From: Candidatus Micrarchaeota archaeon CG1_02_47_40 | GTDB taxonomy: Archaea; Micrarchaeota; Micrarchaeia; Anstonellales; CG1-02-47-40 | Assembly (NCBI GenBank): GCA_001871475.1 | Contig: MNVE01000009.1 | Coordinates: 85,120 to 149,119 of the forward strand | Reading direction: 5' to 3' | DNA: 64,000 nt | In this document: positions 1 through 64,000 of the stretch, in pieces | How the letters are laid out: each line of letters begins with the position of its first letter | Numbering within the stretch: position 1 is the stretch's first letter | Notes under the pieces: generated by a model | The model's input: the letters and a program-made list of their open reading frames with translations, nothing else | Databases searched by the model: none | What the model was told of the DNA's origin: nothing | Made by a program: the position numbers and the translations under genes

Positions 1-426
1 GATATAGCCGAATGAATGGCGCAGTCCATGCTCCGTGCAAAAGGAGGAAACGGAAAAATCGTCTGTTTCAAATATCTTTTCCTCTCCGGTAATCTCCTTT
101 ATTTCTGCCCTTCCGGCTTCCTTTGCAAAGGGCGAAATAAGCGCAGATGTTCCGGGGGGCCCGAATATCTTCAGCCCTGCCCTCTTCTTCAGCTTCAGGG
201 TTTCCAATAAGCCAAACAGCCCAATCACATGGTCAAGGTGAAGATGGGTGAGAAAGACTGCTTTTACTTTTTCATAGCTGACGTTGAATCTCATCATCTG
301 TCGCTGGGTTCCTTCCCCGCAGTCAAACAAATAGACGCTTCCGTCCCTCTGCATGGCTATTGCAGGCAGGCTCCGCTCGGAAGATGGCACTGCCCCGCTT
401 GTTCCCAAAAATACGATGCGAAACAT
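1..426 (-). CDS. rnz: Ribonuclease Z (tRNA 3' endonuclease), N-terminal 142 aa; gene runs off the left edge
   Basis: Own minus-strand translation from ATG at 426: MFRIVFLGTSGAVPSSERSLPAIAMQRDGSVYLFDCGEGTQRQ...AVFLTHLHLDHVIGLFGLL. It has the metallo-beta-lactamase HxHxDH motif and an RNase Z-type N-terminus. It is absent from the ORF track because there is no stop inside the window. Confidence 0.75.
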   Translation of the reverse strand, partial: MFRIVFLGTSGAVPSSERSLPAIAMQRDGSVYLFDCGEGTQRQMMRFNVSYEKVKAVFLTHLHLDHVIGLFGLLETLKLKKRAGLKIFGPPGTSALISPFAKEAGRAEIKEITGEEKIFETDDFSVSSFCTEHGLRHSFGYI

Positions 427-462
427 AAGGGAGATAGGGAAAACAGTGCTTTTAAATTTGCT

Positions 463-747
463 TCACCAAACCTGCCTTCCCAAATATCTTTCAATTATAT
501 CAAAAATGTCCTTTTTTCTATGGGGGTTGAGGGAAATGTGAATCTGCCCTGTCTTTTTCAGCCACGTGATTAAATCCGCGTCTGCCAATTCCCTTGCAAT
601 TGCTTCTGCCTGGGATTGAAATTCGCGGGGAAGGGCGCTTCTAACGTTTATTAATTCGGTGTGCTTTCCTCCCCATCGCCGATGGCGGGAGAGTTTGTAA
701 AGGATGTGCGCCTTTATCTGCGCACTGCTGGGTTTTAGAGCTTCCAT
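463..747 (-). CDS. Small hypothetical protein (94 aa), possibly a winged-helix DNA binder
   Basis: Protein-like ORF directly upstream of and co-directional with rnz. Basic N-terminus (KLSRHRRWGGKHTEL). No recognisable catalytic motif. Confidence 0.45.
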   Translation of the reverse strand: MEALKPSSAQIKAHILYKLSRHRRWGGKHTELINVRSALPREFQSQAEAIARELADADLITWLKKTGQIHISLNPHRKKDIFDIIERYLGRQVW

Positions 748-766
748 TATATCAATGAGATGAATA

Positions 767-1159
767 TTGACAGTTAAATATTTAAATGTTGATGTTTATA
801 ATTCCAAACATATGGAAAACAATTCCCTGTTTTTGGATTTCTTCGGAGATTCGCCCATGTTTAAGGTAATAGACTTCCTGCTTGAGCACCGCCTGGAGGA
901 TTTCACGAAAACGGATATTGCAAAGGGGGCAGGGATAAGCTGGGCAAGCCTTTTCAACTACTGGGGTGAAATTGAGAAATACAGAATTGTGAAGCTGGTG
1001 CGCACGGTCGGGAGGGCGAAACTTTATCAGCTGAACGAGAGTGAGCCGCTCGTGAAATCCCTTAAAGCGTTTGAAATGCAGCTTATGAAGAGTGCGGCAG
1101 ATGAGGAAGAGATGAAAAACGTAGTAAGAACGAGAAGGGCGGCAACATCCTCAATATAA
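767..1159 (+). CDS. Winged helix-turn-helix transcriptional regulator; likely real start at the internal Met, position 812
   Basis: FKVIDFLLEHRLEDFTKTDIAKGAGISWASLFNYWGEIEKYRIVKLVRTVGRAKLYQL is a typical archaeal wHTH layout (HTH plus wing). Confidence 0.6.
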   Translation: MTVKYLNVDVYNSKHMENNSLFLDFFGDSPMFKVIDFLLEHRLEDFTKTDIAKGAGISWASLFNYWGEIEKYRIVKLVRTVGRAKLYQLNESEPLVKSLKAFEMQLMKSAADEEEMKNVVRTRRAATSSI

Positions 1160-1198
1160 ATCTTTTCTTTTAATTATAGACTTGTTAGAGGTGATTTT

Positions 1199-2242
1199 GT
1201 GGTGGAATTTGCACTTTTTTCAAAATTAAGCGAAGTGTTCGGGGTTCCGGGAAGGGAGGACGGAATACAGGAGCTTATGCTTTCCGAGTTTAAGAAAATC
1301 GGCTTGAAGGCGGAAACGGACAGGATGGGGAATGTGATTGCGAAGGGAAAGGGCGCGAGGAAAAACCCGCTTGTTTTGGCTGCGCACATGGATGAGATAG
1401 GGATGATGGTGAAATACATTACGGAAAAGGGCTTCTTGAAATTCATAAAAGTTGGCGGGATTGACAACCGGACTCTCCTGAATCAGAGAGTGGTTGTGCA
1501 GACGAAAAACGGCAATATTTACGGGGTAATCGGCTCAAAGCCGCCCCACCTGATGAAGGACGAGGAGATGAAGAACGCGATCGACAAGAAAAACCTGTTC
1601 ATTGACATCGGCGCGAAGAATAGAAAGGACGCGGAAAAGCTGGGCGTGCAGGTCGGAGATGCGGTCTGTTTTGACATGAAGATGCAGAAGCTGGCGAATG
1701 GGATAGTTACGGGAAAGGCAATTGATGACAGGGTTGGCTGCTACATACTGCTGGAAGCTGCAAAAATGCTCAAGGATAAGAATGTCGTGTTCGTGGGGAC
1801 TGTGCAGGAGGAGGTTTCCACTTTCGGGAAGGGGGCGCAGGTGTCTGCATATTCCCTTGAGCCTTCGGCATTCATCGCGATAGACACTGCGATTGCAGGC
1901 GACCACCCGGAAGTTGGGGAGGAAGAAGCGCCTCTGAAATTAGGGGCAGGACCGGCAATTACGGCAGTAGAGGCATCTGGCAGGGGCAATGTTGCCGACA
2001 GGCTATTGCTGAAAGAGGTAATGGAAACCGCAAAAAAAGCGAAAGTGAAATACCAGCTTGAAGTGATAGAAGGGGGCGCGACTGATGCGGCTTCTGTTTA
2101 TAATGTGCGGGGAGGCATTCCTTCAGTCGCTTTATGCGTTCCCACGAGATACATACACTCAAATGTGCAGGTGTGCGCTTTGTCTGATGTGGAGAAGACG
2201 CTGGAATTGGTAGTGGAGATAGGGAAGAAGGGAGTAAGGTAG
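1199..2242 (+). CDS. M42 family (TET/FrvX-like) aminopeptidase
   Basis: LSEVFGVPGREDGIQELM...DRMGNVIAKGKG...VLAAHMDEIGMMVKYITEKGFLKF..GGID...GKAIDDRVGC...VQEEV matches the M42 metal-ligand pattern. GTG start. Confidence 0.85.
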   Translation: MVEFALFSKLSEVFGVPGREDGIQELMLSEFKKIGLKAETDRMGNVIAKGKGARKNPLVLAAHMDEIGMMVKYITEKGFLKFIKVGGIDNRTLLNQRVVVQTKNGNIYGVIGSKPPHLMKDEEMKNAIDKKNLFIDIGAKNRKDAEKLGVQVGDAVCFDMKMQKLANGIVTGKAIDDRVGCYILLEAAKMLKDKNVVFVGTVQEEVSTFGKGAQVSAYSLEPSAFIAIDTAIAGDHPEVGEEEAPLKLGAGPAITAVEASGRGNVADRLLLKEVMETAKKAKVKYQLEVIEGGATDAASVYNVRGGIPSVALCVPTRYIHSNVQVCALSDVEKTLELVVEIGKKGVR

Positions 2243-2996
2243 AAGGAGTTTTTACCCTGTTTGCGGAAGGAGAATCCCTTGGCTGGGAAATTCCGAACTC
2301 CTCAAATTTTTCCGGGCGGTTCCGAATGACGCATCTCATTCTTGAAAGCGCCTTTTCTATTATCGGTTTTATCCTCTCCTTTGGAAGGCTGTAGCGTTCT
2401 CCTATTTCCTCATAAGTCAGAGAATGTGTTTGCCCTATCCCAAAATATAATGTGACGATTTCCCTTTCTCTTTCTGAAAGCGCCAGCATCTTGCCAAGCT
2501 TGATTTGCACAACCTCTTTTCTCTCGCCAAGAAGGAGATTGAAATCAGGCGAATCGGTTTCGTAGGCAGGCACAGCGATTGCGTTTTTGCCTCCTGGATC
2601 GTTTCCTTGAAGTTCCGCTAATCCCTCTTGCATACTCTGTTTAATCCAATTCACCGCGTATGTTATGAATTTGGTTCCTGACGTTTCATCAAACCTTCGT
2701 GCGGCTTTTTGCAGCCCAAGGTAAGCCTGAGCAAACAAATCCCATACGAACTCTGGATTCCCTGAAGCAAACGCTTTTTTGTATGTTATGTCCGCTGCAA
2801 AGCGCAGGTTGTGCAGAACCAACGGCTGAAGATTGCCTCTCCTTGCGCTTATGGCTGCTTCTTTCTCCTGTTCGAGGGTTAGAATAGAGTATGTTTTATC
2901 TCTCATAAGCTTCCGTCGAAAGGTGAGAAAGCGATTGAGTTGCGTCTGCTCCCCTTTGCTAAATGCCGCAAAGTCAACGAGTTGCCCCTTCTTCAT
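1959..2996 (-). CDS. Bacterial-type sigma-70 family protein (regions 2 and 4); its 3' tail overlaps the convergent M42 gene by 284 nt
   Basis: Region 2: DLFAQAYLGLQKAARRFDETSGTKFITYAVNWIKQSM. Region 4: LSEREREIVTLYFGIGQTHSLTYEEIGERYSLPKERIKPIIEKALSRMR. The last ~95 aa are low-complexity and antisense to the M42 gene. Confidence 0.7.
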   Translation of the reverse strand: MKKGQLVDFAAFSKGEQTQLNRFLTFRRKLMRDKTYSILTLEQEKEAAISARRGNLQPLVLHNLRFAADITYKKAFASGNPEFVWDLFAQAYLGLQKAARRFDETSGTKFITYAVNWIKQSMQEGLAELQGNDPGGKNAIAVPAYETDSPDFNLLLGERKEVVQIKLGKMLALSEREREIVTLYFGIGQTHSLTYEEIGERYSLPKERIKPIIEKALSRMRCVIRNRPEKFEEFGISQPRDSPSANRVKTPSTLLPSSLSPLPIPASSPHQTKRTPAHLSVCISWERIKRLKECLPAHYKQKPHQSRPLLSLQAGISLSLFLRFPLPLSAIACRQHCPCQMPLLP

Positions 2997-3070
2997 GCTT
3001 TGTAGAGATTGAACGGATGTTGCCCTACCTTATATTAAGTGGGAAAAGATTAATAAAGAAGCTGGTTATT

Positions 3071-3275
3071 CGCCTAAACCTGCCCCGCTCTTCTTGAGAA
3101 TCTTCGCCTAACCTAAATCTTTTTCTGCATCTCCCTCTAACTTATATCTTCAGCATCTTCCCTAAATCGTCTTCAGCATTTCCCCCTAACCTAAATCTTC
3201 TTTTGCATCTCTTCCTAATCTAAATCTTCTTCACCATCTCTCCCAAACCTACAGCTTCTTCAGCATTTCCCCTAC
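3071..3275 (-). repeat. About 6 degenerate tandem copies (24-34 bp) of the giant gene's last ~27 nt, each retaining ATG..stop
   Basis: The gene ends GGG GAA ATG CTG AAG AAG CTG TAG (GEMLKKL*). Downstream minus-strand copies read MVKKI* (3220-3237), MQKKI* (3191-3208), MLKTI* (3162-3179), MLKI* (3142-3156) and MQKKI* (3113-3130). One further decayed copy lies at about 3071-3104. Confidence 0.8.
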
Positions 3276-6200
3276 CTTCTTCTCAAGGGATTCCAAGTAG
3301 ATTTCCACAACCTCAAAGCTTCCCTTATTCAGTTTGTCCCGCGCAAGCTTAAGCTCAAGCTCAACGTCAAACACGTCCACTTCCTTTGCCTTTAACTTTT
3401 CCATCCCTTCTATTACTTTCATTATCCTTTCATTATACAGATGGTATTTCTCAAGCGCCTTATCTGAAAGCCTAACAATAGAGTGCAAAAGCGGCCTAAA
3501 AAGCACGAAATACGGGTTCCCCCTGTTGAATTCGGCATTCTGCAGCATCCCCACACCGACAGGCGCCTTCACTATGTACTTTAGTATCTCCTCCCCGTAT
3601 TTCATCTTTATCCTGTTCAAATCCTCCTCGTATTTGGTGCGAAGCTGGACTTCGGTTGAGATGTTTGTTTTTATCTCCCCCACGAAATCGGAGAGCACCT
3701 GCGAAACAAGGAGCATCCCCACCCCCCATTTGCGGAATTCACGCACGGAGCGCTCTATGTTCTTGAAGCCCGCCCCCGTTCCTCCGAATTTCGGCAAGAG
3801 GCGGTGCACTTCATCGAATACAATCAGTAGGCGCAATTCCTTTGACTCCTCAAGGTTAAGCGCAAACACTTCTTCTATCGTATTTGCGACTATCGTCTCT
3901 ATGTCCACTGATTTGAAGTTGTTGAGCGCGAATATCGTTATCTCCCCGGGCTTCATGAGCTCCTTTATGTTTATCTTGCGGTTGGGGTCCTTTACTATGA
4001 ACACGTTGCCCGGAAACGCGCACGCGTCCGAGGCATTCATGCCAAAGTCCTTGTACAATGACAGCATCTCCTTTACGCTGTTTTTGCGCAAAAAGCCGGT
4101 CCACTGCGCTGTCGGGTCAAACACCACAACAGATATTTTCTTTTTGAGGACCTCTTCCACTATATCCTGCGCAGCAACGGTTTTTCCGCTTCCTGAAGCG
4201 CCTGCCACAAGCGCGTGCATTACCAATTTGTCAACCGGGAAGGCGGCGCGCACGTTTGTTTCAGCCACTTTTCCCAAAAAGGCAGCCCTCTCGTCAAATT
4301 TGGGCAGTTTTGAGAAGTCAATTTTCACAAGGAAGCGCTTCTTCTCCTTCTCCATCCTCTTCCACATCGCGTACCCCCCTGCCGCAAGCACGACTGCAAA
4401 GAGAAATACGAAAAGCGGAGTCAGGGAGCGGCGCACGTCTATGGTGGAAATGGAGGTTGCTTCTCTTGAAAGCCCGCTTGAAACCGGGTAAGTTGCAACC
4501 GCGCGCAGCACGTATTTCCCTTCAGGAGTGTCTGCAGGCACGTCCATTGTCTTTATGCTTGAGAGTGATGTTTCAATCGCAAGCGCCTCCTCAAGCTCCG
4601 CGACTATTTTCTCGTTCTCCTGCTGGATAAGCTGCACTTTGAGCTGTGCGTCCACCCTGCGCGCCTCCCCTAAATTATAAATGTTTGTTTCTATGCGGAT
4701 TTTCCCGCCGGGCTCAACCGTGCTGTCAATTGGCTGTATCTTCAGGTCAAGAAGCCTGTCCTTTAGCTGGAGCACGCGCAGGTTGAAGGGAACCTGTATC
4801 CTTCCGCCTGCTTCGTTTTCAAACTCTATTGAGCCGTAATAAACGCCCGGCTTTGTGTCGGCAGGCAGTGAAACAAAAAGAGCCACTTCGCTTTCCGCAT
4901 ACGGCTCAAGCGTTATCGAGCTCTGCTCGGAATAAACATAGGATTTTATGTTGCCTGCCGTTTGTATGCTGATTGTGGAGGTTTCGCCAAGCGTGTTCTT
5001 TATTGTGGTGGAGGTAGTTGTTTCCTCTCCAGGGTAGAGCTCAAAGTAGATGCTGTTTGTCATCGTCTCCATTCCCTCCGTGGAAATGTTCGCGCCGGAG
5101 CGCATCTTTTCCGATAGGTTCTCGTACATCTCCTGCAGAAGCGAGAGCTGTTGGTTGAATTCCTCCGAGTCTGGCTGCATTCCCTGCAGTTCGTCTATCT
5201 TGTCCTGTATCTCCTGCAGCTGCGCCTCGCTTGCGCCCTCCACGTTGGTGGTGGAATAAGAAGATGAGCCGCCGCTGCTTCCGCCGGTTGTCACGCTTAC
5301 CGTCTGTGTTGTCACCGGACAGTCCGCAGGGCAGTTTGCGCTTCCCTCCCCGTATGCGGAGTGGCAAACCCCGTCCCCGCAGATGTATTCCGCGGCAGCG
5401 TAGGCGGAGAAGCTGGAAATGTTCGCGGTGATTTTGTGGTTCAGCCTATCCACGGAAACCGAAGTCAGCCTTTCCCAGCCGGAAGTGCAAAGGCGGGTGG
5501 CAAAATCCCAGGTGGAGCACTTGTAAAGCCCCACATTTGACTCGGAGGCATAGGAGGTGCCGGAATAATCCATTGTGATGCTGCCGCCAGTGTAGTTGGT
5601 TGAAATGTTTGTCAGCGTTACTGCGGTCAGCGCCCCCCCTCCCACGTAATTCGGAGTCAGGCTGTCAATGCTGAAGAGGCTTGAAACGTTCTGCGACATG
5701 TTCACGCCGGTTAATGTGATGCTCTGCCCGAATGCCTTTATCTGCAAATTCACTATGTTCGTGGCATTCACGGACTGGTTGAAAATGCCGGAAGTGTTGA
5801 ACACGAACATCACGTTGGAGGCATTGTCAAGTATCCATATCTCCACCGTGGGCGTGCTGCCGTTTGCGCTTGTGAAGTTGCCGGCAATGTAAGCCCCCTG
5901 CATGACGTTGAAGGTGGAGGAGTTCGTCCCGTTCAAGCCGGAGGTGTCGTTTGCCCATGCACGAATGGTGTACATGCCATATTCGGCGTCGATTGTGGCA
6001 AAACTGTTGGTGTAATAGGGAGCAGAGTAGGTTAGAGTAAGATTGTCAACCGTTCCGTTGGGATGGGTAAGGTTGGCGGTTATGCCTGAAACACCGGCAT
6101 TGTCGCTTGGGAGAAGGGAAATTGCGACCACTGCGCCCTTGTAAGCTGACGCGGCGCTTATTATTATTGAGGGCGGCGTGGTATCGGTGTAGATGACTGC

Positions 6201-9200
6201 GCCGGCTTCGGTGTCCGCGCCGCCATAGCCTCCATACTGCGCCTCAACCACTATGCTGTTGTTAAGGGTAGTTATATCCGGGGCGAGGCATGAAATCAGC
6301 CATGCGGAGGTTGAATATGAATAGGATGGAGAAGTGCAGTCCGCTCCGCCTACTGCCGCACTCCAGGTTGCCCCGCTTGTCAGTTCGGCTCCCTCAAGAT
6401 AGGCATTTGCGCTTATGTTGAGGGTTGCGCCGGGAATTATTTCTGCTGCGGGCAAAGACGAGTTTGGAGAGGAAACCAGCACGGTCATGTTGATTACGCG
6501 CAGGGTTGCATTAAGGGTCAGCGAAGCGGGGGAGGCGGATGCGTTTGCAATGGTTATGCCGACAGTCATGTTCCCCGGAGCGGTCGCGTTTGAGTATATC
6601 CTTATGGTATGGGAGGTGGAGTTTTTGGGAATCTGGATATCTGTTTCATTTGCATACGCGCTTGTATCGTTTGTGGAGGAATTCAGGCGCAGGTTAACGT
6701 TCCCGTTGTTGTATATTCTTGCGTAGCCTATTGTGGTTTCGCCGGTGCCGACCGTTGCGTTGAAGAATGTCTGGTTTATGCTCCAGCTTGCGTTGGTCGG
6801 CACAGTAACCTGCAATTGCGCCGTCTTGTTTGAGATGCCGTCCCCGTATGCGATTATGTTCGCAAGGTATGTGCCTGGCGCATGGGCATAAGGTATGGAC
6901 ACGTTTATATTGACAGTTTCAATGCCTCCTTGTGCAATTGAGGCGATATATGCGGGCGCCATCGCCGTATCCGCCATCTCGCATATCGTGCCCGAGGAGC
7001 ACACGGCATAGATGTTAAGCGCGGTTCCGGTCCCGCTTGAGGTTATGGTGAAGTTTGTCCTTCCGGTCGCGTTGTGCTGGACGGACAGGGAGTCTATGCT
7101 GGACAGGGAGATGTCCGGCTGTCCGCTCGTCGTGACGGTTTCCCCAAGCATATACGCCGTTTCCCCGTCCGTGTCGGAGAACTGCGAAACGTTCGCATAC
7201 ACTCTGTCATAGACCTTGTCCACTACCGTGGTAAGCATGCCCCACGTGCCAGAGCAGGTTTTGGTTGAGAAATTCCATCCGGCGCACTTGTACATCTTTA
7301 TGTATTCTTCCGCTCCGGAAAGCTCTCCGCTGTCAAATGAGATGGATATTGCCGCGCCCCCGGTGAAGTTGGTGCGCACCCCTATGCCGTTCACCCCGTT
7401 CACCAGGCTGGATTCCCATTTGCCTATCCTGTCAAAGTCAAGCGAATCCGAGTAGGAGGAAAGCTCTATTTCCTGCAGGGTTATGTTCATGCTCATCTGC
7501 GAGGAGAAGACAACCGCGTCGTAGGTGCGCGAGTGTATGACGGCGCTGTATGCCCCGTTTGAATTTGTTGAGAAATTCTGCAGAACCTGCGAGGTGGCGG
7601 GGCGGTAGAGAGTGAAGCCCGCTGACACGGGCTGGCTGGATGAGTTCTTTATGTCGCCTGCGAAGCCTGCGTCCGTCCATATCTCAAAGTAGCCGGAGGA
7701 GGTGTTGGAATTGCCCTGCGCATCGGAAATCCAGTAATAAACATCATAATCGCCGACTGACAGCCCGCTCATGTTGAATTCATATGTGTAATTGTAGGAG
7801 TGATTTACGGTTATGTTCTGCGAAAGCACGTATGCCTTTACAGTGCTGACATTGACGTTGTCGCTTGCATTAATCTGGAAGAACGCGCTTGTCCCTGAAA
7901 TGTTTATCCTGCTGGCTAAAAACGCCGGCAGTGTGATGTCCAGGTAATGCAGGGAGGATTGCGTGGTGTTTGTTATGAGTATGTCCATTGTGCTGTAATT
8001 TGCGATAACTGTCAGGTTGTGCCACTGCCCGTCGTTTGCGCTTGGGGCGGTGCAGTTTATCTGCCAGAGGTTCTGCCCTGAAAAGTTCGCGTATGCGGAC
8101 ACGGGGCAGCTCGTTCCATTTACCTGCACGCTGAAGGTTGCGTTCTCGTTTACGTAGTCGTCCCCCGCAAGTATGGTGGCGTTTATGTATATCGTGTCTC
8201 CTGCGCTTATATTGACCTGCTTTACAGTTGAATTCGGACTTATGTTCATTGAGCCTACGAAAACCCGATAATCTATCGGAATTGTGTAGTTGAGGGTGGC
8301 GCCCTCGTGGGTTTCGTTTAATGTCAGATTGCCGTAGTAGCTTGCCGGCTCGCCTGGAAGGGAGTAAGTGATGTTCAGGGTGTAGTTGGTGCCTGCCAGG
8401 ACAGTCTGGCTTGCGTCTTCAAGAACGAATATGCCCGTAGCGTTCCCGCTTAAGTTGAAGAGGAATGCCAGATTTTCATTTCCGTTGTTGCTTATTGTCG
8501 TGGCAAGGGTTCCGGCTGCGTTGATTACGTTTGAGGTGTTTATACTGCTCCTGCTGACCGTCCAGTTGTAATCAGCCAAAACGTTTATTGTTGAGGTGAA
8601 CTGGTGGCTGGCGCCTTCCGTGGAAGTGGCATTGAGGTAGAGGTTGGGGTATGCCCCGGTCGCCTTGCCCGCGGAGGCAGTAAGCGTTACCGTAATCGGT
8701 TTTGCCTGCCCAATCCCAAGCGAGAACAGGGCGCTCTCGTTGAAGGCTACGCTGAATGCGGTGCACTGTGCGCCGGAGCAGGTCAGGTTTATTCCCGAAA
8801 CGTTGCTGATTCCGGTTGAATTCACTATAAGCGTGAAGTTTGAACTGCTTCCCTGCGAGATGTTCGCCGCCGATGGGAACTGCAGGAGCAATTCGGGATT
8901 CCCCTGCACGCTGACAGTTATGTCAGCAGTATAATTGGTAAAGTTGCTCCTGTCGGGATTTGTCCATCTGATATATGGAGTCACATAATATGTGCCGGGC
9001 TCCGTGCCTGCCGGGATTGTGATTGTTATATTCGCATATTGCTTTGAGTTGTTCGTTATGTTTGTGAAATTGCATATTGTGGAGCCCCAGCTGGAATTTG
9101 AGGGAAGTCCGTATCCGGTCGCGTTTATCGCGGTTCCATAGCCGGTGTTGTTTGCGGATATTTCAAAGGAGAAAGTTTTCGGGGAGGATTGGCTCATTCC

Positions 9201-12200
9201 TGAAATTACTGCGGTGGTGATGTTTGAGCCGGCTCTCATGCTCGTGTTCCCATAGACTATGAAGAGGATGCTGCCATTTCCGTATTTGTTTCCGGTGTCA
9301 GGCACGTGGACTGAAATGTTGTAGGCGCCCCCCCATTGAGGCGTGTAGAGGCAGTAGAAGCTGTTTAGGAGCCCTACGCGAGTGGCTGAAACTTTTTCTG
9401 TCGCAGAGTTCAGGGTGAAGTTGCAGTGGACGTTATTGTAGTCTATCTGTGTCTGGTCGTCGGAAGCGGAGAAATTCACGCGGATTTGGATGTTGGCGTC
9501 TGTTACGTTTATCGGGGCGTAGTTGGAAGCGTTAGTTATGTTTATCTGCGGCGCGACTACTGGAGGCTGGTCTTCCACCACAAGATACATTGTCGTGTAG
9601 TTTGTTGTTGGAGAGGCGCTTGTGTTTGTGAGAGTGATGTTCAGAGTCCAGGAGCCGGTTATAAGCGAGCCGATGAAATTGGGCGTCAGGTTGTAAGATA
9701 CTCCTGCCGGCACCTGTATTGCTGATGGGTTGCTCTCCGGGTCCACCGCTGTCCCGACAAAAGAGCCTGTGTAGCCGATTGTGAAATTCAGCTCCACGTT
9801 CCCGGTGTTGTTTATGCGCGCTGTTCCAAGCGGGGCAGTGGATTGAGTCTGGTCTATTGCGCTCGTATTCGTCTGATTGAAGGGGGAAAGGTTCCATGTC
9901 AGGGACGCGGGCACGCTTATGCTTATGTTTATGCGCACGTCGTTCCCGTTTGAGATGTTCAGGTCAAAATGCCCGGTGTAATTGCCCGGCGCGTAATGCG
10001 CAGGGACGGTTATGTTCAGCGAGAGGTTTGTGCGCTCCCCCACCCCGAGGCTTGCGATTGCGGCGGGCGCGAAAACAAACCAGCCCGTGAGAGCGGTTTC
10101 CTCAATGTAGGTTATTTCGGTGTCAACTATTTCCGCGTTTCCAGTGGAGTTCAGCGAGATGTTGAATCTGTCTGTCTCCGAGTGGTTTATGCTCGTGTTC
10201 AGCAGTTCAATGGTAGTCAGGATGGGATTGCCGGTTATGGATATGGGAAGGGCTTTTTCAGCCAAATTTCCTATTGTCAGGTCGTTGTTGGTGAATCTTC
10301 CGTTGAAGTAGATGTAGTAGGTCGCCTGGGGGGTAAGCTCATCCACGGTTATGTTGAAGGAAACAACGCAGGTTCCGTATGAGTAATTTATGGATTCGGT
10401 GCAGTTCTCGGTGCTTGTGACGGCGTTTATGTATTGCGAGTAGGTGTTGGTGGAGTTTGAAACGTTTGCCAGATGGGCTTTTCCGCTGCCGGTGTCGTTC
10501 AGGGTTATATTGTATATGAAATAGTAGCCCGGGGAGAGGTCGGTAATTGAGATTGGCGGGAGCGTTGAGCCGGACAAGACCATTGAAACCGTTGTAGTCG
10601 CCACGGTGCTCATCTCAAACCTTGAAGAGTTTGAGTGCCTTGCCGTATCGTTTGCGTATATTGTTATGTTGTAGTTGCCCGCGCTTGGAGCTGTTAAAGA
10701 GCAGGAGTGGGAGTTGCCGGCTCCCGCGTCAGCAGTGTAATTCACACCGTTCTGCTCGCAGAGCACGCTTGAGAGCGCGATGTTTTCGCCTATGTCAAAT
10801 GTCACGGTGTAGGAAGAGCTGGCAGAAGTGTAATTGTAAGCATTCAGCCCGCTTGTGGAAACGTTCTCCACGCGCGGGGTGTCGTTGTCCACAGTAATGT
10901 TCGTTATATTCGTAAGCACAATTCCCTGTATGGAAACGTTCATGTAAAGAGAGTAGTTGCCAGGTGCGATATTCGTCAGGTTGGTGGTGTTTGTATAGGT
11001 TCCTTCAGAAGGATTTGCAAGATTAAGTGAAAATACGGAACAGCCGGAAGGCGCTGTCCTTGCGCCTATGCACGCAAAAATCGCGTCAGCCGGCTCATTG
11101 CCAAGCCCGGCATTGTCAGTGGCAAGGGTTATTGTCGTGCCCATCCTCTCCGCGGAATCGTAGCTGCTCCTGTTTGTCGCAAGGGAGGGATAATACTCAA
11201 AGAGAGTAATGTTCTTTGTGGCGTTGGCTGTCCTTGCCGCCTCGGTTATGTTCACGCTTATGTTGTATTCTCCCGACGCATAGCGGAAACTGCTGAAAGT
11301 CCAGGAAACGTTTGTGGCGTTGAAGGTGTAATTATACCTGCCTGTTGAGTTTGTCTGCGGGGGACCGGCAGGCGCCATGTTGGAATCTGCCACCTGCGTT
11401 CCGTTGAAGAATATGGCGATTGCCTTGTTCAGGATGAGGCTGTCGCCGAAGGTCGCTGTTCCATTTACAGAAACATTCGCTCCTTTCACCACGAAAGAAG
11501 GCACCGCCGTAATGGTTATCACAGCTCCGCAGGTGCTGCCGGCATAAACCGCATTTCCGGTTCCGGAATCAGAAACAGTTGAGCCGGAACTGCCGCAGCC
11601 GAAGTTTTCGTAGGTGAATTCGGTCAGGTTTATTGGATTGTTTATTGTGTTGTTTTCAATTTGGGACAGGGAGGTGTTCGCGGTTTCGGATGTGCCGTTT
11701 AAGTAGAATGAGTTTATTGTCGCACTTACCGCGTTTCCGACCAAAAAGACGCTTTTCGTGTTCCGCATGTAGAAGCCGTATGCGCCGCTTATGGTGTTGT
11801 TTGTGAAGTTTGAATAGTTGGAGGAAAATATGTAGGTGGAATTGCCGGAGGTTGAGACAGCTGAAAGGTTTTCAACGAAGGAGTATGGAGAGGCAAAAAG
11901 CGCAAGAGCCGAGCCTGTGCCGGACGAGGCACTGCCTCCTGCAATCACACTGCCCGAACTTTGATTCAGGAGAATCCCTGTTCCGCTTGTGGAGGAGCTG
12001 ATGCTGTCTGCTATTGAGTTGTTTGAGCTTCCGTTTATGTATATTCCGGAGCCGGAAACGGAAGTCGCGTTTGAATTCGCTACGAGATTCAGGTTTTCAG
12101 GGCGGAGGTAGCTTATTGAAACGTCATTAAGCACCGGGCTGGAGGATATGTTTGACGTGTTGAAGCTGAACTTGTACTGGAAATACCTGTTTTGGGAAAG

Positions 12201-15200
12201 GTTCAGGAAGTTGTAGGTGGCATTTTCATAGCCTTCTGTCCAGGATTCGCCGGAGCATTCAGCGTCGTCGCAGGAGCGGGCGGACATATTTAGGCGATAG
12301 GCTCCCCTCTGGTACATTGTGACTATTTCGGTCGGCGTCAGGGCGCGGTTGAATGTCGCAAGCTCGTCTATCCTGCCGTTGAAAAATACGCCTGCATGGT
12401 AGGTGCCGCTGCCGCTGTTTCTGCCAGGGCATGCTCCGACAAGCTGGATTATAACTGGCCTTGGGTCAAAATTTGTCATCCATCCTACGTAGATTCCATT
12501 GACATATGCATAATAATTAGTGACCCTGCGCAGGCATATATGCGACCATTTATTTACGGGCACGTAACTATTATACTGTATCTCGGGAGTAGCAGCACCG
12601 TTTGTCACATACGCGGAGCCCTTGTCAAATCGCAGAGCCCAACTGCCTTCTTGCCAGTTTGACGCTCCGTAGATGGTCTGGGCGGCATTGTCGGAGGTAG
12701 GGTATATCCAGGCGCAGATTGTGAAGGCTGCGGTCGCCGAAATCGGACCGCCGGAAGTGGTAACCCGGACATAATCATTTCCGTCAAAACTGCCGGCATA
12801 GCTGCCGAATTTGGATGAGTTTGTGAATGTGGCGCCAAAAGCAGTCGGGTTGTACCCGGAACTGCTGGTATCCGTCCAGGCGTTGTTCGTGTGAATCAGC
12901 AGGGTATTTCCGCCCATGTTTGCCCCGCCCTGGACGGTTTCAACCTGCCTGTTGTCCGGCAGTTCTTCCCCATAAGGGAATGCCTCGCTCCAGTTTGCGG
13001 ATGTCCAGTTCACGGCTGTTGAGCCGTCAAATATCCTTGAGGTGTAGGTTCCGTCGCTTGTGTACTGGGAGCCGGCAGGGGTCAGGGTTATGTTGCCGCT
13101 TTGGCTGGCTATGGAAACGCCGGCAGGCGTTCCAAAGGCAAAGTCTGCCTGGCTGGTTTCGGAGAAGGAGTTTGCCTGCCCGTTGATTTCAATCGCAGGC
13201 GAGCCGACGGCGTTTGCATATGAAACGTTTGCCAGATACGTGCTGAATAGGCGGACGCCGGCTCCTGCGGTTGAAGTCGCATTTGAGTTTTCCAGCAGGC
13301 TGTAAGCCCCGCCGAGGAGGACTGCCGTGCCGTTTGCATTTGAAACCGCAGAAGAGTTTATTATGAGGCTGCCGGAATTGAGGGGAGCTGACTCGGAAAT
13401 GAACATCCCGTACCCGTTTGAAATCCCATCCCCATACCTTGAGGTGAAGGCGCTTGTGTTGAGCACTGTAGAGCTGCCTGCCGTAGAGTAGATGCCGGTT
13501 GAGTAATTCTCTATTCTGCAATTCAATATAGTGGTGTTGAAGGAATCTGAATAAATCCCGTAAGTGTTTGTGGTGTTTGTGCCGTTAAGGATGAAACTGC
13601 TCCCGCAGTCTATGGTGTTGTTTCCCAGGTTGTTTGTCAGGTTGTAGGCTGATTTCGTGTTTGAGGAGGCATAGGTGCTGTTGAAGAGGTTGGAGGAGGA
13701 AGAGCTTGCGATAATTGCGTCTTGCGAATTGGAGATGGCTGATGAGCCGATGATTTGAGTGTAGTTTGAGCCAGTGGAGAGGCAGATGCCATAGCCGGAG
13801 GTTGAGGTGAAGTTTGAGTTTGAGATTGTGTTGTAGTTTGCACTGGCGCGCAGCAGTATTCCTTTTCCGTTTGCGTCCGTTTCATCTCCGGACCTCGTAG
13901 TGAATGCGGTTGTGTCGGTAATGGTTCCGTTGTCTGCGCCGTTTAAGTATATTCCGGTTGAGAAATTTTCTATTCTGCAGTTTTGTATGGTAGTGTTGAA
14001 TGAGATTGAGTAAATCCCGTAAGTGTCCGTGGCGTTGTTTCCGTTTAACATGTATCCCTGGCAGTCAAGGGTTATGTTTTCTGCCGTGATGTTTATGCAC
14101 CCTAATGAGGCGGAGGTTGAGAAGGACTCGTTAAGGACGTAGCTCCTTCCGCTTATGTTAAGATTCGTGCAGCTGCGTATGTTTGTGGAAACGAACAGCA
14201 CGGAAGTTGTGTTCCTTCCAACCACTCCGTACGCGCCGCCTATGTTGGTGGTTTCATTGAAGTAGGTGGAATTCACTATCAGGGTGTAATTGCCTGGTTC
14301 GGTTGGCACTGTGAAGGAGGAATTGTAATGCCCTGTGTCGTTTGTTGTCCCGCTAACGGCAAGGGTTTCATACCCGTTCCAATCCTTCAGGTAAACGTCA
14401 TACGCATAGCCTGACAGATTCGTCCTGTTCATGTAGTTTGAATACCTGTTCGTGAAGTTGAATTTTCCGTAAACGAAAACCTCGTCGCCGGCGAACATGG
14501 CGTTTGTGTTGAGGGAGATTGAGGCGTTCAGGAGAGGGATTGACTGGATGGGCGCGGAGTCCGAGGAGGCGGAGCCGTTCCACTTGGTTTTTGTGCTTGC
14601 CTGATATGGGAGCGCGCCGCCTATTGAGGCGTCCGCGTAATTGTCCGCATTCGTATCCAGTATGTTGGGCCAGTATGAGTTGATGTCGTCGTAGTAGTTT
14701 CCCCGGTCTACAGCCCCGACGGTTTCCTCAAAGTCGTTTCCCGAAGTCGCATGGGTGTTTACATAATATGTGCTTGCGTTAAGCAGGTAGTTGCCGTATA
14801 TGTAATTGCTGTTTGCCTCCAGCCGGATGCTCGTGTTCCCGCCTTCTATCGTGTTGTTGATGATTGAGTTGTATAATGCGGAGTTGATGAGGCGGATGCC
14901 GGTGGCGCTGGAATTTTTCAGTATGATGTGGTTGTTGGTTATGTTTGTGTACCTGTAGTAGTAAAGGTAGACTGCCGGATTTGCCGAATACGAGGTTATC
15001 TTGTTATTGGAGAAAACGTCATGGGTTATTATGCTGCCCGTATCGTGGGCAGAGGAGATATACAGCGCGGAGCTTTCGTTTGCGGTAAAGTTGTTGTAGG
15101 AGACGTTGCTGTCAAAGAACATGGAGGTATGCATGCCGTAGCCGGTTGCGCGGATGGTGTTGGATTTTATAGTGTGGAAGGACGCATTTGAGTTGCCGCT

Positions 15201-16967
15201 GTAATTGGAGTAGAAGGCGGTTCCGTTTGAGTAGATATTATTGCCGGTGATGTTGTTGCTGCTTGTTAGATTGTTGAAGTATATTGCGTAGCCGCTGTTG
15301 GTGTTCTTGTAGAAGGTATTGTCCCTGATGGTGCTGTAATTTGCCCCGTGGAAATGCGCCCCGTAGTAAAAGCCGCTTATGATGCAGTTTCGGATGGTGG
15401 TGTTTGTACCATTTGAGTAGACAGCTGACGCGCCTGGAGTTGTTTCGCCGGTGTTGGTGATGGTGTGCCCCTGGCAGTCTAATGTAATATTCTCTCCTGT
15501 CACGTTGAAGCAGGTGCCTCCGCTGTTTGGGTCGGCGTTGAGGTAGAAGATTTTATCCCGAACGTCGGGGAAGTTTGCAAGCGCCTGGCAGCCGGAGATT
15601 ATTTCCACCGCCTCACCTGAATTGTATCTTGCGCCGATGGGACCCCAGTCATAATAGCCTCCCGATAGGGAATAGGGATAGTCTCCTCCTATGTCTCCGT
15701 AGTTGTCAGCAGGAGAATAGTCATAGATTTCCTTTGTCAGTATGTTGTCGTAGTAGTTTCCTTGCGCTGTTCCTCCTGCTGTTGTGTTGAAGGTGTTTGA
15801 CGCACCGCCAAGATTGTATATGTAAGTGGAGGCGCGGTAAAGGTAATTGTGGAAGATAGAGTTGTTGGTTGAATCAGATGAAGGTATGTAGATGCCATAG
15901 GTTGAGGCATTTATAGTTGTATTTCGTATTATAGTATTGTTTGAACGGGTGGTGATGAGGATGCCGGCGCTGGAGGTGGAGGTGAATGTTGAGTTTATGA
16001 TTGAATTGTTTGAGCTGGAGTGGACGACGATGCCGGCGCTGATGGTGGAGGTGCCGGTTGAGTTTATGATTTGATTGTAATTGGAATTGGAGATGAGATA
16101 GATAGCGGGATAAGTAGAAGTGCCGGTTGAGTTTATGATTGAGTTGTTTGAGCTGGAGGTGAGGTAAATGCCGTAGCTGGTGTTGGAGGTGCCGGTTGAG
16201 TTTATGATTGAGTTGTTTGAGCTGGAGGAGAGGCTGATGCCGAGACCGGTGTTTGAGATGCCCATTAGGTTTATTATGTTGTTGTTTGAACTGGAGGAGA
16301 GTCCGATGCCGGGGCTTATGCGGGCTGAGCCATTGGAGTTTATGATTGAGTTGTTTGAGCTGAAGGTGAGGAAGATGCCACTGCTGGTGTTAGAGGTTCC
16401 TGTTGAGCCTGTAATGTTGTTGTTTGAGCTTGAAAGGAGGTTGATGCCCTGTTGAGAGTTTGAACTGCCTGTTGAGTTTATGATTTGGATGTAGTTTGCA
16501 TCTTTTAGGCTGATGGCGGAGGAACCGGAGGCTATATCTGCAGAAACATTTTGTATACGCCCGTTGTCGGCATAATAAAAATAGATGGCATAGTAAAACT
16601 CATTTATTTTTATATTTTTCACAGTCGTGCCGGAAACTGTTGAATAAACGCCGTAGCTTGAAGCCGCGCCTGTTCCATTTACATCATGCCCCTGCCCATC
16701 CAGCACCACGTTCACAGCAGTTACGGTAAAGCAGGTGGTGCTTCTGCCGGTTATATCTGCCGTAAGCGTGTAAGTTCCCGCCGTGTCCAGCGTCTGGCAG
16801 GTGGAGATAGGTCCCGGAGTGCTTGCGAAAAGGGCGGGAGAGAGCAAGAGGAATAGGAAAATCAGCGACTTCCATTTTCTCCCGTTTAGCATGAGAAGAA
16901 ATGAGTTTAAGATATTTATAAGGCTTATTATAAAAAAGTCCGAAGACTTTTTTAGACTTGACTGCAA
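3249..16967 (-). CDS. Giant (4572 aa by ORF) surface protein: signal peptide, beta-helix/LamG/Ig-like sequon-rich ectodomain, one TM, cytoplasmic P-loop ATPase. Probable real start is Met26 at 16892.
   Basis: Uninterrupted 13.7-kb ORF. KWKSLIFLFLLLSPALFAS is a signal-like segment. 22-23 aa periodic IINSTGTSN-type repeats (PbH1-like). Very dense N-x-S/T sequons. C-terminal TM plus Walker A/B. A TATA-like box lies ~28 nt upstream of the ATG at 16892. Confidence 0.9.
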   Translation of the reverse strand: MQSSLKKSSDFFIISLINILNSFLLMLNGRKWKSLIFLFLLLSPALFASTPGPISTCQTLDTAGTYTLTADITGRSTTCFTVTAVNVVLDGQGHDVNGTGAASSYGVYSTVSGTTVKNIKINEFYYAIYFYYADNGRIQNVSADIASGSSAISLKDANYIQIINSTGSSNSQQGINLLSSSNNNITGSTGTSNTSSGIFLTFSSNNSIINSNGSARISPGIGLSSSSNNNIINLMGISNTGLGISLSSSSNNSIINSTGTSNTSYGIYLTSSSNNSIINSTGTSTYPAIYLISNSNYNQIINSTGTSTISAGIVVHSSSNNSIINSTFTSTSSAGILITTRSNNTIIRNTTINASTYGIYIPSSDSTNNSIFHNYLYRASTYIYNLGGASNTFNTTAGGTAQGNYYDNILTKEIYDYSPADNYGDIGGDYPYSLSGGYYDWGPIGARYNSGEAVEIISGCQALANFPDVRDKIFYLNADPNSGGTCFNVTGENITLDCQGHTITNTGETTPGASAVYSNGTNTTIRNCIISGFYYGAHFHGANYSTIRDNTFYKNTNSGYAIYFNNLTSSNNITGNNIYSNGTAFYSNYSGNSNASFHTIKSNTIRATGYGMHTSMFFDSNVSYNNFTANESSALYISSAHDTGSIITHDVFSNNKITSYSANPAVYLYYYRYTNITNNHIILKNSSATGIRLINSALYNSIINNTIEGGNTSIRLEANSNYIYGNYLLNASTYYVNTHATSGNDFEETVGAVDRGNYYDDINSYWPNILDTNADNYADASIGGALPYQASTKTKWNGSASSDSAPIQSIPLLNASISLNTNAMFAGDEVFVYGKFNFTNRYSNYMNRTNLSGYAYDVYLKDWNGYETLAVSGTTNDTGHYNSSFTVPTEPGNYTLIVNSTYFNETTNIGGAYGVVGRNTTSVLFVSTNIRSCTNLNISGRSYVLNESFSTSASLGCINITAENITLDCQGYMLNGNNATDTYGIYSISFNTTIQNCRIENFSTGIYLNGADNGTITDTTAFTTRSGDETDANGKGILLRASANYNTISNSNFTSTSGYGICLSTGSNYTQIIGSSAISNSQDAIIASSSSSNLFNSTYASSNTKSAYNLTNNLGNNTIDCGSSFILNGTNTTNTYGIYSDSFNTTILNCRIENYSTGIYSTAGSSTVLNTSAFTSRYGDGISNGYGMFISESAPLNSGSLIINSSAVSNANGTAVLLGGAYSLLENSNATSTAGAGVRLFSTYLANVSYANAVGSPAIEINGQANSFSETSQADFAFGTPAGVSIASQSGNITLTPAGSQYTSDGTYTSRIFDGSTAVNWTSANWSEAFPYGEELPDNRQVETVQGGANMGGNTLLIHTNNAWTDTSSSGYNPTAFGATFTNSSKFGSYAGSFDGNDYVRVTTSGGPISATAAFTICAWIYPTSDNAAQTIYGASNWQEGSWALRFDKGSAYVTNGAATPEIQYNSYVPVNKWSHICLRRVTNYYAYVNGIYVGWMTNFDPRPVIIQLVGACPGRNSGSGTYHAGVFFNGRIDELATFNRALTPTEIVTMYQRGAYRLNMSARSCDDAECSGESWTEGYENATYNFLNLSQNRYFQYKFSFNTSNISSSPVLNDVSISYLRPENLNLVANSNATSVSGSGIYINGSSNNSIADSISSSTSGTGILLNQSSGSVIAGGSASSGTGSALALFASPYSFVENLSAVSTSGNSTYIFSSNYSNFTNNTISGAYGFYMRNTKSVFLVGNAVSATINSFYLNGTSETANTSLSQIENNTINNPINLTEFTYENFGCGSSGSTVSDSGTGNAVYAGSTCGAVITITAVPSFVVKGANVSVNGTATFGDSLILNKAIAIFFNGTQVADSNMAPAGPPQTNSTGRYNYTFNATNVSWTFSSFRYASGEYNISVNITEAARTANATKNITLFEYYPSLATNRSSYDSAERMGTTITLATDNAGLGNEPADAIFACIGARTAPSGCSVFSLNLANPSEGTYTNTTNLTNIAPGNYSLYMNVSIQGIVLTNITNITVDNDTPRVENVSTSGLNAYNYTSASSSYTVTFDIGENIALSSVLCEQNGVNYTADAGAGNSHSCSLTAPSAGNYNITIYANDTARHSNSSRFEMSTVATTTVSMVLSGSTLPPISITDLSPGYYFIYNITLNDTGSGKAHLANVSNSTNTYSQYINAVTSTENCTESINYSYGTCVVSFNITVDELTPQATYYIYFNGRFTNNDLTIGNLAEKALPISITGNPILTTIELLNTSINHSETDRFNISLNSTGNAEIVDTEITYIEETALTGWFVFAPAAIASLGVGERTNLSLNITVPAHYAPGNYTGHFDLNISNGNDVRINISISVPASLTWNLSPFNQTNTSAIDQTQSTAPLGTARINNTGNVELNFTIGYTGSFVGTAVDPESNPSAIQVPAGVSYNLTPNFIGSLITGSWTLNITLTNTSASPTTNYTTMYLVVEDQPPVVAPQINITNASNYAPINVTDANIQIRVNFSASDDQTQIDYNNVHCNFTLNSATEKVSATRVGLLNSFYCLYTPQWGGAYNISVHVPDTGNKYGNGSILFIVYGNTSMRAGSNITTAVISGMSQSSPKTFSFEISANNTGYGTAINATGYGLPSNSSWGSTICNFTNITNNSKQYANITITIPAGTEPGTYYVTPYIRWTNPDRSNFTNYTADITVSVQGNPELLLQFPSAANISQGSSSNFTLIVNSTGISNVSGINLTCSGAQCTAFSVAFNESALFSLGIGQAKPITVTLTASAGKATGAYPNLYLNATSTEGASHQFTSTINVLADYNWTVSRSSINTSNVINAAGTLATTISNNGNENLAFLFNLSGNATGIFVLEDASQTVLAGTNYTLNITYSLPGEPASYYGNLTLNETHEGATLNYTIPIDYRVFVGSMNISPNSTVKQVNISAGDTIYINATILAGDDYVNENATFSVQVNGTSCPVSAYANFSGQNLWQINCTAPSANDGQWHNLTVIANYSTMDILITNTTQSSLHYLDITLPAFLASRINISGTSAFFQINASDNVNVSTVKAYVLSQNITVNHSYNYTYEFNMSGLSVGDYDVYYWISDAQGNSNTSSGYFEIWTDAGFAGDIKNSSSQPVSAGFTLYRPATSQVLQNFSTNSNGAYSAVIHSRTYDAVVFSSQMSMNITLQEIELSSYSDSLDFDRIGKWESSLVNGVNGIGVRTNFTGGAAISISFDSGELSGAEEYIKMYKCAGWNFSTKTCSGTWGMLTTVVDKVYDRVYANVSQFSDTDGETAYMLGETVTTSGQPDISLSSIDSLSVQHNATGRTNFTITSSGTGTALNIYAVCSSGTICEMADTAMAPAYIASIAQGGIETVNINVSIPYAHAPGTYLANIIAYGDGISNKTAQLQVTVPTNASWSINQTFFNATVGTGETTIGYARIYNNGNVNLRLNSSTNDTSAYANETDIQIPKNSTSHTIRIYSNATAPGNMTVGITIANASASPASLTLNATLRVINMTVLVSSPNSSLPAAEIIPGATLNISANAYLEGAELTSGATWSAAVGGADCTSPSYSYSTSAWLISCLAPDITTLNNSIVVEAQYGGYGGADTEAGAVIYTDTTPPSIIISAASAYKGAVVAISLLPSDNAGVSGITANLTHPNGTVDNLTLTYSAPYYTNSFATIDAEYGMYTIRAWANDTSGLNGTNSSTFNVMQGAYIAGNFTSANGSTPTVEIWILDNASNVMFVFNTSGIFNQSVNATNIVNLQIKAFGQSITLTGVNMSQNVSSLFSIDSLTPNYVGGGALTAVTLTNISTNYTGGSITMDYSGTSYASESNVGLYKCSTWDFATRLCTSGWERLTSVSVDRLNHKITANISSFSAYAAAEYICGDGVCHSAYGEGSANCPADCPVTTQTVSVTTGGSSGGSSSYSTTNVEGASEAQLQEIQDKIDELQGMQPDSEEFNQQLSLLQEMYENLSEKMRSGANISTEGMETMTNSIYFELYPGEETTTSTTIKNTLGETSTISIQTAGNIKSYVYSEQSSITLEPYAESEVALFVSLPADTKPGVYYGSIEFENEAGGRIQVPFNLRVLQLKDRLLDLKIQPIDSTVEPGGKIRIETNIYNLGEARRVDAQLKVQLIQQENEKIVAELEEALAIETSLSSIKTMDVPADTPEGKYVLRAVATYPVSSGLSREATSISTIDVRRSLTPLFVFLFAVVLAAGGYAMWKRMEKEKKRFLVKIDFSKLPKFDERAAFLGKVAETNVRAAFPVDKLVMHALVAGASGSGKTVAAQDIVEEVLKKKISVVVFDPTAQWTGFLRKNSVKEMLSLYKDFGMNASDACAFPGNVFIVKDPNRKINIKELMKPGEITIFALNNFKSVDIETIVANTIEEVFALNLEESKELRLLIVFDEVHRLLPKFGGTGAGFKNIERSVREFRKWGVGMLLVSQVLSDFVGEIKTNISTEVQLRTKYEEDLNRIKMKYGEEILKYIVKAPVGVGMLQNAEFNRGNPYFVLFRPLLHSIVRLSDKALEKYHLYNERIMKVIEGMEKLKAKEVDVFDVELELKLARDKLNKGSFEVVEIYLESLEKKVGEMLKKL
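3252..4361 (-). other. C-terminal cytoplasmic P-loop NTPase domain of the giant protein (HerA/FtsK/VirB4-like, DUF87-like)
   Basis: Walker A VAGASGSGKT at nt 4179-4202 (checked on DNA). Walker B LLIVFDEVH at about nt 3804-3830. Followed by FRKWGVGMLLVSQ and a coiled-coil tail. Confidence 0.7.
4362..4424 (-). other. Single predicted transmembrane helix separating the ectodomain from the ATPase domain
   Basis: LTPLFVFLFAVVLAAGGYAMW followed by the positively charged KRMEKEKKRF (positive-inside rule puts the ATPase in the cytoplasm). Confidence 0.7.
12300..12810 (-). other. LamG / concanavalin-like jelly-roll domain inside the giant protein (approximate bounds)
   Basis: GSFDGNDYVRVTTSGGPISATAAFTICAWIYPTS...WSHICLRRV...FFNGRIDELATFNRALTPTEIVTMYQRG is a typical Laminin_G_3 pattern. 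Confidence 0.6.
15770..16790 (-). other. First parallel beta-helix (PbH1-like) repeat block of the giant protein (approximate); the DNA shows 66-69 nt tandem periodicity
   Basis: Repeated ...SSSNNSIINSTGTSNTS.GI.L... units. The DNA unit ggtgccggttgagtttatgattgagttgtttgagctggag recurs between about 15950 and 16460. Confidence 0.65.
16912..16925 (-). promoter_or_regulatory. TATA-box-like element for the giant gene
   Basis: The minus strand reads ATAATAAGCCTTATAAATATCTTAAACTCATTTCTTCTC-ATG(16892). CTTATAAATA lies ~28 nt upstream of the ATG, suggesting a short or absent leader. Confidence 0.4.
16932..16953 (-). terminator. Symmetric A6/T6-flanked hairpin, possibly a terminator for the upstream ATPase gene
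   Basis: AAAAAAGTC-CGAA-GACTTTTTT: a 9-bp stem with an oligo-T run on either strand. Confidence 0.4.
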
Positions 16968-16973
16968 GTCAAG
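16957..16973. repeat. TTGAC..GTCAA hairpin element (single copy) upstream of the giant gene
   Basis: AGA-CTTGACT-GCA-AGTCAAG-CAGATAA has the same flanks (AGAC...GCAGA) as the copy at 53519-53538. Confidence 0.7.
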
Positions 16974-16981
16974 CAGATAAA

Positions 16982-17073
16982 TTCTGCCTTTATGGAGGCA
17001 TGAAAAGTGCTGTTTTCTTGCCTTTATATGGGCATGAAATCAATAGTTTTCTTGCCTTTATGAAGGCATGAAG
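16982..17073. repeat. Three direct repeats (33-34 bp period), each with a TGCCTTT-N-AGGCATGAA palindromic core
   Basis: ttctgcctttatggaggcatgaaaa / ttcttgcctttatatgggcatgaaat / ttcttgcctttatgaaggcatgaag, starting at 16982, 17015 and 17049. Confidence 0.8.
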
Positions 17074-17084
17074 ACGCATAACCG

Positions 17085-18368
17085 TCAGGATAATTTCAGA
17101 AGAAGGAAAACGTCCAGGGGAATATAGCGTATAATCTTTCCGTTTATCTCCTTCTCGTCAAAAAGCTCCTTTGTCACCATAATCCCCTCTTTCACCTTAT
17201 ACTGTTTCATGTAATAAAGAAGATTGGCAGTGTCCTGGCTCGTGATTGCAGACTGATACTTCACTTCTATTGGAAAAGAGGTTATGAAGTCCACCTCTCT
17301 TTTTTGAGAATCCCTGTAGAAGGCAGTTTTCATACAGCTCAACTTGTCATAAACGGCAGTTTCAGCCGACTGCCCAAGGGAAGGGCTCTCGCTGATTGCA
17401 TTGTAAATGGATGCGGTTTTGGTAAATATTTTTTTCTGCTTCTTCAGAGCCTTCTGAAAAGAGCCTCTTGAATAGAGTATATCCACAAGATATGCCTTTT
17501 GAAGATAAAGAAGATAGTCTGAAACCGCATGACGGCTCATCTGGAGCGCCTCGGCAAAATTCACTTCAGTATAAAGCTGGGAGGAATTTGCCGCGCATAG
17601 TTTGAGCAAATCATATAATTTGGAAGGATTATCTATCCGAAAAGTGTATGGAATGTCATCAAATACGATTTTCTCAATAGTGCTTGTGCGTATATAACCA
17701 GAAGCGGTTTTTTCATCCATCGTTACTATTTCGGGGAACGAGCCCTTTTTGAGGAATTCTTCTGCATCCTCCCTATGCCTTTTTTTCACCCTGAAAGCGT
17801 CTTTTAGCTTCGGGGTTTCTGGCGCCTCTCCTTTCATCTCAATATACTCATCAAACCGCAGAGGAGGGACATAATGCTCAAACAATCTGCCGCTCAAACT
17901 TTCCACTCCCTTTTTTATCATCAGCGAGGAAGAGCCGCTTACGATGAATTTTGCCTTTTTTTGGTCATGGTATCGTTTCAGCACTCCAGCCCAATCCTCA
18001 ACCCTGTAAATCTCATCAAGCGCTATGGTTGGATGTTCGGACTCATTTGTGAATACTTCCAGCACGTTCTTCAGTGTTTCCGTATTGACGTATTTTTTCT
18101 CGTCAAAGGAGAAATAAAAGGAGTTTTCTCCAAGAAGCTGTTTTATGAGCGTGCTTTTGCCGACTCTCCGCAAACCAGTGATGGCGGTTATAAGCCCTTT
18201 CTGAAGGCTTTCTTTTATTTCTGAAAATACCTTTCTTTTATATTCCGGAACTTCCTCCCTGCCTCCGGTATTTATCTGGGAAAAGTCCATTAGCTCCTTC
18301 TTCGTGGGTATTGCCATGTGTTCTTTTAAGAGCACAAAACTTAAAAATGTGTCCTTAAAGGGGCGCAA
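17085..18368 (-). CDS. AAA+ ATPase with a C-terminal PD-(D/E)xK-like module (COG1373 / AAA_14 + DUF4143-like); probable start at Met18, position 18317
   Basis: Walker A ITGLRRVGKSTL, Walker B IALDEIY, C-terminal REVDFITSFPIEVKY (D...ExK). The codons upstream of 18317 lie in the repeat array. Confidence 0.75.
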   Translation of the reverse strand: MRPFKDTFLSFVLLKEHMAIPTKKELMDFSQINTGGREEVPEYKRKVFSEIKESLQKGLITAITGLRRVGKSTLIKQLLGENSFYFSFDEKKYVNTETLKNVLEVFTNESEHPTIALDEIYRVEDWAGVLKRYHDQKKAKFIVSGSSSLMIKKGVESLSGRLFEHYVPPLRFDEYIEMKGEAPETPKLKDAFRVKKRHREDAEEFLKKGSFPEIVTMDEKTASGYIRTSTIEKIVFDDIPYTFRIDNPSKLYDLLKLCAANSSQLYTEVNFAEALQMSRHAVSDYLLYLQKAYLVDILYSRGSFQKALKKQKKIFTKTASIYNAISESPSLGQSAETAVYDKLSCMKTAFYRDSQKREVDFITSFPIEVKYQSAITSQDTANLLYYMKQYKVKEGIMVTKELFDEKEINGKIIRYIPLDVFLLLKLS

Positions 18369-18465
18369 AACTGGAAGATATGCTCTTGTAAGAGCAGAAA
18401 ACTTGAGAATATGCTCTTATAAGGACACGACCCTTGGAAATATGCCCTTAAAGGGGCATGTTTGT
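18316..18465. repeat. Five tandem 31-bp repeats, each with a 16-nt palindrome (consensus ATATGCYCTTNNAAGRGCA..AAAACTTG)
   Basis: Copies start at 18316, 18347, 18378, 18409 and 18440, an exact 31-bp period. Examples: tgctcttgtaagagca, tgcccttaaaggggca. The core is related to the array at 16982-17073. Confidence 0.85.
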
Positions 18466-18635
18466 TATTTTATTCGAAGAATTGGCGGAGTATTTCACGT
18501 ATACTTTCTAATTCGCCGATTTTTTCCATTTCTCCAAAAATTATGTTATATTTATCTATAATGTAATTAATGATTAAGTTATACTACAACATAACTAAAC
18601 AATAGATTTATATTGTAATACGTTATAATACACCC
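18466..18635. promoter_or_regulatory. Strongly AT-rich ~170-bp spacer between the divergent AAA+ genes (promoters; possibly an unwinding-prone region)
   Basis: Sequence such as ttatgttatatttatctataatgtaattaatgattaagttatactacaacataactaaacaatagatttatattgtaatacgttataata is visibly far more AT-rich than its surroundings. Confidence 0.5.
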
Positions 18636-20102
18636 ATGGAACCGGAAAAAGAGCAGGAACTTACCAGACTGCTGACGAATAAGCTCAACCCTTGGTGGAT
18701 AACCTCGCAGGCAGCCGCGCCGGCTTTTCAGCGAAGCGATTTTGATTATCTTTTTGAAAAAATCAAAACCTCGCGTGCGATTACCCTTATCGGACCGAGA
18801 CAGGTGGGAAAGACGACCATCTCAAAGCAGATAATCCGCCGCCTGCTTGAGCAGGGCATTCCGGCCAACCGAATCATTTACGCCGATTTCTCCGACAAGG
18901 AGATACGCCTCCAATGCGCGCACCCGCTTTACGACGTCATAAGCCTATATCGGCGGAACATTCTCCAGGAGGATTTTGAACAGCTAAAATCAGATGCATA
19001 CCTCTTTCTTGACGAGGTGCAGAAAGACGATGAATGGGCGGAAACGGTCAAGTCGTATATTGACCATTACGAAAAACTGCACATACTCTCAACAGGCTCA
19101 AGCAGCCTGAACGTTTCACAAAAAAACAAGGAAACACTTCCAGGCAGGTCGCTTCTTCAGGTCATGCTCCCGCTGAAATTCGCTGATTTTTTGCGCATCA
19201 GGAGTTTTAAAGGAATGTTCCGTCACGATGCCGATGCATTGAGAAACAGCGGCAAGGAAATGCGCAGTTGGTTTCTTCAGGCTCTCCAAAAAAGGGACTT
19301 TTCCCGTTTTGAACAGCTCTGCTTGGAGCGGAGGAGCCTGCTTTCACGGCAGGAAACCGACATTGAAGCAGAATTTGGCAATTACCTTTCCCGCGGCGGC
19401 TATCCCCAGATTGCGATAAGCGACGATGTTTCGCAGTGCAATTCCCTGCTTAACAGCTACGCCACAGATGTAATTGTAAAAGATTTGGCAGGTGCCAGCC
19501 GCGGAATCAGGGATTACGATTTGGCTGAAAAAACCTTGTATCTGCTTGCCAAAATATCCGGGGAGGAATTGAATGTTAATGAATTGCTCAAGCACCTTCA
19601 GGGCAGGCAGTACATAACGGTAAGAAAATACATCGATTTGTTCGATGAGGCATGCCTGATAAACGAAATCCCGATTTACAGCGGGACGAAACTCGGAAGC
19701 ACCAAGCACCCTAAAATCTATTTTCAGGATGTTGGGATGCGCAACGCGCTCTGCGGGCTTCTTGATGCCCCCTTCAGTGAAACGGATAAGGGGCATCTTG
19801 CTGAAACAATTGCCTGCGACCACATAAACAGGCTGTCATTCAAGCTCAATTTGAACATCCGCGGAAACGTTTATTGCTGGAAAAGCTCCAAGGGTGAGGT
19901 GGATTTCGTGGTTCGGCTGCCTCGCTTCAGGCTTGAGCTGCCCATTGAATCAAAATACCGGCGCAATCCCGAATCCGCTCCCATGCGCGAATTCCTGGAG
20001 AGCCGAAAACAGCCGCTCGGGTTGATTCTGACAAGGGACGTGCTCAAATTAGACAGGGGAGTGTTATTCATGCCAATGTGGGCGTTTGCACTAATGTGCT
20101 GA
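18636..20102 (+). CDS. AAA+ ATPase with a C-terminal PD-(D/E)xK-like module (COG1373-like), a paralog of 17085-18317
   Basis: Walker A LIGPRQVGKTT, Walker B LFLDEVQ, C-terminal GEVDFVVRLPRFRLELPIESKY. Confidence 0.75.
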   Translation: MEPEKEQELTRLLTNKLNPWWITSQAAAPAFQRSDFDYLFEKIKTSRAITLIGPRQVGKTTISKQIIRRLLEQGIPANRIIYADFSDKEIRLQCAHPLYDVISLYRRNILQEDFEQLKSDAYLFLDEVQKDDEWAETVKSYIDHYEKLHILSTGSSSLNVSQKNKETLPGRSLLQVMLPLKFADFLRIRSFKGMFRHDADALRNSGKEMRSWFLQALQKRDFSRFEQLCLERRSLLSRQETDIEAEFGNYLSRGGYPQIAISDDVSQCNSLLNSYATDVIVKDLAGASRGIRDYDLAEKTLYLLAKISGEELNVNELLKHLQGRQYITVRKYIDLFDEACLINEIPIYSGTKLGSTKHPKIYFQDVGMRNALCGLLDAPFSETDKGHLAETIACDHINRLSFKLNLNIRGNVYCWKSSKGEVDFVVRLPRFRLELPIESKYRRNPESAPMREFLESRKQPLGLILTRDVLKLDRGVLFMPMWAFALMC

Positions 20103-20110
20103 TGTTGAAA

Positions 20111-20190
20111 TGTTTCGGTTATTTTATGATATTCTTTGAGTGGCGTGTCGGTTAAAAACAGCTGAAAATAACCAATATGTCGGTTATTCC
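20111..20190. repeat. Three copies of TGT(T)TCGGTTA at 32-33 bp spacing in a convergent intergenic region
   Basis: The tcggtta cores lie at 20115, 20148 and 20180. Confidence 0.6.
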
Positions 20191-20192
20191 CA

Positions 20193-20912
20193 TCAGACTA
20201 CGGGGGGCGCAATTCTCTTGTGCCTGCTCTCTCTTATGCGCTTTGCAATGCTTCGCGCGAACTTTCCTTTTGGCTTTTTCCCTTTTTCAATTAGTGAAAG
20301 CACGGAATCTATCTCTTCGTATTCTGCGCCAAGCTCCCCTTTTGCCGAATGCCCCTTCCACAGGCGGGGAGAAGAAGATTTATTGCAGATGGAAGGAGGA
20401 ATTCCAAACTTTTTCGCAAGGGAGATTGCTTCTGTTTTATACAGATTGCCGATTGGAAGAATGTCGCACGCTCCGTCTCCGTATTTCGTGAAGTAGCCTA
20501 TTGAAATTTCGCTTTTGTCCCCTGTGCCGATTACGAGAGCATTCTCTTCATTCGCTAGTGCATATAGAATGAGCATGCGAAGGCGGGCAATAAGATTTCC
20601 AAAGGAAAGCGGTTTGAGTTTCATCGGAAGCGAGCCGGCGGTTGCGTTTGCAAGCGGGATTGCATTTATTTCGATTTTCCTTATTTTCAGCATCCGGCAT
20701 AATTCGCGCGCATCTTCCATATCTTTTTTAGGAGTGAAGGAAGAGGGAAGAAGCACACCAATAACATTCTTGCTTCCAATCGCCCTAACAGCCAATAATG
20801 CAGTTAAAGCAGAATCAACCCCTCCTGAAATCCCTATGACTGCCTTTTTCCTTTTGGCGGAGGCGAAATAGCTGCGCAATGCAAGGATGATGCGTTTTTC
20901 CTTTCCCACCAA
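20193..20912 (-). CDS. nadE: NH3-dependent NAD+ synthetase
   Basis: AVIGISGGVDSALTALLAVRAIG (SGGxDS PP-loop) and overall NadE-like length and pattern. Confidence 0.85.
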   Translation of the reverse strand: MVGKEKRIILALRSYFASAKRKKAVIGISGGVDSALTALLAVRAIGSKNVIGVLLPSSFTPKKDMEDARELCRMLKIRKIEINAIPLANATAGSLPMKLKPLSFGNLIARLRMLILYALANEENALVIGTGDKSEISIGYFTKYGDGACDILPIGNLYKTEAISLAKKFGIPPSICNKSSSPRLWKGHSAKGELGAEYEEIDSVLSLIEKGKKPKGKFARSIAKRIRESRHKRIAPPVV

Positions 20913-20918
20913 ATCACG

Positions 20919-21182
20919 TTAGTTATATGTAGTTTCAGATTTTCGTTCTATGTTGTAAACCTCTATTTCTCCTCGCCCGGCATTAACACGATAGTATATT
21001 CTATAATCTCCTATTCTTATTCTAAAGCAGTCGTTTATTCCATGGATTTTTGACATATCAAAAACACGGGCGGGCCATGGATTTGTGCTCAAAACTTCAA
21101 AAAGAGAGTATATTTTTGCTTTTGTCTTTGCATCCAGGTGTTCATACGCCTTTTTTGCTTTGTTCCCCAAGAAAACAATCAT
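20919..21182 (-). CDS. RelE/ParE-family type II toxin (the ORF extends to 21305, but Met42 at 21182 fits)
   Basis: MIVFLGNKAKKAYEHLDAKTKAKIYSLFEVLSTNPWPARVFDMSKIHGINDCFRIRIGDYRIYYRVNAGRGEIEVYNIERKSETTY is the classic RelE/ParE C-terminal pattern. Confidence 0.75.
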   Translation of the reverse strand: MIVFLGNKAKKAYEHLDAKTKAKIYSLFEVLSTNPWPARVFDMSKIHGINDCFRIRIGDYRIYYRVNAGRGEIEVYNIERKSETTYN

Positions 21183-21186
21183 TTCC

Positions 21187-21405
21187 TTACCTTGAAAGCG
21201 CCCTAAAATCTGTTTTTTCCCCTTTTTGCATCTCTTCCAAATCTCTTCGGTGTTCGGAAAGCTCCTTTTCTGAAAGTTTTTCAACCGGAATGACCGCATG
21301 CCCAACTATATCAAGCTCTTTTCGTATGGACTTTAGCTCGCGGTATATCATATCAAGAGTGATGGTTTTATGCTCGTTCATATGCCTCACCGAAAGAATA
21401 TGCAT
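21187..21405 (-). CDS. Putative cognate antitoxin (small and acidic); likely start at Met9, position 21381
   Basis: Ends 5 nt before the toxin start. MNEHKTITLDMIYRELKSIRKELD...PVEKLSEKELSEHRRDLEEMQKGE. Confidence 0.55.
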   Translation of the reverse strand: MHILSVRHMNEHKTITLDMIYRELKSIRKELDIVGHAVIPVEKLSEKELSEHRRDLEEMQKGEKTDFRALSR

Positions 21406-21432
21406 TAAGTTGTTTTTATTCTTTTGGGCTTG

Positions 21433-24108
21433 TTAATATTCAGTCTGCCCCTTGAAAAACTTCTTTTTTATCTCCTCAAAGACAAGTATGAGTGCTGCCG
21501 CCCCGACAATGACCGTCCAGTCCGAAAGCGAAAGAGAAACCGTCTGAAAATACTGTTGGAAGAAGGAAAGATATATCATTGCAAGCTGCAAAGAAATGGA
21601 AATTATTATTGCAAGAAAGAGGTATTTGTTTGAGAGAAGATTGCCGAATATTGACTGGGAGCGGCTCTTGCAGTTCAATGCATTTGCAAGCTGAAAAGCA
21701 ACGAAAGTGGTGAAGGCAACCGTACCTGCCTTTACTGGTTCATTCTGCAAGTAATAGGCAAACACCGCCACTGTTCCGGCAGCCATTGCCGCCCCGTTAA
21801 AGAGTATTGAAGTGATTAGGTTTCTTGTTACGAAAGGCTCGCCTGGGTCGCGGGGCTTCCTTTGCATCGTATCTGCCGCAGCCGGCTCAAAGCCAAGCGC
21901 TACCGCTGGAGGCCCGTCCATTATTATGTTTATCCAGAGCATCTGCAAAACCGTCATCGGAAGCCCAAGCCCAAGAAATTGCGCGGAGAACATCGTAAGG
22001 AGCGCGGCGGCGTTGGTGGAGAATTGGTAGCGCACGAACGACTTTATGTTGTCGTATATTCTTCTTCCATACTCAACGGCAGTCACTATCGTCGCGAAAT
22101 TATCATCGGTTAGAATCATGTCGGAAACTTCCTTTGCGACATCGGTGCCTGCTATTCCCATTGAAATTCCTATGTTCGCTTTTTTTATGGCAGGCGCATC
22201 ATTCACTCCGTCTCCCGTGACTGCAACGGACTCCCCTTGCGCCATGAGAAGGGAAACCGCACGGTATTTGTGGTGCGGGCTTGCGCGCGCAATCACCTTT
22301 ATTCCTTTCAGCCTCTGCGAAAGTTCTTTATCATCCATTCCGTCAAGCTCAAACCCTTCCAGCACTTCTGCCTCGCTGGATGATATGCGAAGCTCGCGCG
22401 CTATTGCAAAGGCGGTCTTTTTTCCGTCGCCGGTTATCATCATTATGCGTATGCCTGCGCTGCGGCATTTTTGCACCGCACCATAAACTTCTGCCCGGGG
22501 CGGGTCCATCATCGCAATCAGCCCAACATAAATAAGCGAGCTTTCAATTCCCTTTTGCTCCTGTGTTGAAGGGAATTTTGCTGCCTCCTTGTATGCTGCT
22601 GCGAGTATGCGCATCGCGCTCTCGCCCATCTGGTTGTTCTTCTTGTTTATTTCCAAAATATCAGCGGATGAGATTTCCCGAACTCCGCCTTCTGCAAGTA
22701 TGAATTTGCATTTTGGAAGCATCACTTCCAGAGCGCCTTTTACATATATTGTGTTTTTCCCCTCATGCGCTTTTCCCACGGACATCATCTTGCGCTCGGA
22801 GGAGAAGGGAATTTCAAGGGAAAGCGGGGTTTTTTGCCTTTCACCCTCAATGTCATAGCCGAATTTTTTTGCAGCTGCAAGCAGTGCCCCCTCCGTCGGG
22901 TCGCCTGCCATCCTCTCCCCTTGTGCTGATTCCACGATGCTTGCATTATTGCACATAACTGAAATTTCCACGAGCTTCTCAAGGCGCGAGTGAAGGGTGC
23001 CTATCTCCCTCTTTCCATCAAGCACGAAATTTCCCTCAAACTCGCTTCCAGTATCCGTTATCTCGTAATCCCCTCCTGGAAGGGAGATGCGGCGCACGGT
23101 CAGCTTGTTTTTTGTAAGTGTGCCCGTCTTATCCGTGCATATTATTGTGGTTGAGCCAAGCGCCTCCACAGCCGGAAGCTTTCTTATGAGCGCGTTCTTT
23201 TTTGCCATATTCTGCATGCCTATTGCAAGCGTGATTGCCATTATGGTGGGAAGCCCTTCAGGCACTGCCATCACAACAAGCACTATTGCGACTATGAACA
23301 TCTGCTCAAAATCCGCACCAAGGAGCACGCCGATTGCAAGATAGGCGATTGCAAGGAGGATTACGTACGCGCTTATCTTCCTCCCAAGCTCATCCATCTT
23401 TTTCTGCAGGGGGGTTTGGGTTTCGGCAGTCTGCGCAAGCGTCTGCGCCACTTTTCCGAATTCGGTGCTCTGCCCTGTCGCAAACGCAACTGCCTTTCCC
23501 CTGCCCCGCACAACTGCAGTGCGCGCAAAAACAATGTTTTTCATGTCGGAGAGGGATTGCGCTTCCTTTAATTGCGCCTCGCTTTTCACTGCCGGCACCG
23601 ATTCTCCTGTTAGAAGGGATTCGTCGCAAGCAAGGTTGATTGCTTCTATTATGCGCGCATCGGCAGGGAGCTTTTCCCCTTCAGAAAAAATCATCACGTC
23701 TCCGGGCACAATTTCCGAAGAGGGGATGATGTATTCCTTTTTATCCCGCAGGACGCGCGCCATGCTCTGCTCCATTTTTCTTAAAGCGTCTATTGAGCGC
23801 TCCGCCTTGTACTCCTGCACAAAACCGGAGAGCACAGCGAGTGCTACTGCCAGGAATATGCCTACGGCATCAATATGGTGCCCTATCCCAAGGGCGATGA
23901 TTCCCACCACCAAGAGCACACAAATTAATGGGCTTTTGAACTGCGAGAGAAGAATGTCGCGCGCTTTTGCAGGGGGTTTTTCCTTTAGTGCGTTTTTTCC
24001 GTATTGTGAAAGGCGTGCTTGCGCTTCTTTCTGCGTCAAGCCGAAAGGTGAGGAGGAGAGCGTCTCAAATGCCTTCTCAATTGAAAGGGAGTAATATTCG
24101 CCTGCCAT
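21433..24108 (-). CDS. P-type cation-transporting ATPase (P2/Ca2+-type)
   Basis: DKTGTLT phosphorylation site, TGES, MITGD and TGDGVNDAPAIKKANIG motifs, plus about 10 TM segments. Confidence 0.9.
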   Translation of the reverse strand: MAGEYYSLSIEKAFETLSSSPFGLTQKEAQARLSQYGKNALKEKPPAKARDILLSQFKSPLICVLLVVGIIALGIGHHIDAVGIFLAVALAVLSGFVQEYKAERSIDALRKMEQSMARVLRDKKEYIIPSSEIVPGDVMIFSEGEKLPADARIIEAINLACDESLLTGESVPAVKSEAQLKEAQSLSDMKNIVFARTAVVRGRGKAVAFATGQSTEFGKVAQTLAQTAETQTPLQKKMDELGRKISAYVILLAIAYLAIGVLLGADFEQMFIVAIVLVVMAVPEGLPTIMAITLAIGMQNMAKKNALIRKLPAVEALGSTTIICTDKTGTLTKNKLTVRRISLPGGDYEITDTGSEFEGNFVLDGKREIGTLHSRLEKLVEISVMCNNASIVESAQGERMAGDPTEGALLAAAKKFGYDIEGERQKTPLSLEIPFSSERKMMSVGKAHEGKNTIYVKGALEVMLPKCKFILAEGGVREISSADILEINKKNNQMGESAMRILAAAYKEAAKFPSTQEQKGIESSLIYVGLIAMMDPPRAEVYGAVQKCRSAGIRIMMITGDGKKTAFAIARELRISSSEAEVLEGFELDGMDDKELSQRLKGIKVIARASPHHKYRAVSLLMAQGESVAVTGDGVNDAPAIKKANIGISMGIAGTDVAKEVSDMILTDDNFATIVTAVEYGRRIYDNIKSFVRYQFSTNAAALLTMFSAQFLGLGLPMTVLQMLWINIIMDGPPAVALGFEPAAADTMQRKPRDPGEPFVTRNLITSILFNGAAMAAGTVAVFAYYLQNEPVKAGTVAFTTFVAFQLANALNCKSRSQSIFGNLLSNKYLFLAIIISISLQLAMIYLSFFQQYFQTVSLSLSDWTVIVGAAALILVFEEIKKKFFKGQTEY

Positions 24109-24132
24109 TGGAAGTAGATTGGGAGTTTTGCT

Positions 24133-25701
24133 TTAAAAGAAATCGCTTATTCTTGATTGTCCAATCCTGCGCTCGCGCTTTATGCCGGTTGTTCTCTTTT
24201 CTTCATCCGTTTTTTCCCGTGCTCCTTCCTTACCGCTTGCTCCGTCTTCTCGTTTTGCCTGCCGCTCTGCCCTGCCTTCATTGCTCTTCTCCTGCATTCC
24301 CTTCACTATTCTTTTCATGTTTTTTTCTTTTCTTCTTGCAGACCAAAAGTACGCCTCATCTTTTGTGTTTTGGGTGTAAAGCACAAGAACGCTTCCTGCT
24401 TTTGCCCTTCCCGCCCTTCCCCTTCTCTGTATTGTTCTTATGGCTGACGGGATTGGCTCAAAGAATATCACCGTATCCACCGCGGGTATGTCTAAGCCTT
24501 CCTCTCCTATTGAGGAGGCAACTAAAACCTGGAATGCGCCTTCCCTGAAGTTGTTTATTGTTTCCTCTTGCTCTTTTCTTGTGACTCCGTCTTTTTTCCC
24601 CACAAACCTTTCCGCAAGCACTCCCTTTCCCTTAAGCTCCCGCACCACCTCATCTATCTGGTCGCGGTATTGCACGAAAACGATTATTTTTTCATTTTTT
24701 CTTTCAAGCACAAGCTCAAGGAGCTTTCCCATTTTTGGATGTTCAGAGAGCAGGTGAAGGGAGGAGAGGAGTTTTGAAATCAAGGGATTTTCAAGCAGGC
24801 GCGCTATTGCTTTTGTTTCCTCCCTTGCTTTTAGTTTCTCCACATAATGCTCAAACACCCTTGTCCCTTGCGTTTCCAGTAATTCGGAGAGATGGGTTAA
24901 ATTGAAAAGGGTGGAGTGGTGCGAGAGCGCCCCGTATTTTGAAGGGGATTTTGAGAGAAGGATGCGGGTTTTTAGCTGCAGCAGCTCCTTTTTTGAATTC
25001 ATGCGCACCGGGTAGCCGAGCTTTGCAAGGGTTTCCCTTTCTTTTTTCATCATTTCATCAAGGGGCTTTTTCAGGGAAAGAAGCTCTTGTGTTAGTTTTA
25101 CGGGGATGAAGGAGATTTTCATTTTCTGCACGTATGGCGCGACATCCTCATCCTCTTCTGTGCGTATCTGCACGTTTGAGATGAAAAGAGCCTCCACTAT
25201 TTCCTGTATTTTCTTTGCTTCCGAGCCCGGGGAGGCAGTAAGCCCCAAAATAAGCGCCCCCTTTTCGTTTGCCTTTTTTGCAATGAAAGTGTATGCATAA
25301 TTGCCTACTGCCCTGTGCGCCTCGTCAAACAGAATGTATGCAAAGTCGAATGCCGCTCTCCCGCTTTCAATGTCATTCTTGAGAGTTTGGGGGGTGGAGA
25401 TGCACAGGAGTTTTTTCCAGAGTTCTGCCCTTTTTTTAGGAGAAATTTCCCCGGAGATTAGGGCAACCTCCTCCGGCGGAAGGTCTGTCAGCTTCAATAC
25501 AGTTTCCAAATGCTGTTTTGCCAATGGCTTTGTCGGCGCAAGGAAGGCACATTTTCCATCTTTTATTTTCTCCTTCAGCACAAGAAGGGCGATTAGAGTT
25601 TTTCCCAAGCCGGTTGGAAGCACTACGAGAGAATTGTGATTAGGAAGAATTGTGCTGGTGATGTTCTCTTGGTAGGCGCGGGGAGGGAGGGAGATTTGCA
25701 T
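24133..25701 (-). CDS. hef: Hef/ERCC4-related SF2 helicase (COG1111-like), helicase domains only, with a KE-rich tail
   Basis: LPTGLGKT (motif I), FDEAHRA (DEAH), LTASPG, QRRGRAGR (motif VI). The C-terminal ~70 aa are K/E/R-rich. Confidence 0.75.
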   Translation of the reverse strand: MQISLPPRAYQENITSTILPNHNSLVVLPTGLGKTLIALLVLKEKIKDGKCAFLAPTKPLAKQHLETVLKLTDLPPEEVALISGEISPKKRAELWKKLLCISTPQTLKNDIESGRAAFDFAYILFDEAHRAVGNYAYTFIAKKANEKGALILGLTASPGSEAKKIQEIVEALFISNVQIRTEEDEDVAPYVQKMKISFIPVKLTQELLSLKKPLDEMMKKERETLAKLGYPVRMNSKKELLQLKTRILLSKSPSKYGALSHHSTLFNLTHLSELLETQGTRVFEHYVEKLKAREETKAIARLLENPLISKLLSSLHLLSEHPKMGKLLELVLERKNEKIIVFVQYRDQIDEVVRELKGKGVLAERFVGKKDGVTRKEQEETINNFREGAFQVLVASSIGEEGLDIPAVDTVIFFEPIPSAIRTIQRRGRAGRAKAGSVLVLYTQNTKDEAYFWSARRKEKNMKRIVKGMQEKSNEGRAERQAKREDGASGKEGAREKTDEEKRTTGIKRERRIGQSRISDFF

Positions 25702-25810
25702 ATGGAATGAATTAGCCTGCAGATATAATATATTATTAGCTGATTGCCTTCATTTCGCAAAAAACAAGCATTAATAAACCCCTTTTTACCTAAATAAGGC
25801 AGGTGAGGAT

Positions 25811-26023
25811 ATGATTTTGCCGATTGCGCCTGTTGAAAGGTTAATTAGAAATTCTGGAGCAGAGCGGGTGAGCAACGAAGCTGCAAGAGAATTAGCAGAC
25901 TTTTTGGAGAAGTATGCGATGAAGGTGGCAGCAAAAGCGCTCAAATACGCAAAGCACGCCGGAAGGAAAACGATTACAGGAGAGGACATTTACCTGGCGA
26001 TTGGGGAAATGAAGAACGAATAA
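25811..26023 (+). CDS. Archaeal histone (HMf family)
   Basis: LPIAPVERLIRNSGAERVSNEAARELADFLEKYAMKVAAKALKYAKHAGRKTITGEDIYLAI is a canonical histone fold. GGTGAGG lies upstream of the ATG. Confidence 0.9.
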   Translation: MILPIAPVERLIRNSGAERVSNEAARELADFLEKYAMKVAAKALKYAKHAGRKTITGEDIYLAIGEMKNE

Positions 26024-26173
26024 AAAATGGGGAGACTGAGATTTGAAGTTCTGGAGTTTCTTATTTCTAAAAAACCCTCTCAGATCGCCAGGTCCCAAAC
26101 CTGGAAGCTTACCAGATTGGCCCATCTCCCCGTAAGGGTAGTTTTCGCATTTTAGAGGATATAAAGATTTGGT

Positions 26174-26578
26174 TTACGAATTTCTCCTCCTCTCAAGCAC
26201 AAAAACATCCAAAACCTTTTTCAGGAAAAATCCTTTCTTCAGATAAAGCAGTATTGCCGGGTTTGTCATCTTCACCTTCAGCACTATCTGCCCTGCACCC
26301 ATCCCCTCGCAGAATTCGATTGCCAAATCAGCCAGTTTATTTCCAATTCCCTTCCCACGAAATTCAGGCAGCACTCCCAAGCCCTGCAGGATATACTCTC
26401 CCTTCTTGGCACGCATTGCATGCGCAAAGCCTATAATTTGTTTCCCCTTCTTTGCAAAAAAGTAGGAATTGTTTTCATCAAACTCAAGAAGCGCTTCCGG
26501 AAATATCTCGAGTATGACCGCACCTATGTCGCAGAAATCCTCCTCATCCTCTATTTTTCCAAAAGTAATTTCTTCCAT
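26174..26578 (-). CDS. GNAT family N-acetyltransferase
   Basis: LQGLGVLPEFRGKGIGNKLADLAIEFC (acetyl-CoA-binding motif A, R/QxxGxG). Confidence 0.75.
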   Translation of the reverse strand: MEEITFGKIEDEEDFCDIGAVILEIFPEALLEFDENNSYFFAKKGKQIIGFAHAMRAKKGEYILQGLGVLPEFRGKGIGNKLADLAIEFCEGMGAGQIVLKVKMTNPAILLYLKKGFFLKKVLDVFVLERRRNS

Positions 26579-26579
26579 G

Positions 26580-27218
26580 TTATATTCTGATGAAATTTAC
26601 CTTTATATCCTCTTCAATTATTATTTCAGCGGCAGAGAGATGCTCCGCAGGCCCGAGCTTCACTATTGTCGTTTCGTTGTGCAGTTTCTTTCCCTGGTGC
26701 TCGTGTACGTGTGCGCAGATGCACAGGATGGGCTTTTTCTCATCTATTGCCTTTCGCACGGAGGCGCTTCCAACATGCACCCCTCCACCTACAGTATCAA
26801 AAAAGCCGAAAGGAGGAGGATGTGAAAGAAGGATGGAAAATTCGTCAATGCGTGCTGCTTGCAGGTATTTTGCAATCGTCTCCTCCTTGTATTCCGTGGG
26901 TGTGCCAAAAGGCGTAGGGTTTGAGCCTCCCAAACCTGCCACATTCCATTCCCCTAATTTTATCTTTTTGCAGTGCGCCGAAACTCCCTTTTGCTCAAGA
27001 AGCTGCTGCACTGGAAATGGGTCCATGTTGCCGTGCACCGCAATCAGTTTATCTCCCACTAGGCCGATAAGCTCTTCCGCATAAGAGATGGGGCCGTTGT
27101 TGGTGATGTCGCCTGCGACAAGTATCTTGTCGTAATTATTCCGCCTCATGAGTATTACGCGCAATCTGTCAAGCACAAGTTCGCTTGCGTGCAAATCAGC
27201 CAATGCAAGGAATCTCAT
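26580..27218 (-). CDS. Metallophosphoesterase (calcineurin-like, MJ0936/YfcE-type)
   Basis: LALADLH, VAGDITNNG, AVHGNMD, LLSHPPP and CAHVHEH metal-ligand motifs. Confidence 0.75.
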   Translation of the reverse strand: MRFLALADLHASELVLDRLRVILMRRNNYDKILVAGDITNNGPISYAEELIGLVGDKLIAVHGNMDPFPVQQLLEQKGVSAHCKKIKLGEWNVAGLGGSNPTPFGTPTEYKEETIAKYLQAARIDEFSILLSHPPPFGFFDTVGGGVHVGSASVRKAIDEKKPILCICAHVHEHQGKKLHNETTIVKLGPAEHLSAAEIIIEEDIKVNFIRI

Positions 27219-27234
27219 GTGTCACACCGTTTTC

Positions 27235-28017
27235 TTACTTCGTTTTTAGCTCGTTGAACCTTCTCTCAAAATCCTCCTTGAGCTTTTGCGCGATGAAATT
27301 TCCGCTGAAAGCGTCTGCGCGGGCAGCCATGGCTATTTTCGCTGAAAGCGCGCGCGCAATCTTCCCCCTTATCTTCTTTGTGGAGGAGGAAATTGAGTAA
27401 TGCTGGAAAATCACTCCGTGCTTTGGGGATTTTGCCCCGCCGCGCAGGTGCTTGAAAAGCGCCTTTGTGGCGCCTATAACCTGTATTGTGCTTGCGGGCA
27501 TCAGCGCGAGCTTTTGCAGGCTTCCCGCCTGCGCAACCAGCTTTGCTGCCAAAGCCGGCTCCACAAGATGGGAGAGGTTCGGGCAAAGCTCCTTTGCAAT
27601 CGCATTCTGGTAGGTTTCCACCCGTGTGCGCAATTCAAGAAGGGAGAGAATGTTCCCTGAAAGCGCGCGCGTCTCCTCCAAATCGGCTATTGAGAAGTCC
27701 GCCCCCATGGAATTTTTCGCGCGGTTGAATATTGACTGCGCGCTCTTTTGCCCTGCCGCACCCGCAATTATTTCCATGTCTGGATTTTTCCTGTCAAGCA
27801 CCAGAACTAAATTGCAGTACCCCTTCACGTCGTTCATTCTCAATTCGGGAAAGTAAAGCCCGTACCATTCAGTTAATTTTTCGTACATTACGTTTATACA
27901 CTTGTCAAGTTCGTTGGCGGCGGAAACCGTCTGGCACAGGAGAAGGTCGCGGCTTGAAACCGCCTTTACTACCGCTCCCCTTGCCCGCTGCATGTATTTA
28001 TCCCTATTAAACATCAA
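27235..28017 (-). CDS. nop5: Nop5 (Nop56/58) box C/D RNP core protein with coiled-coil plus Nop domain only; the N-terminal fibrillarin-binding domain is missing
   Basis: LTEWYGLYFPEL, LVEPALAAKLVAQAGSLQKLALMPASTIQVIGATKALFKHL...PKHGVIFQH, ARALSAKIAMAARADAF. It is only 260 aa and no ORF continues upstream. Confidence 0.8.
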   Translation of the reverse strand: MMFNRDKYMQRARGAVVKAVSSRDLLLCQTVSAANELDKCINVMYEKLTEWYGLYFPELRMNDVKGYCNLVLVLDRKNPDMEIIAGAAGQKSAQSIFNRAKNSMGADFSIADLEETRALSGNILSLLELRTRVETYQNAIAKELCPNLSHLVEPALAAKLVAQAGSLQKLALMPASTIQVIGATKALFKHLRGGAKSPKHGVIFQHYSISSSTKKIRGKIARALSAKIAMAARADAFSGNFIAQKLKEDFERRFNELKTK

Positions 28018-28097
28018 AATCGACCTCCTTATCCTCCCTTATTCCACTGCGCGTATTAATGCGGAAGTAAGGTATAAAAAACCGAGAGGTTTTTAGA

Positions 28098-28189
28098 TTT
28101 GCAAGTTTTTCCGAAACTTGCAAAATTTTGAAAAAGCGCGGAGCAGCCGCCCATAAGCGCTTTTTCAAATGTTTTGCCCGGAGGGCAAA
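28098..28189. promoter_or_regulatory. Cluster of three strong hairpins between the divergent nop5 and glyS starts
   Basis: TTTGCAAGTTT-ttccg-AAACTTGCAAA (28098-28124). TTGAAAAAGCGC...GCGCTTTTTCAA (28128-28168, 12-bp stem). TTTGCCC-gga-GGGCAAA (28173-28189). Confidence 0.5.
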
Positions 28190-29727
28190 CAGATAAATAC
28201 ATACTCTTTCAAATTTCTTGCCTTATGAAACTGCACGAAAGATTGATGGAAATTGCGCTAAACCGCTCATTTCTCATTCCCTCCTGCGAGATATACGGAA
28301 CGGTGGGAGGGTTTTATGATTACGGGCCGGTAGGGTGCTTATTGAAAAGGAAGATAGAGGAGCGCTTTAGGCAGTTTTTCATAAAAAAGGACGGCTTTTT
28401 TGAGATAGAAACATGCTCTGTTCTTCCCCTGCCCGTTCTGGAAGCATCCGGACATGCGAAAAATTTTGCAGACCCGATGATAAAGTGCAAAAAATGCGAG
28501 GGAGAATTTAAAGCGGATGAACTTGTGAAAGGTGTTTGGGAAAAGCCGGAGGAGCTTTCAAAATTGCTTAAGCAGGAGAAAATTGCCTGCCCAAACTGCC
28601 AGAGCACGGAGATTGAGCCTGCCGGCTGGTTCAACCTTATGTTCAAGACGAATGTGGGGCCTGTTGAAGGAAATACCGCATACTTCCGCCCTGAAACCGC
28701 GCAGGGGATTTTCCTTGATTTTTCCCGCGTGTTCAGGAACCATGGGACAAAACTGCCCCTTTGCATAGGGCAGGTGGGGCACAGCTTTCGCAATGAAATT
28801 TCCCCGAGAAAGGGGATTATACGCCTGCGTGAATTCACGCAGATGGAAATGGAATACTTCTTTGACCCGGAGAATGACAAAATAGACGGGTTTGCCGGGG
28901 TTGAGCATGAACAGATGCGCATAATGGTCGCAGGCAGTGAAAGGATGCAGAAGATGAGCATAAAGGAGGCGGTGAAGAAGAAAATTATACCGAATGAAAT
29001 AATGGCTTATTTTATTGCAAAGCAGATGCGCTTTTACATTGCACTTGGAATCCCGTATGAGAAATTCTATTTTAAGAAGATGGGAAAGAAGGATACGCCG
29101 CACTATTCGCGCGGAAATATTGATTTGGAGGTGGAAACCTCTTTTGGCGCGATTGAAACTGTCGGAAATGCTTACAGGACTGATTTTGATTTGTCTTCCC
29201 ATTCCGCAAAAAGCGGGGTGGATTTGAAAGTATTTATAGAGAAGGAAAATGGAAATGGGGAAGGAAAAAGTGAAGGAAGAAAAGTGATGCCCCATGTTGT
29301 TGAGCCTTCAATGGGAGTGGATAGGCTATTTTGGTGCATTTTGGAGCATACTTTCCGTGAAAAGGGGAATGGAAAGGAGTGGGAGTGGTTTGACATTCCC
29401 CCTATAATTGCGCCTTACTCCTGTGCAGTTTATCCCTTAATGAAGAAGGATGGGATGGCTGAAAAGGCGCGGGCGGTGGTTGCGGCTTTACGGGAAGAGG
29501 GAATTGATGCCGCGTATGGGGAGTCCGGCTCTATTGGAAGGAGGTATGCGCGCGCTGATGAGATTGGCACTCCTTATTGCTTTACTGTTGATTATGATAC
29601 TCTGAAAGATGATACGGTTACGATTAGGTATAGGAATGATGGGGGGCAGGAGAGGGTGAAAATAAGCGAGGTTTGCGGGATTGTTAAAGAGAATTTGAAG
29701 AAGGGAAGGGTAAAGCTAAACGGATAG
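28174..29727 (+). CDS. glyS: Glycyl-tRNA synthetase, archaeal/eukaryotic alpha2 type; likely start at Met18, position 28225
   Basis: FLIPSCEIYGTVGGFYDYGPVG, YFRPETAQGIF, FRNEISPRKGIIRLREFTQMEMEYF, VVEPSMGVDRLF. Confidence 0.9.
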   Translation: MPGGQTDKYILFQISCLMKLHERLMEIALNRSFLIPSCEIYGTVGGFYDYGPVGCLLKRKIEERFRQFFIKKDGFFEIETCSVLPLPVLEASGHAKNFADPMIKCKKCEGEFKADELVKGVWEKPEELSKLLKQEKIACPNCQSTEIEPAGWFNLMFKTNVGPVEGNTAYFRPETAQGIFLDFSRVFRNHGTKLPLCIGQVGHSFRNEISPRKGIIRLREFTQMEMEYFFDPENDKIDGFAGVEHEQMRIMVAGSERMQKMSIKEAVKKKIIPNEIMAYFIAKQMRFYIALGIPYEKFYFKKMGKKDTPHYSRGNIDLEVETSFGAIETVGNAYRTDFDLSSHSAKSGVDLKVFIEKENGNGEGKSEGRKVMPHVVEPSMGVDRLFWCILEHTFREKGNGKEWEWFDIPPIIAPYSCAVYPLMKKDGMAEKARAVVAALREEGIDAAYGESGSIGRRYARADEIGTPYCFTVDYDTLKDDTVTIRYRNDGGQERVKISEVCGIVKENLKKGRVKLNG

Positions 29728-29748
29728 GGCGGCTTCTTCAAAAACCCC

Positions 29749-30444
29749 TCACCTCTCAAACGCCGTTACAAAGTTTATTATCAGCGTTTTTGATATTCTG
29801 CTTTTTGCTCCTTCAAGCGAGGAAAAATCTTCGCTTGTAATTTGCAGGACCGGAGGATGCGCATTTTTCGCTTCTTTCAGTTTTTTTATGCACTCCCTCC
29901 ATCTTTCATTATCGGCAGGTGCGAGGAAGCCTTGCTCCTTCAAGAAATTCATGATTTCCTGCTTTGCGATGCGGCTTTGGGTTGTTAAAGCGCGGCTTGC
30001 AAACTGGCTTAATGCAGGAATATGAAAATCGTTGGTAGTGAATAATCCGGAATCACGGAGGCTCCCACGGAGGGACTTGATTGCCTCTTCAATCTGCGCA
30101 AATTCCCCTGCCCATTCCAAAATCACGTTCCAGCCTATCCTCTCTCCGTTTAGCGTTATTGTGACTGCTCCATCTTTTGGACTTTGGGGGGCTTGCCCGG
30201 TTTCTGCCTTTTTTGTTTTCTTCTCGGGTTTAATTGCACTCTCAACAAGCGGCTCTTGTGTATGCATTCCCTTCTGCGCCCAGTGATTTCCAAGTTTGCG
30301 GGAAAATTCGTACCCTGGGTGTATGTGGGAGCCGCGCTTCCTGTGGCGGTTGTTTGTGATGCGGCTTTGATTTCCCAAAATCTGTTTTGTAGTATGACCA
30401 AAATTGGGAAGTTGAGAATGCGCCATCTGGTTCCCTCCAAACAT
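29749..30444 (-). CDS. Hypothetical protein
   Basis: Protein-like 231-aa ORF with no recognised motif. Confidence 0.5.
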   Translation of the reverse strand: MFGGNQMAHSQLPNFGHTTKQILGNQSRITNNRHRKRGSHIHPGYEFSRKLGNHWAQKGMHTQEPLVESAIKPEKKTKKAETGQAPQSPKDGAVTITLNGERIGWNVILEWAGEFAQIEEAIKSLRGSLRDSGLFTTNDFHIPALSQFASRALTTQSRIAKQEIMNFLKEQGFLAPADNERWRECIKKLKEAKNAHPPVLQITSEDFSSLEGAKSRISKTLIINFVTAFER

Positions 30445-30536
30445 AAGTTGTTTTATCTATATATGGATGAAAGGATATTTAAAGTTATTTCAAGGGGGTT
30501 GGCGTGAGAAAAATAAGCCATGAGTGAAGGAAGGAG

Positions 30537-30620
30537 TGTACTATAGATGATACAAAAAAGGATAGTTTTTGTATTATGGATAATACAGATTTGGGCGTTT
30601 TTTGTATTATGGACGATGCG
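30537..30620. promoter_or_regulatory. Three 33-bp-phased copies of the palindrome TGTATTAT-NN-ATAATACA (operator-like)
   Basis: tgtactatagatgataca (30537), tgtattatggataataca (30570, perfect 8-bp arms), tgtattatggacgatgcg (30603). They lie in a divergent intergenic region. Confidence 0.65.
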
Positions 30621-30667
30621 CTTTGACTGGAATGAAGGTTTATATACATAATTAAAGTAAGGAAAGC

Positions 30668-30982
30668 ATGGCAAAAAGAGCTGTGGCTAAACCCGCGCAA
30701 AAACAGACTGCAAAAGACCCAAAGGTCGCTTTGGTGCTTGGAATCTTCGGAACGCTTCTTTTTGGATTGCTTCCCTCGCTTGGGATGTATTACATTGGAA
30801 AGAAAAAGCGCGCAATAGTTTGGAATGTCATTTACTGGGTAGTGGCAGGCATTATGGCCCTTCTTGGGAGCATCTGCTGCTTTCCGTGGCTGATTATCCC
30901 GATATTTGCAATAGTTATCATATATGACACTTACAAGATAGCAAAAGGGGAAAAGGAAATTTTGCCAAAAGTTTTGGAGTGA
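30668..30982 (+). CDS. Small membrane protein (2-3 TM)
   Basis: VALVLGIFGTLLFGLLPSLGMYYIG...VIYWVVAGIMALLGSICCFPWLIIPIFAIVIIY. Confidence 0.6.
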   Translation: MAKRAVAKPAQKQTAKDPKVALVLGIFGTLLFGLLPSLGMYYIGKKKRAIVWNVIYWVVAGIMALLGSICCFPWLIIPIFAIVIIYDTYKIAKGEKEILPKVLE

Positions 30983-31377
30983 TTTTTATGCAAATAACCG
31001 AAAGCGCCGACAACGTGCAGGCGGGCATTTCCGCATTGATAGGGGGGATAGTTGGAGGCTTGCTTGGGGGATTGTGCTGCTGTTTATTGCAGATATTCGG
31101 CGGCGCGATTTCAGCCGCTGCATTGCGCTTTCAGCACGGAGGGCCGATTTCCCTCAAGGACGGCGCGGTAATTGGGGCGCTCGGCGGGTTGGTTGCGGGA
31201 ATTTTTGGGGGCATGCTCGCTGGCGGAGTAGCATATATGGGATACAGCTGGCTGAACCTTATCGGGGTTGTCAGCGACAAGACGATACTTGGAGCGGTTG
31301 GCTTTGTTCTTAGCGTGCCTGCGGGCATTCTTCTTGGAGCGCTTGGCGGCGTGCTGGTCGCGAAAATCTACCAGTGA
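30979..31377 (+). CDS. Glycine-rich small membrane protein
   Basis: ATGA overlap with the preceding gene. Repeated GGxxGG hydrophobic segments (LIGGIVGGLLGGLCCCLLQIFGGA...). Confidence 0.55.
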   Translation: MIFMQITESADNVQAGISALIGGIVGGLLGGLCCCLLQIFGGAISAAALRFQHGGPISLKDGAVIGALGGLVAGIFGGMLAGGVAYMGYSWLNLIGVVSDKTILGAVGFVLSVPAGILLGALGGVLVAKIYQ

Positions 31378-31380
31378 AGC

Positions 31381-32733
31381 TTATACGGAAACGACGCTGT
31401 CCGTTGAGGAGATGTATAAATAGAGGTTATTCGTGTCCTTGCTGTAATTATACATGTAATCTTCGTGCGCGTTGTATCTTTCAAGCACCTTCTTGCGGAA
31501 TTGTTCGTTTGTTTTAAGGTCTTCTTTTTTCCAATTTCCCTTCCCGCCCCATTCTTCTTCGTTTAGAACCGCTATTTTGAGCAGAATGGTTTCAGCGGCG
31601 GAGATTGAATTGTTCAATATGCTGCTTTTGGCTTTTTGAAGGCTCGTTATAGGGGCTTCCAAGCCGAAGGGGAGCATGTCCTGCACCCTCCCAAGCCAGT
31701 AATTGTTTTTCAATTCGGAGATTGACGAGGAGGAAGTCAACTGCCATGGCCCCTTGCCGTTGTACCCCGAAATGTCCCTGAACTGCGTTTCCCTGGATGC
31801 TATTGAAAGCATGAATTCCGCAGAAATGCCAAAAAAACGCTCAATGAAATAGGAGGATGCGATTATTTCAAAAAGCTCCTCCTTGGTTCCTTTTGGGGAG
31901 TATCTGCTCCTGACCCATTCATACTTTTTTTCAGAAAGCTCCCGCAGATTCCAGAGGTTCCGAGCCGTTGCATTTATGCTTTCAAAAGCATTGTTGAGAT
32001 TGGCGCACGCGTTTTCTGCACTGATGCCGTTTGCGATGCAGTATTCGCCAAGCGAGGCGATGAAACTCTGCGCCTTTTCCGCCCCTATCTCGCGCGAAAG
32101 CCTTTTTTCAAGAAGCTGTGATGGAGAGGGGGCTTCTTCAGGTTTTTGCGCTGGCGGTTTTTTCGGAACCAGCTTCCTATACCGGTCGGCTTCTTCTGCC
32201 AACCGCAGGCAATCATAATAATTTTTTCCGCGCCGTATGGGCCTTTTTGCCGGCGGTGGCTTCCCATGGTGCATTGGAGTTGAGTTTAGGAAAGGAGTGT
32301 TTCCGGCTGATTTCGCGGCTTGCGCACTGCCTATCTCCTCCTTCCGGGCTTGGCTGCGGGCTTTTTCCGCTTCCCTCTTTGCAGGCAGGTATTCGTTGAG
32401 GTATTTTGCAATTGCCGCCTTTGTCTGCTCCCCGTATATTCCGTCCGCCCTTATCTTGAAAAGAGCCTGCGCTTCCATCAGCGCCTTTTTTGTCTTTTCC
32501 CCGAGCCAGCCGTCCTCCTTTATGCTTTCCCTGCCTTCTGCGGTTAGGATGGAGTTCAGCTGCTTTTGCAGAGCCCGTATCTGGTCGCTTGAAGTCAGCA
32601 ATATGGCTTTGCATTTTTCCTTTGGGGGGACGAATTCCATGAAAGCTTTTTTGAGGCAAATGTTTTTTAAAGGGAAGCAGGCATAATACGCTGTATTCAA
32701 CCTTATTCTAATAGATAAGGCCGATGAAACCAA
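31381..32733 (-). CDS. Peptidoglycan-binding (PG_binding_1-like) plus lytic-transglycosylase (SLT)-like protein; start possibly at Met32, position 32640
   Basis: PG_binding_1 pattern: LQKQLNSILTAEG...EDGWLGEKTKKALMEAQALFKIRADGIYGEQTKAAIAKYL. SLT-like: SIASRETQFRDISGYNGKGPWQLT ... ERYNAHEDY. Confidence 0.55.
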   Translation of the reverse strand: MVSSALSIRIRLNTAYYACFPLKNICLKKAFMEFVPPKEKCKAILLTSSDQIRALQKQLNSILTAEGRESIKEDGWLGEKTKKALMEAQALFKIRADGIYGEQTKAAIAKYLNEYLPAKREAEKARSQARKEEIGSAQAAKSAGNTPFLNSTPMHHGKPPPAKRPIRRGKNYYDCLRLAEEADRYRKLVPKKPPAQKPEEAPSPSQLLEKRLSREIGAEKAQSFIASLGEYCIANGISAENACANLNNAFESINATARNLWNLRELSEKKYEWVRSRYSPKGTKEELFEIIASSYFIERFFGISAEFMLSIASRETQFRDISGYNGKGPWQLTSSSSISELKNNYWLGRVQDMLPFGLEAPITSLQKAKSSILNNSISAAETILLKIAVLNEEEWGGKGNWKKEDLKTNEQFRKKVLERYNAHEDYMYNYSKDTNNLYLYISSTDSVVSV

Positions 32734-32743
32734 ATTTGGCGAG

Positions 32744-33436
32744 GTGCATAAAATGGCAGGAAAATACGTGAAGTTTCAGACTCCGCAGGCACTGCTTGAA
32801 AAGATAAAGCAGGCGCTTTCCCGCGCAAGGGAAACCGGCGGAAGGGTAAGAAAGGGAATTAACGAAGTGACAAAATGCATAGAATCCTCAAGGCCCGCCC
32901 TTGTAGTGATGGCGGAGGATGTTTCCCCGGAGGAAATAATACTGCACATTCCCATGCTCTGCGAGGAGAAGGAGTTAGTGTATGCTTACCTCCCAACAAG
33001 AGCAGAGGTTGGCGCTGCGGCAGGCTTGAACGTTCCCTGTTCGTGCGTTGCAATAGAAAAGGAGGGGCAGGCAGGCGAATTGGTAAGAGATGTGAAGGAA
33101 GGGCTTGAGCCGGTTTTCCCAAAGAAAAAGGAGGAGAAAAGAGAAGAGGCAAAGAAAGAGGAGAAGAAGGCAGAGGCAAAGCACGAAGAGAAAAAGCACG
33201 AGGAAAGGAAAGAAGGCGGAGAGAAGCCGATTGAGCAGACGAAGTCTGCGAAAGATTTGAAAGTTCCAAAGAACTTTCAAAATTTTGACGCAGAGGCGTC
33301 AAAAGTCTTGACGCAAAGCGTCAAGCAGAAAAAGCCCCACGCCCCTAAGAAGAAAAAGGAAGGCGCGCCTGCACAGGAGGAAAAAAAGGAAGCGCCGGTT
33401 GCAGCGCAGGAAGGCGCGCCCGCAGCAGGGCAGTAA
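32744..33436 (+). CDS. rpl7ae: Ribosomal protein L7Ae with a ~105-aa KE-rich C-terminal extension
   Basis: RKGINEVTKCIESSRPALVVMAEDVSPEEIILHIPMLCEEKELVYAYLPTRAEVGAAAG is the core L7Ae fold. It is followed by PKKKEEKREEAKKEEKK...AAQEGAPAAGQ. Confidence 0.85.
   Translation: MHKMAGKYVKFQTPQALLEKIKQALSRARETGGRVRKGINEVTKCIESSRPALVVMAEDVSPEEIILHIPMLCEEKELVYAYLPTRAEVGAAAGLNVPCSCVAIEKEGQAGELVRDVKEGLEPVFPKKKEEKREEAKKEEKKAEAKHEEKKHEERKEGGEKPIEQTKSAKDLKVPKNFQNFDAEASKVLTQSVKQKKPHAPKKKKEGAPAQEEKKEAPVAAQEGAPAAGQ
33283..33325. repeat. Pair of TTGAC..GTCAA hairpins inside the L7Ae coding extension
   Basis: TTTTGACGC-agag-GCGTCAAAA (33283-33304) and CTTGACGC-aaa-GCGTCAAG (33307-33325), followed by CAGAA. 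Confidence 0.75.
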
Positions 33437-33444
33437 ATTAATGG

Positions 33445-33666
33445 ATGATTTATATGGCTGAAAACGAAGCAATACGCGTTGAAGTGATGCAGATAAAGGC
33501 AAAGACAGGCATACACGGCGAGGTTTATCAGGTCATGTGCAAGGTGCTTGAAGGCAGGGACCTGGGAAGGGTAATAAGAAGGAATGTGAAGGGTCCTGTG
33601 AAGGTGGGGGATTTGCTCCTTCTTTTGGAAACCGAGAGGGAGGCAAAGGAGATTAAGGCAAGGTAA
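33445..33666 (+). CDS. rps28e: Ribosomal protein S28e
   Basis: [59 protein letters not shown]. Confidence 0.9.
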
Positions 33667-33699
33667 AATTATAAGGGGCGGGAAAGCGAGGTAGATTAT

Positions 33700-33957
33700 A
33701 TGAAATCAAGCTATTCTGGAGTAGAAATGCCAAAGGGAACCGGCTTTATGTATGTGAAAAAGGATGGCACCACCCTTTATTTTGCAAACCAGAAGGAATA
33801 CCGGAACCTGCAGCTTGGCAGGGTTGGAAAAAAGCTCAAGTGGATTAGGACAAGGAAGCCGGATGGAAAGAAAGGAATGGGAGTAAAGCCTGTGGAGAGA
33901 AAGGACGTGCCAAAACCTGCGGAAAAAATTGAGCAGCAGAAATCGGAGAAAAAGTAG
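33700..33957 (+). CDS. rpl24e: Ribosomal protein L24e (variant without zinc-binding cysteines)
   Basis: SYSGVEMPKGTGFMYVKKDGTTLYFANQKEYRNL aligns with the archaeal C-x2-C...C-x2-C L24e core, but all four Cys are replaced. Confidence 0.75.
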   Translation: MKSSYSGVEMPKGTGFMYVKKDGTTLYFANQKEYRNLQLGRVGKKLKWIRTRKPDGKKGMGVKPVERKDVPKPAEKIEQQKSEKK

Positions 33958-33967
33958 GGTGAATTGA

Positions 33968-34435
33968 ATGCGCGAGAGAACCCTTATTATATTAAAACCC
34001 GACTGCGTACTGCGCGGATTGTGCGGAAGGGTTTTGCAGAGGTTTGAGGCGCGCGGCTTGAAAGTGATTGCGATGAAAATGAGGCGCCTTGATGACGGGG
34101 TGCTTGATGAGCATTATTCGCACCTGAAGGAAAAAACTTTTTTTGGCGCTATAAAGGAGTTCATGAAAAGCGCGCCGGTTGTAATAGCGGTGCTGGAAGG
34201 CGCGGAGTGCGTGAAACTTGTGCGGGAGATGTGCGGGCCCACCAATGCAAGAAATGCGCCCTCCGGAACGATAAGGGGTGATTTTTCCACCTCAATGCAG
34301 TGCAACCTAATACACGCTTCTGATTCGCTTGAGACTGCGGAAAAAGAGATTGCGCGCTTCTTTTCAAAAGGGGAAATTTGCGATTACGAGCGCATAAATG
34401 AAGTGGCGCTTAACACGAAAGAGGAGAGAGCCTGA
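33968..34435 (+). CDS. ndk: Nucleoside diphosphate kinase
   Basis: ERTLIILKPDCV, RGLKVIAMK, GPTNARNAPSGTIRGDF, NLIHASDS (active-site His). Confidence 0.9.
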   Translation: MRERTLIILKPDCVLRGLCGRVLQRFEARGLKVIAMKMRRLDDGVLDEHYSHLKEKTFFGAIKEFMKSAPVVIAVLEGAECVKLVREMCGPTNARNAPSGTIRGDFSTSMQCNLIHASDSLETAEKEIARFFSKGEICDYERINEVALNTKEERA

Positions 34436-34472
34436 AGCGGATGGATAGGGCTTATGCCAAAGAGGAGATGAG

Positions 34473-34967
34473 TTGAGCGTCATTGAAGGGAAGGGAATCC
34501 GGAAAGAGGAGCTTGTTTCGGACTACTTGCATGATTTGCAGTTCCAGGGGGCTGGCGTTGATTTGAGCCTGAAGGAAGTGCGCGTGTTTGAGGGAAGCGG
34601 AAGGATTGATTTTGATAATTCAAAAAGGAAGATAAGCGAAAGCCGGAAGATGGAGTTTGGAAGCGACGGGAGCATCCATTTGAAGGCTGGCTGCTACAAA
34701 ATATTGTATAATGAGTATGTGAGAATACCTTCGGATTGCATCGCACTTGCCTTTCCGCGCTCTTCCCTTTTGCGCTGCGGGGCATTTTTGCAGTGCGCTG
34801 TCTGGGATCCGGGCTATGAGGGGAGGAGCGAGTCTCTGCTTGTGGTTGCGAATCAGCAGGGAATAACCTTTGAGAGGAATGCACGCGTTGTGCAGCTTGT
34901 TTTTTTCAGATTGGAAAGCAAAACCGCGAAAAAATACCGTGGAAAGTATCAGGGGGAGAATAAGTAG
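34473..34967 (+). CDS. dCTP deaminase/dUTPase-family protein (archaeal dUTPase-like); TTG start
   Basis: GAGVDLSLKEV..., IALAFPRSSLLRCGAF, VWDPGYEGRSESLLVV, VVQLVFF is the trimeric dUTPase-fold pattern. Confidence 0.65.
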   Translation: MSVIEGKGIRKEELVSDYLHDLQFQGAGVDLSLKEVRVFEGSGRIDFDNSKRKISESRKMEFGSDGSIHLKAGCYKILYNEYVRIPSDCIALAFPRSSLLRCGAFLQCAVWDPGYEGRSESLLVVANQQGITFERNARVVQLVFFRLESKTAKKYRGKYQGENK

Positions 34968-35020
34968 CGCCCGCGAAGTCTTTTTATTCTCTTAAAGAGA
35001 AACTCCTTCTGTGATTTCTT

Positions 35021-38000
35021 ATGCTGCGCCAGCCGATAGTTTGTGTATTGGGCCATGTTGACCACGGGAAATGCGTTGCTCCAGATACTGTCATTCAGCT
35101 AGGGGACGGAAGGCTTTTGCAAGCAAAAGAGCTGTATGAAGCTTATGCCGAAAAGGGAGCGAAGATGCAGATAGACGACGGAACTGTTGTAGAGTTGGAA
35201 GAGGGACCTGAAGTTTTTAGTTTTGATGGAAAGAAAATAGTAAGAAAAAGAGTATCGCATGTGTGGAAGAGAAACTCGCCAAAGAATATGACTAGGGTTG
35301 GGCTTGCAAGCGGTGACACGCTGACAGTAACTCCGGAGCATCCGTTCTACGCAGCGAGCGCGGAAGCGCCGCATGGATGGAAGCAGGCAGGCACGCTGAA
35401 AGAAGGCGATTTCGTCCTCGTTGCAGGAAAGTTGGAACTGCAAGAAGCGCCCATAAGCCGGCTGAAGGAAGAAATCGCAAAGAAATTGATGGTTGCTGAA
35501 TCCTTTGTTGTCTTTGTTGACAAGGAAAAGGGAGCCGAGTTTTTTAGAAAGATTTCTGATGCAAATTTAGATTCAATGAGAAAGAGGGAGCTATTCTCAA
35601 CAAATCCATATTGCTGTGTAAAGGAAAGCAGGTTCCGCGCAGTTGATTTTTTTAGGCTCTGCTCTTATCTTGGTTTTACGGCTGAATGCGCTTATGATAT
35701 GATAGGGCACATAAAGAATTCGTCTAGAAAATGGAGAGCAGGGCATACCAGCAACAAAATGCGCCTTCCTAGAGATGAAGCAGATTTTTCCGCCATGGCG
35801 TATGTTCTTGGATGTGTGCAGGGAGACGGATGTCTTTACTCGAAGAGGGTGATGCTTCATAACAATGATAGTGAGATACATGAAGAATATATGAAAGGAT
35901 TAAAGCAGGTGTTTGGACTGGATGCCAAGGTCGTGCAGAATCACACCTGCAAGACAGTCGTAAGCACCGGAGGCATGACGCTCGGCAGGTTTTTTATTGA
36001 AATTTTTGGGCTTCCATTCAAAAATAAGAGCGAATCGATAATCGTCCCTGATATGCTTTTACTGCGCAACGACACTACGGCTTCTTTCATAAGGGGATGG
36101 TTTGATACAGACGGTTATGTTTCTGAAATTAACAACTGCATAGAAATAACGAGCAAAAGCAAAAGAATGGTCAAAATGGCTGCGGCATGTCTTCTTAGAT
36201 TCGGCATACTTGGAGTTATTTATGAAAAAAATGGGTATTGGACTCTAAGAATAGCCAATGCGCCATATGTGAAAAAATTTCTTGAAAATATAGGTTCTAA
36301 CTTAAAATTCAAAAGAAACAGGATGATCGCAGTAATTCCAAAAACATCTACAAGCCGTGTTTTTGATATGTTACCGCTTGATGGCGCGCATCTGAAGGGG
36401 AATGTTTCGGTAAATGATTGTCAAGTGCCTTATGCAAGCAGGTATTTTGAGTACAGCTGCCTGTCCAGAGGCACGGTTATGAAGATGCTTGTATATGGCG
36501 CCTCTGAAAAAACAAAAACAGAAATGCGGGCTTTTACTGAAGAGAGTATCCGCTTCGTCAGAGTAAGGACTGTTAAGGCTGTTGAACCGGAATCTGAATT
36601 CGTATATGACTTTTCAGTCCCCCAAACAAAAAATTTCATAGCTGAAAGAACGGTTCTGCATAATACATCCTTGCTAGATGCCATAAGGAAAACCTCCCTT
36701 GCAAAAAAAGAGGCGGGCTTGATTACACAGCACATAGGCGCAAGCGAGGTGCCGAGGGATGCGATTGGGGAGGTGTGCGGCGACGCGCTTACACGGATGA
36801 AAATAAAGCTTGAGATTCCGGGAATTCTTTTTATTGACACGCCAGGGCATGCGGCATTCTCAAACCTGCGCGAGCGGGGGGGAAGCATCGCGGACATTGC
36901 GGTGCTTGTCATTGACATAAATCAGGGCTTTCAGCCCCAGACGATTGAGAGCATAGGGATACTGAAAGGGTTCAAAACGCCCTTCATAATTGCCGCAAAC
37001 AAGGTGGATGTGATTGACGGATGGAAGGGCGGTTCGGGAAATTGCATTGCGCAAAGCATCAAAAGGCAGAATGAGCGAGTGCAGGCAAGGTTGGATGAGC
37101 TTCTTTACACTCTTGTGGGAAGAATGGGGGAGCTTGGAATGAATGCGGAGCGCTTTGACAGGGTAACAGATTTCACAAAACAGATTGCGCTCGTGCCCGT
37201 TTCCGCAAAAACAGGCGAGGGGGTGCTTGAGCTTCTTCTTTTCTTGGCAGGGCTTTCGCAGAAATTCCTTGAAAGCGGGCTTGACGCAAAAGAGGACAGC
37301 CCTGCGCGCGGAAGCATTTTAGAGGTTAGGGAGGAGCGCGGGCTGGGGACGATAATAGATGCGATAATTTACGAGGGGATGCTGAAGCAGAATGATACAA
37401 TTGTGTTTGGCACCATAAACGGCGCGGAAAAAACAAAGGTGCGCTCCATCATAAAGCCAAAGCCTGCCTCAAAAATAGTGAATCCACAGGAAAAATATGA
37501 TTATCCGAAAGAAGCGGTTGCCGCGTGCGGGGTAAGGATATTCGCACCTGGGCTTGAGGATGCGCTTTCCGGCTCTCCTTTTGCAATCGCAAACACGCCC
37601 GAAGAGCAGACCGCACAGTCTGAAGTAATAGAAGGGCAGATAAAAAAAGTGGTGTTTGAAAAAAGCGAGCACGGGGTTGTGGCAAAGGCGGAGAGCTTAG
37701 GCTCGCTTGAAGCAATGCTCAACCTGCTTGAGGTGGAAAAAATACCCGTAAGAAAATCCGGGATTGGGGAGATTTCAAAAAAGGATGCGCTTGAGGCAAG
37801 GCGCTCCGGGGGGGAGGATGCGGCGCTTTCTGCCGTATTCGGATTTGGAGTGAAAGCCAGCAAGGAAGCTGAAGAGGAGGAGGCGGCAGGAGGAGTGAAA
37901 ATACTTGCAAATGAAGTTATTTACTCCCTTATTGAAGATTATAAGAAATGGGTTTGCTCCTGCCGCGAGCGCGAGAAATGCGAGCTTCTCTCCTCGCACG

Positions 38001-38380
38001 TCTACCCCGTTAAGCTCAAAATACTGCCCGGCTGCTGCTTTAGGAAAAGCAACCCCGCCATTTTCGGAGTGGATGTGCTTGCCGGAAAGCTTCTTGTAAA
38101 ATGCCCGCTTATGAACAGCAGGGGAAAGGAAATAGGAGAGGTGAAGGGGATACAAAATAAAAATGAAGCAGCCCAGTCGGCAGAAAAAGGGGAGCAGGTG
38201 GCAATCTCCATTGAAGGAGCGGCTTTTGGGAAGGATATTGGGGAAGGGGATGTACTTTATGCGCACCTGACTGAAAGGGAATGGGGGGAAATTTCAAAAA
38301 AATGCCGCTGTGCGCTTGGCAAGGAAGAAGAAAAACTGCTTGGGGAAATATTGGGTATTACCTCCACTTCGCATTTTTGA
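35021..38380 (+). CDS. infB: Translation initiation factor aIF5B (IF-2), interrupted by an intein in the P-loop
   Basis: Exteins: MLRQPIVCVLGHVDHGK / TSLLDAIRKT...QHIGASEV...FIDTPGHAAF...AANKVD. Confidence 0.9.
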   Translation: MLRQPIVCVLGHVDHGKCVAPDTVIQLGDGRLLQAKELYEAYAEKGAKMQIDDGTVVELEEGPEVFSFDGKKIVRKRVSHVWKRNSPKNMTRVGLASGDTLTVTPEHPFYAASAEAPHGWKQAGTLKEGDFVLVAGKLELQEAPISRLKEEIAKKLMVAESFVVFVDKEKGAEFFRKISDANLDSMRKRELFSTNPYCCVKESRFRAVDFFRLCSYLGFTAECAYDMIGHIKNSSRKWRAGHTSNKMRLPRDEADFSAMAYVLGCVQGDGCLYSKRVMLHNNDSEIHEEYMKGLKQVFGLDAKVVQNHTCKTVVSTGGMTLGRFFIEIFGLPFKNKSESIIVPDMLLLRNDTTASFIRGWFDTDGYVSEINNCIEITSKSKRMVKMAAACLLRFGILGVIYEKNGYWTLRIANAPYVKKFLENIGSNLKFKRNRMIAVIPKTSTSRVFDMLPLDGAHLKGNVSVNDCQVPYASRYFEYSCLSRGTVMKMLVYGASEKTKTEMRAFTEESIRFVRVRTVKAVEPESEFVYDFSVPQTKNFIAERTVLHNTSLLDAIRKTSLAKKEAGLITQHIGASEVPRDAIGEVCGDALTRMKIKLEIPGILFIDTPGHAAFSNLRERGGSIADIAVLVIDINQGFQPQTIESIGILKGFKTPFIIAANKVDVIDGWKGGSGNCIAQSIKRQNERVQARLDELLYTLVGRMGELGMNAERFDRVTDFTKQIALVPVSAKTGEGVLELLLFLAGLSQKFLESGLDAKEDSPARGSILEVREERGLGTIIDAIIYEGMLKQNDTIVFGTINGAEKTKVRSIIKPKPASKIVNPQEKYDYPKEAVAACGVRIFAPGLEDALSGSPFAIANTPEEQTAQSEVIEGQIKKVVFEKSEHGVVAKAESLGSLEAMLNLLEVEKIPVRKSGIGEISKKDALEARRSGGEDAALSAVFGFGVKASKEAEEEEAAGGVKILANEVIYSLIEDYKKWVCSCREREKCELLSSHVYPVKLKILPGCCFRKSNPAIFGVDVLAGKLLVKCPLMNSRGKEIGEVKGIQNKNEAAQSAEKGEQVAISIEGAAFGKDIGEGDVLYAHLTEREWGEISKKCRCALGKEEEKLLGEILGITSTSHF
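35072..36664 (+). mobile_element. Intein (531 aa) with a LAGLIDADG homing endonuclease, inserted at GHVDHGK/T
   Basis: Starts at Cys (CVAPDTVIQLGDG) and ends VLHN, followed by Thr +1. DOD motifs YVLGCVQGDGCLY and FIRGWFDTDGYV. Boundaries were checked codon by codon on the DNA. Confidence 0.85.
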
Positions 38381-38385
38381 GATGA

Positions 38386-39441
38386 ATGAAAATATGTGAA
38401 CGGTTTGAGTTGAGAAAAATGGCACGTGAAATGGAAAATCTTGAGTATGCGCGCGTATGCGGTGAACTGCAGGGAATGATTGGCGCGCATATTGAAAATA
38501 TCTACCAGCTTGACGAGGAGAATTTCCGCTTCAAAATAGGGAGCAGGGAGATTGCATGCACAGTTGGCGTGAGACTGCACGAAACTAAATATGTTCCAAA
38601 GGAAACCGGAAGGATTACGAATTTCGTTGAGTTTTTGCGCTCAAGGATAAGGGGGGGCAGGGTGCTTGGGATAGCGCAGATGAATAATGACAGGATAGTG
38701 AGGATGGGAATTGGAGTAGGGGAATTGGAGTATTTTCTTGTGTTTGAAATGTTTGGCGGGGGGAACATTATTTTGCTCGATGGGAATAATGTGATACTGC
38801 GCGCCCTTGTGCAGAGGAAATGGAAGGAGAGGGAGATTTTCCCGAAAAGGGAATATGCCCTGCCTCCTGCGCCTGTGCTTTCCCTTTCCCCTTCTCTCTC
38901 CGAGATGAAGGATATACACGAAAAAAAATACGCGATTGCTGTTTTCTCAAGAATACCCCTTGGATTGAATTATATGCGCGAGGCGCTTAGGCGTGCGGGA
39001 GTTGGAGAAAGAGAGAATTATTCGGAGGTAGGGGAAGGGAAGGTAAAGAAGGTGCTTTTGGAAGTTGAGAGAATAAGAGGGGAGAATGTCCCTTCATTGT
39101 ACTCTGATGAAAATGGAAAGATTGTGCAGTTTGCATGCGCGAAGCTTGCATGCCCTGCGGGAGTTAAGGTAATGGAGGCAAAAACCCTTTGCGAGGCTGC
39201 TGATGAATATTACTTTGGAAATGTGGAAAGTGTGGATGAGAAGGGCGCGAAAAGGGAAGGGGAAATTGAGAAAGTAAAAGAAAGGATAGGATTACAGGAA
39301 GAGCAGGCGCTCCATCTTGAAAAAGAGTATAAAATGAACATGGAATGCGCAAAGGGAATTTATGATAATTTTGAGGCTGTTGAAGAGGAGATAAAAAAGG
39401 CAAGGAAAAGGGGGGAGAGGAAGGCGGAGGTTGAGGTATAG
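38386..39441 (+). CDS. NFACT (Rqc2/FbpA-like) N-terminal domain protein, short form
   Basis: LQGMIGAHIENIYQLDEENFRFKI...RLHETKYVP...NFVEFLRSRIRGGRVLGIAQMNNDRIVRMGI...LVFEMFGGGNIILLD resembles the NFACT-N layout. Confidence 0.5.
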   Translation: MKICERFELRKMAREMENLEYARVCGELQGMIGAHIENIYQLDEENFRFKIGSREIACTVGVRLHETKYVPKETGRITNFVEFLRSRIRGGRVLGIAQMNNDRIVRMGIGVGELEYFLVFEMFGGGNIILLDGNNVILRALVQRKWKEREIFPKREYALPPAPVLSLSPSLSEMKDIHEKKYAIAVFSRIPLGLNYMREALRRAGVGERENYSEVGEGKVKKVLLEVERIRGENVPSLYSDENGKIVQFACAKLACPAGVKVMEAKTLCEAADEYYFGNVESVDEKGAKREGEIEKVKERIGLQEEQALHLEKEYKMNMECAKGIYDNFEAVEEEIKKARKRGERKAEVEV

Positions 39442-39861
39442 TTAAAGCTCCCCTTCGCTCCATACATAATCCGCCAAAATCTTTTCAGCCCGCTTGTTCC
39501 TGTCAGTCACTATTGAGTAGAAGTGGTATTTCTTTCCCTTCGTAATCAGGGAAACGTTTTTCAGCTCTATCCCTTCCTTTTTGAGAAGTTCGGCAGCCTT
39601 TGACCATTCGCCGGGCTTATCTTCTATCCTAAGCACTAAGTTGTCATGGGAGAGCACTTTATATCCGTTGGCTGAAAGCACCTTTTCCGCCTTCTCCTCG
39701 TTTTTCACGAAGATGCGCACTATGGACTTGGTGCCCACTACCTCAACGCTGACGTTCTCCATGTTTATCTTTGCCTTTCCAAGGAGGTACGAAATGTCAG
39801 CAAGCAGGCCCCTTTTGTCTTCTGCCACAACCACTATGTGCCTCATGCCCTCCACCTCCAA
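39442..39861 (-). CDS. Tandem ACT domain protein
   Basis: MRHIVVVAEDKRGLLADISYLLGKAKINMENVSVE... plus a second beta-alpha-beta-beta-alpha-beta unit, LVLRIEDKPGEWSKAAELLKKEGIEL. Confidence 0.6.
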   Translation of the reverse strand: MEVEGMRHIVVVAEDKRGLLADISYLLGKAKINMENVSVEVVGTKSIVRIFVKNEEKAEKVLSANGYKVLSHDNLVLRIEDKPGEWSKAAELLKKEGIELKNVSLITKGKKYHFYSIVTDRNKRAEKILADYVWSEGEL

Positions 39862-39912
39862 AATTTATTCTTTCCAGTGTGCCGGCTAAAACAAGCGCAA
39901 CGCACCGCTTTG

Positions 39913-40743
39913 TCATTTCACAAGCGCACTTTTAAACAGTTTTGACAAATGAGTGAGTTTTTTGAATACTTTCCCGCTGCCTTTTGCTATTAGCTTGGTG
40001 TATGCGCTCCCTATTATCACGCCAAACGCCCCGGAGTGCGAAAGCGATTTCACCTGCGAGGGAGCGGAGATGCCAAACCCCACAAGTATTGGCTTTCCTG
40101 CTGGCCGTACTGCTTTTCTTATTGCCTCCGCAAGCTCCCTTGGAAGCTCCCTTCTCGTGCCAGTCACTCCAAAAACTGAAACTAAGTATAGAAAGCCCGT
40201 TGTCCTTGCAGCTATCTTCGCTATCTTTCGCGCAGGAGTGTTCAGTGCAACAGTATAGACTGTTTTTATCCCGTATTTTCTGCAGGCGCGCTCAAACTCC
40301 CCTCCCTCGCCGATATTCAAATCTGCCGCAAGTATCGCATCAACCCCTGCCTTTTTTGACTCATGCACAAAAGTTTCAACGCCTAAAGAAAGAAGCTTAT
40401 TGTAATAAGTAAGGATGACTATGGGAATTTCAGGGTGTTTCTTGCGTATTTTTGCAATCTCTGCAAAGCACTTTTTTGTTGTGGCGCCAGTTTTTATTGC
40501 AGTGCTTGAGGCAAGCTGTATTGCAGGCCCGTCTGAAAGCGGGTCGGAGAAGGGAATGCCTACTTCTAAAATGTCTGTTCCTCCTTCCACAAGCGCATCC
40601 GCAACTTTTTCTGAAGCGGAAAGGGAAGGATAACCGATTGTGAAGAAGGAGGTAAGGGTGCCCTTTCTTTTCAGCGCGTGCGCAAGCCTATTGCCCATGT
40701 TTCTTCCTCCTGTTCTCCTTTGCCCCTTCTGCTTAATACCCAT
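39913..40743 (-). CDS. trpA: Tryptophan synthase alpha chain (alternative start at Met16, position 40698)
   Basis: [44 protein letters not shown]. Confidence 0.85.
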
Positions 40744-41932
40744 AACGCTTCCCCCTGTTCTCCTGATAGATTCCCAAATCCTTGTCCCCTCTGCCTGAAA
40801 GGCATATCACTACTGTTTTTCCCCTGAATTTTTCCTTTTCTTTTAAGAGGTATGCAAGCGCATGCGCTGATTCCATCGCAGGTATTATTCCCTCTTTCCT
40901 TGAGAGAAACTCAAATGCTTCCAGTGCCTCCAAATCGCCTGCATGGGCGTATTTCACCCTTCCGCTTTCCTTTAGGTATGAATGCTCCGGCCCTACTCCG
41001 GGATAATCAAGGCCTGCGGAAATTGAATGCACATCTGATACCTGCCCGTCAGGGGTTTGCAGAAGGTAGCTTTTCGTTCCGTGAAGGACGCCTATCCTGC
41101 CCTTTGAAAGGGTGGCGCAGTGCCTTTTATTCAATCCCTCTCCACCGGCTTCAACACCAATCAATTTCACTTTTGCATTCCCGAGAAAATCATAGAATAT
41201 GCCTATTGAGTTGCTTCCTCCTCCCACGCAGGCGATTATGCAGTCCGCGCTTATGCCGGCTTTAAGCAGCTGTCTTTTCGCCTCCTTTCCAATCACCCTC
41301 TGAAACTCCCTTACGATTTTTGGGTATGGGTGCGGACCTATTGCGGAGCCAAGGCAATAGTAAGTAGTGTTTACATTTGCAATCCAGTCGCGCAGCGCCT
41401 CGCTTGCGGCGTCTTTGAGTGTTTTCTGCCCCGCATAGACAGGCACAACGCGCGCTCCAAACAGCTCCATCCTCAAAACATTGTGCTTCTGCCTTTCAAT
41501 ATCCACTTCTCCCATGTACACTTCGCATTCCAATCCGAGCTTTGCACATGAGGCGGCAGTTGCCACTCCGTGCTGCCCCGCTCCTGTTTCCGCAATCACC
41601 CTCTTTTTTCCCATGTGTTTTGCAAGCAGGCACTGCCCAAGCGTGTTGTTCAGCTTGTGCGCGCCGGTGTGCACCATGTCCTCGCGCTTTAAGTATACTT
41701 TTGCGCCGGCGTATTTTGAGAGGTTGGCAGCAAAGTAAAGGGGGGTGGGCCTTCCTGCAAAATCTTTTAGAAGAAAAGAAAGCTCGCGTTTAAACACAGT
41801 GGTTTTGGAAATTCTCCGGTAAGCTTCCTCAAGCTCGCTTAATGCGGGAATGAGCACTTCGGGTACGAATTTCCCCCCGAATTCCCCAAAATACCCTTTT
41901 TTATTAGGCAATTTTTTCATAGTGAAAACCAA
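40733..41932 (-). CDS. trpB: Tryptophan synthase beta chain
   Basis: [29 protein letters not shown] (PLP Lys), [16 protein letters not shown]. Confidence 0.9.
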
Positions 41933-41938
41933 TATGGC

Positions 41939-42244
41939 TTATGGCGAAAATCTGTATATCTGAAGGTGCGGCACGCCGCCTATATGCATCACGTTTTCTT
42001 CGGATGCAAATCCTTTCTCCAGCGCTATTTTTATGCATCGCTCCCCCACGAGGTTTGCGGAATCGGCATTTAGGAGCGCATCGGCTATAAGGGCGGCGTC
42101 TTGGGTTTTTTCCCCCTTGTAAAACCCAGCGTATTTTTTCAAATCAAGCTTCATTCCGTTTCCAAAGAGTACTCTTCCCAAAAGCTCGCAATCGCATACC
42201 GCAACCGTTTTTTTTCCATCTTTCCCGTGAATTTTCAAATACAT
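41939..42244 (-). CDS. DUF424-like conserved archaeal protein
   Basis: MYLKIHGKDGKKTVAVCDCELLGRVL...NLVGERCIKIALEKGF...HIGGVPHLQIY is a typical DUF424 pattern. Confidence 0.6.
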   Translation of the reverse strand: MYLKIHGKDGKKTVAVCDCELLGRVLFGNGMKLDLKKYAGFYKGEKTQDAALIADALLNADSANLVGERCIKIALEKGFASEENVMHIGGVPHLQIYRFSP

Positions 42245-42306
42245 CGCAATACCTGAAAAAAATTCCGCACGAAACTAATATATACACTCCTGCACTAAGC
42301 TTTGCA

Positions 42307-42603
42307 ATGGCAAAGAGCAGTTTGATGCAAAAAGAAGGGAAGAGGTTTGCGGAGTTGGAAACGGAAGAGAATAAGAAAGGATTCGCGGAATTGAAAACAG
42401 AAGAGAATAAGAGAAGGGAACGATTCGCGGAATTGGAAAATGCCATAGCTGGAATTGAAAAGCTTGGAAATGCGCTGGCGCAAAAGGAAAAGCAAACGTC
42501 GGGAGGGCAGGAAAAGCAGGGCAGTGCAGGTGCTGTTTATAAGAAGGCGATAGAGGAAATGGGCGCGCTTGAAAAGAAATTAATAAAGGAAAAGACTGTT
42601 TAG
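42307..42603 (+). CDS. Hypothetical coiled-coil protein with 12-aa (36-nt) tandem repeats
   Basis: RFAELETEENKKG / FAELKTEENKRRE / RFAELENA. A TATA-like aatatatac lies upstream. Alternative antisense ORFs look spurious. Confidence 0.4.
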   Translation: MAKSSLMQKEGKRFAELETEENKKGFAELKTEENKRRERFAELENAIAGIEKLGNALAQKEKQTSGGQEKQGSAGAVYKKAIEEMGALEKKLIKEKTV

Positions 42604-42628
42604 AGTTAGATAAGAAAGCCAAGATTAA

Positions 42629-42943
42629 TCACGAAAATCTTGTCCCGCAGGCAGGGCAGGAGAGCATGTAATAATCCGCTTCATAGCGGCAGATGGGGCA
42701 GACAAAGCGCGTGCGCCGCAGAGCGCGCACCTCAAAATCATACTCGCATTTTTTGCATTTTTTCGCGCCCCACTCGTTTGCCTCCTCGCATTTTGGGCAT
42801 TTTATCCGGAACATGGAAGAGAGGCGCGTGCCGCATTTCGGGCAGCGCTCCATTTCAGAGGTTATGGCTGCCTGGCAGTTTTGGCATTTTAGCTGAAAGC
42901 CCCCTTCTTTCTTCTTTCCTGAAAATAGCTCAAGGATGCCCAT
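42629..42943 (-). CDS. Multi-zinc-ribbon protein
   Basis: Six CxxC pairs: CQNC...CPKC, CPKC...CKKC, CPIC...CPAC. Confidence 0.65.
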   Translation of the reverse strand: MGILELFSGKKKEGGFQLKCQNCQAAITSEMERCPKCGTRLSSMFRIKCPKCEEANEWGAKKCKKCEYDFEVRALRRTRFVCPICRYEADYYMLSCPACGTRFS

Positions 42944-42951
42944 GGCATCAC

Positions 42952-44271
42952 TTATTGCGAGAAGTAGTTTTCAAGGGGAACTTCCCCTTCTTGGGGGAGC
43001 GTGGCTTTCCCCTTTTTCTTCCCTTTTGCATGCGCAGGTTTGTGCTTTTCCTTTTTATGGGGTTTTTCCTGCTCTTTTTCCGCAGTTTCCATCGCTTCGT
43101 GCGCCGCTGCATGCTGCACATGGATGCCTTTTGCTCCTTCGTTTCCGTTTCCCTTTTTTGCCTCCTGCGCATGGGTGCCTTTTGCTTCTTTCTTCTTTTT
43201 TGCTTCATGCGCGTGGATGCCTTTTGCTTCTTCTTTTCCCTTGTGCGCTTTCCCTGCTTTCGTTGCCTTTGCAATTGCAAGCAGGAGAAGCGCAAGCAGA
43301 ATAAATGCTATAAGCGCTCCGCCGGCAAGAAGGTAAATCATCGTTGGATCATTTGTCTCTTCCGTGATTTGCGCACCTGCACCTTCCTGTGGCTGTGCAG
43401 GAGTCGGCTGTCCGGTTTCTGAAGGGGTTGTCGGTTCCGGATTGGAGTTTGATGTTGAAACTACTCTGTATGAAAGCTCTTTGTAAGTGAAGCGATAATT
43501 CCCCTCATCAAGTGCAACGAGGTTCACCTGTCCTTTTATGTTTGTTGTGCGCGTGACATTGCCAATCGGCGTTTGCACGGATATTTTTTCGCCTATGGCT
43601 GGCCGGTTGCCAATAAGAAGGGTTGCAGTTATTGTCTGCCCTGGCTGGATTATTTCGGGAACTGAAAGGGAGTAACCCTCTTCTAGAGCGCCACCTTCCC
43701 CTCCTTCTTCCCCCCCTTGCGTGATTCCCGTTAAGTCAATGTCATATTTGAGGGATACTTTTTCCGCAATGAGTATTCCCGCAAATCTCGGGTTGCCTAC
43801 TGCCTTTACTTCTATTTCATAGGTGTCTGCTGGAACGGAGGAAAAAACATACTGCCCGTTTTCGTTCATTGCGGTTTTTGAGTAGACAAGCCCGCCGCGC
43901 AGAAGGTATATCTCCTTTCCAGCCAAGGTTTGTGTTGATTTGACCGTTCCGTAAATGCACTGGCGGTTCTGCACTATCACAACGTTTCTTTCCATATTGG
44001 AATTGATGGCGAGCAGTTGCACATTATCGGGGTAGTTTTGGCGCCTGAAAACTACGAAGTATGTTCCGTTTTCAAGGGAAAGTGAATATCTTCCGTCAAT
44101 GCCTGCTGTAGTGCTTGCGACCACCCTTATGGGGCTTGACGCCTCAACAATTGTGCCGATAAGCATTACGTTGGAGGAGCTTCTTACCTGCCCTGAAAGT
44201 GTGTAGGGAAAAATAACAGAAGAAAAAAGAAAAATGCAGAATGCCGATAGGAATATTGTTTTTCTTTCCAT
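42952..44271 (-). CDS. Secreted/membrane-anchored protein with carboxypeptidase-regulatory-like beta-sandwich repeats, a C-terminal TM and a His/Lys-rich repeat tail
   Basis: N-terminal signal (IFLSAFCIFLFSSVIFPY), repeated GxY.f.v-type beta units, TM MIYLLAGGALIAFILLALLLLAIA, tail EAKGIHAHEAKKKKEAKGTHAQEAKK... Confidence 0.6.
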   Translation of the reverse strand: MERKTIFLSAFCIFLFSSVIFPYTLSGQVRSSSNVMLIGTIVEASSPIRVVASTTAGIDGRYSLSLENGTYFVVFRRQNYPDNVQLLAINSNMERNVVIVQNRQCIYGTVKSTQTLAGKEIYLLRGGLVYSKTAMNENGQYVFSSVPADTYEIEVKAVGNPRFAGILIAEKVSLKYDIDLTGITQGGEEGGEGGALEEGYSLSVPEIIQPGQTITATLLIGNRPAIGEKISVQTPIGNVTRTTNIKGQVNLVALDEGNYRFTYKELSYRVVSTSNSNPEPTTPSETGQPTPAQPQEGAGAQITEETNDPTMIYLLAGGALIAFILLALLLLAIAKATKAGKAHKGKEEAKGIHAHEAKKKKEAKGTHAQEAKKGNGNEGAKGIHVQHAAAHEAMETAEKEQEKPHKKEKHKPAHAKGKKKGKATLPQEGEVPLENYFSQ

Positions 44272-44308
44272 GGGATAATACTAACAAGGTATGCTTTAAA
44301 AGTTTCTC

Positions 44309-45310
44309 TCATGGCGCTTTCATTATTATTTTCAGTTTATAGCCGCATTTCGGGCAGGCGTTTCCCTTTGCAAGGCGGTTTTCCAAAACTGAAAAGCCGA
44401 ATCTCTTTATTGCCAGTGCCTTGCATTTTGGGCAGTAGGTATTTTCCCCCTCATCTCCAGGCGCATTTCCAGTGTATGCGTAATGGATTCCTTCTTCCAA
44501 AGCAATGCGGCGGGCTTTCTGCAAAGTGGAGAGCGGGGTTGGCGGAATCGCCATCTTGTTGCATGGGTAGTAGGCGGTGAAGTGAATGGGAATTTCAGGT
44601 GAGAGCTTTCGCACCCATTTGCACATTTGGTGAAGCTCGTCTTCATCGTCATTCAGCGTAGGGATGAGCAGGACAATCAATTCTATGTGCATTTTCTTGT
44701 GCAGTAGTTTTATTGAGTCAAGCACTCCATCTAAAGAAGCGCCTCCGCAGACTTCCTTGTAGAATTTGTCGTTGAATGCCTTCAGGTCTATTCTTGCGGC
44801 GTCAATAGTTTGCATGAGGGCAATGGCTTCCCTGCTCATGTATCCGTTTGTAACAAATACGTTTGCAAGCTTTTCCTTTCTTGCCAATTTCGCGCAATCA
44901 AGAGCATATTCCATGAAAATAGTGGGTTCTGTGTAGGTATATGCGATGCTTTTTGCGTTTTGGGATTTTGCCATCTGCGCAACCTTTTCCGGTGGCAGGT
45001 CAATTCCACTTATTTCCCTTGCTTGGGAGATGGAGGCATTCTGGCAGTGGAGGCAGGAAAAATTGCATCCTACTGTTGCGATTGAGAAAGAGAGAGTTCC
45101 CGGCAAAAAGTGATAAAAGGGCTTTTTTTCTATCGGGTCGGTGTTGTATGAGCAGCATTTGGCGTAATTTAATGAGTATAACTTTCCGTTTTCATTCTTG
45201 CGCACATGGCAGAAGCCGGTTTTTCCCTCTGCGATGGTGCAGTTTCTCCTGCAAAGATGGCACTTTACGAGATTGTTTGGCAGTTTTTCGTAGAGGAGGG
45301 CTTCTTTCAT
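44309..45310 (-). CDS. AmmeMemoRadiSam-system radical SAM enzyme (the ORF extends to 45640; Met111 at 45310 fits homolog N-termini)
   Basis: MKEALLYEKLPNNLVKCHLCRRNCTIAEGKTGFCHVRKN..., CNFSCLHCQN (CxxxCxxC), C-terminal CPKC...CPKCG. Confidence 0.8.
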   Translation of the reverse strand: MKEALLYEKLPNNLVKCHLCRRNCTIAEGKTGFCHVRKNENGKLYSLNYAKCCSYNTDPIEKKPFYHFLPGTLSFSIATVGCNFSCLHCQNASISQAREISGIDLPPEKVAQMAKSQNAKSIAYTYTEPTIFMEYALDCAKLARKEKLANVFVTNGYMSREAIALMQTIDAARIDLKAFNDKFYKEVCGGASLDGVLDSIKLLHKKMHIELIVLLIPTLNDDEDELHQMCKWVRKLSPEIPIHFTAYYPCNKMAIPPTPLSTLQKARRIALEEGIHYAYTGNAPGDEGENTYCPKCKALAIKRFGFSVLENRLAKGNACPKCGYKLKIIMKAP

Positions 45311-45570
45311 GGTGAGAATTCCGCATCTGCTGTTTTTAAAATAATTGTGTAGCATAGTATAAGCGGGTGGTTGGATGGCACAACAAATAGCGGCTATTTT
45401 TTCAAAGGATGCAACTAAACCTATTGGTCGGAATACGCGCCCGCCTGAAAAAGCGATAAAAGAAAGACAACCATTTATGCGCGAAGGGCCTACTTTCGCG
45501 TCTGACGCTTGGCTGATTGAAAAAATGGTAAAAGAAAGGAAGCCGCTTAATCCTTTGCTAAAATCAAGGT

Positions 45571-46011
45571 ATGGCGTGCTTCTGCTTTGAGCATCAGCGC
45601 CTGAAAAAACAGGGGATGAAGGCGAACCGCCGGCTCTCAAAGGAAGCAGAGATGGTTTTTGCAGAATTCATTTACGCAATCAGCGAATACAGGAATGGTT
45701 ATGCGGTGGATGCGATTAAGTTGGTGAGAGGCAGGCGCTCTTTTAATTTGCTTGTTGATGCGGTCTGCTCCTGCCAAAATGATAACATCTACTCGAGAGA
45801 AAAACGCGATTTGCTCTGCGGGCTCTTGGCTGGAGAGAATAAATTTCATCTTACTAAAAAACAGCAGATTTTGGTTGCAAATGCAATCGCAAGAGAAAAT
45901 GTTATGAGAAAGTATGACGCACAAGAGGTATTGGAAAGGTGCAACGGAAATCTCTGTGAAAAAGCAAGGAAGATTCTTGAAAAAACCGCAAATATTTTTA
46001 CTAGTGCCTAA
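45571..46011 (+). CDS. Hypothetical protein (the start may be an internal Met, e.g. 45616)
   Basis: Protein-like ORF with no recognised motif. Confidence 0.4.
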   Translation: MACFCFEHQRLKKQGMKANRRLSKEAEMVFAEFIYAISEYRNGYAVDAIKLVRGRRSFNLLVDAVCSCQNDNIYSREKRDLLCGLLAGENKFHLTKKQQILVANAIARENVMRKYDAQEVLERCNGNLCEKARKILEKTANIFTSA

Positions 46012-47563
46012 AATGCCTTATTCCGCTAAACAGCATCGCAATTCCGTGCTTATCGCACGCTGAAATAACATCGTTATCATTCAAAGAGCCGCCCGGCTGA
46101 AGCACCGCCTTCACTTTCTCTTTTGCAATTTCTTCTATCACATCCGGAAAGGGAATGAATGCATCGCTTGCCATTACGGATTTTGACAGGTCAAACCCGT
46201 CCATTTTCGCCTTTTGCATCCCAATCCTGCAGGAGTCTATACGGCTCATCTGCCCTGCGCCTACCCCGACAACCTGCTTGTCTGTTGAGAATACAAGGGC
46301 GTTTGATTTTGTGTGCTTTACGAATTTGACTGCAAAGCGGAGCGCAGAGAGTTCGTATGCACTTGGCTTGCGCTTGGTAACGCATTTGAGTCTCTTTTCA
46401 TCATAAATAATGCCGTCATACTCCTGGTAGAGGATGCCGCCCCATACGTGGCGCGAAACGAATTTCGGGGCGCTCATTGCCAAAAGATGAGTAATATCCA
46501 GGATGCGCCTGTTTGTTTTCTGCTTTAGTATGAGCAGTGCGTCATCATCATAGCCCGGCGCAAGTATGACATCCACAAACCTGCTCCCTATTGCTTTGGC
46601 AGTTTCCAAGTCAACCGGCTTTGAGAATGCTATAACTGAACCAAAAGCGCTCCCTGGGTCGGACTGGAAGGCTTTCTCATATGATTCCATGAGTGTTTTT
46701 CCGATTGCGCCTCCGCAGGGGTTGGTGTGCTTTATTATGACGGTTGCGGTTTCCCCTTCAAACTCCCTAATCAATCCAAGCGCGGAATCCGCATCAAGAA
46801 AATTGTTGAAGGACATTTGCTTTCCCGAATATATTTTAGCGTCAAAAATGCTTATCTGCCCCCACTGCGAGTAGGCGGCGGCGCGCTGGTGGGGGTTTTC
46901 CCCGTATCTCAAATCATATGCGCGCTCAAAGCGCATTTTCAGGAATTCCGGGAAATCTTCATTCTTTTGCCCGAAATATTTTGCGATGTTCCAGTCATAG
47001 CGCGCTGTGCGCGTGAACGCCTTTGCCATCAGTGATTTGCGGGTTTCTGCTGAAAGGAAGCCGCCGCTTTTTTTCATCTCTGCCGCCACTCCTTCATAAT
47101 CGTCAGGGTCAACGACAACCGCAACGTGCTCGAAATTCTTTGCCGCCGCCCGTATAAGCGAAGGCCCGCCTATGTCAATGTTTTCTATTACCTCTTCCAG
47201 TTTCGCATCCGCTTTTCCGGCAATCTCAATGAAGGGGTAGAGATTCACCACCACCATGTCTATCGGGAGTATGCCCTGCTTTTTTGCCTCCTCCTCGTCT
47301 TCCTTTTTTCCCCTTCTGTAAAGAATTCCCCCGTGTATTTTGGGGTGCAGTGTTTTCACCCTTCCTTGCAGTATTTCGGGAAAACCGGTAAAGGAGGAGA
47401 CTTCGGTGACTGGGATGCCCGCCTTGCGGAGAATGAGCGCCGTCTTTCCGGTGGAGATTATTTCCGCGCCAGATTTGGCAAGCTCGCTGGCAAAGGAGCC
47501 TATTTTGCGCTTGTCAAAAACCGATATTAAAACTCGCCTTATTTTAACTGCCACGTTTATCAT
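46001..47563 (-). CDS. purH: Bifunctional AICAR transformylase / IMP cyclohydrolase
   Basis: VLISVFDK...STGKTA..L...GIPVTEVSSFTGFPEILQGRVKTLHPKIHGGIL, plus C-terminal AICARFT motifs (NPHQ, KHTKSNA). Confidence 0.9.
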   Translation of the reverse strand: MINVAVKIRRVLISVFDKRKIGSFASELAKSGAEIISTGKTALILRKAGIPVTEVSSFTGFPEILQGRVKTLHPKIHGGILYRRGKKEDEEEAKKQGILPIDMVVVNLYPFIEIAGKADAKLEEVIENIDIGGPSLIRAAAKNFEHVAVVVDPDDYEGVAAEMKKSGGFLSAETRKSLMAKAFTRTARYDWNIAKYFGQKNEDFPEFLKMRFERAYDLRYGENPHQRAAAYSQWGQISIFDAKIYSGKQMSFNNFLDADSALGLIREFEGETATVIIKHTNPCGGAIGKTLMESYEKAFQSDPGSAFGSVIAFSKPVDLETAKAIGSRFVDVILAPGYDDDALLILKQKTNRRILDITHLLAMSAPKFVSRHVWGGILYQEYDGIIYDEKRLKCVTKRKPSAYELSALRFAVKFVKHTKSNALVFSTDKQVVGVGAGQMSRIDSCRIGMQKAKMDGFDLSKSVMASDAFIPFPDVIEEIAKEKVKAVLQPGGSLNDNDVISACDKHGIAMLFSGIRHFRH

Positions 47564-47595
47564 ATTTGAGCGGAAATGCTTTTTAAAGGGGATGT

Positions 47596-48231
47596 TCAGG
47601 CAAGCGCTTTAAGCTGCGCGAGCATTTTCTTTTTCCAGTCTGAAAACTCCTTAAAATTCATTCCAATATATGGAAGGCTGGTCTTGTCAAGAGACTGCAG
47701 TTGGCGCATAAGCTCTGCCGCATACTCGTCATTCCCGTATTTTTTTGCGTATTGCGCGTACTTTTCAAGAGAAAGCCCGCTTCTTGCAAGCAGATTGATT
47801 ATGTCTATTAAGTCCTTTCTTCCTTTCACGCTTGCTTCCCTATCTGAAAGCGCACCCTGCTTGAGGAGAAGAAGCATTTCCGGCTCGCAGACGGATATGC
47901 CCTGCACTTTTTTTGCGCTTTTTAGTATTGCCTCGCACGGAACGGATAGATGTGAATAACCGGGGAGATAGATGTCAATATCAAACTTCTCAAATTTTGC
48001 CTCGTATTTATAGAGGCGCTCGTTTTTTGAAAGGGAAAATTCGGAGCGCAATTTCAGCAGTTCGGGGTAATCAACCACCAAATCTATACCCTTTGACTTT
48101 TGCATTCCGCTCCAGAGGTAGATTGCCCATCCCCCTATGAGCACGAATGAGTACTTTTTGCTTAATTCCTGCAGTTTTTCCCAGCTTGCTTGTGTGAGAG
48201 TTTCATTCCAGAATTCCGCCATAAAAATCAC
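47596..48231 (-). CDS. Nucleotidyltransferase-fold protein (MNT/AbiEii-like putative toxin)
   Basis: FVLIGGWAIYLW...SKGIDLVV...EPEMLLLLKQGA...GRKDLIDI. ATGA overlap with the upstream wHTH gene. Paralogous to 56104-56790. Confidence 0.45.
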   Translation of the reverse strand: MIFMAEFWNETLTQASWEKLQELSKKYSFVLIGGWAIYLWSGMQKSKGIDLVVDYPELLKLRSEFSLSKNERLYKYEAKFEKFDIDIYLPGYSHLSVPCEAILKSAKKVQGISVCEPEMLLLLKQGALSDREASVKGRKDLIDIINLLARSGLSLEKYAQYAKKYGNDEYAAELMRQLQSLDKTSLPYIGMNFKEFSDWKKKMLAQLKALA

Positions 48232-48821
48232 CAGCCAAACCGTTTCTCAAATGCATCTGTAAATTCTTTTGCATACCATTGCGGAAGGTTCCATAAATCA
48301 ACGTAAATTTGCGGGAGCGAAGCTATTCCTTTTTTTGCAGTTTGGAGCATATTCTCATCCGCCTTCAGTACAAAAAGGTTTGCGGGCCCCTCTTTTTTTG
48401 GAAATCTCCGCTGAATTTCCGCAAGCCCTTTTTCATCAGCATAAACATATATTTCCGAATAATCGGCAGGCACGTCATCAAAGAGGAATTTGTATGCTGA
48501 ATAGGCAGTGAAAATAGCGTTGGCAGGCATATTCTTCTCAATCCGAGAGGGGGGCATTTCAGCCCTCGTCTGCCAGCAAATATCCTTCTGCAAATTGCGC
48601 ACGCTTGCGAAGTAGAGGATGAGCTTTTTTTCGTCAATTACCGCAAGGCTTCTCTGCCTGACCTGCACTGCGCCAATTCTTCTTAGAGGGAAAATCGCAC
48701 CATTCACCGTATTAAGAGAGATTTGAAGTTTTTTTGAGAGCATAAGCTGAGTTAGGATGTTTTTTTCCTTGCGCAGGATATGCTCTGCAAGCTCGCGGTA
48801 GATGATTTCCTTCTGTTTCAT
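48228..48821 (-). CDS. wHTH protein (AbiEi-like putative antitoxin/regulator)
   Basis: N-terminal wHTH: IIYRELAEHILRKEKNILTQLMLSKKLQISLNTVNGAIFPLRRIGAV. The C-terminal domain includes TAYSAYKFL...EIYVYADE. Confidence 0.45.
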   Translation of the reverse strand: MKQKEIIYRELAEHILRKEKNILTQLMLSKKLQISLNTVNGAIFPLRRIGAVQVRQRSLAVIDEKKLILYFASVRNLQKDICWQTRAEMPPSRIEKNMPANAIFTAYSAYKFLFDDVPADYSEIYVYADEKGLAEIQRRFPKKEGPANLFVLKADENMLQTAKKGIASLPQIYVDLWNLPQWYAKEFTDAFEKRFGW

Positions 48822-48853
48822 GTTTCTATTTTAGTTTTGTTTGTTTATAAATG

Positions 48854-48871
48854 TTTCTATATTTATAGAAA
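48854..48871. promoter_or_regulatory. Perfect palindrome TTTCTATA-TT-TATAGAAA upstream of the wHTH gene (operator/TATA overlap)
   Basis: Read directly. It lies 33-50 nt upstream of the ATG at 48821. A TTTCTAT half-site recurs at about 48823. Confidence 0.5.
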
Positions 48872-48984
48872 GATGCTTCTGCAGATGGCTTTGAGCCGCT
48901 TTAGGGGAGTTCTTGCCATTTGCAGATGATTGGTGGTGAATTTGGACGCCTTTTTATTTCTTGCCGAGCATAATTTCCACTGTG

Positions 48985-49199
48985 CCAAGGTAACTCAGCC
49001 TGGTTAGAGTGCCAGACTCATAAATGCTCAATCCACAGCTTCGCTGTGGAGCGGTGTCCGTAAGGACGCTCAAAAGCGTGATTTGTGAGTAATGAGCCTC
49101 CTCCTGGAGGCGATGAAGAATAAAGGCGCTTTGATGGGGTGAAATCTGGAAGCCGCGAGTTCAAAAATAATAATATTTTGGAAATCTCGCCCTTGGCAT
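48985..49199 (+). tRNA. tRNA with CAU anticodon (elongator Met, or Ile2 if modified) carrying two introns
   Basis: GCCAAGG-TA-ACTC-AGCCTGGTTA-GAGT-G-CCAGA-CTCATAA-[121-nt intron, about 49024-49144]-TCTGG-AAGCC-GCGAG-TTCAAA[19-nt insert]T-CTCGC-CCTTGGC-A. All stems are perfect, the mature length is 75 nt, and a T-rich tract follows. Confidence 0.85.
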
Positions 49200-49212
49200 A
49201 TTTATTTTATTT

Positions 49213-50940
49213 TCACCTTCTTCTTTCCAGCAATCTTCTTTTCAGCGGGCTTTCCCGCAGTATGAAGGCAGCCGTCCTGCTTGCGTCCCAGAGGAAGAGT
49301 ATGCTGATTGCAAAGGGTATTGCCGCAATTGAGTAGAAGATGGGCGGAAGGGAAATAAGAGCAAATATTATGGGGATTATGAAGGCGGTGAAAAAGAAGA
49401 GCGCGAAAAGGGAGAGTGCGCGCTTTGCCCGCTTTCCGGTCTCAAGGGCGGAGCACTCGTTCTGCAAAAACGCCTCCGCTGCGGTTTCCAAAATCTCCTT
49501 TATTGCCAGCACTGCCGCGGAAAAGGGCGCTATGAAAAGAAGCAGCCCGACTATCCGCACAACGTCGTACATTGCTGCGCCTGCCACCAATATGCCCGTT
49601 TTTGGGGCGATGCTTGAGAAGATGAAAGTCAGCCCTGCCACGACTGCGGCAAGCAATCCGTAGAAGATAAGGCGCGAGCCCTGCTCCAGAAAGCGCCTAA
49701 AGCCCCTGCCGCCGGGTTCCAGGTAAAGCATAAGGTTGCGCAGGTAGCCTGAAAGGCGGCGGAAGGGGGTGCGCTCCGAGCGGGGGAATAAACTTGAAAG
49801 GAAAGGATATATTGTGCGCTCGCGAGAGAGGAGGCGCGAGGAGAAAAATGCCGAAATCATCACTATTGCAGTTGTCAGGCTGACTACGTCTATTGAGGAG
49901 GATGGAGCTGCCTCTTTCGCAATCAAGATGGAGAATTCCCCCACTGAAAGCATTGCCAGGGCGGAGAAGGCGGCGCTCTTTGAGTCAAAGCCAAGGAGAT
50001 AGGTGCTGAAGTAAGTGCCGGCAAACTTTGCAAGGAGGTTTATTATGTTCAGCGCCAGAAGCAGCCAGATTGCGCCAAGCGCCGCTTTCCAGTCAAAGAG
50101 CATGCCGACTGAAAAAAAGAAAAATGAAGCGAATATCGTATTGAAGGGAACGAGAAGGTGCTCCACTTTCTTGAATACCGGGACGGACGCGACAAGGGAG
50201 CCCCCGAGGAATGCGCCTATGCCAAAGGAAAGCCCGAGCATGTGAGATACGAATGCGAGTACGAATGCAACGGAAAATGCCGCCAGTATGAGCGCATCGG
50301 AGGAGTTTAGGTTGTCCACGTGCCACATGAATCTGCGCACGAGCCGCTCAAATATTATGTATGCTATCCCGAGGAACACCACGGAAAATGCAATTGGGAC
50401 GAATACGCCCGTTGAAATTGATTTCACCGCCTCTACTTTCATGCTTGAAAAAAATGTCAGTATCACCACTCCCACTATATCCTCAATGACAAGCACGGAA
50501 AACAGCAGCTTTACCTCCGGGCGGTTCTTGAATTCGTCCTTTACCAACCCTGCGAATATGGCTGTACTCGTAATTGAAAGCACGAAGCCGATTATGAGGG
50601 CGTCAGCCACCGGCAGGCCGAAGAGGAGGGAGAAGAGGTAGCTTATGAGAAATACAAGACCCATTTTAAATGCGGTTATCATCAGGGCGCGGAAAGACTG
50701 GCGCACCATGTTTGAGATGGAAAAGCCGACGCCTATGGTGAAAAGGAGGAGCGCCCCCCCAAGCTCGGAAAATATTTCTATCGCCTCTCCTGACTGCACA
50801 ATAGAGAGGGCGTGCGGACCGACGAGGGCGCCTGCAAGCAGCAAGCCTATGACGGTAGGCGAGCGGTAGCGAAGGGATATTATGGAGCCTATCAGGGAGA
50901 AGATTAGGATTAGCCCCATATCAGTAAAGATGTTGTGCAT
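49213..50940 (-). CDS. Cation:proton antiporter (CPA2/Kef-NapA type) with an extra C-terminal membrane domain
   Basis: VIGLLLAGALVGPHAL...IFSELGGALLLFTIGVGFS and about 13 or more TM segments. Confidence 0.75.
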   Translation of the reverse strand: MHNIFTDMGLILIFSLIGSIISLRYRSPTVIGLLLAGALVGPHALSIVQSGEAIEIFSELGGALLLFTIGVGFSISNMVRQSFRALMITAFKMGLVFLISYLFSLLFGLPVADALIIGFVLSITSTAIFAGLVKDEFKNRPEVKLLFSVLVIEDIVGVVILTFFSSMKVEAVKSISTGVFVPIAFSVVFLGIAYIIFERLVRRFMWHVDNLNSSDALILAAFSVAFVLAFVSHMLGLSFGIGAFLGGSLVASVPVFKKVEHLLVPFNTIFASFFFFSVGMLFDWKAALGAIWLLLALNIINLLAKFAGTYFSTYLLGFDSKSAAFSALAMLSVGEFSILIAKEAAPSSSIDVVSLTTAIVMISAFFSSRLLSRERTIYPFLSSLFPRSERTPFRRLSGYLRNLMLYLEPGGRGFRRFLEQGSRLIFYGLLAAVVAGLTFIFSSIAPKTGILVAGAAMYDVVRIVGLLLFIAPFSAAVLAIKEILETAAEAFLQNECSALETGKRAKRALSLFALFFFTAFIIPIIFALISLPPIFYSIAAIPFAISILFLWDASRTAAFILRESPLKRRLLERRR

Positions 50941-51057
50941 TTCTGGCTCGCCTTTGAGAGATATAAAAAAGAAGGTTTTTAATTGGATGCTGTTTTAAGC
51001 AGAGGCAGGGCGCCTGCAATAACCTCTATTAAATTCTTAGGGCGAACCTCATTCTGC

Positions 51058-51369
51058 TTATACCCCTCTCTCTCCCATCGAAATGCCGTTTTTCTGTTCC
51101 TTTATCCAAATCGCGTATCCATCTTCTCGCATAGAAAAAAGAGTATCCCATTTTGAGGGCGGAATTGCCGTTCCGCCGGGCAGTTCCTCTCTTATAACCC
51201 GCATTGGCTGGCGCCCGTTTCCAGAAGGAACGGATTCGTGCAATGGGAAGATGCTTGCGAAGAATTGCTTAATTCTGTTATGCGGCAAAGGAGCGGTGTT
51301 TTTGCCAGACTGCCCCTCTCTGTTCAAACCAGTCCTAAAAACGCCGGGTATTCCACTAACCATATTCAA
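51058..51369 (-). CDS. Hypothetical small protein (weak call)
   Basis: 103-aa ORF. The competing plus-strand ORF 51083-51511 is Cys/Trp-rich and looks less protein-like. No motif found. Confidence 0.25.
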   Translation of the reverse strand: MNMVSGIPGVFRTGLNREGQSGKNTAPLPHNRIKQFFASIFPLHESVPSGNGRQPMRVIREELPGGTAIPPSKWDTLFSMREDGYAIWIKEQKNGISMGERGV

Positions 51370-51456
51370 TCACCTGTTGAGTATTGGACTTTGGCTTTCA
51401 CTTAAACATATTGTTTTAAATATAACAAAAAACAAAGAGAATGTTAAGGTGATGGG

Positions 51457-52131
51457 ATGCCGACGGTTTCAATGGTTGTTAGAAAAATGCTGGAGGAGGA
51501 GCCCTTCATAGAGGATGCGCTGGAAAAGGGGCTGATAAACTACACCAAGCTGGCGCATTACCTTCAGGAGAGGGTGGAGGGGGAGGTTGGAAGGAAAGTT
51601 GAGGCACCGGCAATATTAATGGCACTGAAGAGGGCAGGAAGAAGCGCAAGGGAGGCAGGAACTGCCAATCTTGATTTCTCCGGCTGCGAGATTGCTGTCC
51701 GTGGGGGAGTGTGCGAATTCAACTATAGGAAAACGCAAGGCGCGATTAAGGCGGCAGACTCTCTCTTTGAGGTTGTGGATTTGGCTGGCGGAGACATACT
51801 CAATGTAAGTTATGGCAATTACGAAATTTCAGTAATAGTTGGGGAGAAGCTTGCAAGACAGGTAGGAAAGAAGATGGAAGGGGAAAAACTTCTTTCAGAG
51901 GCGAAAAAACTCTCGCTTCTGTGCGTGCGCTTCCCGAAAAATATAGTGGGGCAGGTGGGTTTCTTCTCTTTGATTACGCGCGCGCTTGCCTGGCATGGGA
52001 TAAACATACAGGAAACGATTTCCACCCTGACGGAGTTCATACTTGTATTGAATACGAAGGATGCCGCGCGGGCGTATGACGTGCTTATGGAACTCTTCTC
52101 GCGCAAAAGAAGCGTTGGGGCGCTGGAATAG
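51457..52131 (+). CDS. ACT-domain regulatory protein (COG2150-like)
   Basis: C-terminal ACT-like unit: LSLLCVRFPKNIVGQVGFFSLITRALAWHGINIQETISTLTEFILVLNTKDAARAYDVL. Confidence 0.45.
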   Translation: MPTVSMVVRKMLEEEPFIEDALEKGLINYTKLAHYLQERVEGEVGRKVEAPAILMALKRAGRSAREAGTANLDFSGCEIAVRGGVCEFNYRKTQGAIKAADSLFEVVDLAGGDILNVSYGNYEISVIVGEKLARQVGKKMEGEKLLSEAKKLSLLCVRFPKNIVGQVGFFSLITRALAWHGINIQETISTLTEFILVLNTKDAARAYDVLMELFSRKRSVGALE

Positions 52132-52321
52132 TGCGGATTTCATGCGTCTTCAAGCTCGTTTATCACGTCTTCAAGCCTGCGCATCTTTACTCTGCCGCTT
52201 TTTACTTCGCCCATTTCCTTCTGAACGGCTTTGTGCACAAGGAGCAATTCTTCAATTTTGTTCATATTTTTCCTTGCGAATGGCAGGAATAAAAACCCGC
52301 GCGCCGCATAACCTACTTCGC

Positions 52322-52461
52322 GCCCCCATAGTTTAGCGGATAGAATGGAGGCCTCCGGAGCCTCTGACCGGAGTTCGAAACCTAAGGGGGGTTCCACCCC
52401 CCTTAAGGTCTCAACCCCCCCCAAAGAACGTGGGTTGGTACTGAAAATCTCCGTGGGGGCG
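52322..52461 (+). tRNA. tRNA-Arg (CCG) with a ~68-nt intron in the T-loop
   Basis: GCCCCCA-TA-GTTT-AGCGGATA-GAAT-G-GAGGC-CTCCGGA-GCCTC-TGAC-CGGAG-TTCGAAA-[intron, about 52381-52448]-CTCCG-TGGGGGC-G, then TTTTT. The mature length is 72 nt. Confidence 0.8.
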
Positions 52462-52466
52462 CTTTT

Positions 52467-53072
52467 TCAATCATTCTTAATTTTCAGGCTGATGATAAAG
52501 GAGGATAACAACTCCGGCAAGCCCAAGAGCAATTCGGCTATCGGATGGTTTGGAAAACGCCTCTTGTCAAGGTAGTTTTCCGCCAGCATCTTCGCATGTT
52601 TTGGCTTTTTGTCTGCATGTGAAATGACAATCGCTAAAACCGCCCGTATGTACTCCTTTTCGCCAAGCCCGTGCTCTTCTAAGTATTTGAAAACTGATTG
52701 GGGCGGTGCACCGTCTGCGATGAGCTTGCGTGCCTGCAATTTCACCTGTTCGCTTAACTCGCCAATGAAGCCGAATCTTGAAGCGATGAGAATCGCCTGC
52801 CTAAGTCCGCCATCCGCTACGAGTTCCTTAACCGCTTCCCTTGCGATTTTCAGCCACTCCTCTTTGGAAAAATTAAATTCGGGAGGGCATGTTCCGTCGT
52901 GTTTTATCGTCTTTTTTGCCTCCTCCTTTTTAAGCAGTAGAATTATCTTTCCCTGCAGGAGCATCGCTTTTTTAAAATAGCCTCTTTTCCCTGCGAGTTC
53001 CCGCCTCAAGATAAGCCTTTCCCTTTCGGGAAGCAATTTGAATATTCTTGAAATTGATGCTGGCTCTGCCAT
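52467..53072 (-). CDS. Hypothetical protein
   Basis: 201-aa helical-looking ORF with no recognised motif. Confidence 0.5.
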   Translation of the reverse strand: MAEPASISRIFKLLPERERLILRRELAGKRGYFKKAMLLQGKIILLLKKEEAKKTIKHDGTCPPEFNFSKEEWLKIAREAVKELVADGGLRQAILIASRFGFIGELSEQVKLQARKLIADGAPPQSVFKYLEEHGLGEKEYIRAVLAIVISHADKKPKHAKMLAENYLDKRRFPNHPIAELLLGLPELLSSFIISLKIKND

Positions 53073-53213
53073 AAAATCATCTGTTGTATTTATTGTTTTG
53101 TGAAGGAATAAATATTTATATACCTGCCTTCATAACCCTATTTGGCAGTGGCAGGCGGGCAACTAACGCTATTTCTTCCGAAAGGAAGAAGAAAGTGAGG
53201 AAACCGCAAAGGG

Positions 53214-53287
53214 TTGACACCGAAGGTGTCAAATTTTGACGCGGAAGCGTCAAAGGTTTCCGAACGCCTTGACACTCGGGTGTCAAG
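53214..53287 (+). repeat. Three TTGAC..GTCAA hairpins inserted in the RNase P RNA between two AGTGAGGAA direct repeats
   Basis: TTGACACC-gaa-GGTGTCAA (53214-53232). TTGACGC-ggaa-GCGTCAA (53236-53253). CTTGACAC-tcgg-GTGTCAAG (53268-53287). AGTGAGGAA occurs at 53194-53202 and at 53291-53299. Confidence 0.8.
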
Positions 53288-53497
53288 TGAAGTGAGGAAG
53301 TTCCGCCCACTCCTGAAAGATAAATTTGAGTCAGGCTGGCGGCTCCCTTTGATGGGAAGGCGCAAGGCGTGCTTGGGGCAGCGGGAGAAATCCTGCGCAG
53401 CCCTCGGGCATTCTTTGCGCTCCGCTTTTGCATGGCTCTTTTTTGCCTTTCATAAAGCCCTTAACCGCTTAAGGCGGTATCCGGAACAGAAAAAGAG

Positions 53498-53538
53498 TTG
53501 ACGGCGAAGCCGTCAAGACTTGACTCCAAAGAGTCAAG
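53498..53538 (+). repeat. Two further TTGAC..GTCAA hairpins inside the RNase P RNA
   Basis: TTGACGGC-gaa-GCCGTCAA (53498-53516). CTTGACTC-caaa-GAGTCAAG (53519-53538), followed by CAGAA. Confidence 0.8.
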
Positions 53539-53762
53539 CAGAACTTCCATGCGCGGATGAAAATGAGGAAACGAGACGCGCATGTGTATGATGAAAACGC
53601 CGGTGCGAAGGGCGGGGTGCAAGGCCGATTAGGCCGCTAAGTCGAATGTTGCCTTAAAGCGCTTCGAGAGAGGCGCTTGAAACAAAAGGCGGGCTATGCC
53701 CTGCCGCTGCCATTATATTCACTAACCCTGCTTTAAAAAAGAAAGAAAAAAAGAAAGGAGTT

Positions 53763-54635
53763 TCAGGAAAGGTATCCTACAACTCCTTCAAACACGCTTA
53801 TTGGCTGTGCGCCAACCACAAGCGCGCTCATCTTCCCTGAAGAGTCCCTAAAGAGGGTGACGTAATTCCTTCCGCCTGCATTCTGTGAGCTTGCAAAGCT
53901 TTTGAGCCCCTCAACATCTGCCGTCGCATCAGAGTCGATTATATAGAATGCGGGTGTTCCGCTGACTCCGATTAACGCTCCTTCTGCCTGGTGCGCTGAA
54001 ATTATATCTGCCTTTTTCCCTCCGTCAAGGCAGGCGTTGAATGCTGCTTCATCCATCCCAAGCGCCTTTGCATATCCTTTCAGGTCGGAAACAGAGAGTG
54101 CCTGCTGGTTTGCAAACAACTTGTCATGGTATTCCCAGAACTTGCCCTGGTCCTGTGCGCAAAGCGATGCCTCTGCTGACTTTTGCGCGTTAGGGTGCAT
54201 CTGCGGCGGGAGCGGGAATTGCTTGAAGTAGACCTTCAGGCTTGGATTTTTTGACATAAGCTCTGAAATGGTCGGCTCCGCCCTTGCACAGAACGGGCAT
54301 TCAAAATCGGAGTATGTGACTATGGTTATTCCGTTGCCTCCCTTGGAGGTAAGCCCCTGCAAATTAACTGAAGGAGCCTGTTTTTTCTCAATCCCCGGAA
54401 CCGATGGCTCCGGTTCTGTCCCCTGCTGCGCTGTCCCCTGCCCATTTTGCAGCTCTGCAATCATTGCGTTTAGCGCAACTGAAGAAGCGGTGAATTTCTC
54501 GCTTATCTGCGCCCCTGCAAGGAATATGCTTGCAGAAACCAATATCGCCCCTGCGAGTATTGCAATGGCAGTCATGTAATTTTGCATTCCTTCCCCCTTT
54601 GGGGCAGAACCTAATTCTTCACCCATATTCATCAC
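53763..54635 (-). CDS. DsbA-family thiol:disulfide oxidoreductase, membrane-anchored
   Basis: N-terminal TM, CPFC active site (YSDFECPFCARAEP), FWEYHDKLF, GVSGTPAFYI. Confidence 0.8.
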   Translation of the reverse strand: MMNMGEELGSAPKGEGMQNYMTAIAILAGAILVSASIFLAGAQISEKFTASSVALNAMIAELQNGQGTAQQGTEPEPSVPGIEKKQAPSVNLQGLTSKGGNGITIVTYSDFECPFCARAEPTISELMSKNPSLKVYFKQFPLPPQMHPNAQKSAEASLCAQDQGKFWEYHDKLFANQQALSVSDLKGYAKALGMDEAAFNACLDGGKKADIISAHQAEGALIGVSGTPAFYIIDSDATADVEGLKSFASSQNAGGRNYVTLFRDSSGKMSALVVGAQPISVFEGVVGYLS

Positions 54636-54846
54636 TCCCTATAATGTTTTTTCCTATACTGTTTATGGCGGCTCACCTTTTTATACCTTTCGCGCTTTTC
54701 CATTCTTTACCAAAAAGGCTGCCCCCCTTAAATATATCCATAACGCGCTTATTAAAGGTTGCTGGAATTGTTTGGTGAAAAAAACAACAGATGGATTTAA
54801 AAAAACAGTGCGGAAAAGAAGTCAAAATCTATTGTGAGGTGGATAA

Positions 54847-55434
54847 ATGGGAAATGGAAAAATGTTAGCAGTTAGTGCGTTGTTCTTATGCGCACTGTTT
54901 GCAGGAGTTGCACATGCGACGACAGTAACTTTGCAGCCTGGACCTGAAGGGAAGGATGCGTTCATCAGCAGCGGCGGGATAAGCGCGGGAGATAGCGCTA
55001 GGCTCGCAAGTGGGGTTGAAAACGCCGAAGTCTTCTGGACGCTTATAGAATTTAATATGAATAACCTGACCAACATCACCAACACGACAAACATAACAAA
55101 TGCGGTTCTTTGGTTCTACTGCAACCAAACCAACGGCTCCAACAATTACTCGGCGTATCAGGCTGACGGCGGGTGGGAAGAGGGCACCGTAAGCTGGCGC
55201 GCGCGACCCCCTGTTGGGGATTACTACGATACTAAAACCATCATGCAGTATGGTTTCGGATGGCACAGCTGGACCGTGACGCAGCAGGTAGCGGATGTTG
55301 CCAGCGGGGCTATTGAAAACAATGGGTTTGTCGTCAAGACTCCGCTCTCTGGGGGGCTTGCTTCATTCCACAGCTCTGATTATATGACAAGCCAGCTGCT
55401 TAGGCCTAAGCTGGTTATAACATATAATAACTGA
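54847..55434 (+). CDS. Secreted DNRLRE-like domain protein
   Basis: Signal peptide MLAVSALFLCALFAGVAHA. ...YQADGGWEEGTVSWRARPP...WHSWTVTQQV...NNGFVVKT...FHSSDY...RPKLVITY. Confidence 0.6.
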   Translation: MGNGKMLAVSALFLCALFAGVAHATTVTLQPGPEGKDAFISSGGISAGDSARLASGVENAEVFWTLIEFNMNNLTNITNTTNITNAVLWFYCNQTNGSNNYSAYQADGGWEEGTVSWRARPPVGDYYDTKTIMQYGFGWHSWTVTQQVADVASGAIENNGFVVKTPLSGGLASFHSSDYMTSQLLRPKLVITYNN

Positions 55435-55501
55435 CCGGCTCCCTTTTTTCTTCTTTTCTTTTTTTTCTTTCTTTTTTTGAAGGAAAGATTTAAATAATGT
55501 T

Positions 55502-55520
55502 AGTTACCTAATAGGTAACT
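55502..55520. promoter_or_regulatory. Perfect palindrome AGTTACCTA-A-TAGGTAACT abutting the start codon of the second wHTH gene
   Basis: Read directly. 9-bp arms, ending 1 nt before the ATG at 55521. Confidence 0.5.
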
Positions 55521-56126
55521 ATGTATTATGAGATACCCCAGTATGGATTACGGGCGTATGCCCTGTTTTTCTCAAAATTCGGCTCTGTGGCGCCGTTTTC
55601 GCAGTCGGAGCTGGATTTTGCAGTTTCCCAACCGATGAAAAAGAAGATTTTCTCCCTGCTGCTGCGGGCGGGATGGATAAAAAAATATACTAAAAATAGT
55701 TATCTGTGCCAAAAACCAAACGAGATATTCCTGCATCTGCTGGATTTTAAGGTTCCGTCTATAATGAGGGAAGCAAAAAAACCTTACTGCTTCTGCGGGT
55801 TGAGCGCGGTGGAAATATGGAGTGATTACGCGTATATTCAGCGGGGCAGGGAGCGCTCTCCCTATTTTATCAAGGTATTAAGGAAGGATTTGGGATTTTG
55901 GAAGGAGTTCTTTAATTTGCATGGGATGCCGAATTATGAGGGCAGGGGGACCAGCATCGGGGAGTTCGTGATTTTGATTCCTGTCAAAAGGATAAATGGA
56001 GTGGAAAAAGAAGGGTTGTGGGTGGAGCCGTTAAAAGAAACAATGAAACAGGCAGGAAAAAACGAAATGTTTTCCTATGCTTATGATTATATGGGGAAAA
56101 AATATGGAAAAATTCAAGCTGCGTGA
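55521..56126 (+). CDS. wHTH protein (AbiEi-like), second copy of the module
   Basis: N-terminal wHTH-like: FSQSELDFAVSQPMKKKIFSLLLRAGWIKK. Also CGLSAVEIWSDYAYIQRG...YFIKV. Confidence 0.4.
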   Translation: MYYEIPQYGLRAYALFFSKFGSVAPFSQSELDFAVSQPMKKKIFSLLLRAGWIKKYTKNSYLCQKPNEIFLHLLDFKVPSIMREAKKPYCFCGLSAVEIWSDYAYIQRGRERSPYFIKVLRKDLGFWKEFFNLHGMPNYEGRGTSIGEFVILIPVKRINGVEKEGLWVEPLKETMKQAGKNEMFSYAYDYMGKKYGKIQAA

Positions 56127-56790
56127 GAAGGAGATATTTGAAACGCTGAAACAACTTGCAGAATGCGAATTCGTGATTATTGGAGGCTACGCTGTGAACG
56201 CTTATGCACTCCCGCGCTTTTCGGTGGATTGCGATATAGTGATTAAAAAGAAGGAGCTTGGAGAGATAGAGAAAAAACTGCAAATGGCAGGATATGCCAA
56301 AATGGAGGGAGGAGATGTACAACCGCTTTATGGCGGAAGCTTTGCAAGATATGAAAAAGAAATTGAAAAAGATTTTTTTGTTTCTTTTGATGTTTTGGTT
56401 GATGCCGTGTATGACCGGATTTCTGGTGCTGTCTTTTCTGCCGGCTGGGTTTTTGAAAATTCCAAAAAGAGAAGGCTTTATGGAAAAACGGTTTTGGATG
56501 GAATTGATGTTAGGATAATCAATCCTGATGCTTTGTTCGTGCTTAAATTCACAAGCGCAAGAGAAACCGACATCAGGGACATTTTTATGATGGCCGATAA
56601 GGTGGAGAACCCAAAATGGGCTAAAAAGGAAATTTCAAGGAAGATTGATTTTGAGAGGAATTTTGAAAAAATTAGGGAAAAAATTTGCAGTAAAGAGTTC
56701 AAGAAGAATTTGGAGGGAGTTTACGGATTTGTTGAGAATGCGGCATTTGAGAAGAGAAAAAAGATATTAGTCGGAATGAAAAACTCCTAA
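56077..56790 (+). CDS. Nucleotidyltransferase-fold protein (MNT/AbiEii-like), second copy; probable start at 56104
   Basis: FVIIGGYAVNAY...SVDCDIVI...NPDALFVLKF...RETDIRDI shares its motif order with 47596-48231. Confidence 0.45.
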   Translation: MLMIIWGKNMEKFKLREKEIFETLKQLAECEFVIIGGYAVNAYALPRFSVDCDIVIKKKELGEIEKKLQMAGYAKMEGGDVQPLYGGSFARYEKEIEKDFFVSFDVLVDAVYDRISGAVFSAGWVFENSKKRRLYGKTVLDGIDVRIINPDALFVLKFTSARETDIRDIFMMADKVENPKWAKKEISRKIDFERNFEKIREKICSKEFKKNLEGVYGFVENAAFEKRKKILVGMKNS

Positions 56791-59219
56791 AAGTATTTCC
56801 CCAAATTGCTCTGCGAACCCGCAAATTTCAAATCATCCTCTGAAAATCCCAATTCCGCAAGTATTTTCAGCACGGAGGGCAGTATCTGCCTGTTTATGTA
56901 ATAATCCGCATCATAGTCTTTTGCATATTCCGCAATTTCAGCCTTTTCGGAAATGGATGCGCCTTTTTTTGCAATCACATAGCCAATCATTGCCCCCTTC
57001 TCCAGCTTCACCCCCCTCTTTATTGCCTTTTTCGCGGCGGAAAGCTCCGGGGACATTATTTCATAGTTTGACGGGTCTTTTTTGAGCTGTGTGTATATTG
57101 TGAGCTCCTCAAGGGGCACCTTTCCCGTGCGCAGCCTTTCTATAGTATCCTTCACTATCTTCACGGCGTTTTCCTTGCTTCCCTCCTTTAGTATTGCCAT
57201 TAAAACGTCCCCTTGCGTCTTTTTTGCAATCGCGCTCCAGTCCCTTCTGACAAGCTCAAATCCGCGTATTTTAATCCTCCCCTTCTCATCTATCAATGCG
57301 TATTTCTTCTTCGCTCCTTTTCCCTCCTTATCCACTTTCTTTGTTACAAATACCCCTCTGGGGTAGAATCCTTCCAATTCCAGCTCCATGTTTCCCGGAA
57401 GGGATTTGTTTATTTTCTCCATGAAGGAGAGCGCGTCTTCCTTTTTCTTCTTTCCCAAAAGCAAAAAAATCGAATCTGTATCTCCATAAAGCACCTCAAA
57501 TTCACACTTCTCTGCCTCACTTATGGTATGCTGTATGAAGTGCCTCCCCCATGCCGTCACGGATTCCGCGCATTCCCGCGAATACCATCTGCTGCGCGCA
57601 TACGCAAGGTAGCCGTAGTAAGAGTTTGCAAGTATTTTGAGCGCCTGGGATTTTGCAAAAACAGCCGAGTATTCCTCCGAATCCGGCTCCAGCTTTTTCA
57701 GCTTCCCTTTCAGTTCGCTCCGCAAGTGCACCACTTCCTCAAGCACTTTCGGTATTATTCCTTGGGGGGATTTTGCGAAGCGATGCCCGAGTGGGGAGGT
57801 GTAAGCATCGCTTTCCCCTGCTCCTTTCGGAAGAAGCGTGTATGGGTCTATGTTGTGCGAGCATATTATTGAGGGGTACAGCCCACGGAAGTCAAACACC
57901 ACCATATTATCATAAATTCCGGGTTTTGGAAGCTTTACAAATGCCCCTTGTATGGGATTTAGCTCTCTTTCTTTTACCTGCCCCTCGTGCGGCTTGTTGG
58001 GTATTATTATTCCCTGCCGGCAGGAGCGGAACATTAGAAGGGATTCCACAAGCTGTCCTGCTGTTGAAGTGCTTACATCCGCAAGCGAGAGTCCCACCAG
58101 TTTGCTCATTTCTATCTGCATGGGAAGCACGCGCTGCGCGATTTCAAGTGTTTCCCGCGCATCGTTTCGGGAGTATTCCGCCAGGAGGGGGAGCTGTTTT
58201 TCATCATCCCACATCTTGTGTATTTCCAATCGCTGCACTTTCCCCTTTGTCTCGCTTTTCTTTCCAGTTATTTCGATGTAAGCGTTCTCAAGGGTGTAGC
58301 GGGAGATTTTCAAGCTGCCGATTAGGCCCATGAAGCGTATTATTGGGTATGCGTCCACATGCACCCTGCCGCGTATTTTTGCAATTGTTTTCTGCGCGAA
58401 TTTGCGCACGGAGAAGGATGAGCCATCTCTTCCCAATTCCAAGCGCACCCCAAGCGCGCTTGCGCGCTCTCCTAAATATGGAAGGTCAAAAACAGATGAG
58501 TTGTACCCAACAAGAAATTCAACATCCTCCTTCTTTAGCACGTTGCAGAATTCGCTTATCATTCTTTCTTCATCCTTGAGGGTTTCCACAAAGCTTTTGT
58601 CTATCTTCTTGTAAGTCAGAACTTTTGCCTCCTTCCTCGTGGCATAGCTTACCATTATGACCGGGTCATCCTTTGGCTTTGGCATCCCTTGGGGGTTGTA
58701 GGTTTCTATGTCAAAGGCAAGAGTATTGAAGTTAAGCGGAACGTCGGGCGTGCATTTGAGTATTTTCTGCAGGTATTTTCCCTTGCGTATGTAGGTGATG
58801 CGGGAAAAAAACTGCCATCCCCTGTCCATCATATACCTTTTTGCATACTGGATGCGGTATTCGTAAGCGCCAAACTCCCTCAACTCTTCGCGTATTAGGG
58901 GAACTGCTGCCGGAAAGTTGCAGAAAACTTTTAGTAACGCCTTTGTTTTTCCTTCGATTATTCGCTCTTCTTCCTCTACCCGCGCCGCCTGTGGAATTAA
59001 GCCCGCGCGCGCCGCATGGGGCGCCTTTGCCTTTTCTATTTTTGGGATTTCCTTTTTTGGCGCGTCAAGGTAAAAATAGGGCTCAAAATTGGCATCGTAT
59101 AGGCGGAAGAAGCGCTTTCCCTTCATCAGGAGTACTATTACGGGCTTTCCCTCGCGCATCGTGTATGTGACATCAATGAGAATTGCGCTTGCCTTTTTTT
59201 CTTTTTCTTCTGCCATCAA
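56787..59219 (-). CDS. polB: Family B DNA polymerase
   Basis: Exo I FDIETY, Exo II VGYNSSVFDLPYL, Pol A DFRGLYPSII, Pol B KILANSYYGY, Pol C YGDTDS. Confidence 0.9.
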   Translation of the reverse strand: MMAEEKEKKASAILIDVTYTMREGKPVIVLLMKGKRFFRLYDANFEPYFYLDAPKKEIPKIEKAKAPHAARAGLIPQAARVEEEERIIEGKTKALLKVFCNFPAAVPLIREELREFGAYEYRIQYAKRYMMDRGWQFFSRITYIRKGKYLQKILKCTPDVPLNFNTLAFDIETYNPQGMPKPKDDPVIMVSYATRKEAKVLTYKKIDKSFVETLKDEERMISEFCNVLKKEDVEFLVGYNSSVFDLPYLGERASALGVRLELGRDGSSFSVRKFAQKTIAKIRGRVHVDAYPIIRFMGLIGSLKISRYTLENAYIEITGKKSETKGKVQRLEIHKMWDDEKQLPLLAEYSRNDARETLEIAQRVLPMQIEMSKLVGLSLADVSTSTAGQLVESLLMFRSCRQGIIIPNKPHEGQVKERELNPIQGAFVKLPKPGIYDNMVVFDFRGLYPSIICSHNIDPYTLLPKGAGESDAYTSPLGHRFAKSPQGIIPKVLEEVVHLRSELKGKLKKLEPDSEEYSAVFAKSQALKILANSYYGYLAYARSRWYSRECAESVTAWGRHFIQHTISEAEKCEFEVLYGDTDSIFLLLGKKKKEDALSFMEKINKSLPGNMELELEGFYPRGVFVTKKVDKEGKGAKKKYALIDEKGRIKIRGFELVRRDWSAIAKKTQGDVLMAILKEGSKENAVKIVKDTIERLRTGKVPLEELTIYTQLKKDPSNYEIMSPELSAAKKAIKRGVKLEKGAMIGYVIAKKGASISEKAEIAEYAKDYDADYYINRQILPSVLKILAELGFSEDDLKFAGSQSNLGKYF

Positions 59220-59308
59220 ACTGCCTTGTGATTGCAGAATTAATAATCCTGCCTGCGCGCATAGCCCGTTCAGAATGGATTTTAAATCTTTGTTTGGAAT
59301 ATAATGGC

Positions 59309-59791
59309 ATGAAACGGAACGTTCTCCTTTTGAGCCTGCTTCTTGCGCTTGCCTGCCTTTCCTTTGCGCAGAATATGAGCAGCATCAATTCGGCGCTTGA
59401 GGCGTTCTGCGGATTTCTTTTGGGGGTCATGCCGGTTCTTACGATGCTGATGGTTGTGGGGGCGGGCGCGGTTTATGCCGGCGGGCAGATAATGGGCGCT
59501 GAAACGCGCGCAAGGGCGAATGTCTGGGCGACTGCAATGCTTGTTGGAGCGTTGATTGGAATAGTTATTGCTGTGTTAGGGCCGTTTGTAATGAGCACCA
59601 TGTATGGAAGCGGATGGGATGTTGCCTGCGCAGAAGGCGGTGGAGCGCCTGCGTTCAATTGCGGAACAGTAAGCTGTACCGGCGCAACTTCAGTATGCTG
59701 CCAAATAGGAGGTTCTGACTGGTGCTGTCAGAACGGGTATGCCTGCGGTTCGCAGGTGGGCGGATGCCAGAGCCCTCAGAACCCTGATTAG
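59309..59791 (+). CDS. Secreted two-TM protein, TrbC/VirB2-pilin-like, with a Cys-rich C-terminal module
   Basis: Signal MKRNVLLLSLLLALACLSFA. Hydrophobic pair GFLLGVMPVLTMLMVVGAGAVYAGG...ATAMLVGALIGIVIAVLGPF. Tail CAEGGGAPAFNCGTVSCTGATSVCCQIGGSDWCCQNGYACGSQVGGC. The upstream part of ORF 59183-59791 is antisense to polB. Confidence 0.45.
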   Translation: MKRNVLLLSLLLALACLSFAQNMSSINSALEAFCGFLLGVMPVLTMLMVVGAGAVYAGGQIMGAETRARANVWATAMLVGALIGIVIAVLGPFVMSTMYGSGWDVACAEGGGAPAFNCGTVSCTGATSVCCQIGGSDWCCQNGYACGSQVGGCQSPQNPD

Positions 59792-59794
59792 AAG

Positions 59795-61012
59795 TCAGCG
59801 CTCCCTTTTTTTCTTTGCTGCTTTCATTTCTTTTTCTTCCTTCGCTTCTTTTTTCTCTTCTTTCTCCTTTTCTTCTGTTTCCTTTCCATACTTCTTCTTT
59901 CCAAAATGAACCGCCGTGTACAAACCCCCGCCAATAAGAAGAACTATTACGGAGTAAATGAGAATCTGCATCGCAACCTCGCTCTGCAAATCAAGCGCTA
60001 TTGCAAGCGCCTTCTGCGCCAGGGGGGTTGCCTGTAAATCTGCGGGAATGGCGCCGCGCACGAAGCCTGCGCCGAAAAGGAGTATGAACACTGCGGGCAC
60101 GGCTGAAGAAACCGCGCATGATAGTATTAACAACGAAACTCTTTTTCCAGCTCTCCATACATCCCACTCAAGCACAGCAAGCAGAGAAAGCTCAACAAGT
60201 ATGAGCAGGAAAATGATGAGAAAGGCAAGGTTGGCAGTCTTCACGTAAGAGCGCACTTGGGCAAATTGCTCTGCACCGGAAGCGCCGAGCTGCTCGGTCA
60301 AATCAAGTGTGTCGGGTATCTGGTTTTCTATGAGCGAGTCTATGTTTGAAAGGTCGGTTGCGCCCCCGCCTCCAAGAAGGGAGGAGAGTTGGGATGGCAT
60401 TAGCGCACCTGATACCCCTGCCGCATCAAAGAAAGCACTGCACTCAACGGAATTTTGGGGCAGGCGGCAGTGCTGGAGGCAGGATGCGAGGTCATTGCAC
60501 CCGCTTGGGGTGACTCCCGGTATTTGGGGAAGCGCAAACTCCTCGCCTGCATACTGCGTATTTGCATTATCAAAAAGCGCATCTGAAGCAGCTTTTGAAA
60601 GAGAGGGTTTTATTGGGCGAAAATCAACTATGAGGGAGAGGGAATCTTTTTCCCCTTTCACGTAGGAAAATGCGTTCTTGAAAAGAATACTCGTCTGATT
60701 TGCCAGGTAGCTTTCAGGCACGGCATCGGAGAGCTTTTCCACCAGCTGCCCCTGTTGCTCTTTGCTGATGCCGCTGCCAAGTTCCATTTCCCCTGCAAAC
60801 TGCACAAAATAGTCCTTTGCCGTTGCATAAACCTGCTGGCGCTCAAACTCATTTAGGTAAAATTCGTCATTAAGAAGCGTGTTTTTCGCAGCCATGCCCC
60901 CAACAAACAGGGGGAATTCCAGGAATACCAGAAATGAAAGTGCGAATATCACGAGTGTTTTTAGTATGCCGAAAACATTCATTTTAAATTCCTTTTTTTC
61001 AGTTCTTTTCAA
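59795..61012 (-). CDS. Polytopic membrane protein with a large extracytoplasmic loop and a KE-rich tail
   Basis: N-terminal TM, ~230-aa loop, 4-5 C-terminal TMs, ...GKETEEKEKEEKKEAKEEKEMKAAKKKRER. Confidence 0.55.
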   Translation of the reverse strand: MKRTEKKEFKMNVFGILKTLVIFALSFLVFLEFPLFVGGMAAKNTLLNDEFYLNEFERQQVYATAKDYFVQFAGEMELGSGISKEQQGQLVEKLSDAVPESYLANQTSILFKNAFSYVKGEKDSLSLIVDFRPIKPSLSKAASDALFDNANTQYAGEEFALPQIPGVTPSGCNDLASCLQHCRLPQNSVECSAFFDAAGVSGALMPSQLSSLLGGGGATDLSNIDSLIENQIPDTLDLTEQLGASGAEQFAQVRSYVKTANLAFLIIFLLILVELSLLAVLEWDVWRAGKRVSLLILSCAVSSAVPAVFILLFGAGFVRGAIPADLQATPLAQKALAIALDLQSEVAMQILIYSVIVLLIGGGLYTAVHFGKKKYGKETEEKEKEEKKEAKEEKEMKAAKKKRER

Positions 61013-61613
61013 TTATGCATATCTCCTCAAGGGAGACGTATTTTTCATGCGGCTTGAAGTGCTCCGGGAATTCTTCCTTCATGCCCTTATCCTCATTGCT
61101 CTCGCGCCTTTTGCGCTGCTCCCTCACCCTCACGAAGACTTCTTCTTTTTTCTTTGACTTCTCCAGATTCCTGTATCTCTTGAAAAGCTCGTCAAGCTCC
61201 GCCCTTACCTTTACAAGCTCCGCATCAATTTTTTTAGTCTCTGCCTGCGCTTTTTCAAGGTTTTGGGTTGCATAGAGCAGCTTTTTCCTTATCCACTCCC
61301 CTTTTTTTGCCTCTGAAAGCTCTTTTTCCACTCCCTTTAACTGTTCTATGAGCACCTTTTCAATTTTAGGGGTGTATGCCTCTGTTGAGATTTGAAACTC
61401 TATCTTTTCCCGCATGCGGTATAGCCTGCCTGCTGAAGGGAGGTTTTTTCCCTCCAAAAAGCTTGACAGGGCTTTTTTTGCGTATTCCCCTTCCTGAAGC
61501 CGTGCGTTTGCCCGCTTTGCCTCTTCTATGAGTTTGTGCCTTCTCTTAAGGAGGGAGTCTATTTTCCCCTTAATTTCCTGCATTACATCTGCATTCTCCA
61601 TAAATACACACAA
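60999..61613 (-). CDS. Coiled-coil protein (COG1340-like archaeal coiled-coil)
   Basis: Heptad-rich K/E sequence throughout. 14-nt overlap with the downstream gene. Confidence 0.5.
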   Translation of the reverse strand: MCVFMENADVMQEIKGKIDSLLKRRHKLIEEAKRANARLQEGEYAKKALSSFLEGKNLPSAGRLYRMREKIEFQISTEAYTPKIEKVLIEQLKGVEKELSEAKKGEWIRKKLLYATQNLEKAQAETKKIDAELVKVRAELDELFKRYRNLEKSKKKEEVFVRVREQRKRRESNEDKGMKEEFPEHFKPHEKYVSLEEICIIEKN

Positions 61614-61684
61614 ATAGCGCTTCTTTTCGTTATTTCTTTTGAAGGCAAAAGGTTTAAATAGTGTTTATGAGCACCAAAATACGC

Positions 61685-61808
61685 AAAGAAGTCTGGCGCC
61701 CTAAGCGTCAAAATCGCGCGTCTTTTATAGCTGTCGAAAGACAGAAACTGGTCGCCTTGCCAGCGCAATGGTGCGCTGGCCTTCTCCTGTTTCTGTTGCT
61801 TATTTTTT
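61685..61808 (+). ncRNA. Candidate structured small RNA (unknown class); alternatively terminator structures for the convergent gene
   Basis: TATA-like tttaaata at 61653-61660. Nested stems ACAGAAAC (61741-48) / GTTTCTGT (61789-96) enclose GCCAGCGCA-atgg-TGCGCTGGC (61759-61780). CTGTC-gaaa-GACAG (61731-44). T6 at 61803-61808. Confidence 0.3.
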
Positions 61809-62431
61809 CATATTAACAAAAAGTATCCCAAAAGCGCTCCTGTAAGCGCGCATATTAAATTAGTCGTCGCCTTGCTGCCTATCCCCTCCTCCTCCAAAAC
61901 CCCGAAAACAGTGTCTATAAGCGAGCCGGAAAACCCTATTAAGGAGATGAGCAGCACCCTCCAGGCGTCAATGCCGGGAAAGAGAAAATACACCGCGATT
62001 GCAATCAGAAGCGCCCCGTCAAATGACATGAGGGTGCCAAACGGGCTTACCGCGCCGCTTGTGCCTCTTTTTACGCGCTTAAAGCCGAATATTGAATAAG
62101 GCTCCCCTGAAAGCACCCCGAGCTCGCTTGCAAACTTGTCAGCGGTTATTGCCGCAATGGAACCGACGAATGCCCCAAACCCTATTGCAGGTGAGAGAAT
62201 TGCCGCAAAAAGCGGCACTATCCCGTTTGCAAGCACGTTCTCCCAGCTTCTCTCGTGCTCATAAATCCCCATCTTCCTCTTTTCCTGATGCTCGTATTTT
62301 GTGACAAGCACAGAAGCTAAGAGGAAAATGAGCATTAGTGCAAGGTAGGGTGCGCCGCCAAAGTAGTACAGCAAGGAGCCGAAAATTACCGCGAGGGCGG
62401 TTCCGGGAATGTCAAGAAGGGTTGATTTCAT
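61808..62431 (-). CDS. DUF92/TMEM19-family integral membrane protein
   Basis: About six TM segments. ...KRGTSGAVSPFGTLMSFDGALL... is a typical DUF92 pattern. Confidence 0.6.
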   Translation of the reverse strand: MKSTLLDIPGTALAVIFGSLLYYFGGAPYLALMLIFLLASVLVTKYEHQEKRKMGIYEHERSWENVLANGIVPLFAAILSPAIGFGAFVGSIAAITADKFASELGVLSGEPYSIFGFKRVKRGTSGAVSPFGTLMSFDGALLIAIAVYFLFPGIDAWRVLLISLIGFSGSLIDTVFGVLEEEGIGSKATTNLICALTGALLGYFLLI

Positions 62432-63435
62432 ATTGGCGCACCGTCAATGAAGATTGAATCGCCTTTCTGGGCAACTTTTGCCTGCGTTAAGAATTTGCCT
62501 ATGATGTTTATGTTCGTTTTGGTGTGCGAAGTTATTTTAGGCGTGCGTATTTCGGACTTTCCGCCTGCAAGGGAGCAGTATAGGAGGAGCTGGTCTGCCA
62601 AATGAGTATCGGCGCCGAATCCCTGCGAAGCCTGAAAGCTGGTAAGTGCTTCCTGCGCAACCTTTTCAGCCGAAACGCCCCTTCTTCCTACTGCGCATGC
62701 ACCAGCGCTTCCCGAAAATATCGTTATTGCATTGCCGGGACAGGAGGCGGAAACTTCAAGCGTTTCTGCTTTCACTTTCGGGAATGCCTTTAGCAGTTCG
62801 TGCTTTTCCCTTTCTGCTACATGCCCTGGAAGGGAGGAGGAGATGATGAGAGCGCTTGGAATTTCTCCAGAAGGTTCGCTTAGGAAAAGAGGGGAAAAAT
62901 GCCTGGAAGGGTTTATGTCAAGTGAAATCTCCCCTCCCCCTGTTGGATAAAAACCGTATTTAATTATTTGCGCCTCTGCCCTCGCGCCTATCTTCCCTAT
63001 TGCGGGAAGGAAAACGTATTTGAAATACTCAAAGGTTGGGGAGAAGGAAACGTGCGTGCCTCCTTTTATGGAGACTTTGCTTACCTTATCTGCAAAAAAA
63101 AGCACGGGCAGGACTGCTTGTGAGAGCAAAACTGCCGAACCGGCAGTGGGGATGTTGAATGTGTGATTCCCGCCCCTAACTTCCCCTGGCTCAAATGACA
63201 TTGCCGTGCTTCCTAACTCTGCCCCCTGCATTTTCGCATCGCATATTTTTGCAAGGGAGTTTGCAACCTCCAAATGCTGTGCAGCCATTCCCGGCTTTGG
63301 GCGGTTTGCGCGTATGTTTGAGATTGAAACAGGCAATTGAAGAATGCAGGAAAGGGAAAGTGCGGTGCGCATTATCTGCCCTCCTCCCTCTCCTATTGAG
63401 CCGTCAATTTCAATCATAATATCATCGCTCCGCAA
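62428..63435 (-). CDS. rtcA: RNA 3'-terminal phosphate cyclase
   Basis: IEIDGSIGEGGGQIMRTALSLSCILQLPVSISNIRANRPKPGMAAQHL is the RtcA signature, including the conserved His (AAQHL). Confidence 0.9.
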   Translation of the reverse strand: MRSDDIMIEIDGSIGEGGGQIMRTALSLSCILQLPVSISNIRANRPKPGMAAQHLEVANSLAKICDAKMQGAELGSTAMSFEPGEVRGGNHTFNIPTAGSAVLLSQAVLPVLFFADKVSKVSIKGGTHVSFSPTFEYFKYVFLPAIGKIGARAEAQIIKYGFYPTGGGEISLDINPSRHFSPLFLSEPSGEIPSALIISSSLPGHVAEREKHELLKAFPKVKAETLEVSASCPGNAITIFSGSAGACAVGRRGVSAEKVAQEALTSFQASQGFGADTHLADQLLLYCSLAGGKSEIRTPKITSHTKTNINIIGKFLTQAKVAQKGDSIFIDGAPI

Positions 63436-63461
63436 CCCGCTTTATTTCAATCATAATATTT

Positions 63462-64000
63462 TCACCATGCGAAGGGAAGGAGAAAGAGTTCTCCGAAAAA
63501 AAGAGAGAGGATAAGCCCGAGCAGGAGAAAGGGAAGAAAGAACGGCATTTTTGAATAAACTGCGAATTGTTTTAAGGGGAGTTTTTTCAGGAGGTAAAGC
63601 TCCCTTGAGCCAACCAAGCTGGGCAGGGAGTATTTTTTTACAATTTCTTTTTCCATAAACTCAAGCGCAAGCACATCTTCCTCTTCTATTTTTTTTGCGG
63701 GAAGAAAAGAAATGAATGATTTTTTGAGGAATTGCCCGAAAAGGAGGAAGAAAACGGCAAAAAGGAAAATTATTGAGAAGGAAAGGAGATATGCAGGGGA
63801 AAGAAATTGCGATGCGGAGAGAATGAATACTGCATAAAGAATTGCAAGGGCGCCCGCTTCAAGCATCCTTATTGGAGGAATTGCAATCTCCCCTTTCCTA
63901 ATGGCACGAAAAACAGCAGGAAACGTTGAGAGCATTATGTAGATGCAGAAGATTAGAATGGAGTAGAAGAGGATGGTGAAAATCGGGGGGAGGGAGAGAA
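63462..64000 (-). CDS. Polytopic membrane protein, C-terminal part; the reading frame stays open to the right edge
   Basis: My translation upstream of Met at 63935 continues ...LSLPPIFTILFYSILIFCIYI with no stop. Several TM segments. Function not recognisable (a prepilin-peptidase-like protein cannot be excluded). Confidence 0.5.
   Translation of the reverse strand, partial: LSLPPIFTILFYSILIFCIYIMLSTFPAVFRAIRKGEIAIPPIRMLEAGALAILYAVFILSASQFLSPAYLLSFSIIFLFAVFFLLFGQFLKKSFISFLPAKKIEEEDVLALEFMEKEIVKKYSLPSLVGSRELYLLKKLPLKQFAVYSKMPFFLPFLLLGLILSLFFGELFLLPFAW

Follow-up and report, generated by a model that had tools for sequence, protein, structure and literature searches.

The window, i.e. the whole stretch of 64,000 nucleotides that was analysed, contains on its minus strand a single open reading frame of 4572 codons (positions 3249 to 16967), which opens with TTG and does not disclose any internal stop. 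Calculated from the base composition, the chance of such a stop-free length is about log10 P = -87. Codon 26 (ATG at position 16892) is the sole Met codon within the first 60 codons of this frame. It begins the signal-like sequence MLNGRKWKSLIFLFLLLSPALFAS and is preceded, at a distance of approximately 26 nt, by the TATA-like sequence CTTATAAATA. Public gene calls differ in the start codon: one record begins with the ATG and gives 4547 aa, another with the TTG and gives 4572 aa. We concluded that the true product probably comprises 4547 aa, encoded by positions 3249 to 16892 of the minus strand (stop codon at 3249-3251). A hydropathy scan of ORF residues 26-49 (16821-16892, minus strand) revealed an n-region with K/R, an h-region and a c-region of small residues, so that MLNGRKWKSLIFLFLLLSPALFAS probably acts as a signal peptide. 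Both the uninterrupted frame and the signal-like N-terminus had been noticed in the original prediction.

The distal head of the protein (aa ~50-1300; 13068-16820, minus strand) consists of four tandem right-handed beta-helix modules, each of which starts with a similar Cys-containing cap followed by 23-aa coils rich in sequons. On the ectodomain, the Pfam families Beta_helix (2.5e-33) and NosD (1.7e-29) were matched in six to seven stretches. The 23-aa period has left a trace in the DNA, where a 69-nt unit is repeated in tandem 6.8 times (15936-16407). By chunked self-search, which was used to find all internal protein repeats, similarities were detected between aa 43-194, 457-549 and 921-1081 as well as between aa 967-1078 and 1119-1259. 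Further along the chain lie a LamG or concanavalin-like jelly roll (aa 1395-1548; 12324-12785, minus strand), identified by Pfam Laminin_G_3 with 64 bits and an E value of 1.8e-17, above the family cut-off, and a fifth beta-helix module (aa ~1628-1761; 11685-12086, minus strand; Pfam Beta_helix 1e-8). Thus, the beta-helix repeats and the LamG domain noticed in the original prediction were recovered by profile searches. Of 82 related loci, only 0-6 gave a match to the distal head, and the distal ~1750 aa with their five beta-helix modules and LamG are lineage-specific. The folds are of the carbohydrate-binding or adhesin type, and these fold classes suggest that the head may bind a host.

The following stalk (aa ~1800-3860; 5388-11570, minus strand) appears to be built of repeated beta-rich modules, which are arranged in super-repeats: aa 2206-2460 resemble aa 2649-2895 and 3278-3480, and aa 3174-3281 resemble aa 3768-3870. 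It is dense in sequons and 25-30% identical to the giant ORFs in 36-61 of the 82 loci. These ~2100 aa are best described, by sequence, as semi-conserved. Weak matches to NPCBM_assoc, Big_7 and PKD were obtained in the stalk and two beta-sandwiches close to the membrane were modelled with confidence (see below), in agreement with the Ig-like segments that had been predicted; the stalk modules themselves might be of the Ig type.

At the end of the stalk there is a Cys-knot motif, CGDGVCHSAYGEGSANCPADC (aa 3863-3883; 5319-5381, minus strand), which is shared with giant homologues. In 33 out of 62 of them the pattern CG[DN]GxC..E..CxxDC lies 306-350 aa ahead of the ATPase. The adjacent linker rich in S, T and G (aa 3884-3911; 5235-5318, minus strand), which was read off the sequence, divides the variable giant part from the conserved core. 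In stand-alone members of the family, a signal peptide sits at the place of this linker. A split between size fractions in PMC6642349 hints that SPEARE proteins may be processed at the Cys motif or the linker. The giants are variable heads joined to a fixed core, with the Cys motif marking the junction. Since the junction coincides with the start of stand-alone versions that possess a signal peptide of their own, and since the sequence was assembled from short metagenomic reads, the gene might also have arisen artificially, by an assembly chimera or a sequencing error fusing a secreted adhesin gene to a gene for a TM-ATPase of ~700 aa. Several findings speak against such an artefact, which we regard as extremely improbable. 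The identical protein is present on two contigs of 173 kb (ENA) and 231 kb (NCBI), base composition and skew are even along the whole gene, and inspection of the translation disclosed neither a Met nor a signal peptide in the junction region. Moreover, the motif is found at its fixed distance from the ATPase in the homologues mentioned, and dozens of independent genomes encode the same fused architecture with lengths of up to 6253 aa.

Over its whole length, the core of ~640 aa can be aligned with complete homologues of 670-740 aa; it is composed, in this order, of a helix, two beta-sandwiches, one TM helix, an ATPase of the HerA clade and a three-helix tail. Its membrane-proximal outer part (4434-5168, minus strand) was modelled by AlphaFold with a pLDDT of 92. 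The model contains the helix (aa 3934-3956) and, within aa 3961-4178, two confident beta-sandwiches (aa 3961-4065 and 4073-4178), whose tandem arrangement resembles the biofilm scaffold protein RbmA in Foldseek. The TM helix (aa ~4182-4209; 4341-4424, minus strand) corresponds to a Kyte-Doolittle maximum of 2.05 and was placed at aa 4176-4203 by hydropathy and at aa 4184-4209 (model residues 255-280) by AlphaFold. It is followed by KRMEKEKKR, in accord with the positive-inside rule. Other hydrophobic stretches are the signal-peptide region and one weak ectodomain segment (aa 3601-3619). The three-helix tail (aa 4502-4571; 3255-3464, minus strand), predicted by AlphaFold and kept in homologues, is the counterpart of the 'coiled-coil domain at the tip' described in PMC10266531.

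The distribution of potential glycosylation sites also bears on the topology. Out of 242 N-x-S/T sequons, 238 reside within aa 51-3950, compared to 107 +/- 8 in composition-preserving shuffles (2.2-fold). Beyond aa ~3900 they are nearly absent and the membrane-proximal core is almost free of them. This gradient of distal excess and membrane-proximal near-absence holds throughout the family. Cys residues are distributed similarly, with 45 on the outer and one on the inner part. Hydropathy, the charge rule, the sequon distribution and the structure model together support a location of the N-terminal part outside and of the ATPase inside the cell, and a Sec-type signal peptide would export ~4130 aa. 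Hence, the sequon density and the single TM helix between ectodomain and ATPase stood up to closer analysis, as did the cytoplasmic ATPase with its Walker motifs.

The ATPase (aa 4228-4490; 3498-4286, minus strand) was assigned to the HerA clade by the Pfam families DUF87 and HerA_C, both above cut-off, by PDB profiles and by Foldseek. Walker A (AGASGSGKT, aa 4255-4263; 4179-4205), Walker B (LLIVFDEVH, aa 4380-4388; 3804-3830) and the block ER..REFRKWG.G...SQ (3699-3755), all on the minus strand, are invariant across homologues. Counted over the alignments, the HerA-type core residues of these three elements did not vary in 61-67 homologues, and the catalytic motifs are intact. In the PDB profile search HerA proteins scored 5e-11 to 2e-7, followed by DotL (0.06), FtsK (0.23) and TrwB (0.46). 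A similar order was obtained by Foldseek with a model of the ATPase only (pTM 0.91), in which HerA reached a TMq of 0.51-0.56, TcpA 0.43 and FtsK 0.42. PADLOC HerA models matched the domain at 1e-15. Judged by sequence and modelled fold, the motor is closest to HerA and not to the VirB4/TraG type or the restriction enzymes. Two other assignments were considered and rejected. The PADLOC matches are restricted to the domain level and the partner effector is absent, so that an anti-phage HerA system was dismissed. The NCBIfam model CedD matched the P-loop region only and scored 28.6 bits (cut-off 600), which we did not count as evidence for membership in the Ced system.

For comparison we used archaeal HerA-NurA (4d2i, 9x1m), SIR2-HerA (8wiv/8woc) and DUF4297-HerA (9c1m/8zis). 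They have in common with the ATPase of the window the Walker A context h-G-x-TGSGKT, the DE of Walker B and the block ER..E.RK.G..L..SQ, yet their identity to it is only 13-19%. HerA is soluble, whereas the ATPase described here is anchored in the membrane: the HAS-barrel of HerA is missing and replaced by the TM helix and the ectodomain, with ~25 residues between the TM helix and the first ATPase strand. Genes for NurA, SIR2 or DUF4297 partners were not found next to the giant gene. An N-terminal membrane anchor combined with a cytoplasmic ring ATPase is known from FtsK/SpoIIIE, TrwB, TcpA and DotL, ring translocases of the same superfamily in which a polymer is pumped through or at the membrane, and this is the working principle that we propose for the giant protein. 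The sequence relation to FtsK and the coupling proteins (E 0.06-0.9) is, however, far weaker than that to HerA (E 1e-11). They also differ in their membrane part, since they possess two to five TM helices and little outside the cell, while the giant protein has a single TM helix and an ectodomain of 4100 aa. A conjugation or division context was not recognisable in the ORFs scanned in the window.

The described architecture is that of the SPEARE proteins, a design named by Hamm et al. in 2019 (PMC6642349) for nanohaloarchaeal proteins. According to these authors, SPEARE proteins are mostly extracytoplasmic and exhibit a TM helix near the C terminus, a conserved cytoplasmic part, which is their most conserved region, and at least one laminin-G domain; short versions have 655-717 aa. 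SPEARE proteins were already reported in Micrarchaeota, Woesearchaeota, Aenigmarchaeota and Altiarchaeales, and that of Nha. antarcticus was detected by proteomics (PMC6642349). Reva et al. 2023 (PMC10266531) re-annotated the family as signal peptide, Ig array, TM helix, ATPase and coiled coil. The protein studied here shows a product length of 4547 aa, a signal-like N terminus, a single TM helix on the C-terminal side and Laminin_G_3 along with further adhesion domains. RLG14629.1, which is listed as a SPEARE match in PMC6642349, is the ORF of locus L046, and the two ATPases, its own and that of the window, share 56.7% identity; giant ORFs in the Nanohaloarchaea-labelled loci L014, L062 and L079 gave ATPase identities of 51-56%. 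On these grounds the gene most likely encodes a Micrarchaeota member of SPEARE, the link running by sequence through RLG14629.1 and to NAR1_1133 and AOV94740.1 by description only. NAR1_1133 (Ca. Nanohaloarchaeum antarcticus), AOV94740.1 (Ca. Nanopetramus SG9) and SVXNc_0300 (Ca. Nanohalococcus occultus) show the same order of parts. Laminin-G, the existence of short forms (650-720 aa) and the spread across DPANN are common to SPEARE and the present protein, which is of medium size within the family. Differences concern the habitat, since the present protein stems from a groundwater Micrarchaeota and the published nanohaloarchaeal ones from halophiles, and the head: five beta-helix modules are found here, whereas SVXNc_0300 has WD40/PQQ propellers and ~75 Ig domains, and NAR1_1133 was described with protease and toxin-like regions.

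The last point is connected with the functional reading of Hamm et al. 2019, in which the cytoplasmic part is an enzyme of the type III restriction type degrading imported DNA and the ectodomain breaches the host envelope by protease parts and toxin-like, pore-forming parts (PMC6642349). In the present protein, ResIII (21.8 bits, cut-off 22.5) and DEAD (19.2 bits, cut-off 26) indeed matched the P-loop, but both remained below their cut-offs and covered the generic P-loop region only, while DUF87 and HerA_C passed theirs. Pfam and NCBIfam profile scans over all of the 4572 aa gave no match above cut-off to a nuclease, protease or toxin family. A protease region had been claimed only for the Nha. 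antarcticus protein (PMC6642349); the re-analysis in PMC10266531 did not find an endonuclease domain either and disputed endonuclease and protease domains for the whole family, for which reason we did not take these domains as SPEARE-defining. Taken together, the restriction-enzyme reading is very unlikely to apply to the gene.

To estimate the spread of the family, giant forms were recovered by ORF extension in genome loci and by an exhaustive profile search. The ~640-aa core was present in at least 583 loci of species-representative genomes. The best 80 of these loci are nearly all labelled as DPANN lineages; approximately 30 of them harbor ORFs of more than 3000 aa, and complete ORFs of 2500-3933 aa occur. 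The exhaustive search yielded 487 cluster representatives with E <= 1e-30, in which the core always lies at or near the C-terminal end, and the ORFs carrying it are mostly giant, the largest encoding 6253 aa. The order of ectodomain, TM helix and ATPase, for which a survey of related genomes had been suggested, thus recurs in giant ORFs across DPANN loci. The core also exists as a stand-alone protein of ~680-740 aa with its own signal peptide, and core-only versions are present in Altiarchaeota, which are not known to be obligate episymbionts. What did not hold was the novelty that the original prediction implied for the design, as SPEARE has been named since 2019 (PMC6642349) and is common in DPANN genomes. 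The family has been described but not mechanistically characterised. Its existence and the general design of the giant protein are already known and would not surprise a specialist.

The genes surrounding the ATPase were also compared. A coiled-coil partner gene follows the ATPase gene in 58 out of 80 loci and encodes a long soluble coiled-coil protein, the commonest neighbour in these loci. Pfam and PDB profile searches with this protein gave only generic matches (tropomyosin, crescentin, SMC coiled coils). A profile of the 58-locus partner did not detect it in the 64-kb window or in the next 10 kb of the contig on the downstream side. The downstream ORF at 1959-2996 was rejected as the usual partner, because its product is sigma-70-like and unrelated to those of the downstream genes of loci L001 and L002. 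Hence, in this SPEARE gene neither a second ATPase gene nor the partner gene adjoins.

The neighbourhood is relevant to the proposal of Reva et al. 2023 that SPEARE is a 'straw' similar to type IV secretion, i.e. a giant channel with an ATPase of the VirB4/TraG type injecting effectors into the host. In nanohaloarchaea, a second VirB4-like ATPase gene was described just downstream (PMC10266531), and locus L002 harbors a tandem core-only paralogue 3' of the giant gene. A weak match of Pfam TrwB_AAD_bind over the P-loop (21.1 bits, cut-off 20.5) and the second-tier structural match to TcpA point in the same direction. On the other hand, the motor is nearest to HerA by sequence and fold, VirB4 did not appear among the top 50 Foldseek matches of the ATPase-only model, and neither CagE_TrbE_VirB nor the all-alpha domain of coupling proteins was matched by Pfam in the giant protein. 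Tblastn over the window returned the giant gene alone and no second ATPase copy, and type IV secretion components were found neither by Pfam in those flanking genes and larger ORFs of the window that were scanned nor among the recurrent neighbours in the 80 loci. Besides, beta-helix, LamG and sandwiches are solid adhesin folds without an evident lumen, and the commonest neighbour is the soluble coiled-coil protein rather than a channel component. We consider an injecting channel of this kind unlikely.

We consider it quite probable that the gene product is a membrane glycoprotein of type I and a member of the SPEARE family, which would couple host attachment to ATP-driven translocation. The role in contact, attachment or translocation put forward in the original prediction agrees with that proposed for SPEARE in the literature, and it is a function that we infer. 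The ATPase may form a hexameric ring under the membrane, by analogy with HerA, FtsK and the coupling proteins. In such a hexamer, six TM helices and as many fibres would be held together. These glycosylated fibres would extend to the envelope of the partner cell and bind it, and the ring would spend ATP on moving a polymer through the membrane of the symbiont at the contact site. Because of what rings of the HerA, FtsK and coupling-protein type do, nucleic acid would be the likeliest substrate. One TM helix per protomer results in six per ring, whose pore would be narrow or absent. The ring may thus depend on a distinct channel protein, for which the scan of ORFs in the window gave no candidate.

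The poor suitability of a single TM helix per protomer as a channel would also fit a protein of the envelope or cell architecture, that is, part of the surface coat of the cell itself or a matrix and attachment fibre, which the core and its partner anchor, cluster or remodel from inside while they translocate nothing. The core-only versions in Altiarchaeota, the resemblance of the tandem sandwiches to RbmA and a conserved partner that is a long coiled coil with cytoskeleton-like generic matches only are in line with this explanation as well. Yet all solved relatives matching the model, namely those of the HerA, FtsK and coupling-protein type, are ring translocases acting on polymers, the head is hypervariable among relatives, which is more usual in proteins that recognise partners than in those forming a structural coat, and the family is concentrated in reduced-genome lineages. 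A purely architectural role therefore seems improbable to us.

Returning to attachment coupled to translocation, the core-only versions in Altiarchaeota, which are not known to be obligate episymbionts, imply that the job of the core need not be directed at a host. As a more far-reaching possibility, which we put forward only tentatively, the ~640-aa core and the coiled-coil partner may constitute an unrecognised machine of the archaeal envelope, a polymer translocase embedded in the membrane. This translocase could be distinct from type IV secretion, Ced DNA import and FtsK, and DPANN could have repeatedly added giant, fast-evolving adhesin heads to the core, so that the motor would carry its own targeting fibre. 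If true, the machine would be the long-sought conduit for the uptake of host nucleic acids or other polymers by DPANN.

The ways in which DPANN attach to hosts and acquire those nucleotides, lipids and amino acids that they are unable to synthesise pose an open problem, and SPEARE is one of few conserved, lineage-wide candidates for their contact machinery. In other microbes that depend on hosts or live as predators, giant adhesins are passively anchored and are not known to possess a cytoplasmic motor domain. They are similar to SPEARE in being very large, repeat-rich, surface-exposed, encoded by small genomes and presumed to mediate contact with partner cells (bioRxiv 10.1101/2025.05.02.651781). 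The gene in the window provides a Micrarchaeota example that is complete, has been assembled twice and bears a beta-helix/LamG head. New for SPEARE are the HerA-like motor, the variable heads on a fixed core with a Cys-motif junction, the coiled-coil partner gene as the usual companion and a membrane-proximal part almost free of glycosylation sites. From these points, specific constructs and hypotheses can be derived for biochemistry and cryo-ET.

In the window, the neighbours of the giant gene also include DUF4143 ATPases. Pfam analysis of 19 other ORFs of the window revealed housekeeping functions, including aIF5B with an intein, PolB, NFACT and a purine biosynthesis enzyme. The best named matches of PolB were to Anstonellales and Micrarchaeia. 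Like the ATPase, PolB is nearest to Micrarchaeota, and the suggestion that the DNA belongs to a reduced-genome, possibly episymbiotic archaeon also fits.

The minus strand of the window harbors at positions 3249..16967 a single ORF of 4572 codons, which begins with TTG (amino acid numbers count from this codon) and contains no internal stop. The probability of such a stop-free ORF arising by chance, computed from the base composition, is ~10^-87. Translation probably begins at codon 26 (window 16892), since it is the sole Met of the first 60 codons, a typical signal sequence (MLNGRKWKSLIFLFLLLSPALFAS) begins there, a TATA-like sequence (CTTATAAATA) lies ~26 nt upstream and the public gene call starts there too. 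On a contig of 173 kb from a groundwater metagenome, this call gives exactly the same product of 4547 aa. The 4572-aa version is also deposited, on an NCBI contig of 231 kb; thus, the ORF is present on contigs of two different lengths. That the gene is an artefact is extremely improbable.

The predicted signal peptide is followed by four beta-helix modules in tandem, whose caps are related to each other (Pfam Beta_helix, 2.5e-33; NosD, 1.7e-29). They contain internal repeats (aa 43-194 resembling 457-549 and 921-1081; aa 967-1078 resembling 1119-1259), and their period of 23 aa is mirrored in the DNA by a 69-nt tandem repeat (window 15936-16407). A LamG jelly roll (aa 1395-1548; Laminin_G_3, 1.8e-17) and a fifth beta-helix module precede a stalk of ~2100 aa, in which repeated beta-rich modules giving weak Ig-type matches are arranged as super-repeats (aa 2206-2460, 2649-2895 and 3278-3480; aa 3174-3281 and 3768-3870). 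The stalk leads to the Cys motif CGDGVCHSAYGEGSANCPADC (aa 3863-3883, window 5319..5381) and an S/T/G linker. In the AlphaFold model of the C-terminal module of ~640 aa (pLDDT 92), a helix and two beta-sandwiches come first, then a TM helix of 26 residues, the alpha/beta ATPase and finally a tail of three helices. Hydropathy and the model agree on a single TM helix at aa ~4182-4209, behind which Walker A (aa 4255-4263) and Walker B (aa 4380-4388) are located. Out of 242 N-x-S/T sequons, 238 reside within aa 51-3950, where shuffled sequences gave 107 +/- 8, and the fibre is probably heavily N-glycosylated. The membrane-proximal ~270 aa have almost no sequons and, unlike the remaining ectodomain, are rich in K and E. 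With its topology as predicted, the protein is a secreted fibre that a single TM helix links covalently to a HerA-type ATPase, which is intact.

All elements named in the original prediction were recovered here, but its interpretation is supported only in part. Its notion of a non-standard design did not stand, as proteins of this kind, the SPEAREs, have already been published (PMC6642349, PMC10266531). Hamm et al. 2019 (PMC6642349) described nanohaloarchaeal SPEARE proteins of up to 8553 aa, largely extracytoplasmic, with at least one laminin-G domain, a TM helix close to the C-terminus and a conserved cytoplasmic part, besides short versions of 655-717 aa. For the Nha. antarcticus protein, production was demonstrated by proteomics, and similar sequences were reported in Woese-, Aenigm- and Micrarchaeota and in Altiarchaeales. 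One of the homologous loci (L046) encodes RLG14629.1, an accession given there as a SPEARE match, whose ATPase is 56.7% identical to that of the window protein. The window protein has SPEARE architecture and, as judged from sequence, is a new Micrarchaeota member of this family. In a 2025 preprint, SPEAREs still figure only as proteins of the surface that are "thought to" act when a host is invaded. The present analysis adds the HerA assignment, a core-plus-head model, a junction motif, a collar without predicted glycosylation sites and a frequent coiled-coil partner.

A query comprising aa 4150-4572 matched 482 proteins (identity 45-59%) labelled as Altiarchaeales, Woese-, Pace-, Nano-, Aenigm- and Micrarchaeota, whose annotated names were solely DUF87, HerA-like or DUF853. 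A signal peptide and precisely the C-terminal module make up the full-length homologues, which have 670-740 aa. The original prediction had called for a survey of related genomes for the same domain order. Scanning one genome per species disclosed at least 583 loci with a family match, the best 80 of which were nearly all DPANN-labelled, Micrarchaeota being closest. Extension of the ORFs within 10-kb flanks showed that giants dominate these 80 loci: about 30 exceed 3000 aa, mostly reaching the limit of the flank, and complete ones measure 3933, 3671, 3553, 3530 and 3430 aa. Short forms occur chiefly in Altiarchaeota, otherwise as second tandem copies. Hence, the giant form is the norm in the family, not the exception. 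When 1.84 billion representatives were searched exhaustively with a profile, 487 clusters scored E <= 1e-30. Of the 150 best, 60 reach at least 2000 aa and 23 at least 4000 aa (maximum 6253 aa), the core always residing at or close to the C-terminal end.

Over 82 loci, the core (aa 3900-4572) was matched in 79-82, the stalk (aa ~2100-3900) in 36-61 with 25-30% identity and the head (aa 1-2000) in 0-6. Therefore, in the giants a fixed core carries a semi-conserved stalk and a variable head. Across the family, sequon density falls from 4-10 per 100 aa in distal parts to 0-2.6 in proximal and 0-1 in cytoplasmic ones. A Cys motif, CG[DN]GxC..E..CxxDC, lies 306-350 aa ahead of the ATPase in 33/62 giants and marks, together with the subsequent S/T/G linker, the border of variable part and core. 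The motif might serve as a hinge or for processing; in the 2019 proteomics, ecto and TM/cytoplasmic parts were found in separate size fractions (PMC6642349).

Profile searches of the PDB placed the ATPase next to HerA relatives (5e-11 to 2e-7) and the HerA-like YjgR (3e-6), ahead of DotL (0.06), FtsK (0.23) and TrwB (0.46). With an ATPase-only model (pLDDT 93, pTM 0.91), the top Foldseek ranks were all HerA relatives (TMq 0.51-0.56), followed by TcpA (0.43), FtsK (0.42), DndH-C and a viral packaging ATPase. Pfam DUF87 and HerA_C scored above the cut-offs, ResIII and DEAD below, and PADLOC HerA models matched at 1e-15. We concluded that the motor belongs to the HerA clade within the FtsK-HerA superfamily. 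While HerA has a HAS barrel, the window protein carries the TM helix and ectodomain in its place. Hamm et al. had assigned the cytoplasmic part to the type III restriction enzymes; we consider a "spear" with restriction or protease activity very unlikely. In their re-annotation, Reva et al. 2023 (PMC10266531) recognized a signal peptide, an Ig array, a TM segment, a "VirB4/TraG-like ATPase" and a coiled coil, and they proposed a type IV secretion-like "straw". VirB4 was absent from the best 50 Foldseek matches, and we regard an effector straw as improbable. Both Walker motifs and an ER..REFRKWG.G...SQ block showed no variation in 61-67 homologues; thus, the ATPase is expected to be active. A role in envelope architecture was also considered, which we think unlikely.

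In the working model that we consider most likely, the HerA-type ATPase would assemble, by likeness to solved relatives, as a hexameric ring that thereby gathers six fibres. The variable beta-helix/LamG head may bind partner-cell glycans, and the ring would move a polymer at the contact, most plausibly nucleic acid. Weak points are the one TM helix per protomer, the existence of core-only forms in Altiarchaeota and the failure to find a channel partner among the scanned window genes. In 58/80 related loci, the ATPase gene is followed downstream by a gene for a cytoplasmic coiled-coil protein of 245-788 aa (e.g., L006:12086-13690, L004:4404-6299, L046:6384-7427), which usually adjoins it directly and has the same orientation in nearly all cases. 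This protein could be assigned to no Pfam or other family, and it was found neither in the window nor in the 10 kb that follow on the source contig. That core and coiled-coil partner form an unrecognised DPANN polymer translocase is a possibility we put forward tentatively.

A second ATPase copy was not found in the window. Elsewhere, locus L002 contains a 3995-aa giant (L002:22-10023) directly followed by a 726-aa core-only copy (L002:10001-12181), and L003 a second giant gene downstream (L003:17182-21933, plus strand), in agreement with the 'second ATPase downstream' reported for nanohaloarchaea. Near the giant gene, 16 loci (L012:14485-18069 and L017:14537-17917, both minus strand, and 14 more) encode a secreted protein of ~1150 aa that combines Disaggr_repeat/CBM96 with NPCBM_assoc domains and is lacking in the window.

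Downstream of the giant gene by 253 nt, on the same strand, lies, in place of the coiled-coil partner, a sigma-70-like ORF (window 1959..2996, minus strand), unusual for an archaeon and missing from the public gene call. Sigma70_r2 (29 bits) and Sigma70_r4 (50 bits) were above the Pfam cut-offs, and PADLOC MzaA matched over the r4 part. As its final ~95 codons are antisense to the end of an M42 peptidase gene (1199..2242), the ORF may have lost its stop. Two divergent AAA_14/DUF4143 ATPase genes (17085..18368, minus strand; 18636..20102, plus strand) immediately upstream of the giant gene match the candidate defence family PDC-S01 (PADLOC ~1e-53). A small ParE/RelE-type toxin gene (window 20919..21305, minus strand; 5711-5974 of L083, a stretch of the source contig; PF05016) beside a 64-aa gene likely constitutes a toxin-antitoxin pair. 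At 31381..32733 (minus strand), a 450-aa protein with a PG_binding_1 domain (1.2e-10) is encoded; to our knowledge an archaeon should have no peptidoglycan, and the protein may be directed at bacterial cell walls. The rest of the window, according to flanking genes and larger ORFs scanned, carries housekeeping genes. Best named matches of PolB were Anstonellales and Micrarchaeia (identity <=66%); the organism is a Micrarchaeota archaeon. The aIF5B/IF-2 gene (35021..38380, plus strand) is split by an intein bearing a LAGLIDADG homing endonuclease. The sole tRNA found in the window, tRNA-Arg(CCG) (52322..52412, plus strand), has a length of 91 nt, which hints at either an intron or a variable region that is long.

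Follow-up and report, generated by a model that had tools for sequence, protein, structure and literature searches.

The window, by which we mean the whole stretch of 64,000 nucleotides analysed, carries on its minus strand an unbroken open reading frame (3249..16967) whose first ATG, at 16892, gives a product of 4,547 amino acids, and the identical product is annotated on two public contigs. The features of the gene are as follows.

3249..16892, minus strand: whole gene, 4,547 codons plus stop, encoding a giant membrane-anchored protein, very probably of the SPEARE type (ORF list and translation)
16821..16892, minus strand: signal peptide, aa 1-24, MLNGRKWKSLIFLFLLLSPALFAS; hydrophobic aa 9-29 after R/K residues, taken on inspection for a Sec signal
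10743..16820, minus strand: variable distal ectodomain, aa 25-2050; right-handed beta-helix/NosD repeats and Laminin_G_3 (Pfam)
12324..12785, minus strand: Laminin_G_3 domain, aa 1370-1523 (Pfam, 1.8e-17)
5313..10742, minus strand: conserved stalk, aa ~2051-3860; colinear homology to the ectodomains of giants in other DPANN phyla (BLASTP)
4425..5312, minus strand: membrane-proximal module, aa 3861-4156; Cys-rich knot, short coiled coil and two beta-sandwich domains
4362..4424, minus strand: single TM helix, aa 4157-4177, LTPLFVFLFAVVLAAGGYAMW; top hydropathy peak of the protein (2.05), followed by KRMEKEKKRF
3252..4361, minus strand: cytoplasmic domain, aa 4178-4547 (370 aa); HerA-clade RecA-like ATPase and C-terminal helical bundle
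4179..4202, minus strand: Walker A GASGSGKT, aa 4231-4238; G104, G106 and K107 (tail numbering) invariant in 34 homologs
3804..3830, minus strand: Walker B LLIVFDEVH, aa 4355-4363; D230 kept in at least 90% of homologs, E231, H233 and R234 invariant
3699..3743, minus strand: REFRKWGVGMLLVSQ, aa 4384-4398; counterpart of the HerA 'REGRKxGxG...SQ' motif, with putative arginine finger and sensor glutamine
3255..3464, minus strand: C-terminal three-helix region, tail residues 347-416; DSSP helices 347-372, 378-392 and 396-416, pLDDT >90

Domains and topology of the giant protein

Apart from the TM helix, hydropathy analysis of all 4,547 residues revealed just two hydrophobic segments, namely the signal peptide and a weak one in the interior of the chain. 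In the AF2 model of the tail, a single-chain prediction with a pLDDT of 90.2, the TM helix is a section of one long helix (tail residues 23-54). The 4,132-aa ectodomain contains 240 N-x-S/T sequons against 108 expected from its composition, corresponding to 5.8 per 100 aa outside versus 0.54 inside, where there are two; K+E content is 4.7% outside versus 22% in the cytoplasmic tail. This sequon asymmetry, together with the positive-inside rule and the presence of a signal peptide, predicts an N-out/C-in topology. A preliminary description of this DNA had read the basic run after the TM helix as cytoplasmic and had named an extracellular ATPase domain as grounds for abandoning its view; the predicted topology agrees with that reading and places the domain inside the cell.

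The distal ectodomain matched Beta_helix (1.3e-33), NosD (1.5e-29), Laminin_G_3 and also NPCBM_assoc in Pfam, and few or no relatives aligned to it in BLASTP searches against family ORFs. In the same type of search, the stalk showed 25-30% identity across 1,100-1,800 aa with 20-32 family ORFs, including the Nanohaloarchaeota loci L034 (5e-124) and L020 (NCBI RLG14629.1; 4e-75). The membrane-proximal module aligned in 72-85 of 86 family ORFs, forms of ~700 aa included, and is also recognisable in P0013, P0067 and others.

Within the tail, the Walker A motif lies exactly where the preliminary description had put it, and the C-terminal "coiled coil" that it had noted corresponds to the last ~70 residues, which the AF2 model resolves into three helices. 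The region FRKWGVGMLLVSQ, which spans the REFRKWG/VSQ motif, ends at nt 3699. Among the 34 homologs, R254, E255, R257, K258, W259, G260, S267 and Q268 are invariant, so that loss of the motifs in orthologs, which had been listed as a reason for doubt, was not observed: the Walker A G/K, the Walker B E, RExRK and SQ are all retained without exception. REFRKWGVGMLLVSQ aligns with REGRKFGVGLTIVSQ of S. solfataricus HerA 4d2i and KEGRKYGIGMMLVSQ of 8wiv, and its arginine-finger and sensor-glutamine roles are putative, assigned by analogy. Judged by its motifs, the ATPase is predicted to be catalytically complete. The TM helix, the motifs, their order and the C-terminal helices of the earlier account are thus present in every detail in an intact ORF. 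A plus-strand ORF (3334..4491) is an antisense shadow of the conserved minus-strand frame. A tblastn search of the window for a second family copy or a HerA/VirB4 paralog found that the tail matches only itself, and a scan of the window at Rfam gathering thresholds returned nothing.

Membership in the SPEARE family

The preliminary description had set the fusion of ectodomain and ATPase against the separate motors that such ATPases normally form. The fusion is neither unusual nor new, since it defines the published SPEARE family of DPANN archaea; what is new here is an intact, complete example from Micrarchaeota. Membership was tested via RLG14629.1, which is named as a match to SPEARE proteins (Hamm et al. 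2019, PMC6642349), in place of Nha. antarcticus NAR1_1133. The tail is 56.3% identical to this protein across tail residues 45-417, and ectodomain aa 2575-3837 aligns with it colinearly (25% across 1,343 aa, E 4e-75). All SPEARE proteins carry a laminin-G domain, and proteomic evidence for them comes from Nha. antarcticus only (PMC6642349). A later re-annotation saw in their cytoplasmic domain a VirB4/TraG-like ATPase with a coiled coil behind it, giving the order Ig-rich ectodomain, TM, secretion-type ATPase and coiled coil (Reva et al. 2023, PMC10266531), and relatives in Micrarchaeota, Woesearchaeota, Aenigmarchaeota and Altiarchaeales were noted or implied in both studies (PMC6642349, PMC10266531).

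The present protein resembles the SPEARE proteins in its signal peptide, its multi-thousand-residue adhesive ectodomain with laminin-G, its one TM helix near the C-terminus, its P-loop ATPase and its helical end. It differs in coming from a groundwater Micrarchaeota, whereas the founding members belong to halophilic Nanohaloarchaeota; in its distal ~2,000 aa, which consist of beta-helix/NosD repeats almost without relatives among the loci examined; and in its ATPase, which was published as VirB4/TraG and is nearest to HerA by the present tests. No protease, nuclease or toxin-like domain was matched by Pfam in the 4,547 aa, the ResIII match being confined to the P-loop core. This is not disqualifying for membership, because such domains are disputed in the founding members themselves (PMC10266531). 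From sequence identity and architecture, we conclude that the gene is very probably a Micrarchaeota (Anstonellales-like) member of the DPANN-wide SPEARE family.

Our survey identified at least 555 confirmed family loci in species-representative genomes, and 448 clusters at 50% identity (E<=1e-30). The 80 loci kept were all labelled DPANN or unclassified archaea, save seven "uncultured Methanosarcinales" records. Among the best 150 of the 448 cluster representatives, 55 were at least 2,000 aa long, with the ATPase C-terminal in every case. The preliminary description had suggested looking for homologs encoded as separate genes; none was found, the ATPase being fused to the TM helix and ectodomain in 87 of 87 family genes examined; the shortest, such as locus L015 (424 aa), consist of TM and ATPase with essentially no ectodomain, and the longest exceed 4,000 aa. 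In a neighbour-joining analysis, the order of the ATPase domains tracked the size classes of the ectodomains.

ATPase class and gene neighbourhood

The tail had been placed among ASCE translocase-type NTPases of the HerA/FtsK/VirB4 kind, an assignment on which Pfam, PDB profile searches and Foldseek all agree, with HerA as the nearest relative. In Pfam, the tail scored 39.9 bits against DUF87 (cut-off 23.2) and 34.1 bits against HerA_C (cut-off 22). In the PDB, the single sequence matched HerA structures at 1e-8, and the family profile brought this to as low as 5e-12; the profile recovered eight distinct HerA sequences (5e-12 to 2e-8) and, beyond HerA, DotL (0.028), FtsK (0.034) and TrwB (0.34). 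Foldseek ranks 1-29 were all HerA (7.6e-12 to 3e-9, at 13-19% identity), with TcpA at rank 30 and STIV B204 at rank 42. By these Pfam, PDB and Foldseek scores, the family match of the tail is not a chance one. An FDP motif after strand 2 and an invariant Asp in SQxxSD also agree with HerA-clade signatures, as quoted from Iyer et al. 2004. Within the HerA/FtsK/VirB4 group, sequence and predicted fold clearly point to HerA as the closest class. ResIII, DEAD and kinase matches were weaker and limited to the P-loop region, which speaks against an unrelated P-loop family.

In its RecA-like core the tail agrees with HerA, having Walker A, hhhhDE, SQ and the arginine-finger motif REGRKxG, but HerA's N-terminal HAS barrel is absent and the TM helix and the ectodomain stand in its place: alignments to HerA start at HerA residues ~105-135, and in the AF2 model the TM helix is followed by just ~55 residues, among them a beta-hairpin, before the Walker A strand begins. 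The tail also differs in its surroundings: searches of the window and of conserved neighbours in 82 loci found no NurA, SIR2 or DUF4297 partner. The best NCBIfam match was CedD (1.7e-9), which was partial and scored 36.9 bits against a cut-off of 600. Curated HerA equivalogs reached 24-29 bits (cut-offs 800-970), TIGR00929 VirB4 14.8 (643) and TraC 26.4 (567). Since the curated equivalogs for HerA, CedD, VirB4 and TraC all lie far under their cut-offs, function is not transferable by orthology.

ResIII is a helicase/ATPase subunit and not a nuclease. Its Pfam model matches the tail (4.4e-6, 27.1 bits), and such a match was the basis of the original SPEARE annotation (PMC6642349, PMC10266531), in which the cytoplasmic domain was read as a restriction-endonuclease-type module degrading imported DNA (Hamm et al. 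2019). The match is weaker than that of DUF87 and spans only the core from Walker A to Walker B, Pfam found no nuclease family anywhere in the 4,547 aa, and AF2 and Foldseek show a RecA fold of the HerA kind to which helices, but no further domain, are added. Contradicted by both the Pfam scores and the fold, this reading is in our estimate highly improbable and was rejected, as it likewise was by Reva et al. (PMC10266531).

We also considered a membrane-anchored anti-phage defence HerA of the SIR2-HerA, DUF4297-HerA or MADS mad8 type, given that the PADLOC models mad8 (2e-15) and HerA (2.4e-15) match the tail and that the two genes upstream of the giant gene match the defence candidate PDC-S01 at ~1e-54. 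Defence HerAs are soluble and have a HAS barrel, whereas the present family is fused to adhesin domains and near-universal in DPANN. Moreover, the PADLOC models match in part, through the HerA fold that they have in common with the tail, and SIR2, DUF4297 or NurA effector genes are not adjacent in the window or in 80 loci. With partial, fold-level matches and no effector partner, this reading was rejected as well, its probability being very slight.

A further proposal, from Reva et al. 2023, views the family as a type-IV-secretion-like "straw" in which Ig-like domains bind the host and the VirB4/TraG-like ATPase secretes effector proteins. The ATPase indeed shares a superfamily with VirB4 and the coupling proteins; TrwB_AAD_bind (28.4 bits, cut-off 20.5) and T4SS-DNA_transf (23.9 bits) pass their Pfam cut-offs, but the former covers just tail residues 88-135 (profile positions 9-56 of 387) and the latter only the ~45-aa P-loop region, and TcpA, at Foldseek rank 30, is a conjugation coupling protein. 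Against this, Pfam found no CagE_TrbE_VirB N-domain (PF03135) in the protein, AAA_10 (22.9 bits, cut-off 27.5) fell below its threshold, as did TIGR00929, and VirB4 structures were absent both from the 29 sequence-profile PDB matches at E<=10 and from the Foldseek top 50. A VirB4 gene beside the giant gene in two nanohaloarchaea had been cited in support of the straw (PMC10266531). In our searches (profile E<=1, all ORFs, the window region and 82 loci), no second HerA/VirB4-like gene was detected apart from tandem family paralogs, and the next downstream gene in the nanohaloarchaeal loci L020, L024 and L034 encodes a coiled-coil protein without Walker A. Taken with these observations, a secretion straw appears to us quite unlikely.

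A cytoplasmic coiled-coil protein without a P-loop is the commonest neighbour of the family; it lies downstream of 49 of 77 relatives and gave just a sub-threshold ATG16-like match in Pfam. The window gene has neither an adjacent second ATPase nor such a partner gene. HMMs of the five commonest neighbour families of its relatives (the ~360-aa coiled-coil protein, a ~1,050-aa secreted protein, RHH, a 192-aa TM protein and a KaiC-like ATPase) found no match in the window even at E<=10. Genes for VirB6/CedA-like polytopic channels or pilins were not conserved within 10 kb in 82 loci, nor were any found within the 64-kb window.

Possible mechanism and its meaning for DPANN archaea

The architecture described above is very probable. 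The protein is exported through its N-terminal signal peptide, leaving ~4,130 aa outside the cell in the form of a lineage-variable adhesive head (beta-helix, laminin-G), a stalk of ~1,800 aa and a two-domain membrane-proximal module. One TM helix anchors it, with the HerA-clade ATPase in the cytoplasm. As a working model, we propose that this ATPase may form a ring at the inner membrane face, like its solved relatives, and so gather several ectodomains into a single fibre where the symbiont touches its host cell. ATP hydrolysis would then move a polymer through the symbiont membrane at the contact site. To judge from HerA, FtsK and the archaeal DNA importers CedB/CedD, which are anchored in the membrane, this polymer would most likely be DNA. 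We put forward this coupling of host adhesion to ATP-driven polymer transport tentatively, at well under an even chance; the identity of the gene and the translocation mechanism combined, as a compromise estimate, stand at slightly better than even as the best overall explanation.

Known membrane-anchored motors offer both parallels and differences. CedB/CedD and bacterial VirB4 are likewise HerA/VirB4-like ATPases anchored by an N-terminal TM that act at cell-cell contacts, and CedD, a TM protein with such an ATPase, is required for DNA import in Saccharolobus (bioRxiv 10.1101/2024.09.27.615246). In the Ced proteins, however, the N-domain is VirB4-like and cytoplasmic and a large ectodomain is missing. 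Their partners are the CedA/CedE channel, which is polytopic, and the CedA1 pili, none of which is found near SPEARE-type genes. FtsK/SpoIIIE, TrwB/VirD4, TcpA and DotL belong to the same superfamily and also combine an N-terminal membrane anchor with a C-terminal ring translocase. FtsK/SpoIIIE and the type IV coupling proteins pump DNA or couple substrates at the membrane, but they have 2-5 TM helices and no ectodomain, and their profile E-values are 0.03-0.4; in Pfam, FtsK_SpoIIIE scored 15.4 bits (cut-off 24) over just 21 residues around the P-loop. With one TM per protomer, a ring would contribute at most six helices, and no polytopic channel gene of the VirB6/CedA type adjoins in the window or in 80 related loci, so that the membrane conduit of the transport model is unaccounted for. 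The predominance of a coiled-coil neighbour without a P-loop is, in turn, a hint of a scaffold or mechanical role over transport.

Such a role is embodied in the alternative that the ATPase works on its own ectodomain, which it could export or assemble into oligomers; it could also put the fibre under tension or retract it, or drive inside-out signalling once a host is bound. The covalent link kept throughout the 87 genes, the family-wide co-variation of the membrane-proximal module and TM helix with the ATPase, and the correspondence between ATPase order and ectodomain size class are all consistent with this, and the coiled-coil partner and the C-terminal helical bundle would fit a structural platform. 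Conversely, the N-terminal signal peptide makes Sec export enough, and the 424-aa member keeps its ATPase with essentially no ectodomain. Those HerA-FtsK relatives that have been studied best pull nucleic acid through their ring, and to our knowledge none passes force through a single TM helix. We therefore regard action on the ectodomain as rather unlikely. ATP-driven export of the ectodomain, which the preliminary description had offered among several roles, is the least likely of these, because a Sec signal is present and ectodomain-free members retain the ATPase.

Returning to transport, we can speculate that the family represents a DPANN-specific, self-contained intercellular uptake machine and not a type IV secretion system, in which a HerA-like ring pump, its own host-binding fibre and a conserved cytoplasmic coiled-coil partner would let symbionts auxotrophic for nucleotides draw in DNA of the host or some other polymer. 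In such a scheme, members of 424 aa would correspond to the ancestral importer and the giants to host-targeting elaborations. We hold this broader idea to be improbable. A cryo-ET paper on a cultivated Micrarchaeota archaeon does not mention the SPEARE-type family and ascribes intercellular nanotubes to the host (PMC11329633).

The family is among the few DPANN-wide, lineage-specific gene sets that join a host-binding surface and a motor. DPANN archaea rely on physical contact with host cells, and the presence of a host-binding surface and an energy-consuming motor in one such gene set makes it a prime candidate for the contact machinery. Our survey adds that the motor is HerA-like and not VirB4-like, as judged from sequence and model, that a stalk of ~1,800 aa is kept across phyla, that the family falls into discrete size classes, and that a coiled-coil partner is frequent. 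Collectively, these points should help to focus experimental work with nanohaloarchaea and Micrarchaeota in culture.

Topology and motifs of the giant protein

The preliminary description of a P-loop ATPase fused to a giant surface protein was confirmed: the minus-strand ORF is intact, its translation yields 4,547 aa, and every string quoted there was found in place. Two public contigs have the same product among their gene calls; one of them is a 173-kb contig from a groundwater metagenome.

Features of the giant gene, with motifs located in the translation
3249..16967, minus strand, single uninterrupted ORF (ORF list of the window)
16892, minus strand, first ATG, start of the giant protein
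4362-4424, minus strand, transmembrane segment (TM) LTPLFVFLFAVVLAAGGYAMW, aa 4157-4177, then KRMEKEKKRF
4179-4202, minus strand, Walker A motif GASGSGKT
3804-3830, minus strand, Walker B motif LLIVFDEVH
3699, minus strand, last position of FRKWGVGMLLVSQ
3334-4491, plus strand, 385-aa ORF antisense to the ATPase domain (ORF list), almost certainly a shadow of the strongly conserved minus-strand frame

Hydrophobic segments in a hydropathy scan were limited to the N-terminal signal peptide, a weak stretch in the interior and the TM. The region preceding the TM carries 240 N-x-S/T sequons (5.8 per 100 aa), compared with 108 expected from composition, and is scarce in K and E, whereas the 370-aa tail contains 2 sequons and 22% K+E. 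Because archaeal N-glycosylation is an extracellular process, this contrast, along with the positive-inside rule, predicts an N-out/C-in topology. The protein combines an export signal, a glycosylation-type composition, a single anchor and, inside, a complete HerA-type catalytic site. Export of the ectodomain by its own ATPase need not be invoked, since a Sec signal is present.

HerA affinity of the tail and the SPEARE family

The best Pfam matches of the tail were DUF87, the HerA central domain (39.9 bits, cut-off 23.2), and HerA_C (34.1 bits, cut-off 22). TrwB_AAD_bind, ResIII, DEAD and T4SS-DNA_transf matched more weakly and only over the P-loop or the Walker A-Walker B core; AAA_10 and FtsK_SpoIIIE fell under their Pfam cut-offs, and the NCBIfam equivalogs CedD, VirB4, HerA and TraC gave partial matches far under theirs. 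Against PDB sequences, the tail alone retrieved HerA proteins (best 1e-8), and a 34-sequence family profile retrieved eight distinct HerA sequences (5e-12 to 2e-8), followed by DotL (0.028), FtsK (0.034) and TrwB (0.34), with no VirB4 found up to E=10. An AlphaFold2 model built on the 34-sequence alignment (mean pLDDT 90.2, pTM 0.85) comprised a long TM-plus-juxtamembrane helix, a short beta-hairpin, a RecA-like core and three C-terminal helices; unlike HerA, it has no HAS barrel. In Foldseek against PDB, ranks 1-29 were all HerA, led by S. solfataricus HerA (4d2i, 7.6e-12), and the coupling protein TcpA and the STIV packaging ATPase B204 came next. Invariant in the alignment were the Walker A G/K, the Walker B E, H233/R234, SQ and an RExRKWG motif that aligns with REGRKFG of HerA, and the Walker B D was kept in at least 90% of homologs. 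On the basis of these Pfam, PDB-profile, Foldseek and motif results, the initial assignment to HerA/FtsK/VirB4-type ATPases was right, and HerA is the closest clade within the superfamily.

Hamm et al. 2019 defined nanohaloarchaeal "SPEARE" proteins of up to 8,553 aa, mainly extracytoplasmic, with laminin-G in every ectodomain, a TM close to the C-terminus and a most-conserved cytoplasmic part interpreted as a type III restriction enzyme domain, and reported SPEARE-like sequences in Woese-, Aenigm-, Micrarchaeota and Altiarchaeales (PMC6642349). One match named there, RLG14629.1 from a 9-kb hydrothermal-sediment contig (PMC6642349), is exactly what one of our related loci, L020 (9,424 bp), encodes; in the tail it shares 56% identity with the window protein, to which 1,343 aa of its ectodomain can also be aligned (E 4e-75). 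The ResIII match behind the restriction reading was reproduced on the window tail at 27 bits, lower than DUF87; both this reading and one of anti-phage defence are contradicted by the domain content. Reva et al. 2023 re-analysed SPEARE along with two giants of 9,409 and 8,880 aa, found neither nuclease nor protease, described the order TM, cytosolic VirB4/TraG-like ATPase and coiled coil, and proposed a type-IV-secretion-like 'straw' (PMC10266531). The architecture, ATPase superfamily included, was thus already published, and the window gene is a Micrarchaeota member of this SPEARE-type family. What is new is this instance and the refinement to HerA rather than VirB4; the fusion itself is no surprise to a specialist.

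Family breadth and gene neighbourhoods

Hundreds of proteins with Woese-, Pace-, Aenigm-, Micr-, Nano- or Altiarchaeota labels share 45-59% identity with the tail, and at least 555 family loci were confirmed in GTDB species-representative genomes. In the 80 loci kept, ORFs fell into classes of ~424, ~680-790, ~1,250-1,350 and ~1,450-1,700 aa and giants of 2,300 to >4,000 aa, many giant ORFs being incomplete at the 10-kb flank edge. At ~680-730 aa, full-length members carry a signal peptide and two beta-sandwich domains, then one TM, the ATPase and a helical end. When 1.84 billion cluster representatives were searched exhaustively with a profile, 448 proteins matched at E<=1e-30; among the best 150, 55 had at least 2,000 aa (maximum 6,253), and the ATPase lay in the C-terminal part in all 150, at or near the C-terminus in most giants. 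The ATPase-ectodomain fusion is a trait of the family. Order in a neighbour-joining tree of the ATPase domain tracks size classes, and the window protein groups with Micrarchaeota giants (L004-L010).

Within the ectodomain, aa ~2050-3860 are colinearly homologous to 20-32 giants of several phyla (25-30% identity over 1,100-1,800 aa), and aa 3900-4156 are common to nearly all family members. The distal 2,000 aa, with beta-helix/NosD repeats and Laminin_G_3 (Pfam), are almost without relatives among the family loci compared. The membrane-proximal module and ATPase are conserved family-wide, and the distal head varies by lineage.

Apart from the family genes already described, the family ATPase profile matched only tandem paralogs in the loci, present in several genomes (L002, 1-10181; L004, 2639-21369; L069, L070, L072). 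In L002 the two family genes, called at 3,995 and 726 aa, overlap at the start of the shorter one; those of L004, one of 2,921 aa and the other of at least 2,983 aa, are separated by ~1 kb. This arrangement indicates repeated duplication with ectodomain resizing. The third-party assemblies that hold seven of the loci (L021, L027, L035, L042, L044, L077, L081) bear the title 'uncultured Methanosarcinales archaeon'. Because all remaining matches are labelled DPANN or unclassified, this naming may be mistaken; if it is correct, the family would reach beyond DPANN.

The commonest neighbour of family genes encodes a coiled-coil protein of ~300-600 aa that has no Walker A motif; it lies at most 1.5 kb downstream on the same strand in 49 of the 77 family genes whose flank is long enough, and in 16 of 22 giants (for example L045 12986-14071, L020 6384-7424 and L007 11510-13111, each just downstream). 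The protein conserves ERF..ISEQIGE(L/I)R, VQPE and RHADRVE and has only a sub-threshold ATG16-like match in Pfam. An ATPase that acts mechanically or in assembly fits such a partner but is at odds with ectodomain-free members (L015, 424 aa) and with known superfamily activities. Rarer neighbours were an upstream ~1,050-aa secreted protein, an RHH protein, a 192-aa tail-anchored protein and a KaiC-like ATPase; neither these nor the coiled-coil protein were detectable in the 64-kb window. No VirB4, VirB6 or pilin-like gene was conserved beside family genes in the related loci, and the partners and domains that define T4SS-type effector secretion are missing.

The window glycyl-tRNA synthetase has best non-self matches of 72-73% identity, the named one from an Anstonellales archaeon and further named ones mostly from Micrarchaeota; Nop, family B DNA polymerase, intein-bearing aIF5B and a Hef-like helicase are archaeal housekeeping genes elsewhere in the window. 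Across the whole window, no Rfam family reached its gathering score.

Other features of the window
1959-2996, minus strand, bacterial-type sigma-70-like ORF (Pfam Sigma70_r4 2.9e-13, Sigma70_r2 7.4e-7)
17085-18368, minus strand, and 18636-20102, plus strand, two divergent AAA_14/DUF4143 ATPases directly upstream of the giant gene (Pfam)
31381-32733, minus strand, 450-aa protein with a peptidoglycan-binding domain (PG_binding_1 1.2e-10)
35021-38380, plus strand, aIF5B/IF-2 with intein (Intein_splicing 4e-17) and LAGLIDADG homing-endonuclease domain (LAGLIDADG_3 2.9e-21)
52322-52412, plus strand, tRNA-Arg(CCG), 91 nt as called

The sigma-70-like ORF, bacterial-type on an otherwise archaeal (Micrarchaeota) contig and absent from the public gene call, starts past a 252-nt gap downstream of the giant gene; any product is probably ~230 aa, as its 3' third overlaps an opposite-strand M42 peptidase gene. 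Both AAA_14/DUF4143 ATPases match the PADLOC candidate defence family PDC-S01 (~1e-54). The peptidoglycan-binding domain is odd in an archaeon and possibly relevant to bacterial contact. The tRNA-Arg(CCG) exceeds standard tRNA length, suggesting an archaeal intron.

Proposed role at the cell surface

By analogy with solved relatives, the ATPase may assemble into a ring, clustering several fibres whose variable heads would attach to host surfaces. ATP hydrolysis would then move a polymer at the contact site. DNA is favoured as the polymer on which HerA, FtsK and the archaeal membrane-anchored importers CedB and CedD act, and because DPANN are generally held to lack nucleotide synthesis. Weak points of this translocation mechanism are the single TM per protomer, the lack of a candidate channel protein nearby and a conserved partner that looks structural. 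The family is among the best candidates for the interface between DPANN and host, and the present refinements make it somewhat easier to test.

What the first reader, a model, noticed from the sequence alone, without database searches (positions are those of the whole stretch)
53194..53540. A family of TTGAC(N)-loop-(N)GTCAA hairpins recurs in the RNase P RNA, the L7Ae coding region and the giant-gene leader
Seen in sequence: eight perfect hairpins of identical design (TTGAC + 2-3 variable bp + 3-4-nt loop + complement + GTCAA).
- 53214-53232, 53236-53253, 53268-53287, 53498-53516 and 53519-53538 (all inside the RNase P RNA).
- 33283-33304 and 33307-33325 (inside the L7Ae ORF).
- 16957-16973 (upstream of the giant gene).

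The flanks are also shared. Examples are AATTTTGACGC..GCGTCAAA(A/G)GT in both the L7Ae gene and the RNase P RNA. The two-hairpin module ending ...GTCAAG-CAGAA occurs at 33307-33330 and 53519-53543, and a single hairpin with the same flank, AGACTTGACT..AGTCAAGCAGAT, at 16954-16977. The variable stem bases covary, so pairing is preserved.

Established knowledge: L7Ae is an RNA-binding protein that is a subunit of archaeal RNase P and box C/D and H/ACA RNPs. L7Ae autoregulation through its own mRNA is known in some archaea.

Inference: these are either a small mobile or repetitive hairpin element (REP/MITE-like) or a shared protein-recognition hairpin linking L7Ae mRNA, RNase P RNA and the giant-gene transcript. 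The stems are Watson-Crick rather than classical K-turns, so L7Ae binding is not implied by sequence alone.
Basis: partly seen in the sequence, partly recalled or inferred. Interest (0 to 1): 0.7.

Follow-up and report, generated by a model that had tools for sequence, protein, structure and literature searches.

The report
Double-hairpin repeat elements invading archaeal genes
The TTGAC…GTCAA hairpins are real copies of a small double-hairpin repeat family found in several Micrarchaeota (DPANN archaea), and in this organism they have inserted into the RNase P ribozyme gene, the tail of the L7Ae gene and intergenic spacers, much as selfish palindromic elements do in Rickettsia and in mitochondria.

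Summary
All eight perfect TTGAC–stem–loop–GTCAA hairpins are at the stated coordinates. The pattern gives 9 matches against 0.26 expected.

The organism is a Micrarchaeote. Orthologues found through conserved gene order show the hairpins are lineage-specific insertions:
- **RNase P RNA:** 569 nt here (53144-53712), against 289 and 409 nt in two relatives. The core is conserved and the hairpins fall in two extra blocks.
- **L7Ae:** the hairpins lie in an in-frame block of about 31 codons in the Lys/Glu-rich tail, absent from all 11 aligned homologues.

The same module (H1–AUU–H2, often enclosed by an outer stem) occurs as perfect or near-perfect hairpins in five other Micrarchaeota genomes, three times in one of them, and in-frame in two pilin-like genes. 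Inner stem pairs covary (97.5% paired). The nearest relative carries a different double-hairpin family, which has independently entered its own RNase P RNA.

No K-turn, no splicing motif and no transposase gene in the window was found.

Best reading: a non-autonomous, selfish or neutral double-hairpin repeat, working like REP, RPE and mitochondrial double-hairpin elements. The proposed L7Ae–RNase P regulatory link is not supported. The mobilising mechanism is unknown.

The parts
53144..53712 (+). RNase P RNA gene, 569 nt, host of two hairpin modules. P1 is 53144-53156 with 53700-53712. P2 is GGCAA 53159-53163 with UUGCC 53650-53654. CR-I and the P4 5' strand are at 53289-53313. CR-II (GGAACAGAAA) is at 53484-53493. 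CR-IV and CR-V are at 53636-53697.
   Evidence: Aligned to orthologues L133:6830-7118 (289 nt, 72.8 bits to RF00373) and L131:7711-8119 (409 nt, 77.1 bits). P4 shows a compensatory change: C-G here and in L131, U-A in L133. P1 forms in the predicted fold. Rfam alone gives only 25 bits on 53530-53708.
53113..53120 (+). TATA-like box (ATTTATAT) about 25 nt upstream of the RNase P RNA 5' end.
   Evidence: Read from the sequence. Promoter function is inferred.
53190..53262 (+). Double-hairpin module, copy 1, in the P3 region. The outer stem is GGAAACC 53190-53196 with GGUUUCC 53256-53262. H1 is 53214-53232, then the linker, then H2 at 53235-53254.
   Evidence: Covariance model R1 scores 63.2 bits, E 4.5e-16. 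The predicted fold shows a three-way junction. The block is absent from L131 and L133.
53268..53287 (+). Third TTGAC hairpin (CTTGACAC-TCGG-GTGTCAAG) in the same inserted block.
53183..53192 (+). Left copy of the 10-nt direct repeat AAGTGAGGAA flanking the P3 insertion. The right copy, 53289-53298, is part of the functional CR-I.
   Evidence: The longest flank repeat is 10 nt, p about 0.001 against shuffles. Orthologues carry a single copy.
53320..53470 (+). About 140 nt of further extra sequence in the specificity domain, forming imperfect long hairpins. It has no counterpart in the 289-nt orthologue.
   Evidence: Its origin was not resolved.
53498..53538 (+). Double-hairpin module, copy 2: H1 53498-53516, GA, H2 53519-53538. 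It sits between CR-II (ACAGAAA) and the P12 5' strand and is followed by CAGAAC.
   Evidence: R1 scores 51.4 bits. The block is absent from L131 and L133 (realigned by eye because MAFFT mis-registers this block).
32744..33436 (+). L7Ae gene: Pfam Ribosomal_L7Ae at residues 20-113, plus a Lys/Glu-rich C-terminal tail.
33236..33321 (+). In-frame insertion of about 31 codons (IEQTKSAKDLKVPKNFQNFDAEASKVLTQSV) in the L7Ae tail. It holds three tandem hairpins: 33256-33281, 33283-33304 and 33307-33325.
   Evidence: Absent from all 11 aligned Micrarchaeota L7Ae homologues and from the DNA of L001 and L004. R1 scores 27.3 bits on 33282-33328. Identical in the independent contig L149.
16931..16973 (.). 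Two tandem hairpins: TAAAAAAGTC-CGAA-GACTTTTTTA and CTTGACT-GCA-AGTCAAG, followed by CAGATAAAT. They lie between the stop of the AAA_14 gene (17085) and the TATA box of the giant gene.
28077..28189 (.). Cluster of four tandem hairpins with other feet in the Nop5/class-II aaRS divergent spacer: 28077-28094, 28098-28124, 28127-28169 and 28173-28189. It ends with the same flank, CAGATAAAT.
   Evidence: The orthologous spacer is 62 nt and hairpin-free in L004. In L001 it is 180 nt with a different hairpin insert flanked by a duplicated TATAAAATAT.

Best explanation
**What it is.** The hairpins are copies of a small, non-autonomous repetitive element of Micrarchaeota. Its unit is a head-to-tail double hairpin.
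- H1 is UUGACA-stem-loop-UGUCAA.
- A 3-nt linker follows, usually AUU.
- H2 is UUGAC(G/A)-stem-loop-GUCAA.
- An outer stem often encloses both, giving a Y-shaped module of 50-75 nt.
- Further single hairpins are often appended.

**How it most likely works.**
- Copies spread within a genome as DNA, by an enzyme that is not encoded in this window.
- That enzyme recognises the conserved hairpin feet and linker (inferred).
- The distal stems and loops drift freely as long as the two arms stay complementary. This is kept by selection for foldability and/or by arm-to-arm templated repair of palindromic DNA (inferred).
- Insertions survive only where a self-contained folded module does little harm. 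Here that means the P3 region and the CR-II/P12 junction of RNase P RNA, the disordered Lys/Glu-rich tail of L7Ae (read through in frame), and intergenic spacers next to promoters.
- The elements are probably transcribed and kept in the mature RNase P RNA and L7Ae mRNA, not spliced out (inferred).
- They are selfish or neutral passengers, not a regulatory link between L7Ae and RNase P.
For: **Shown**
1. The hairpins are real and non-random.
2. Orthologous RNase P RNAs share the 5' end, CR-I to CR-V and P1/P2/P4 with the window RNA. They lack both hairpin blocks: 289 and 409 nt against 569 nt.
3. The L7Ae hairpins lie in an in-frame block of about 31 codons absent from 11 homologues. The block is identical in an independent assembly.
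4. The tandem TTGAC pattern hit 7 loci from 5 other Micrarchaeota MAGs in the scan of 185,579 species genomes. Six form two perfect hairpins, and L059's second hairpin has one mismatch. Three are near-identical copies on three contigs of one MAG. Few of the other 84 loci are palindromic.
5. Further copies turned up in metagenomes, including in-frame copies in the signal peptides of two pilin-like genes.
6. Inner stem pairs covary: 97.5% paired, 6 pairs with double changes, 0 of 500 shuffles reach this.
7. Flanks and linker are shared across genomes: AAGGG-H1-ATT-H2-AAAGGTTT.
8. The closest relative, GCA_040960315.1, has a different double-hairpin family (CTTCAAAT..ATTTGGAGAG..GTGC..GCAC). Two copies sit at other positions of its own RNase P RNA and more in spacers.
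9. A more distant relative has no such hairpins, a 289-nt RNase P RNA and a 62-nt Nop5/aaRS spacer.
10. Direct repeats of 10-11 nt flank two insertions, p about 0.001 each.
11. The modules sit in unrelated gene contexts.

**Inferred:** mobility as DNA, recognition of the feet by an enzyme, neutrality, and retention in the RNA.
Against: - No transposase, integrase or HUH nuclease was found among about 38 window ORFs. No autonomous partner is known.
- Flanking direct repeats are significant at only 2 of 14 sites tested, and their length is not uniform. A classical cut-and-paste or staggered-cut mechanism is therefore not established.
- The invariance of TTGAC/GTCAA in other genomes is partly forced by the search pattern. 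A diverged copy with other feet exists at L001:6-50.
- L059, L130 and L090 share a larger conserved unit of about 150 nt around the module, including a long helix with compensatory changes noted by eye. RNAalifold recovered only its inner 7 pairs, one of them with a double change. This could be a functional RNA.
- Only 64 kb of the source genome was seen, so copy number per genome is unknown.
- No transcription data are available.
Confidence: 0.65

Rival explanations
1. The module is a functional RNA motif. A conserved Micrarchaeota protein (L7Ae or another RNA binder) would recognise the conserved feet and linker and co-regulate or scaffold the RNAs that carry it, including L7Ae mRNA and RNase P RNA.
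For: - Feet, linker and immediate flanks are conserved across genomes of 41-57% GC, while the stems covary.
- L059, L130 and L090 embed the module in a larger conserved structure.
- Most copies could be transcribed in the sense orientation of a neighbouring gene (weak).
- L7Ae is a known subunit of archaeal RNase P (established knowledge).
Against: - The module is absent from the orthologous L7Ae and RNase P genes of relatives.
- Its locations have no common logic: ribozyme interior, coding tail, signal peptide, upstream of promoters, between convergent genes.
- The stems are fully Watson-Crick with 3-4-nt loops. There is no bulge with tandem G.A pairs as in a K-turn or K-loop.
- A sister genome uses a different sequence family in the same way.
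Confidence: 0.12
2. The hairpins are not mobile. They arise in place by a lineage-specific mutational process, such as template switching, snap-back synthesis or slippage during replication or repair, which creates short perfect palindromes. Similarity between copies would reflect a sequence bias of that process.
For: - Hairpins with many different feet cluster in tandem in this genome and in relatives.
- Loops are sometimes reverse complements of one another, for example TTC against GAA in the two L108 copies. This is typical of inversion at DNA hairpins.
- Flank duplications vary in length.
- No transposase was found.
Against: - The unpaired linker and flanks (AAGGG..ATT..AAAGGTTT; GTCAAGCAGA) are shared between unrelated loci and between genomes.
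- Three near-identical composite copies occur in one MAG.
- The hairpin TTGACGGCGAAGCCGTCAA is identical in the window and in another genome.
- These features imply copying from a template, not independent origin.
Confidence: 0.1
3. The motifs act as double-stranded DNA. Four TTGAC half-sites in alternating orientation would form an operator or binding array for a dimeric or tetrameric DNA-binding protein, such as a transcription factor, nucleoid protein or restriction-modification component.
For: - The junction GTCAAATTTTGAC is itself a perfect palindrome and is the most conserved part.
- Several copies lie next to TATA-like boxes.
Against: - A duplex operator does not need its variable inner spacer to be self-complementary, yet 97.5% of inner positions pair.
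- Copies inside a ribozyme gene and inside coding sequence have no evident operator role.
Confidence: 0.06
4. The blocks are archaeal bulge-helix-bulge introns, removed from RNase P RNA and L7Ae mRNA by the tRNA splicing endonuclease.
For: The neighbouring tRNA-Arg gene does carry a hairpin-containing intron in its T-loop, with a recognisable helix-bulge-helix motif. The organism therefore splices at non-canonical positions.
Against: - A scan around all three insertions found no 4-bp central helix flanked by 3-nt bulges with supporting helices. The best case had only 4 supporting pairs and did not restore the orthologous junction. The L131 tRNA intron control was the top hit. The window tRNA motif was confirmed by hand because it fell outside the four rows the scan printed.
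- The L7Ae block and both L108 pilin blocks are in frame and free of stop codons.
Confidence: 0.04

Closest known systems
Rickettsia palindromic elements (RPE) and intragenic REPs (CGTC/GTAG-tagged families; Di Nocera et al. 2013, PMC3733652)
   Same: - Short palindromic repeats, dispersed and multi-copy.
- Found mostly between genes, but also inserted in frame into protein-coding genes, where they add peptide segments.
- No dedicated transposase is known for the CGTC class.
- Family content varies between related species.
   Different: - REPs carry an unpaired GTAG or CGTC tag and typically form inverted (head-to-head or tail-to-tail) dimers. Head-to-tail dimers are negligible (PMC3733652).
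- Here the unit is a head-to-tail pair with paired TTGAC/GTCAA feet and a 3-nt linker.
- The tagged REP families in that survey are all from bacterial phyla. This family is in DPANN archaea.
- No sequence similarity to RPEs was seen or tested.
Mitochondrial double-hairpin elements and repetitive hairpin-forming elements (Allomyces DHEs, yeast GC clusters, sponge RHEs; Erpenbeck et al. 2009, PMC2800124, citing Paquin et al. 2000)
   Same: - Two adjacent short hairpins form the repeat unit.
- They insert into spacers, variable regions of structural RNA genes and protein genes.
- They are kept in the transcripts rather than excised (for the fungal elements, PMC2800124).
- Distribution among close relatives is patchy, and different lineages are invaded by different families.
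- Flanking duplications are inconsistent or absent.
   Different: - Those elements live in organelle genomes of eukaryotes. These are in a cellular archaeal chromosome.
- There is no sequence relationship.
- Here the host RNA is the RNase P ribozyme, not rRNA.
Prokaryotic MITEs
   Same: Small, non-coding and multi-copy. They are absent from orthologous sites, and two insertions are flanked by direct repeats of about 10 nt.
   Different: - There are no terminal inverted repeats bounding a unique core. The element is made entirely of short local hairpins.
- Direct repeats are not consistently present or of fixed length.
- No related insertion sequence or transposase was identified.
Archaeal type A RNase P RNA (Rfam RF00373), the host molecule
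   Same: P1, P2, P3, CR-I to CR-V and P4 pairing are all present and align with orthologues.
   Different: It is almost twice the length of the nearest minimal orthologue because of hairpin insertions. It scores 25 bits against a gathering score of 84.

Membership tests
REP (GTAG- or CGTC-tagged repetitive extragenic palindromes) | An unpaired GTAG or CGTC tetranucleotide tag at one end of the hairpin. | tested here: not met
   The ends are TTGAC/GTCAA and are base-paired. CGTC occurs only inside the stems of some copies (GCGTCAA). The definition is taken from PMC3733652.
REP (GTAG- or CGTC-tagged repetitive extragenic palindromes) | Dimers mostly in inverted orientation; association of GTAG REPs with a RAYT tyrosine transposase. 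| tested here: not met
   The units are head-to-tail (H1-ATT-H2 in a constant order). No Y1 or IS200-type transposase was found among the window ORFs. The rest of the genome was not seen.
MITE | Terminal inverted repeats and a target-site duplication of fixed length. | tested here: inconclusive
   Direct repeats of 10-11 nt are significant at 2 of 14 sites, and none is significant elsewhere. No terminal inverted repeats exist other than the hairpin arms themselves.
MITE | A related autonomous insertion sequence in the same genome. | not testable with these tools
   Only 64 kb of the genome is available, and it holds none.
RPE-like or mitochondrial DHE-like selfish hairpin repeats (a functional class, not a homology family) | Dispersed copies, absence from orthologous sites, insertion in frame into ORFs and into structural RNA genes, and self-folding units. 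| tested here: met
L7Ae-binding K-turn or K-loop | A helix, a 3-nt bulge (or loop), then tandem sheared G.A/A.G pairs. | tested here: not met
   All hairpins are uninterrupted Watson-Crick stems of 7-9 bp with 3-4-nt loops.
Archaeal bulge-helix-bulge intron | A 4-bp central helix flanked by two 3-nt bulges that carry the splice sites, with at least one supporting helix. | tested here: not met
   The scan around the three insertions found none. The tRNA-Arg intron in L131 scored as expected and served as the control.
Archaeal RNase P RNA (RF00373), host gene | A match to the family covariance model at gathering score. | tested here: not met
   25 bits against 84 in the window. The orthologues score 72.8 and 77.1 bits, also below 84.
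Archaeal RNase P RNA (RF00373), host gene | P1/P2/P4 pairing and the conserved regions CR-I to CR-V in the canonical order. | tested here: met
   Alignment A2 with the orthologues. P4 shows a compensatory C-G to U-A change. P1 is a 13-bp helix.

The most novel reading that the evidence does not exclude
The double-hairpin module is an active mobile element found widely in Micrarchaeota, with a so far undescribed way of moving. A trans-acting enzyme would recognise the TTGAC feet and linker of a Y-shaped DNA or RNA structure and produce target duplications of about 10 bp. The element would be able to colonise an essential ribozyme and coding sequences without killing them. Alternatively, the larger conserved unit seen in L059, L130 and L090 is a new structured non-coding RNA from which the dispersed copies derive.
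Probability: 0.2. Interest if true: 0.75.

Novelty: new variant of a known kind. Interest (0 to 1): 0.55.

Why it matters
**What is new.** Selfish palindromic repeats that enter coding sequences and structural RNA genes are textbook cases for Rickettsia and for fungal, yeast and sponge mitochondria. I found no description of them in DPANN archaea in the library searched.

**Why it would matter if true.**
- It would add a reduced-genome, probably host-dependent archaeal lineage to that list. This fits the idea that such elements thrive where selection is weak.
- It shows natural tolerance of a ribozyme to insertions. Related species have RNase P RNAs of 289, 409 and 569 nt, with independent insertions at four or more positions around an unchanged catalytic core.
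- It has a practical consequence for annotation. Standard covariance models miss these RNase P RNAs, and gene callers will report inflated or odd proteins, such as the L7Ae tail and the pilin signal peptides.
- The conserved feet and linker point to an unidentified recognition protein, which would be worth finding.

Tried and rejected
1. **Rfam on the window.** No family reached gathering score. RNase P RNA had to be established through gene order and orthologues.
2. **Protein-coding reading of the repeat.** The peptide NFDAEASKV is shared by the L7Ae tail and an ORF at 53214-53501, and all three nucleotide differences are synonymous. I rejected this reading. The ORF lies inside the ribozyme and has no Pfam match. 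The open frame is a property of the repeat sequence itself.
3. **Target-site duplication as a general feature.** Only 2 of 14 sites are significant.
4. **Viral origin.** None of the 12 loci from the IMG/VR pattern scan matches the family: no 3-4-nt loops and no shared linker or flanks. Only L145, an identical tandem direct repeat, has short complementary inner ends.
5. **Metagenome scan with the strict linker.** Most of the 33 loci are unrelated direct-repeat (iteron-like) arrays. Only L101, L108 and L130 belong to the family.
6. **Splicing motif.** None found at the insertions.
7. **Transposase in the window.** None found.
8. **Orthology of the L059, L130 and L090 loci.** Their flanking genes are unrelated.
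9. **Literature.** No prior report in Micrarchaeota or DPANN within the held library.
Full report
**1.

Reading the three regions and an exhaustive perfect-hairpin scan recover all eight hairpins at the stated coordinates. Each has a TTGAC/GTCAA foot, 1-3 further complementary pairs and a 3-4-nt loop.
- TTGAC-N7-12-GTCAA has 9 matches against 0.26 expected. No shuffle exceeds 2.
- Perfect hairpins with stems of 8 bp or more are about three times over-represented: 14 against 5.1 +/- 2.1.
These are 16931-16954, 33256-33281, and a four-hairpin cluster at 28077-28189 ending in the same CAGATAAAT flank.
- A contig from another JGI sample is identical over 1440 nt including the L7Ae hairpins. They are therefore not an artefact of this assembly.

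**2. The host genes**

L7Ae homologues place the window in Micrarchaeota, near 'Candidatus Anstonellales'.

*L7Ae.* The ORF at 32744-33436 has the L7Ae domain at residues 20-113 and a Lys/Glu-rich tail that holds the hairpins.

*RNase P RNA.* Rfam finds no RNase P RNA at gathering score. It gives only a 25-bit partial hit at 53530-53708. The full RNA was established as follows.
- A 13-bp P1 joins 53144-53156 to 53700-53712.
- A neighbouring 224-aa gene was used to fetch syntenic loci. Clear RNase P RNAs lie at the same place in two relatives: L133 (289 nt, 72.8 bits) and L131 (409 nt, 77.1 bits).
- The alignment shows identical 5' ends (AGUGGCAGGCGGGCAACUAACGCU). CR-I (GAAGUGAGGAAGUUCCGCCCACUCC), CR-II, the K-turn-like GAUGA..UGAGGAA region, CR-IV, CR-V and the 3' end are all conserved.
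- P4 carries a compensatory change.

*Giant gene.* The 'giant-gene leader' label is wrong. The probable start codon is near 16891 and the TATA box is at 16912-16920, so the hairpins sit upstream of the promoter.

**3. The hairpins are insertions**

*RNase P RNA.* The three hairpins at 53214-53287 form a block of about 100 nt in the P3 region, just upstream of CR-I. The pair at 53498-53538 sits between CR-II and P12. Both blocks are missing from both orthologues. A further block of about 140 nt (53320-53470) is also extra.

*L7Ae.* The three hairpins fall in an in-frame block of about 31 codons that none of 11 homologues has. The DNA alignment agrees.

*Nop5/aaRS spacer.*
- In L004 the spacer is 62 nt and has no hairpins.
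- In L001 it is 180 nt, with a different hairpin insert flanked by a duplicated TATAAAATAT.
- In the window it holds four hairpins.

**4. It is a family, and wider than this genome**

*Genome scan.* A tandem-hairpin pattern was scanned over 185,579 species genomes and gave 91 loci.
- Seven loci come from five Micrarchaeota MAGs. All are hairpin pairs; six are perfect and L059's second hairpin has one mismatch.
- Few of the others are palindromic.
- One MAG has three near-identical composite copies on three contigs.

*Metagenome scan.* A stricter scan added L130 and L108. In L108 the module sits in frame in the class III signal peptides of two adjacent pilin-like genes.

*Shape of the unit.*
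- The consensus is AAGG(G)-[TTGACA..TGTCAA]-ATT-[TTGAC(G/A)..GTCAA]-A(A/G)G.
- An outer stem encloses the pair in several copies. It is GGAAACC/GGUUUCC in the window, AAAGC/GCUUU in L059/L130/L090, and GAAACUUU/AAAGUUUC in L108. This gives a Y-shaped three-way junction.

*Covariation.* Inner stem pairs covary: 97.5% paired, 6 pairs with changes on both sides, 0 of 500 shuffles as high, and slid registers collapse to 22-46%.

*Caveat.* The invariance of the feet in other genomes is imposed by the search pattern. A covariance model finds a diverged copy with altered feet at L001:6-50.

**5. Sister lineages tell the same story with other sequences**

- The closest relative, GCA_040960315.1 (loci L001 and L131), is rich in perfect hairpins: 13 against 1.4 expected.
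- It has its own double-hairpin family, (T/C)CTTCAAAT-stem-ATTTGGAG(A/G)(G/C)-GTGC-stem-GCAC.
- Two copies of that family lie inside its RNase P RNA, at positions different from those in the window. More lie in spacers.
- The more distant GCA_0388xxxxx genomes (L004-L006, L133-L135) have essentially none. They have the minimal RNA, a shorter L7Ae and the shortest spacer.

This patchy, family-by-lineage pattern is what repeated invasions predict. A conserved functional motif of RNase P or L7Ae would not produce it.

**6. Clues to mechanism**

- Direct repeats flank the P3 insertion (AAGTGAGGAA, 10 nt) and the L108 insertions (GCGATGGAATA / ATGGAATACC). Each has p about 0.001. Twelve other sites show nothing significant.
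- L001's spacer insert and a single hairpin in L131's RNA are flanked by TATAAAATAT and AAAATTT.
- Four window clusters end in CAGA(A/T)A.
- Loops in paralogous copies are sometimes reverse complements, which is the signature of inversion at DNA hairpins.
- No transposase-like gene occurs in the window.
- No viral contig carries the family.
- No bulge-helix-bulge motif brackets the insertions. The neighbouring tRNA-Arg T-loop intron does show one.
- The L7Ae and pilin inserts are in frame and free of stop codons. Translation, not splicing, therefore seems to deal with them.

I conclude that insertion happens at the DNA level by an unidentified mechanism. That step is inferred.

**7. Rivals**

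- **A protein-binding RNA motif linking L7Ae and RNase P.** This is contradicted by its absence from orthologues, by the heterogeneous contexts and by the lack of any K-turn. The conserved unpaired nucleotides, and the larger conserved unit in L059, L130 and L090, keep a functional RNA reading alive at low probability.
- **Origin in place by palindrome-generating mutation.** This explains the diversity of feet. It does not explain the shared unpaired flanks or the identical hairpins in different genomes.
- **A double-stranded operator.** This does not explain the inner complementarity.
- **Introns.** No splicing motif supports this.

**8. Comparison with known systems**

The element works like REP and RPE elements (PMC3733652) and like mitochondrial double-hairpin and repetitive hairpin-forming elements (PMC2800124).
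- It fails the defining features of tagged REPs: no unpaired GTAG or CGTC tag, head-to-tail rather than inverted dimers, and no RAYT seen.
- It lacks the terminal repeats and fixed target duplication of MITEs.
- I therefore file it as a new variant of the known kind 'selfish hairpin repeats'.
- I found no earlier description for DPANN archaea in the searchable library.

**9. Verdict**

- Interest is moderate (0.55). The kind of element is known. New here are the archaeal host, the Y-shaped head-to-tail unit, and the repeated, independent expansion of an essential ribozyme from 289 to 569 nt.

Noticed in passing
window 52322-52461: tRNA-Arg(CCG) is interrupted in the T-loop by an insert of about 67 nt that contains the perfect hairpin TAAGGGGGG-TTCCA-CCCCCCTTA. 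ARAGORN and Rfam mis-call the gene end. The T-stem and acceptor 3' strand (CTCCGTGGGGGCG) resume at 52449. The relative L131 has a 34-nt insert at the same position with a clean helix-bulge-helix motif (cagag-UUCG-aaa / CGAA-aau-CUCUG). L133 has an uninterrupted gene. This is probably a non-canonical tRNA intron.
   Followed up: partly
window 16985-17075 and 18316-18457: Two arrays of 3-5 tandem units of about 31 nt, each holding a short hairpin (TGCCnTATAAAGGCA / ATGCCCTTAAAGGGGC..AAAAC). They flank the AAA_14/DUF4143 ATPase gene (17085-18368, minus strand) in inverted orientation. A second AAA_14/DUF4143 gene follows at 18636-20102. They could be terminal repeats of a mobile cassette or operator arrays.
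   Followed up: no
window 35021-38380: The aIF5B/IF-2 homologue is 1119 aa because it contains an intein with a LAGLIDADG homing-endonuclease domain (residues about 34-548). The orthologues in L001 and L004 are 595 and 579 aa and lack it.
   Followed up: no
window 1959-2996 (minus strand): An ORF with Pfam Sigma-70 region 2 and region 4 matches, unexpected in an archaeon. Its 3' end overlaps the 3' end of the convergent M42 aminopeptidase gene (1199-2242).
   Followed up: no
window 3249-16967 (minus strand), and 3089-3270: The giant ORF (up to 4572 aa) has beta-helix/NosD repeats, a laminin-G-like domain, 69-nt (23-aa) tandem repeats at 15915-16492, and a HerA/DUF87-like ATPase region near its C-terminus. 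A 29-nt tandem repeat array spans its stop codon.
   Followed up: no
L001 5270-5350 and 9065-9145: An exact direct repeat of about 80 nt, made of GC-rich hairpins (TGCCGCGC-CTT-GCGCGGCA, CGACTGC-CCGG-GCAGTCG). It brackets a segment of about 3.8 kb that carries an AbiEi/AbiEii toxin-antitoxin pair. This looks like the boundaries of an inserted island.
   Followed up: no
L090 470-620 (minus strand): Two tandem units of about 75 nt, GCAGGG(A/G)..ATG(C/A)(A/T)CAGACC(G/A)CCTCTG(T/A)GTTCTGA, next to the double-hairpin module. They resemble box C/D small RNAs: a C-box-like AUGAUCA and a terminal CUGA.
   Followed up: no
L059 3246-3385, L130 1455-1625 (minus), L090 640-786 (minus): These three Micrarchaeota loci share a conserved unit of about 150 nt. 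A long helix with compensatory changes (UUUGUUC.CUCGACC / GGUCGAG.GAACAAA) precedes the double-hairpin module. The neighbouring genes are unrelated. It may be a larger composite repeat or an unannotated structured RNA.
   Followed up: partly
window 53144-53712; L131 7711-8119; L133 6830-7118: All three Micrarchaeota RNase P RNAs score below the Rfam gathering threshold (25, 77.1 and 72.8 bits against 84). Standard annotation would miss the gene in this clade.
   Followed up: yes
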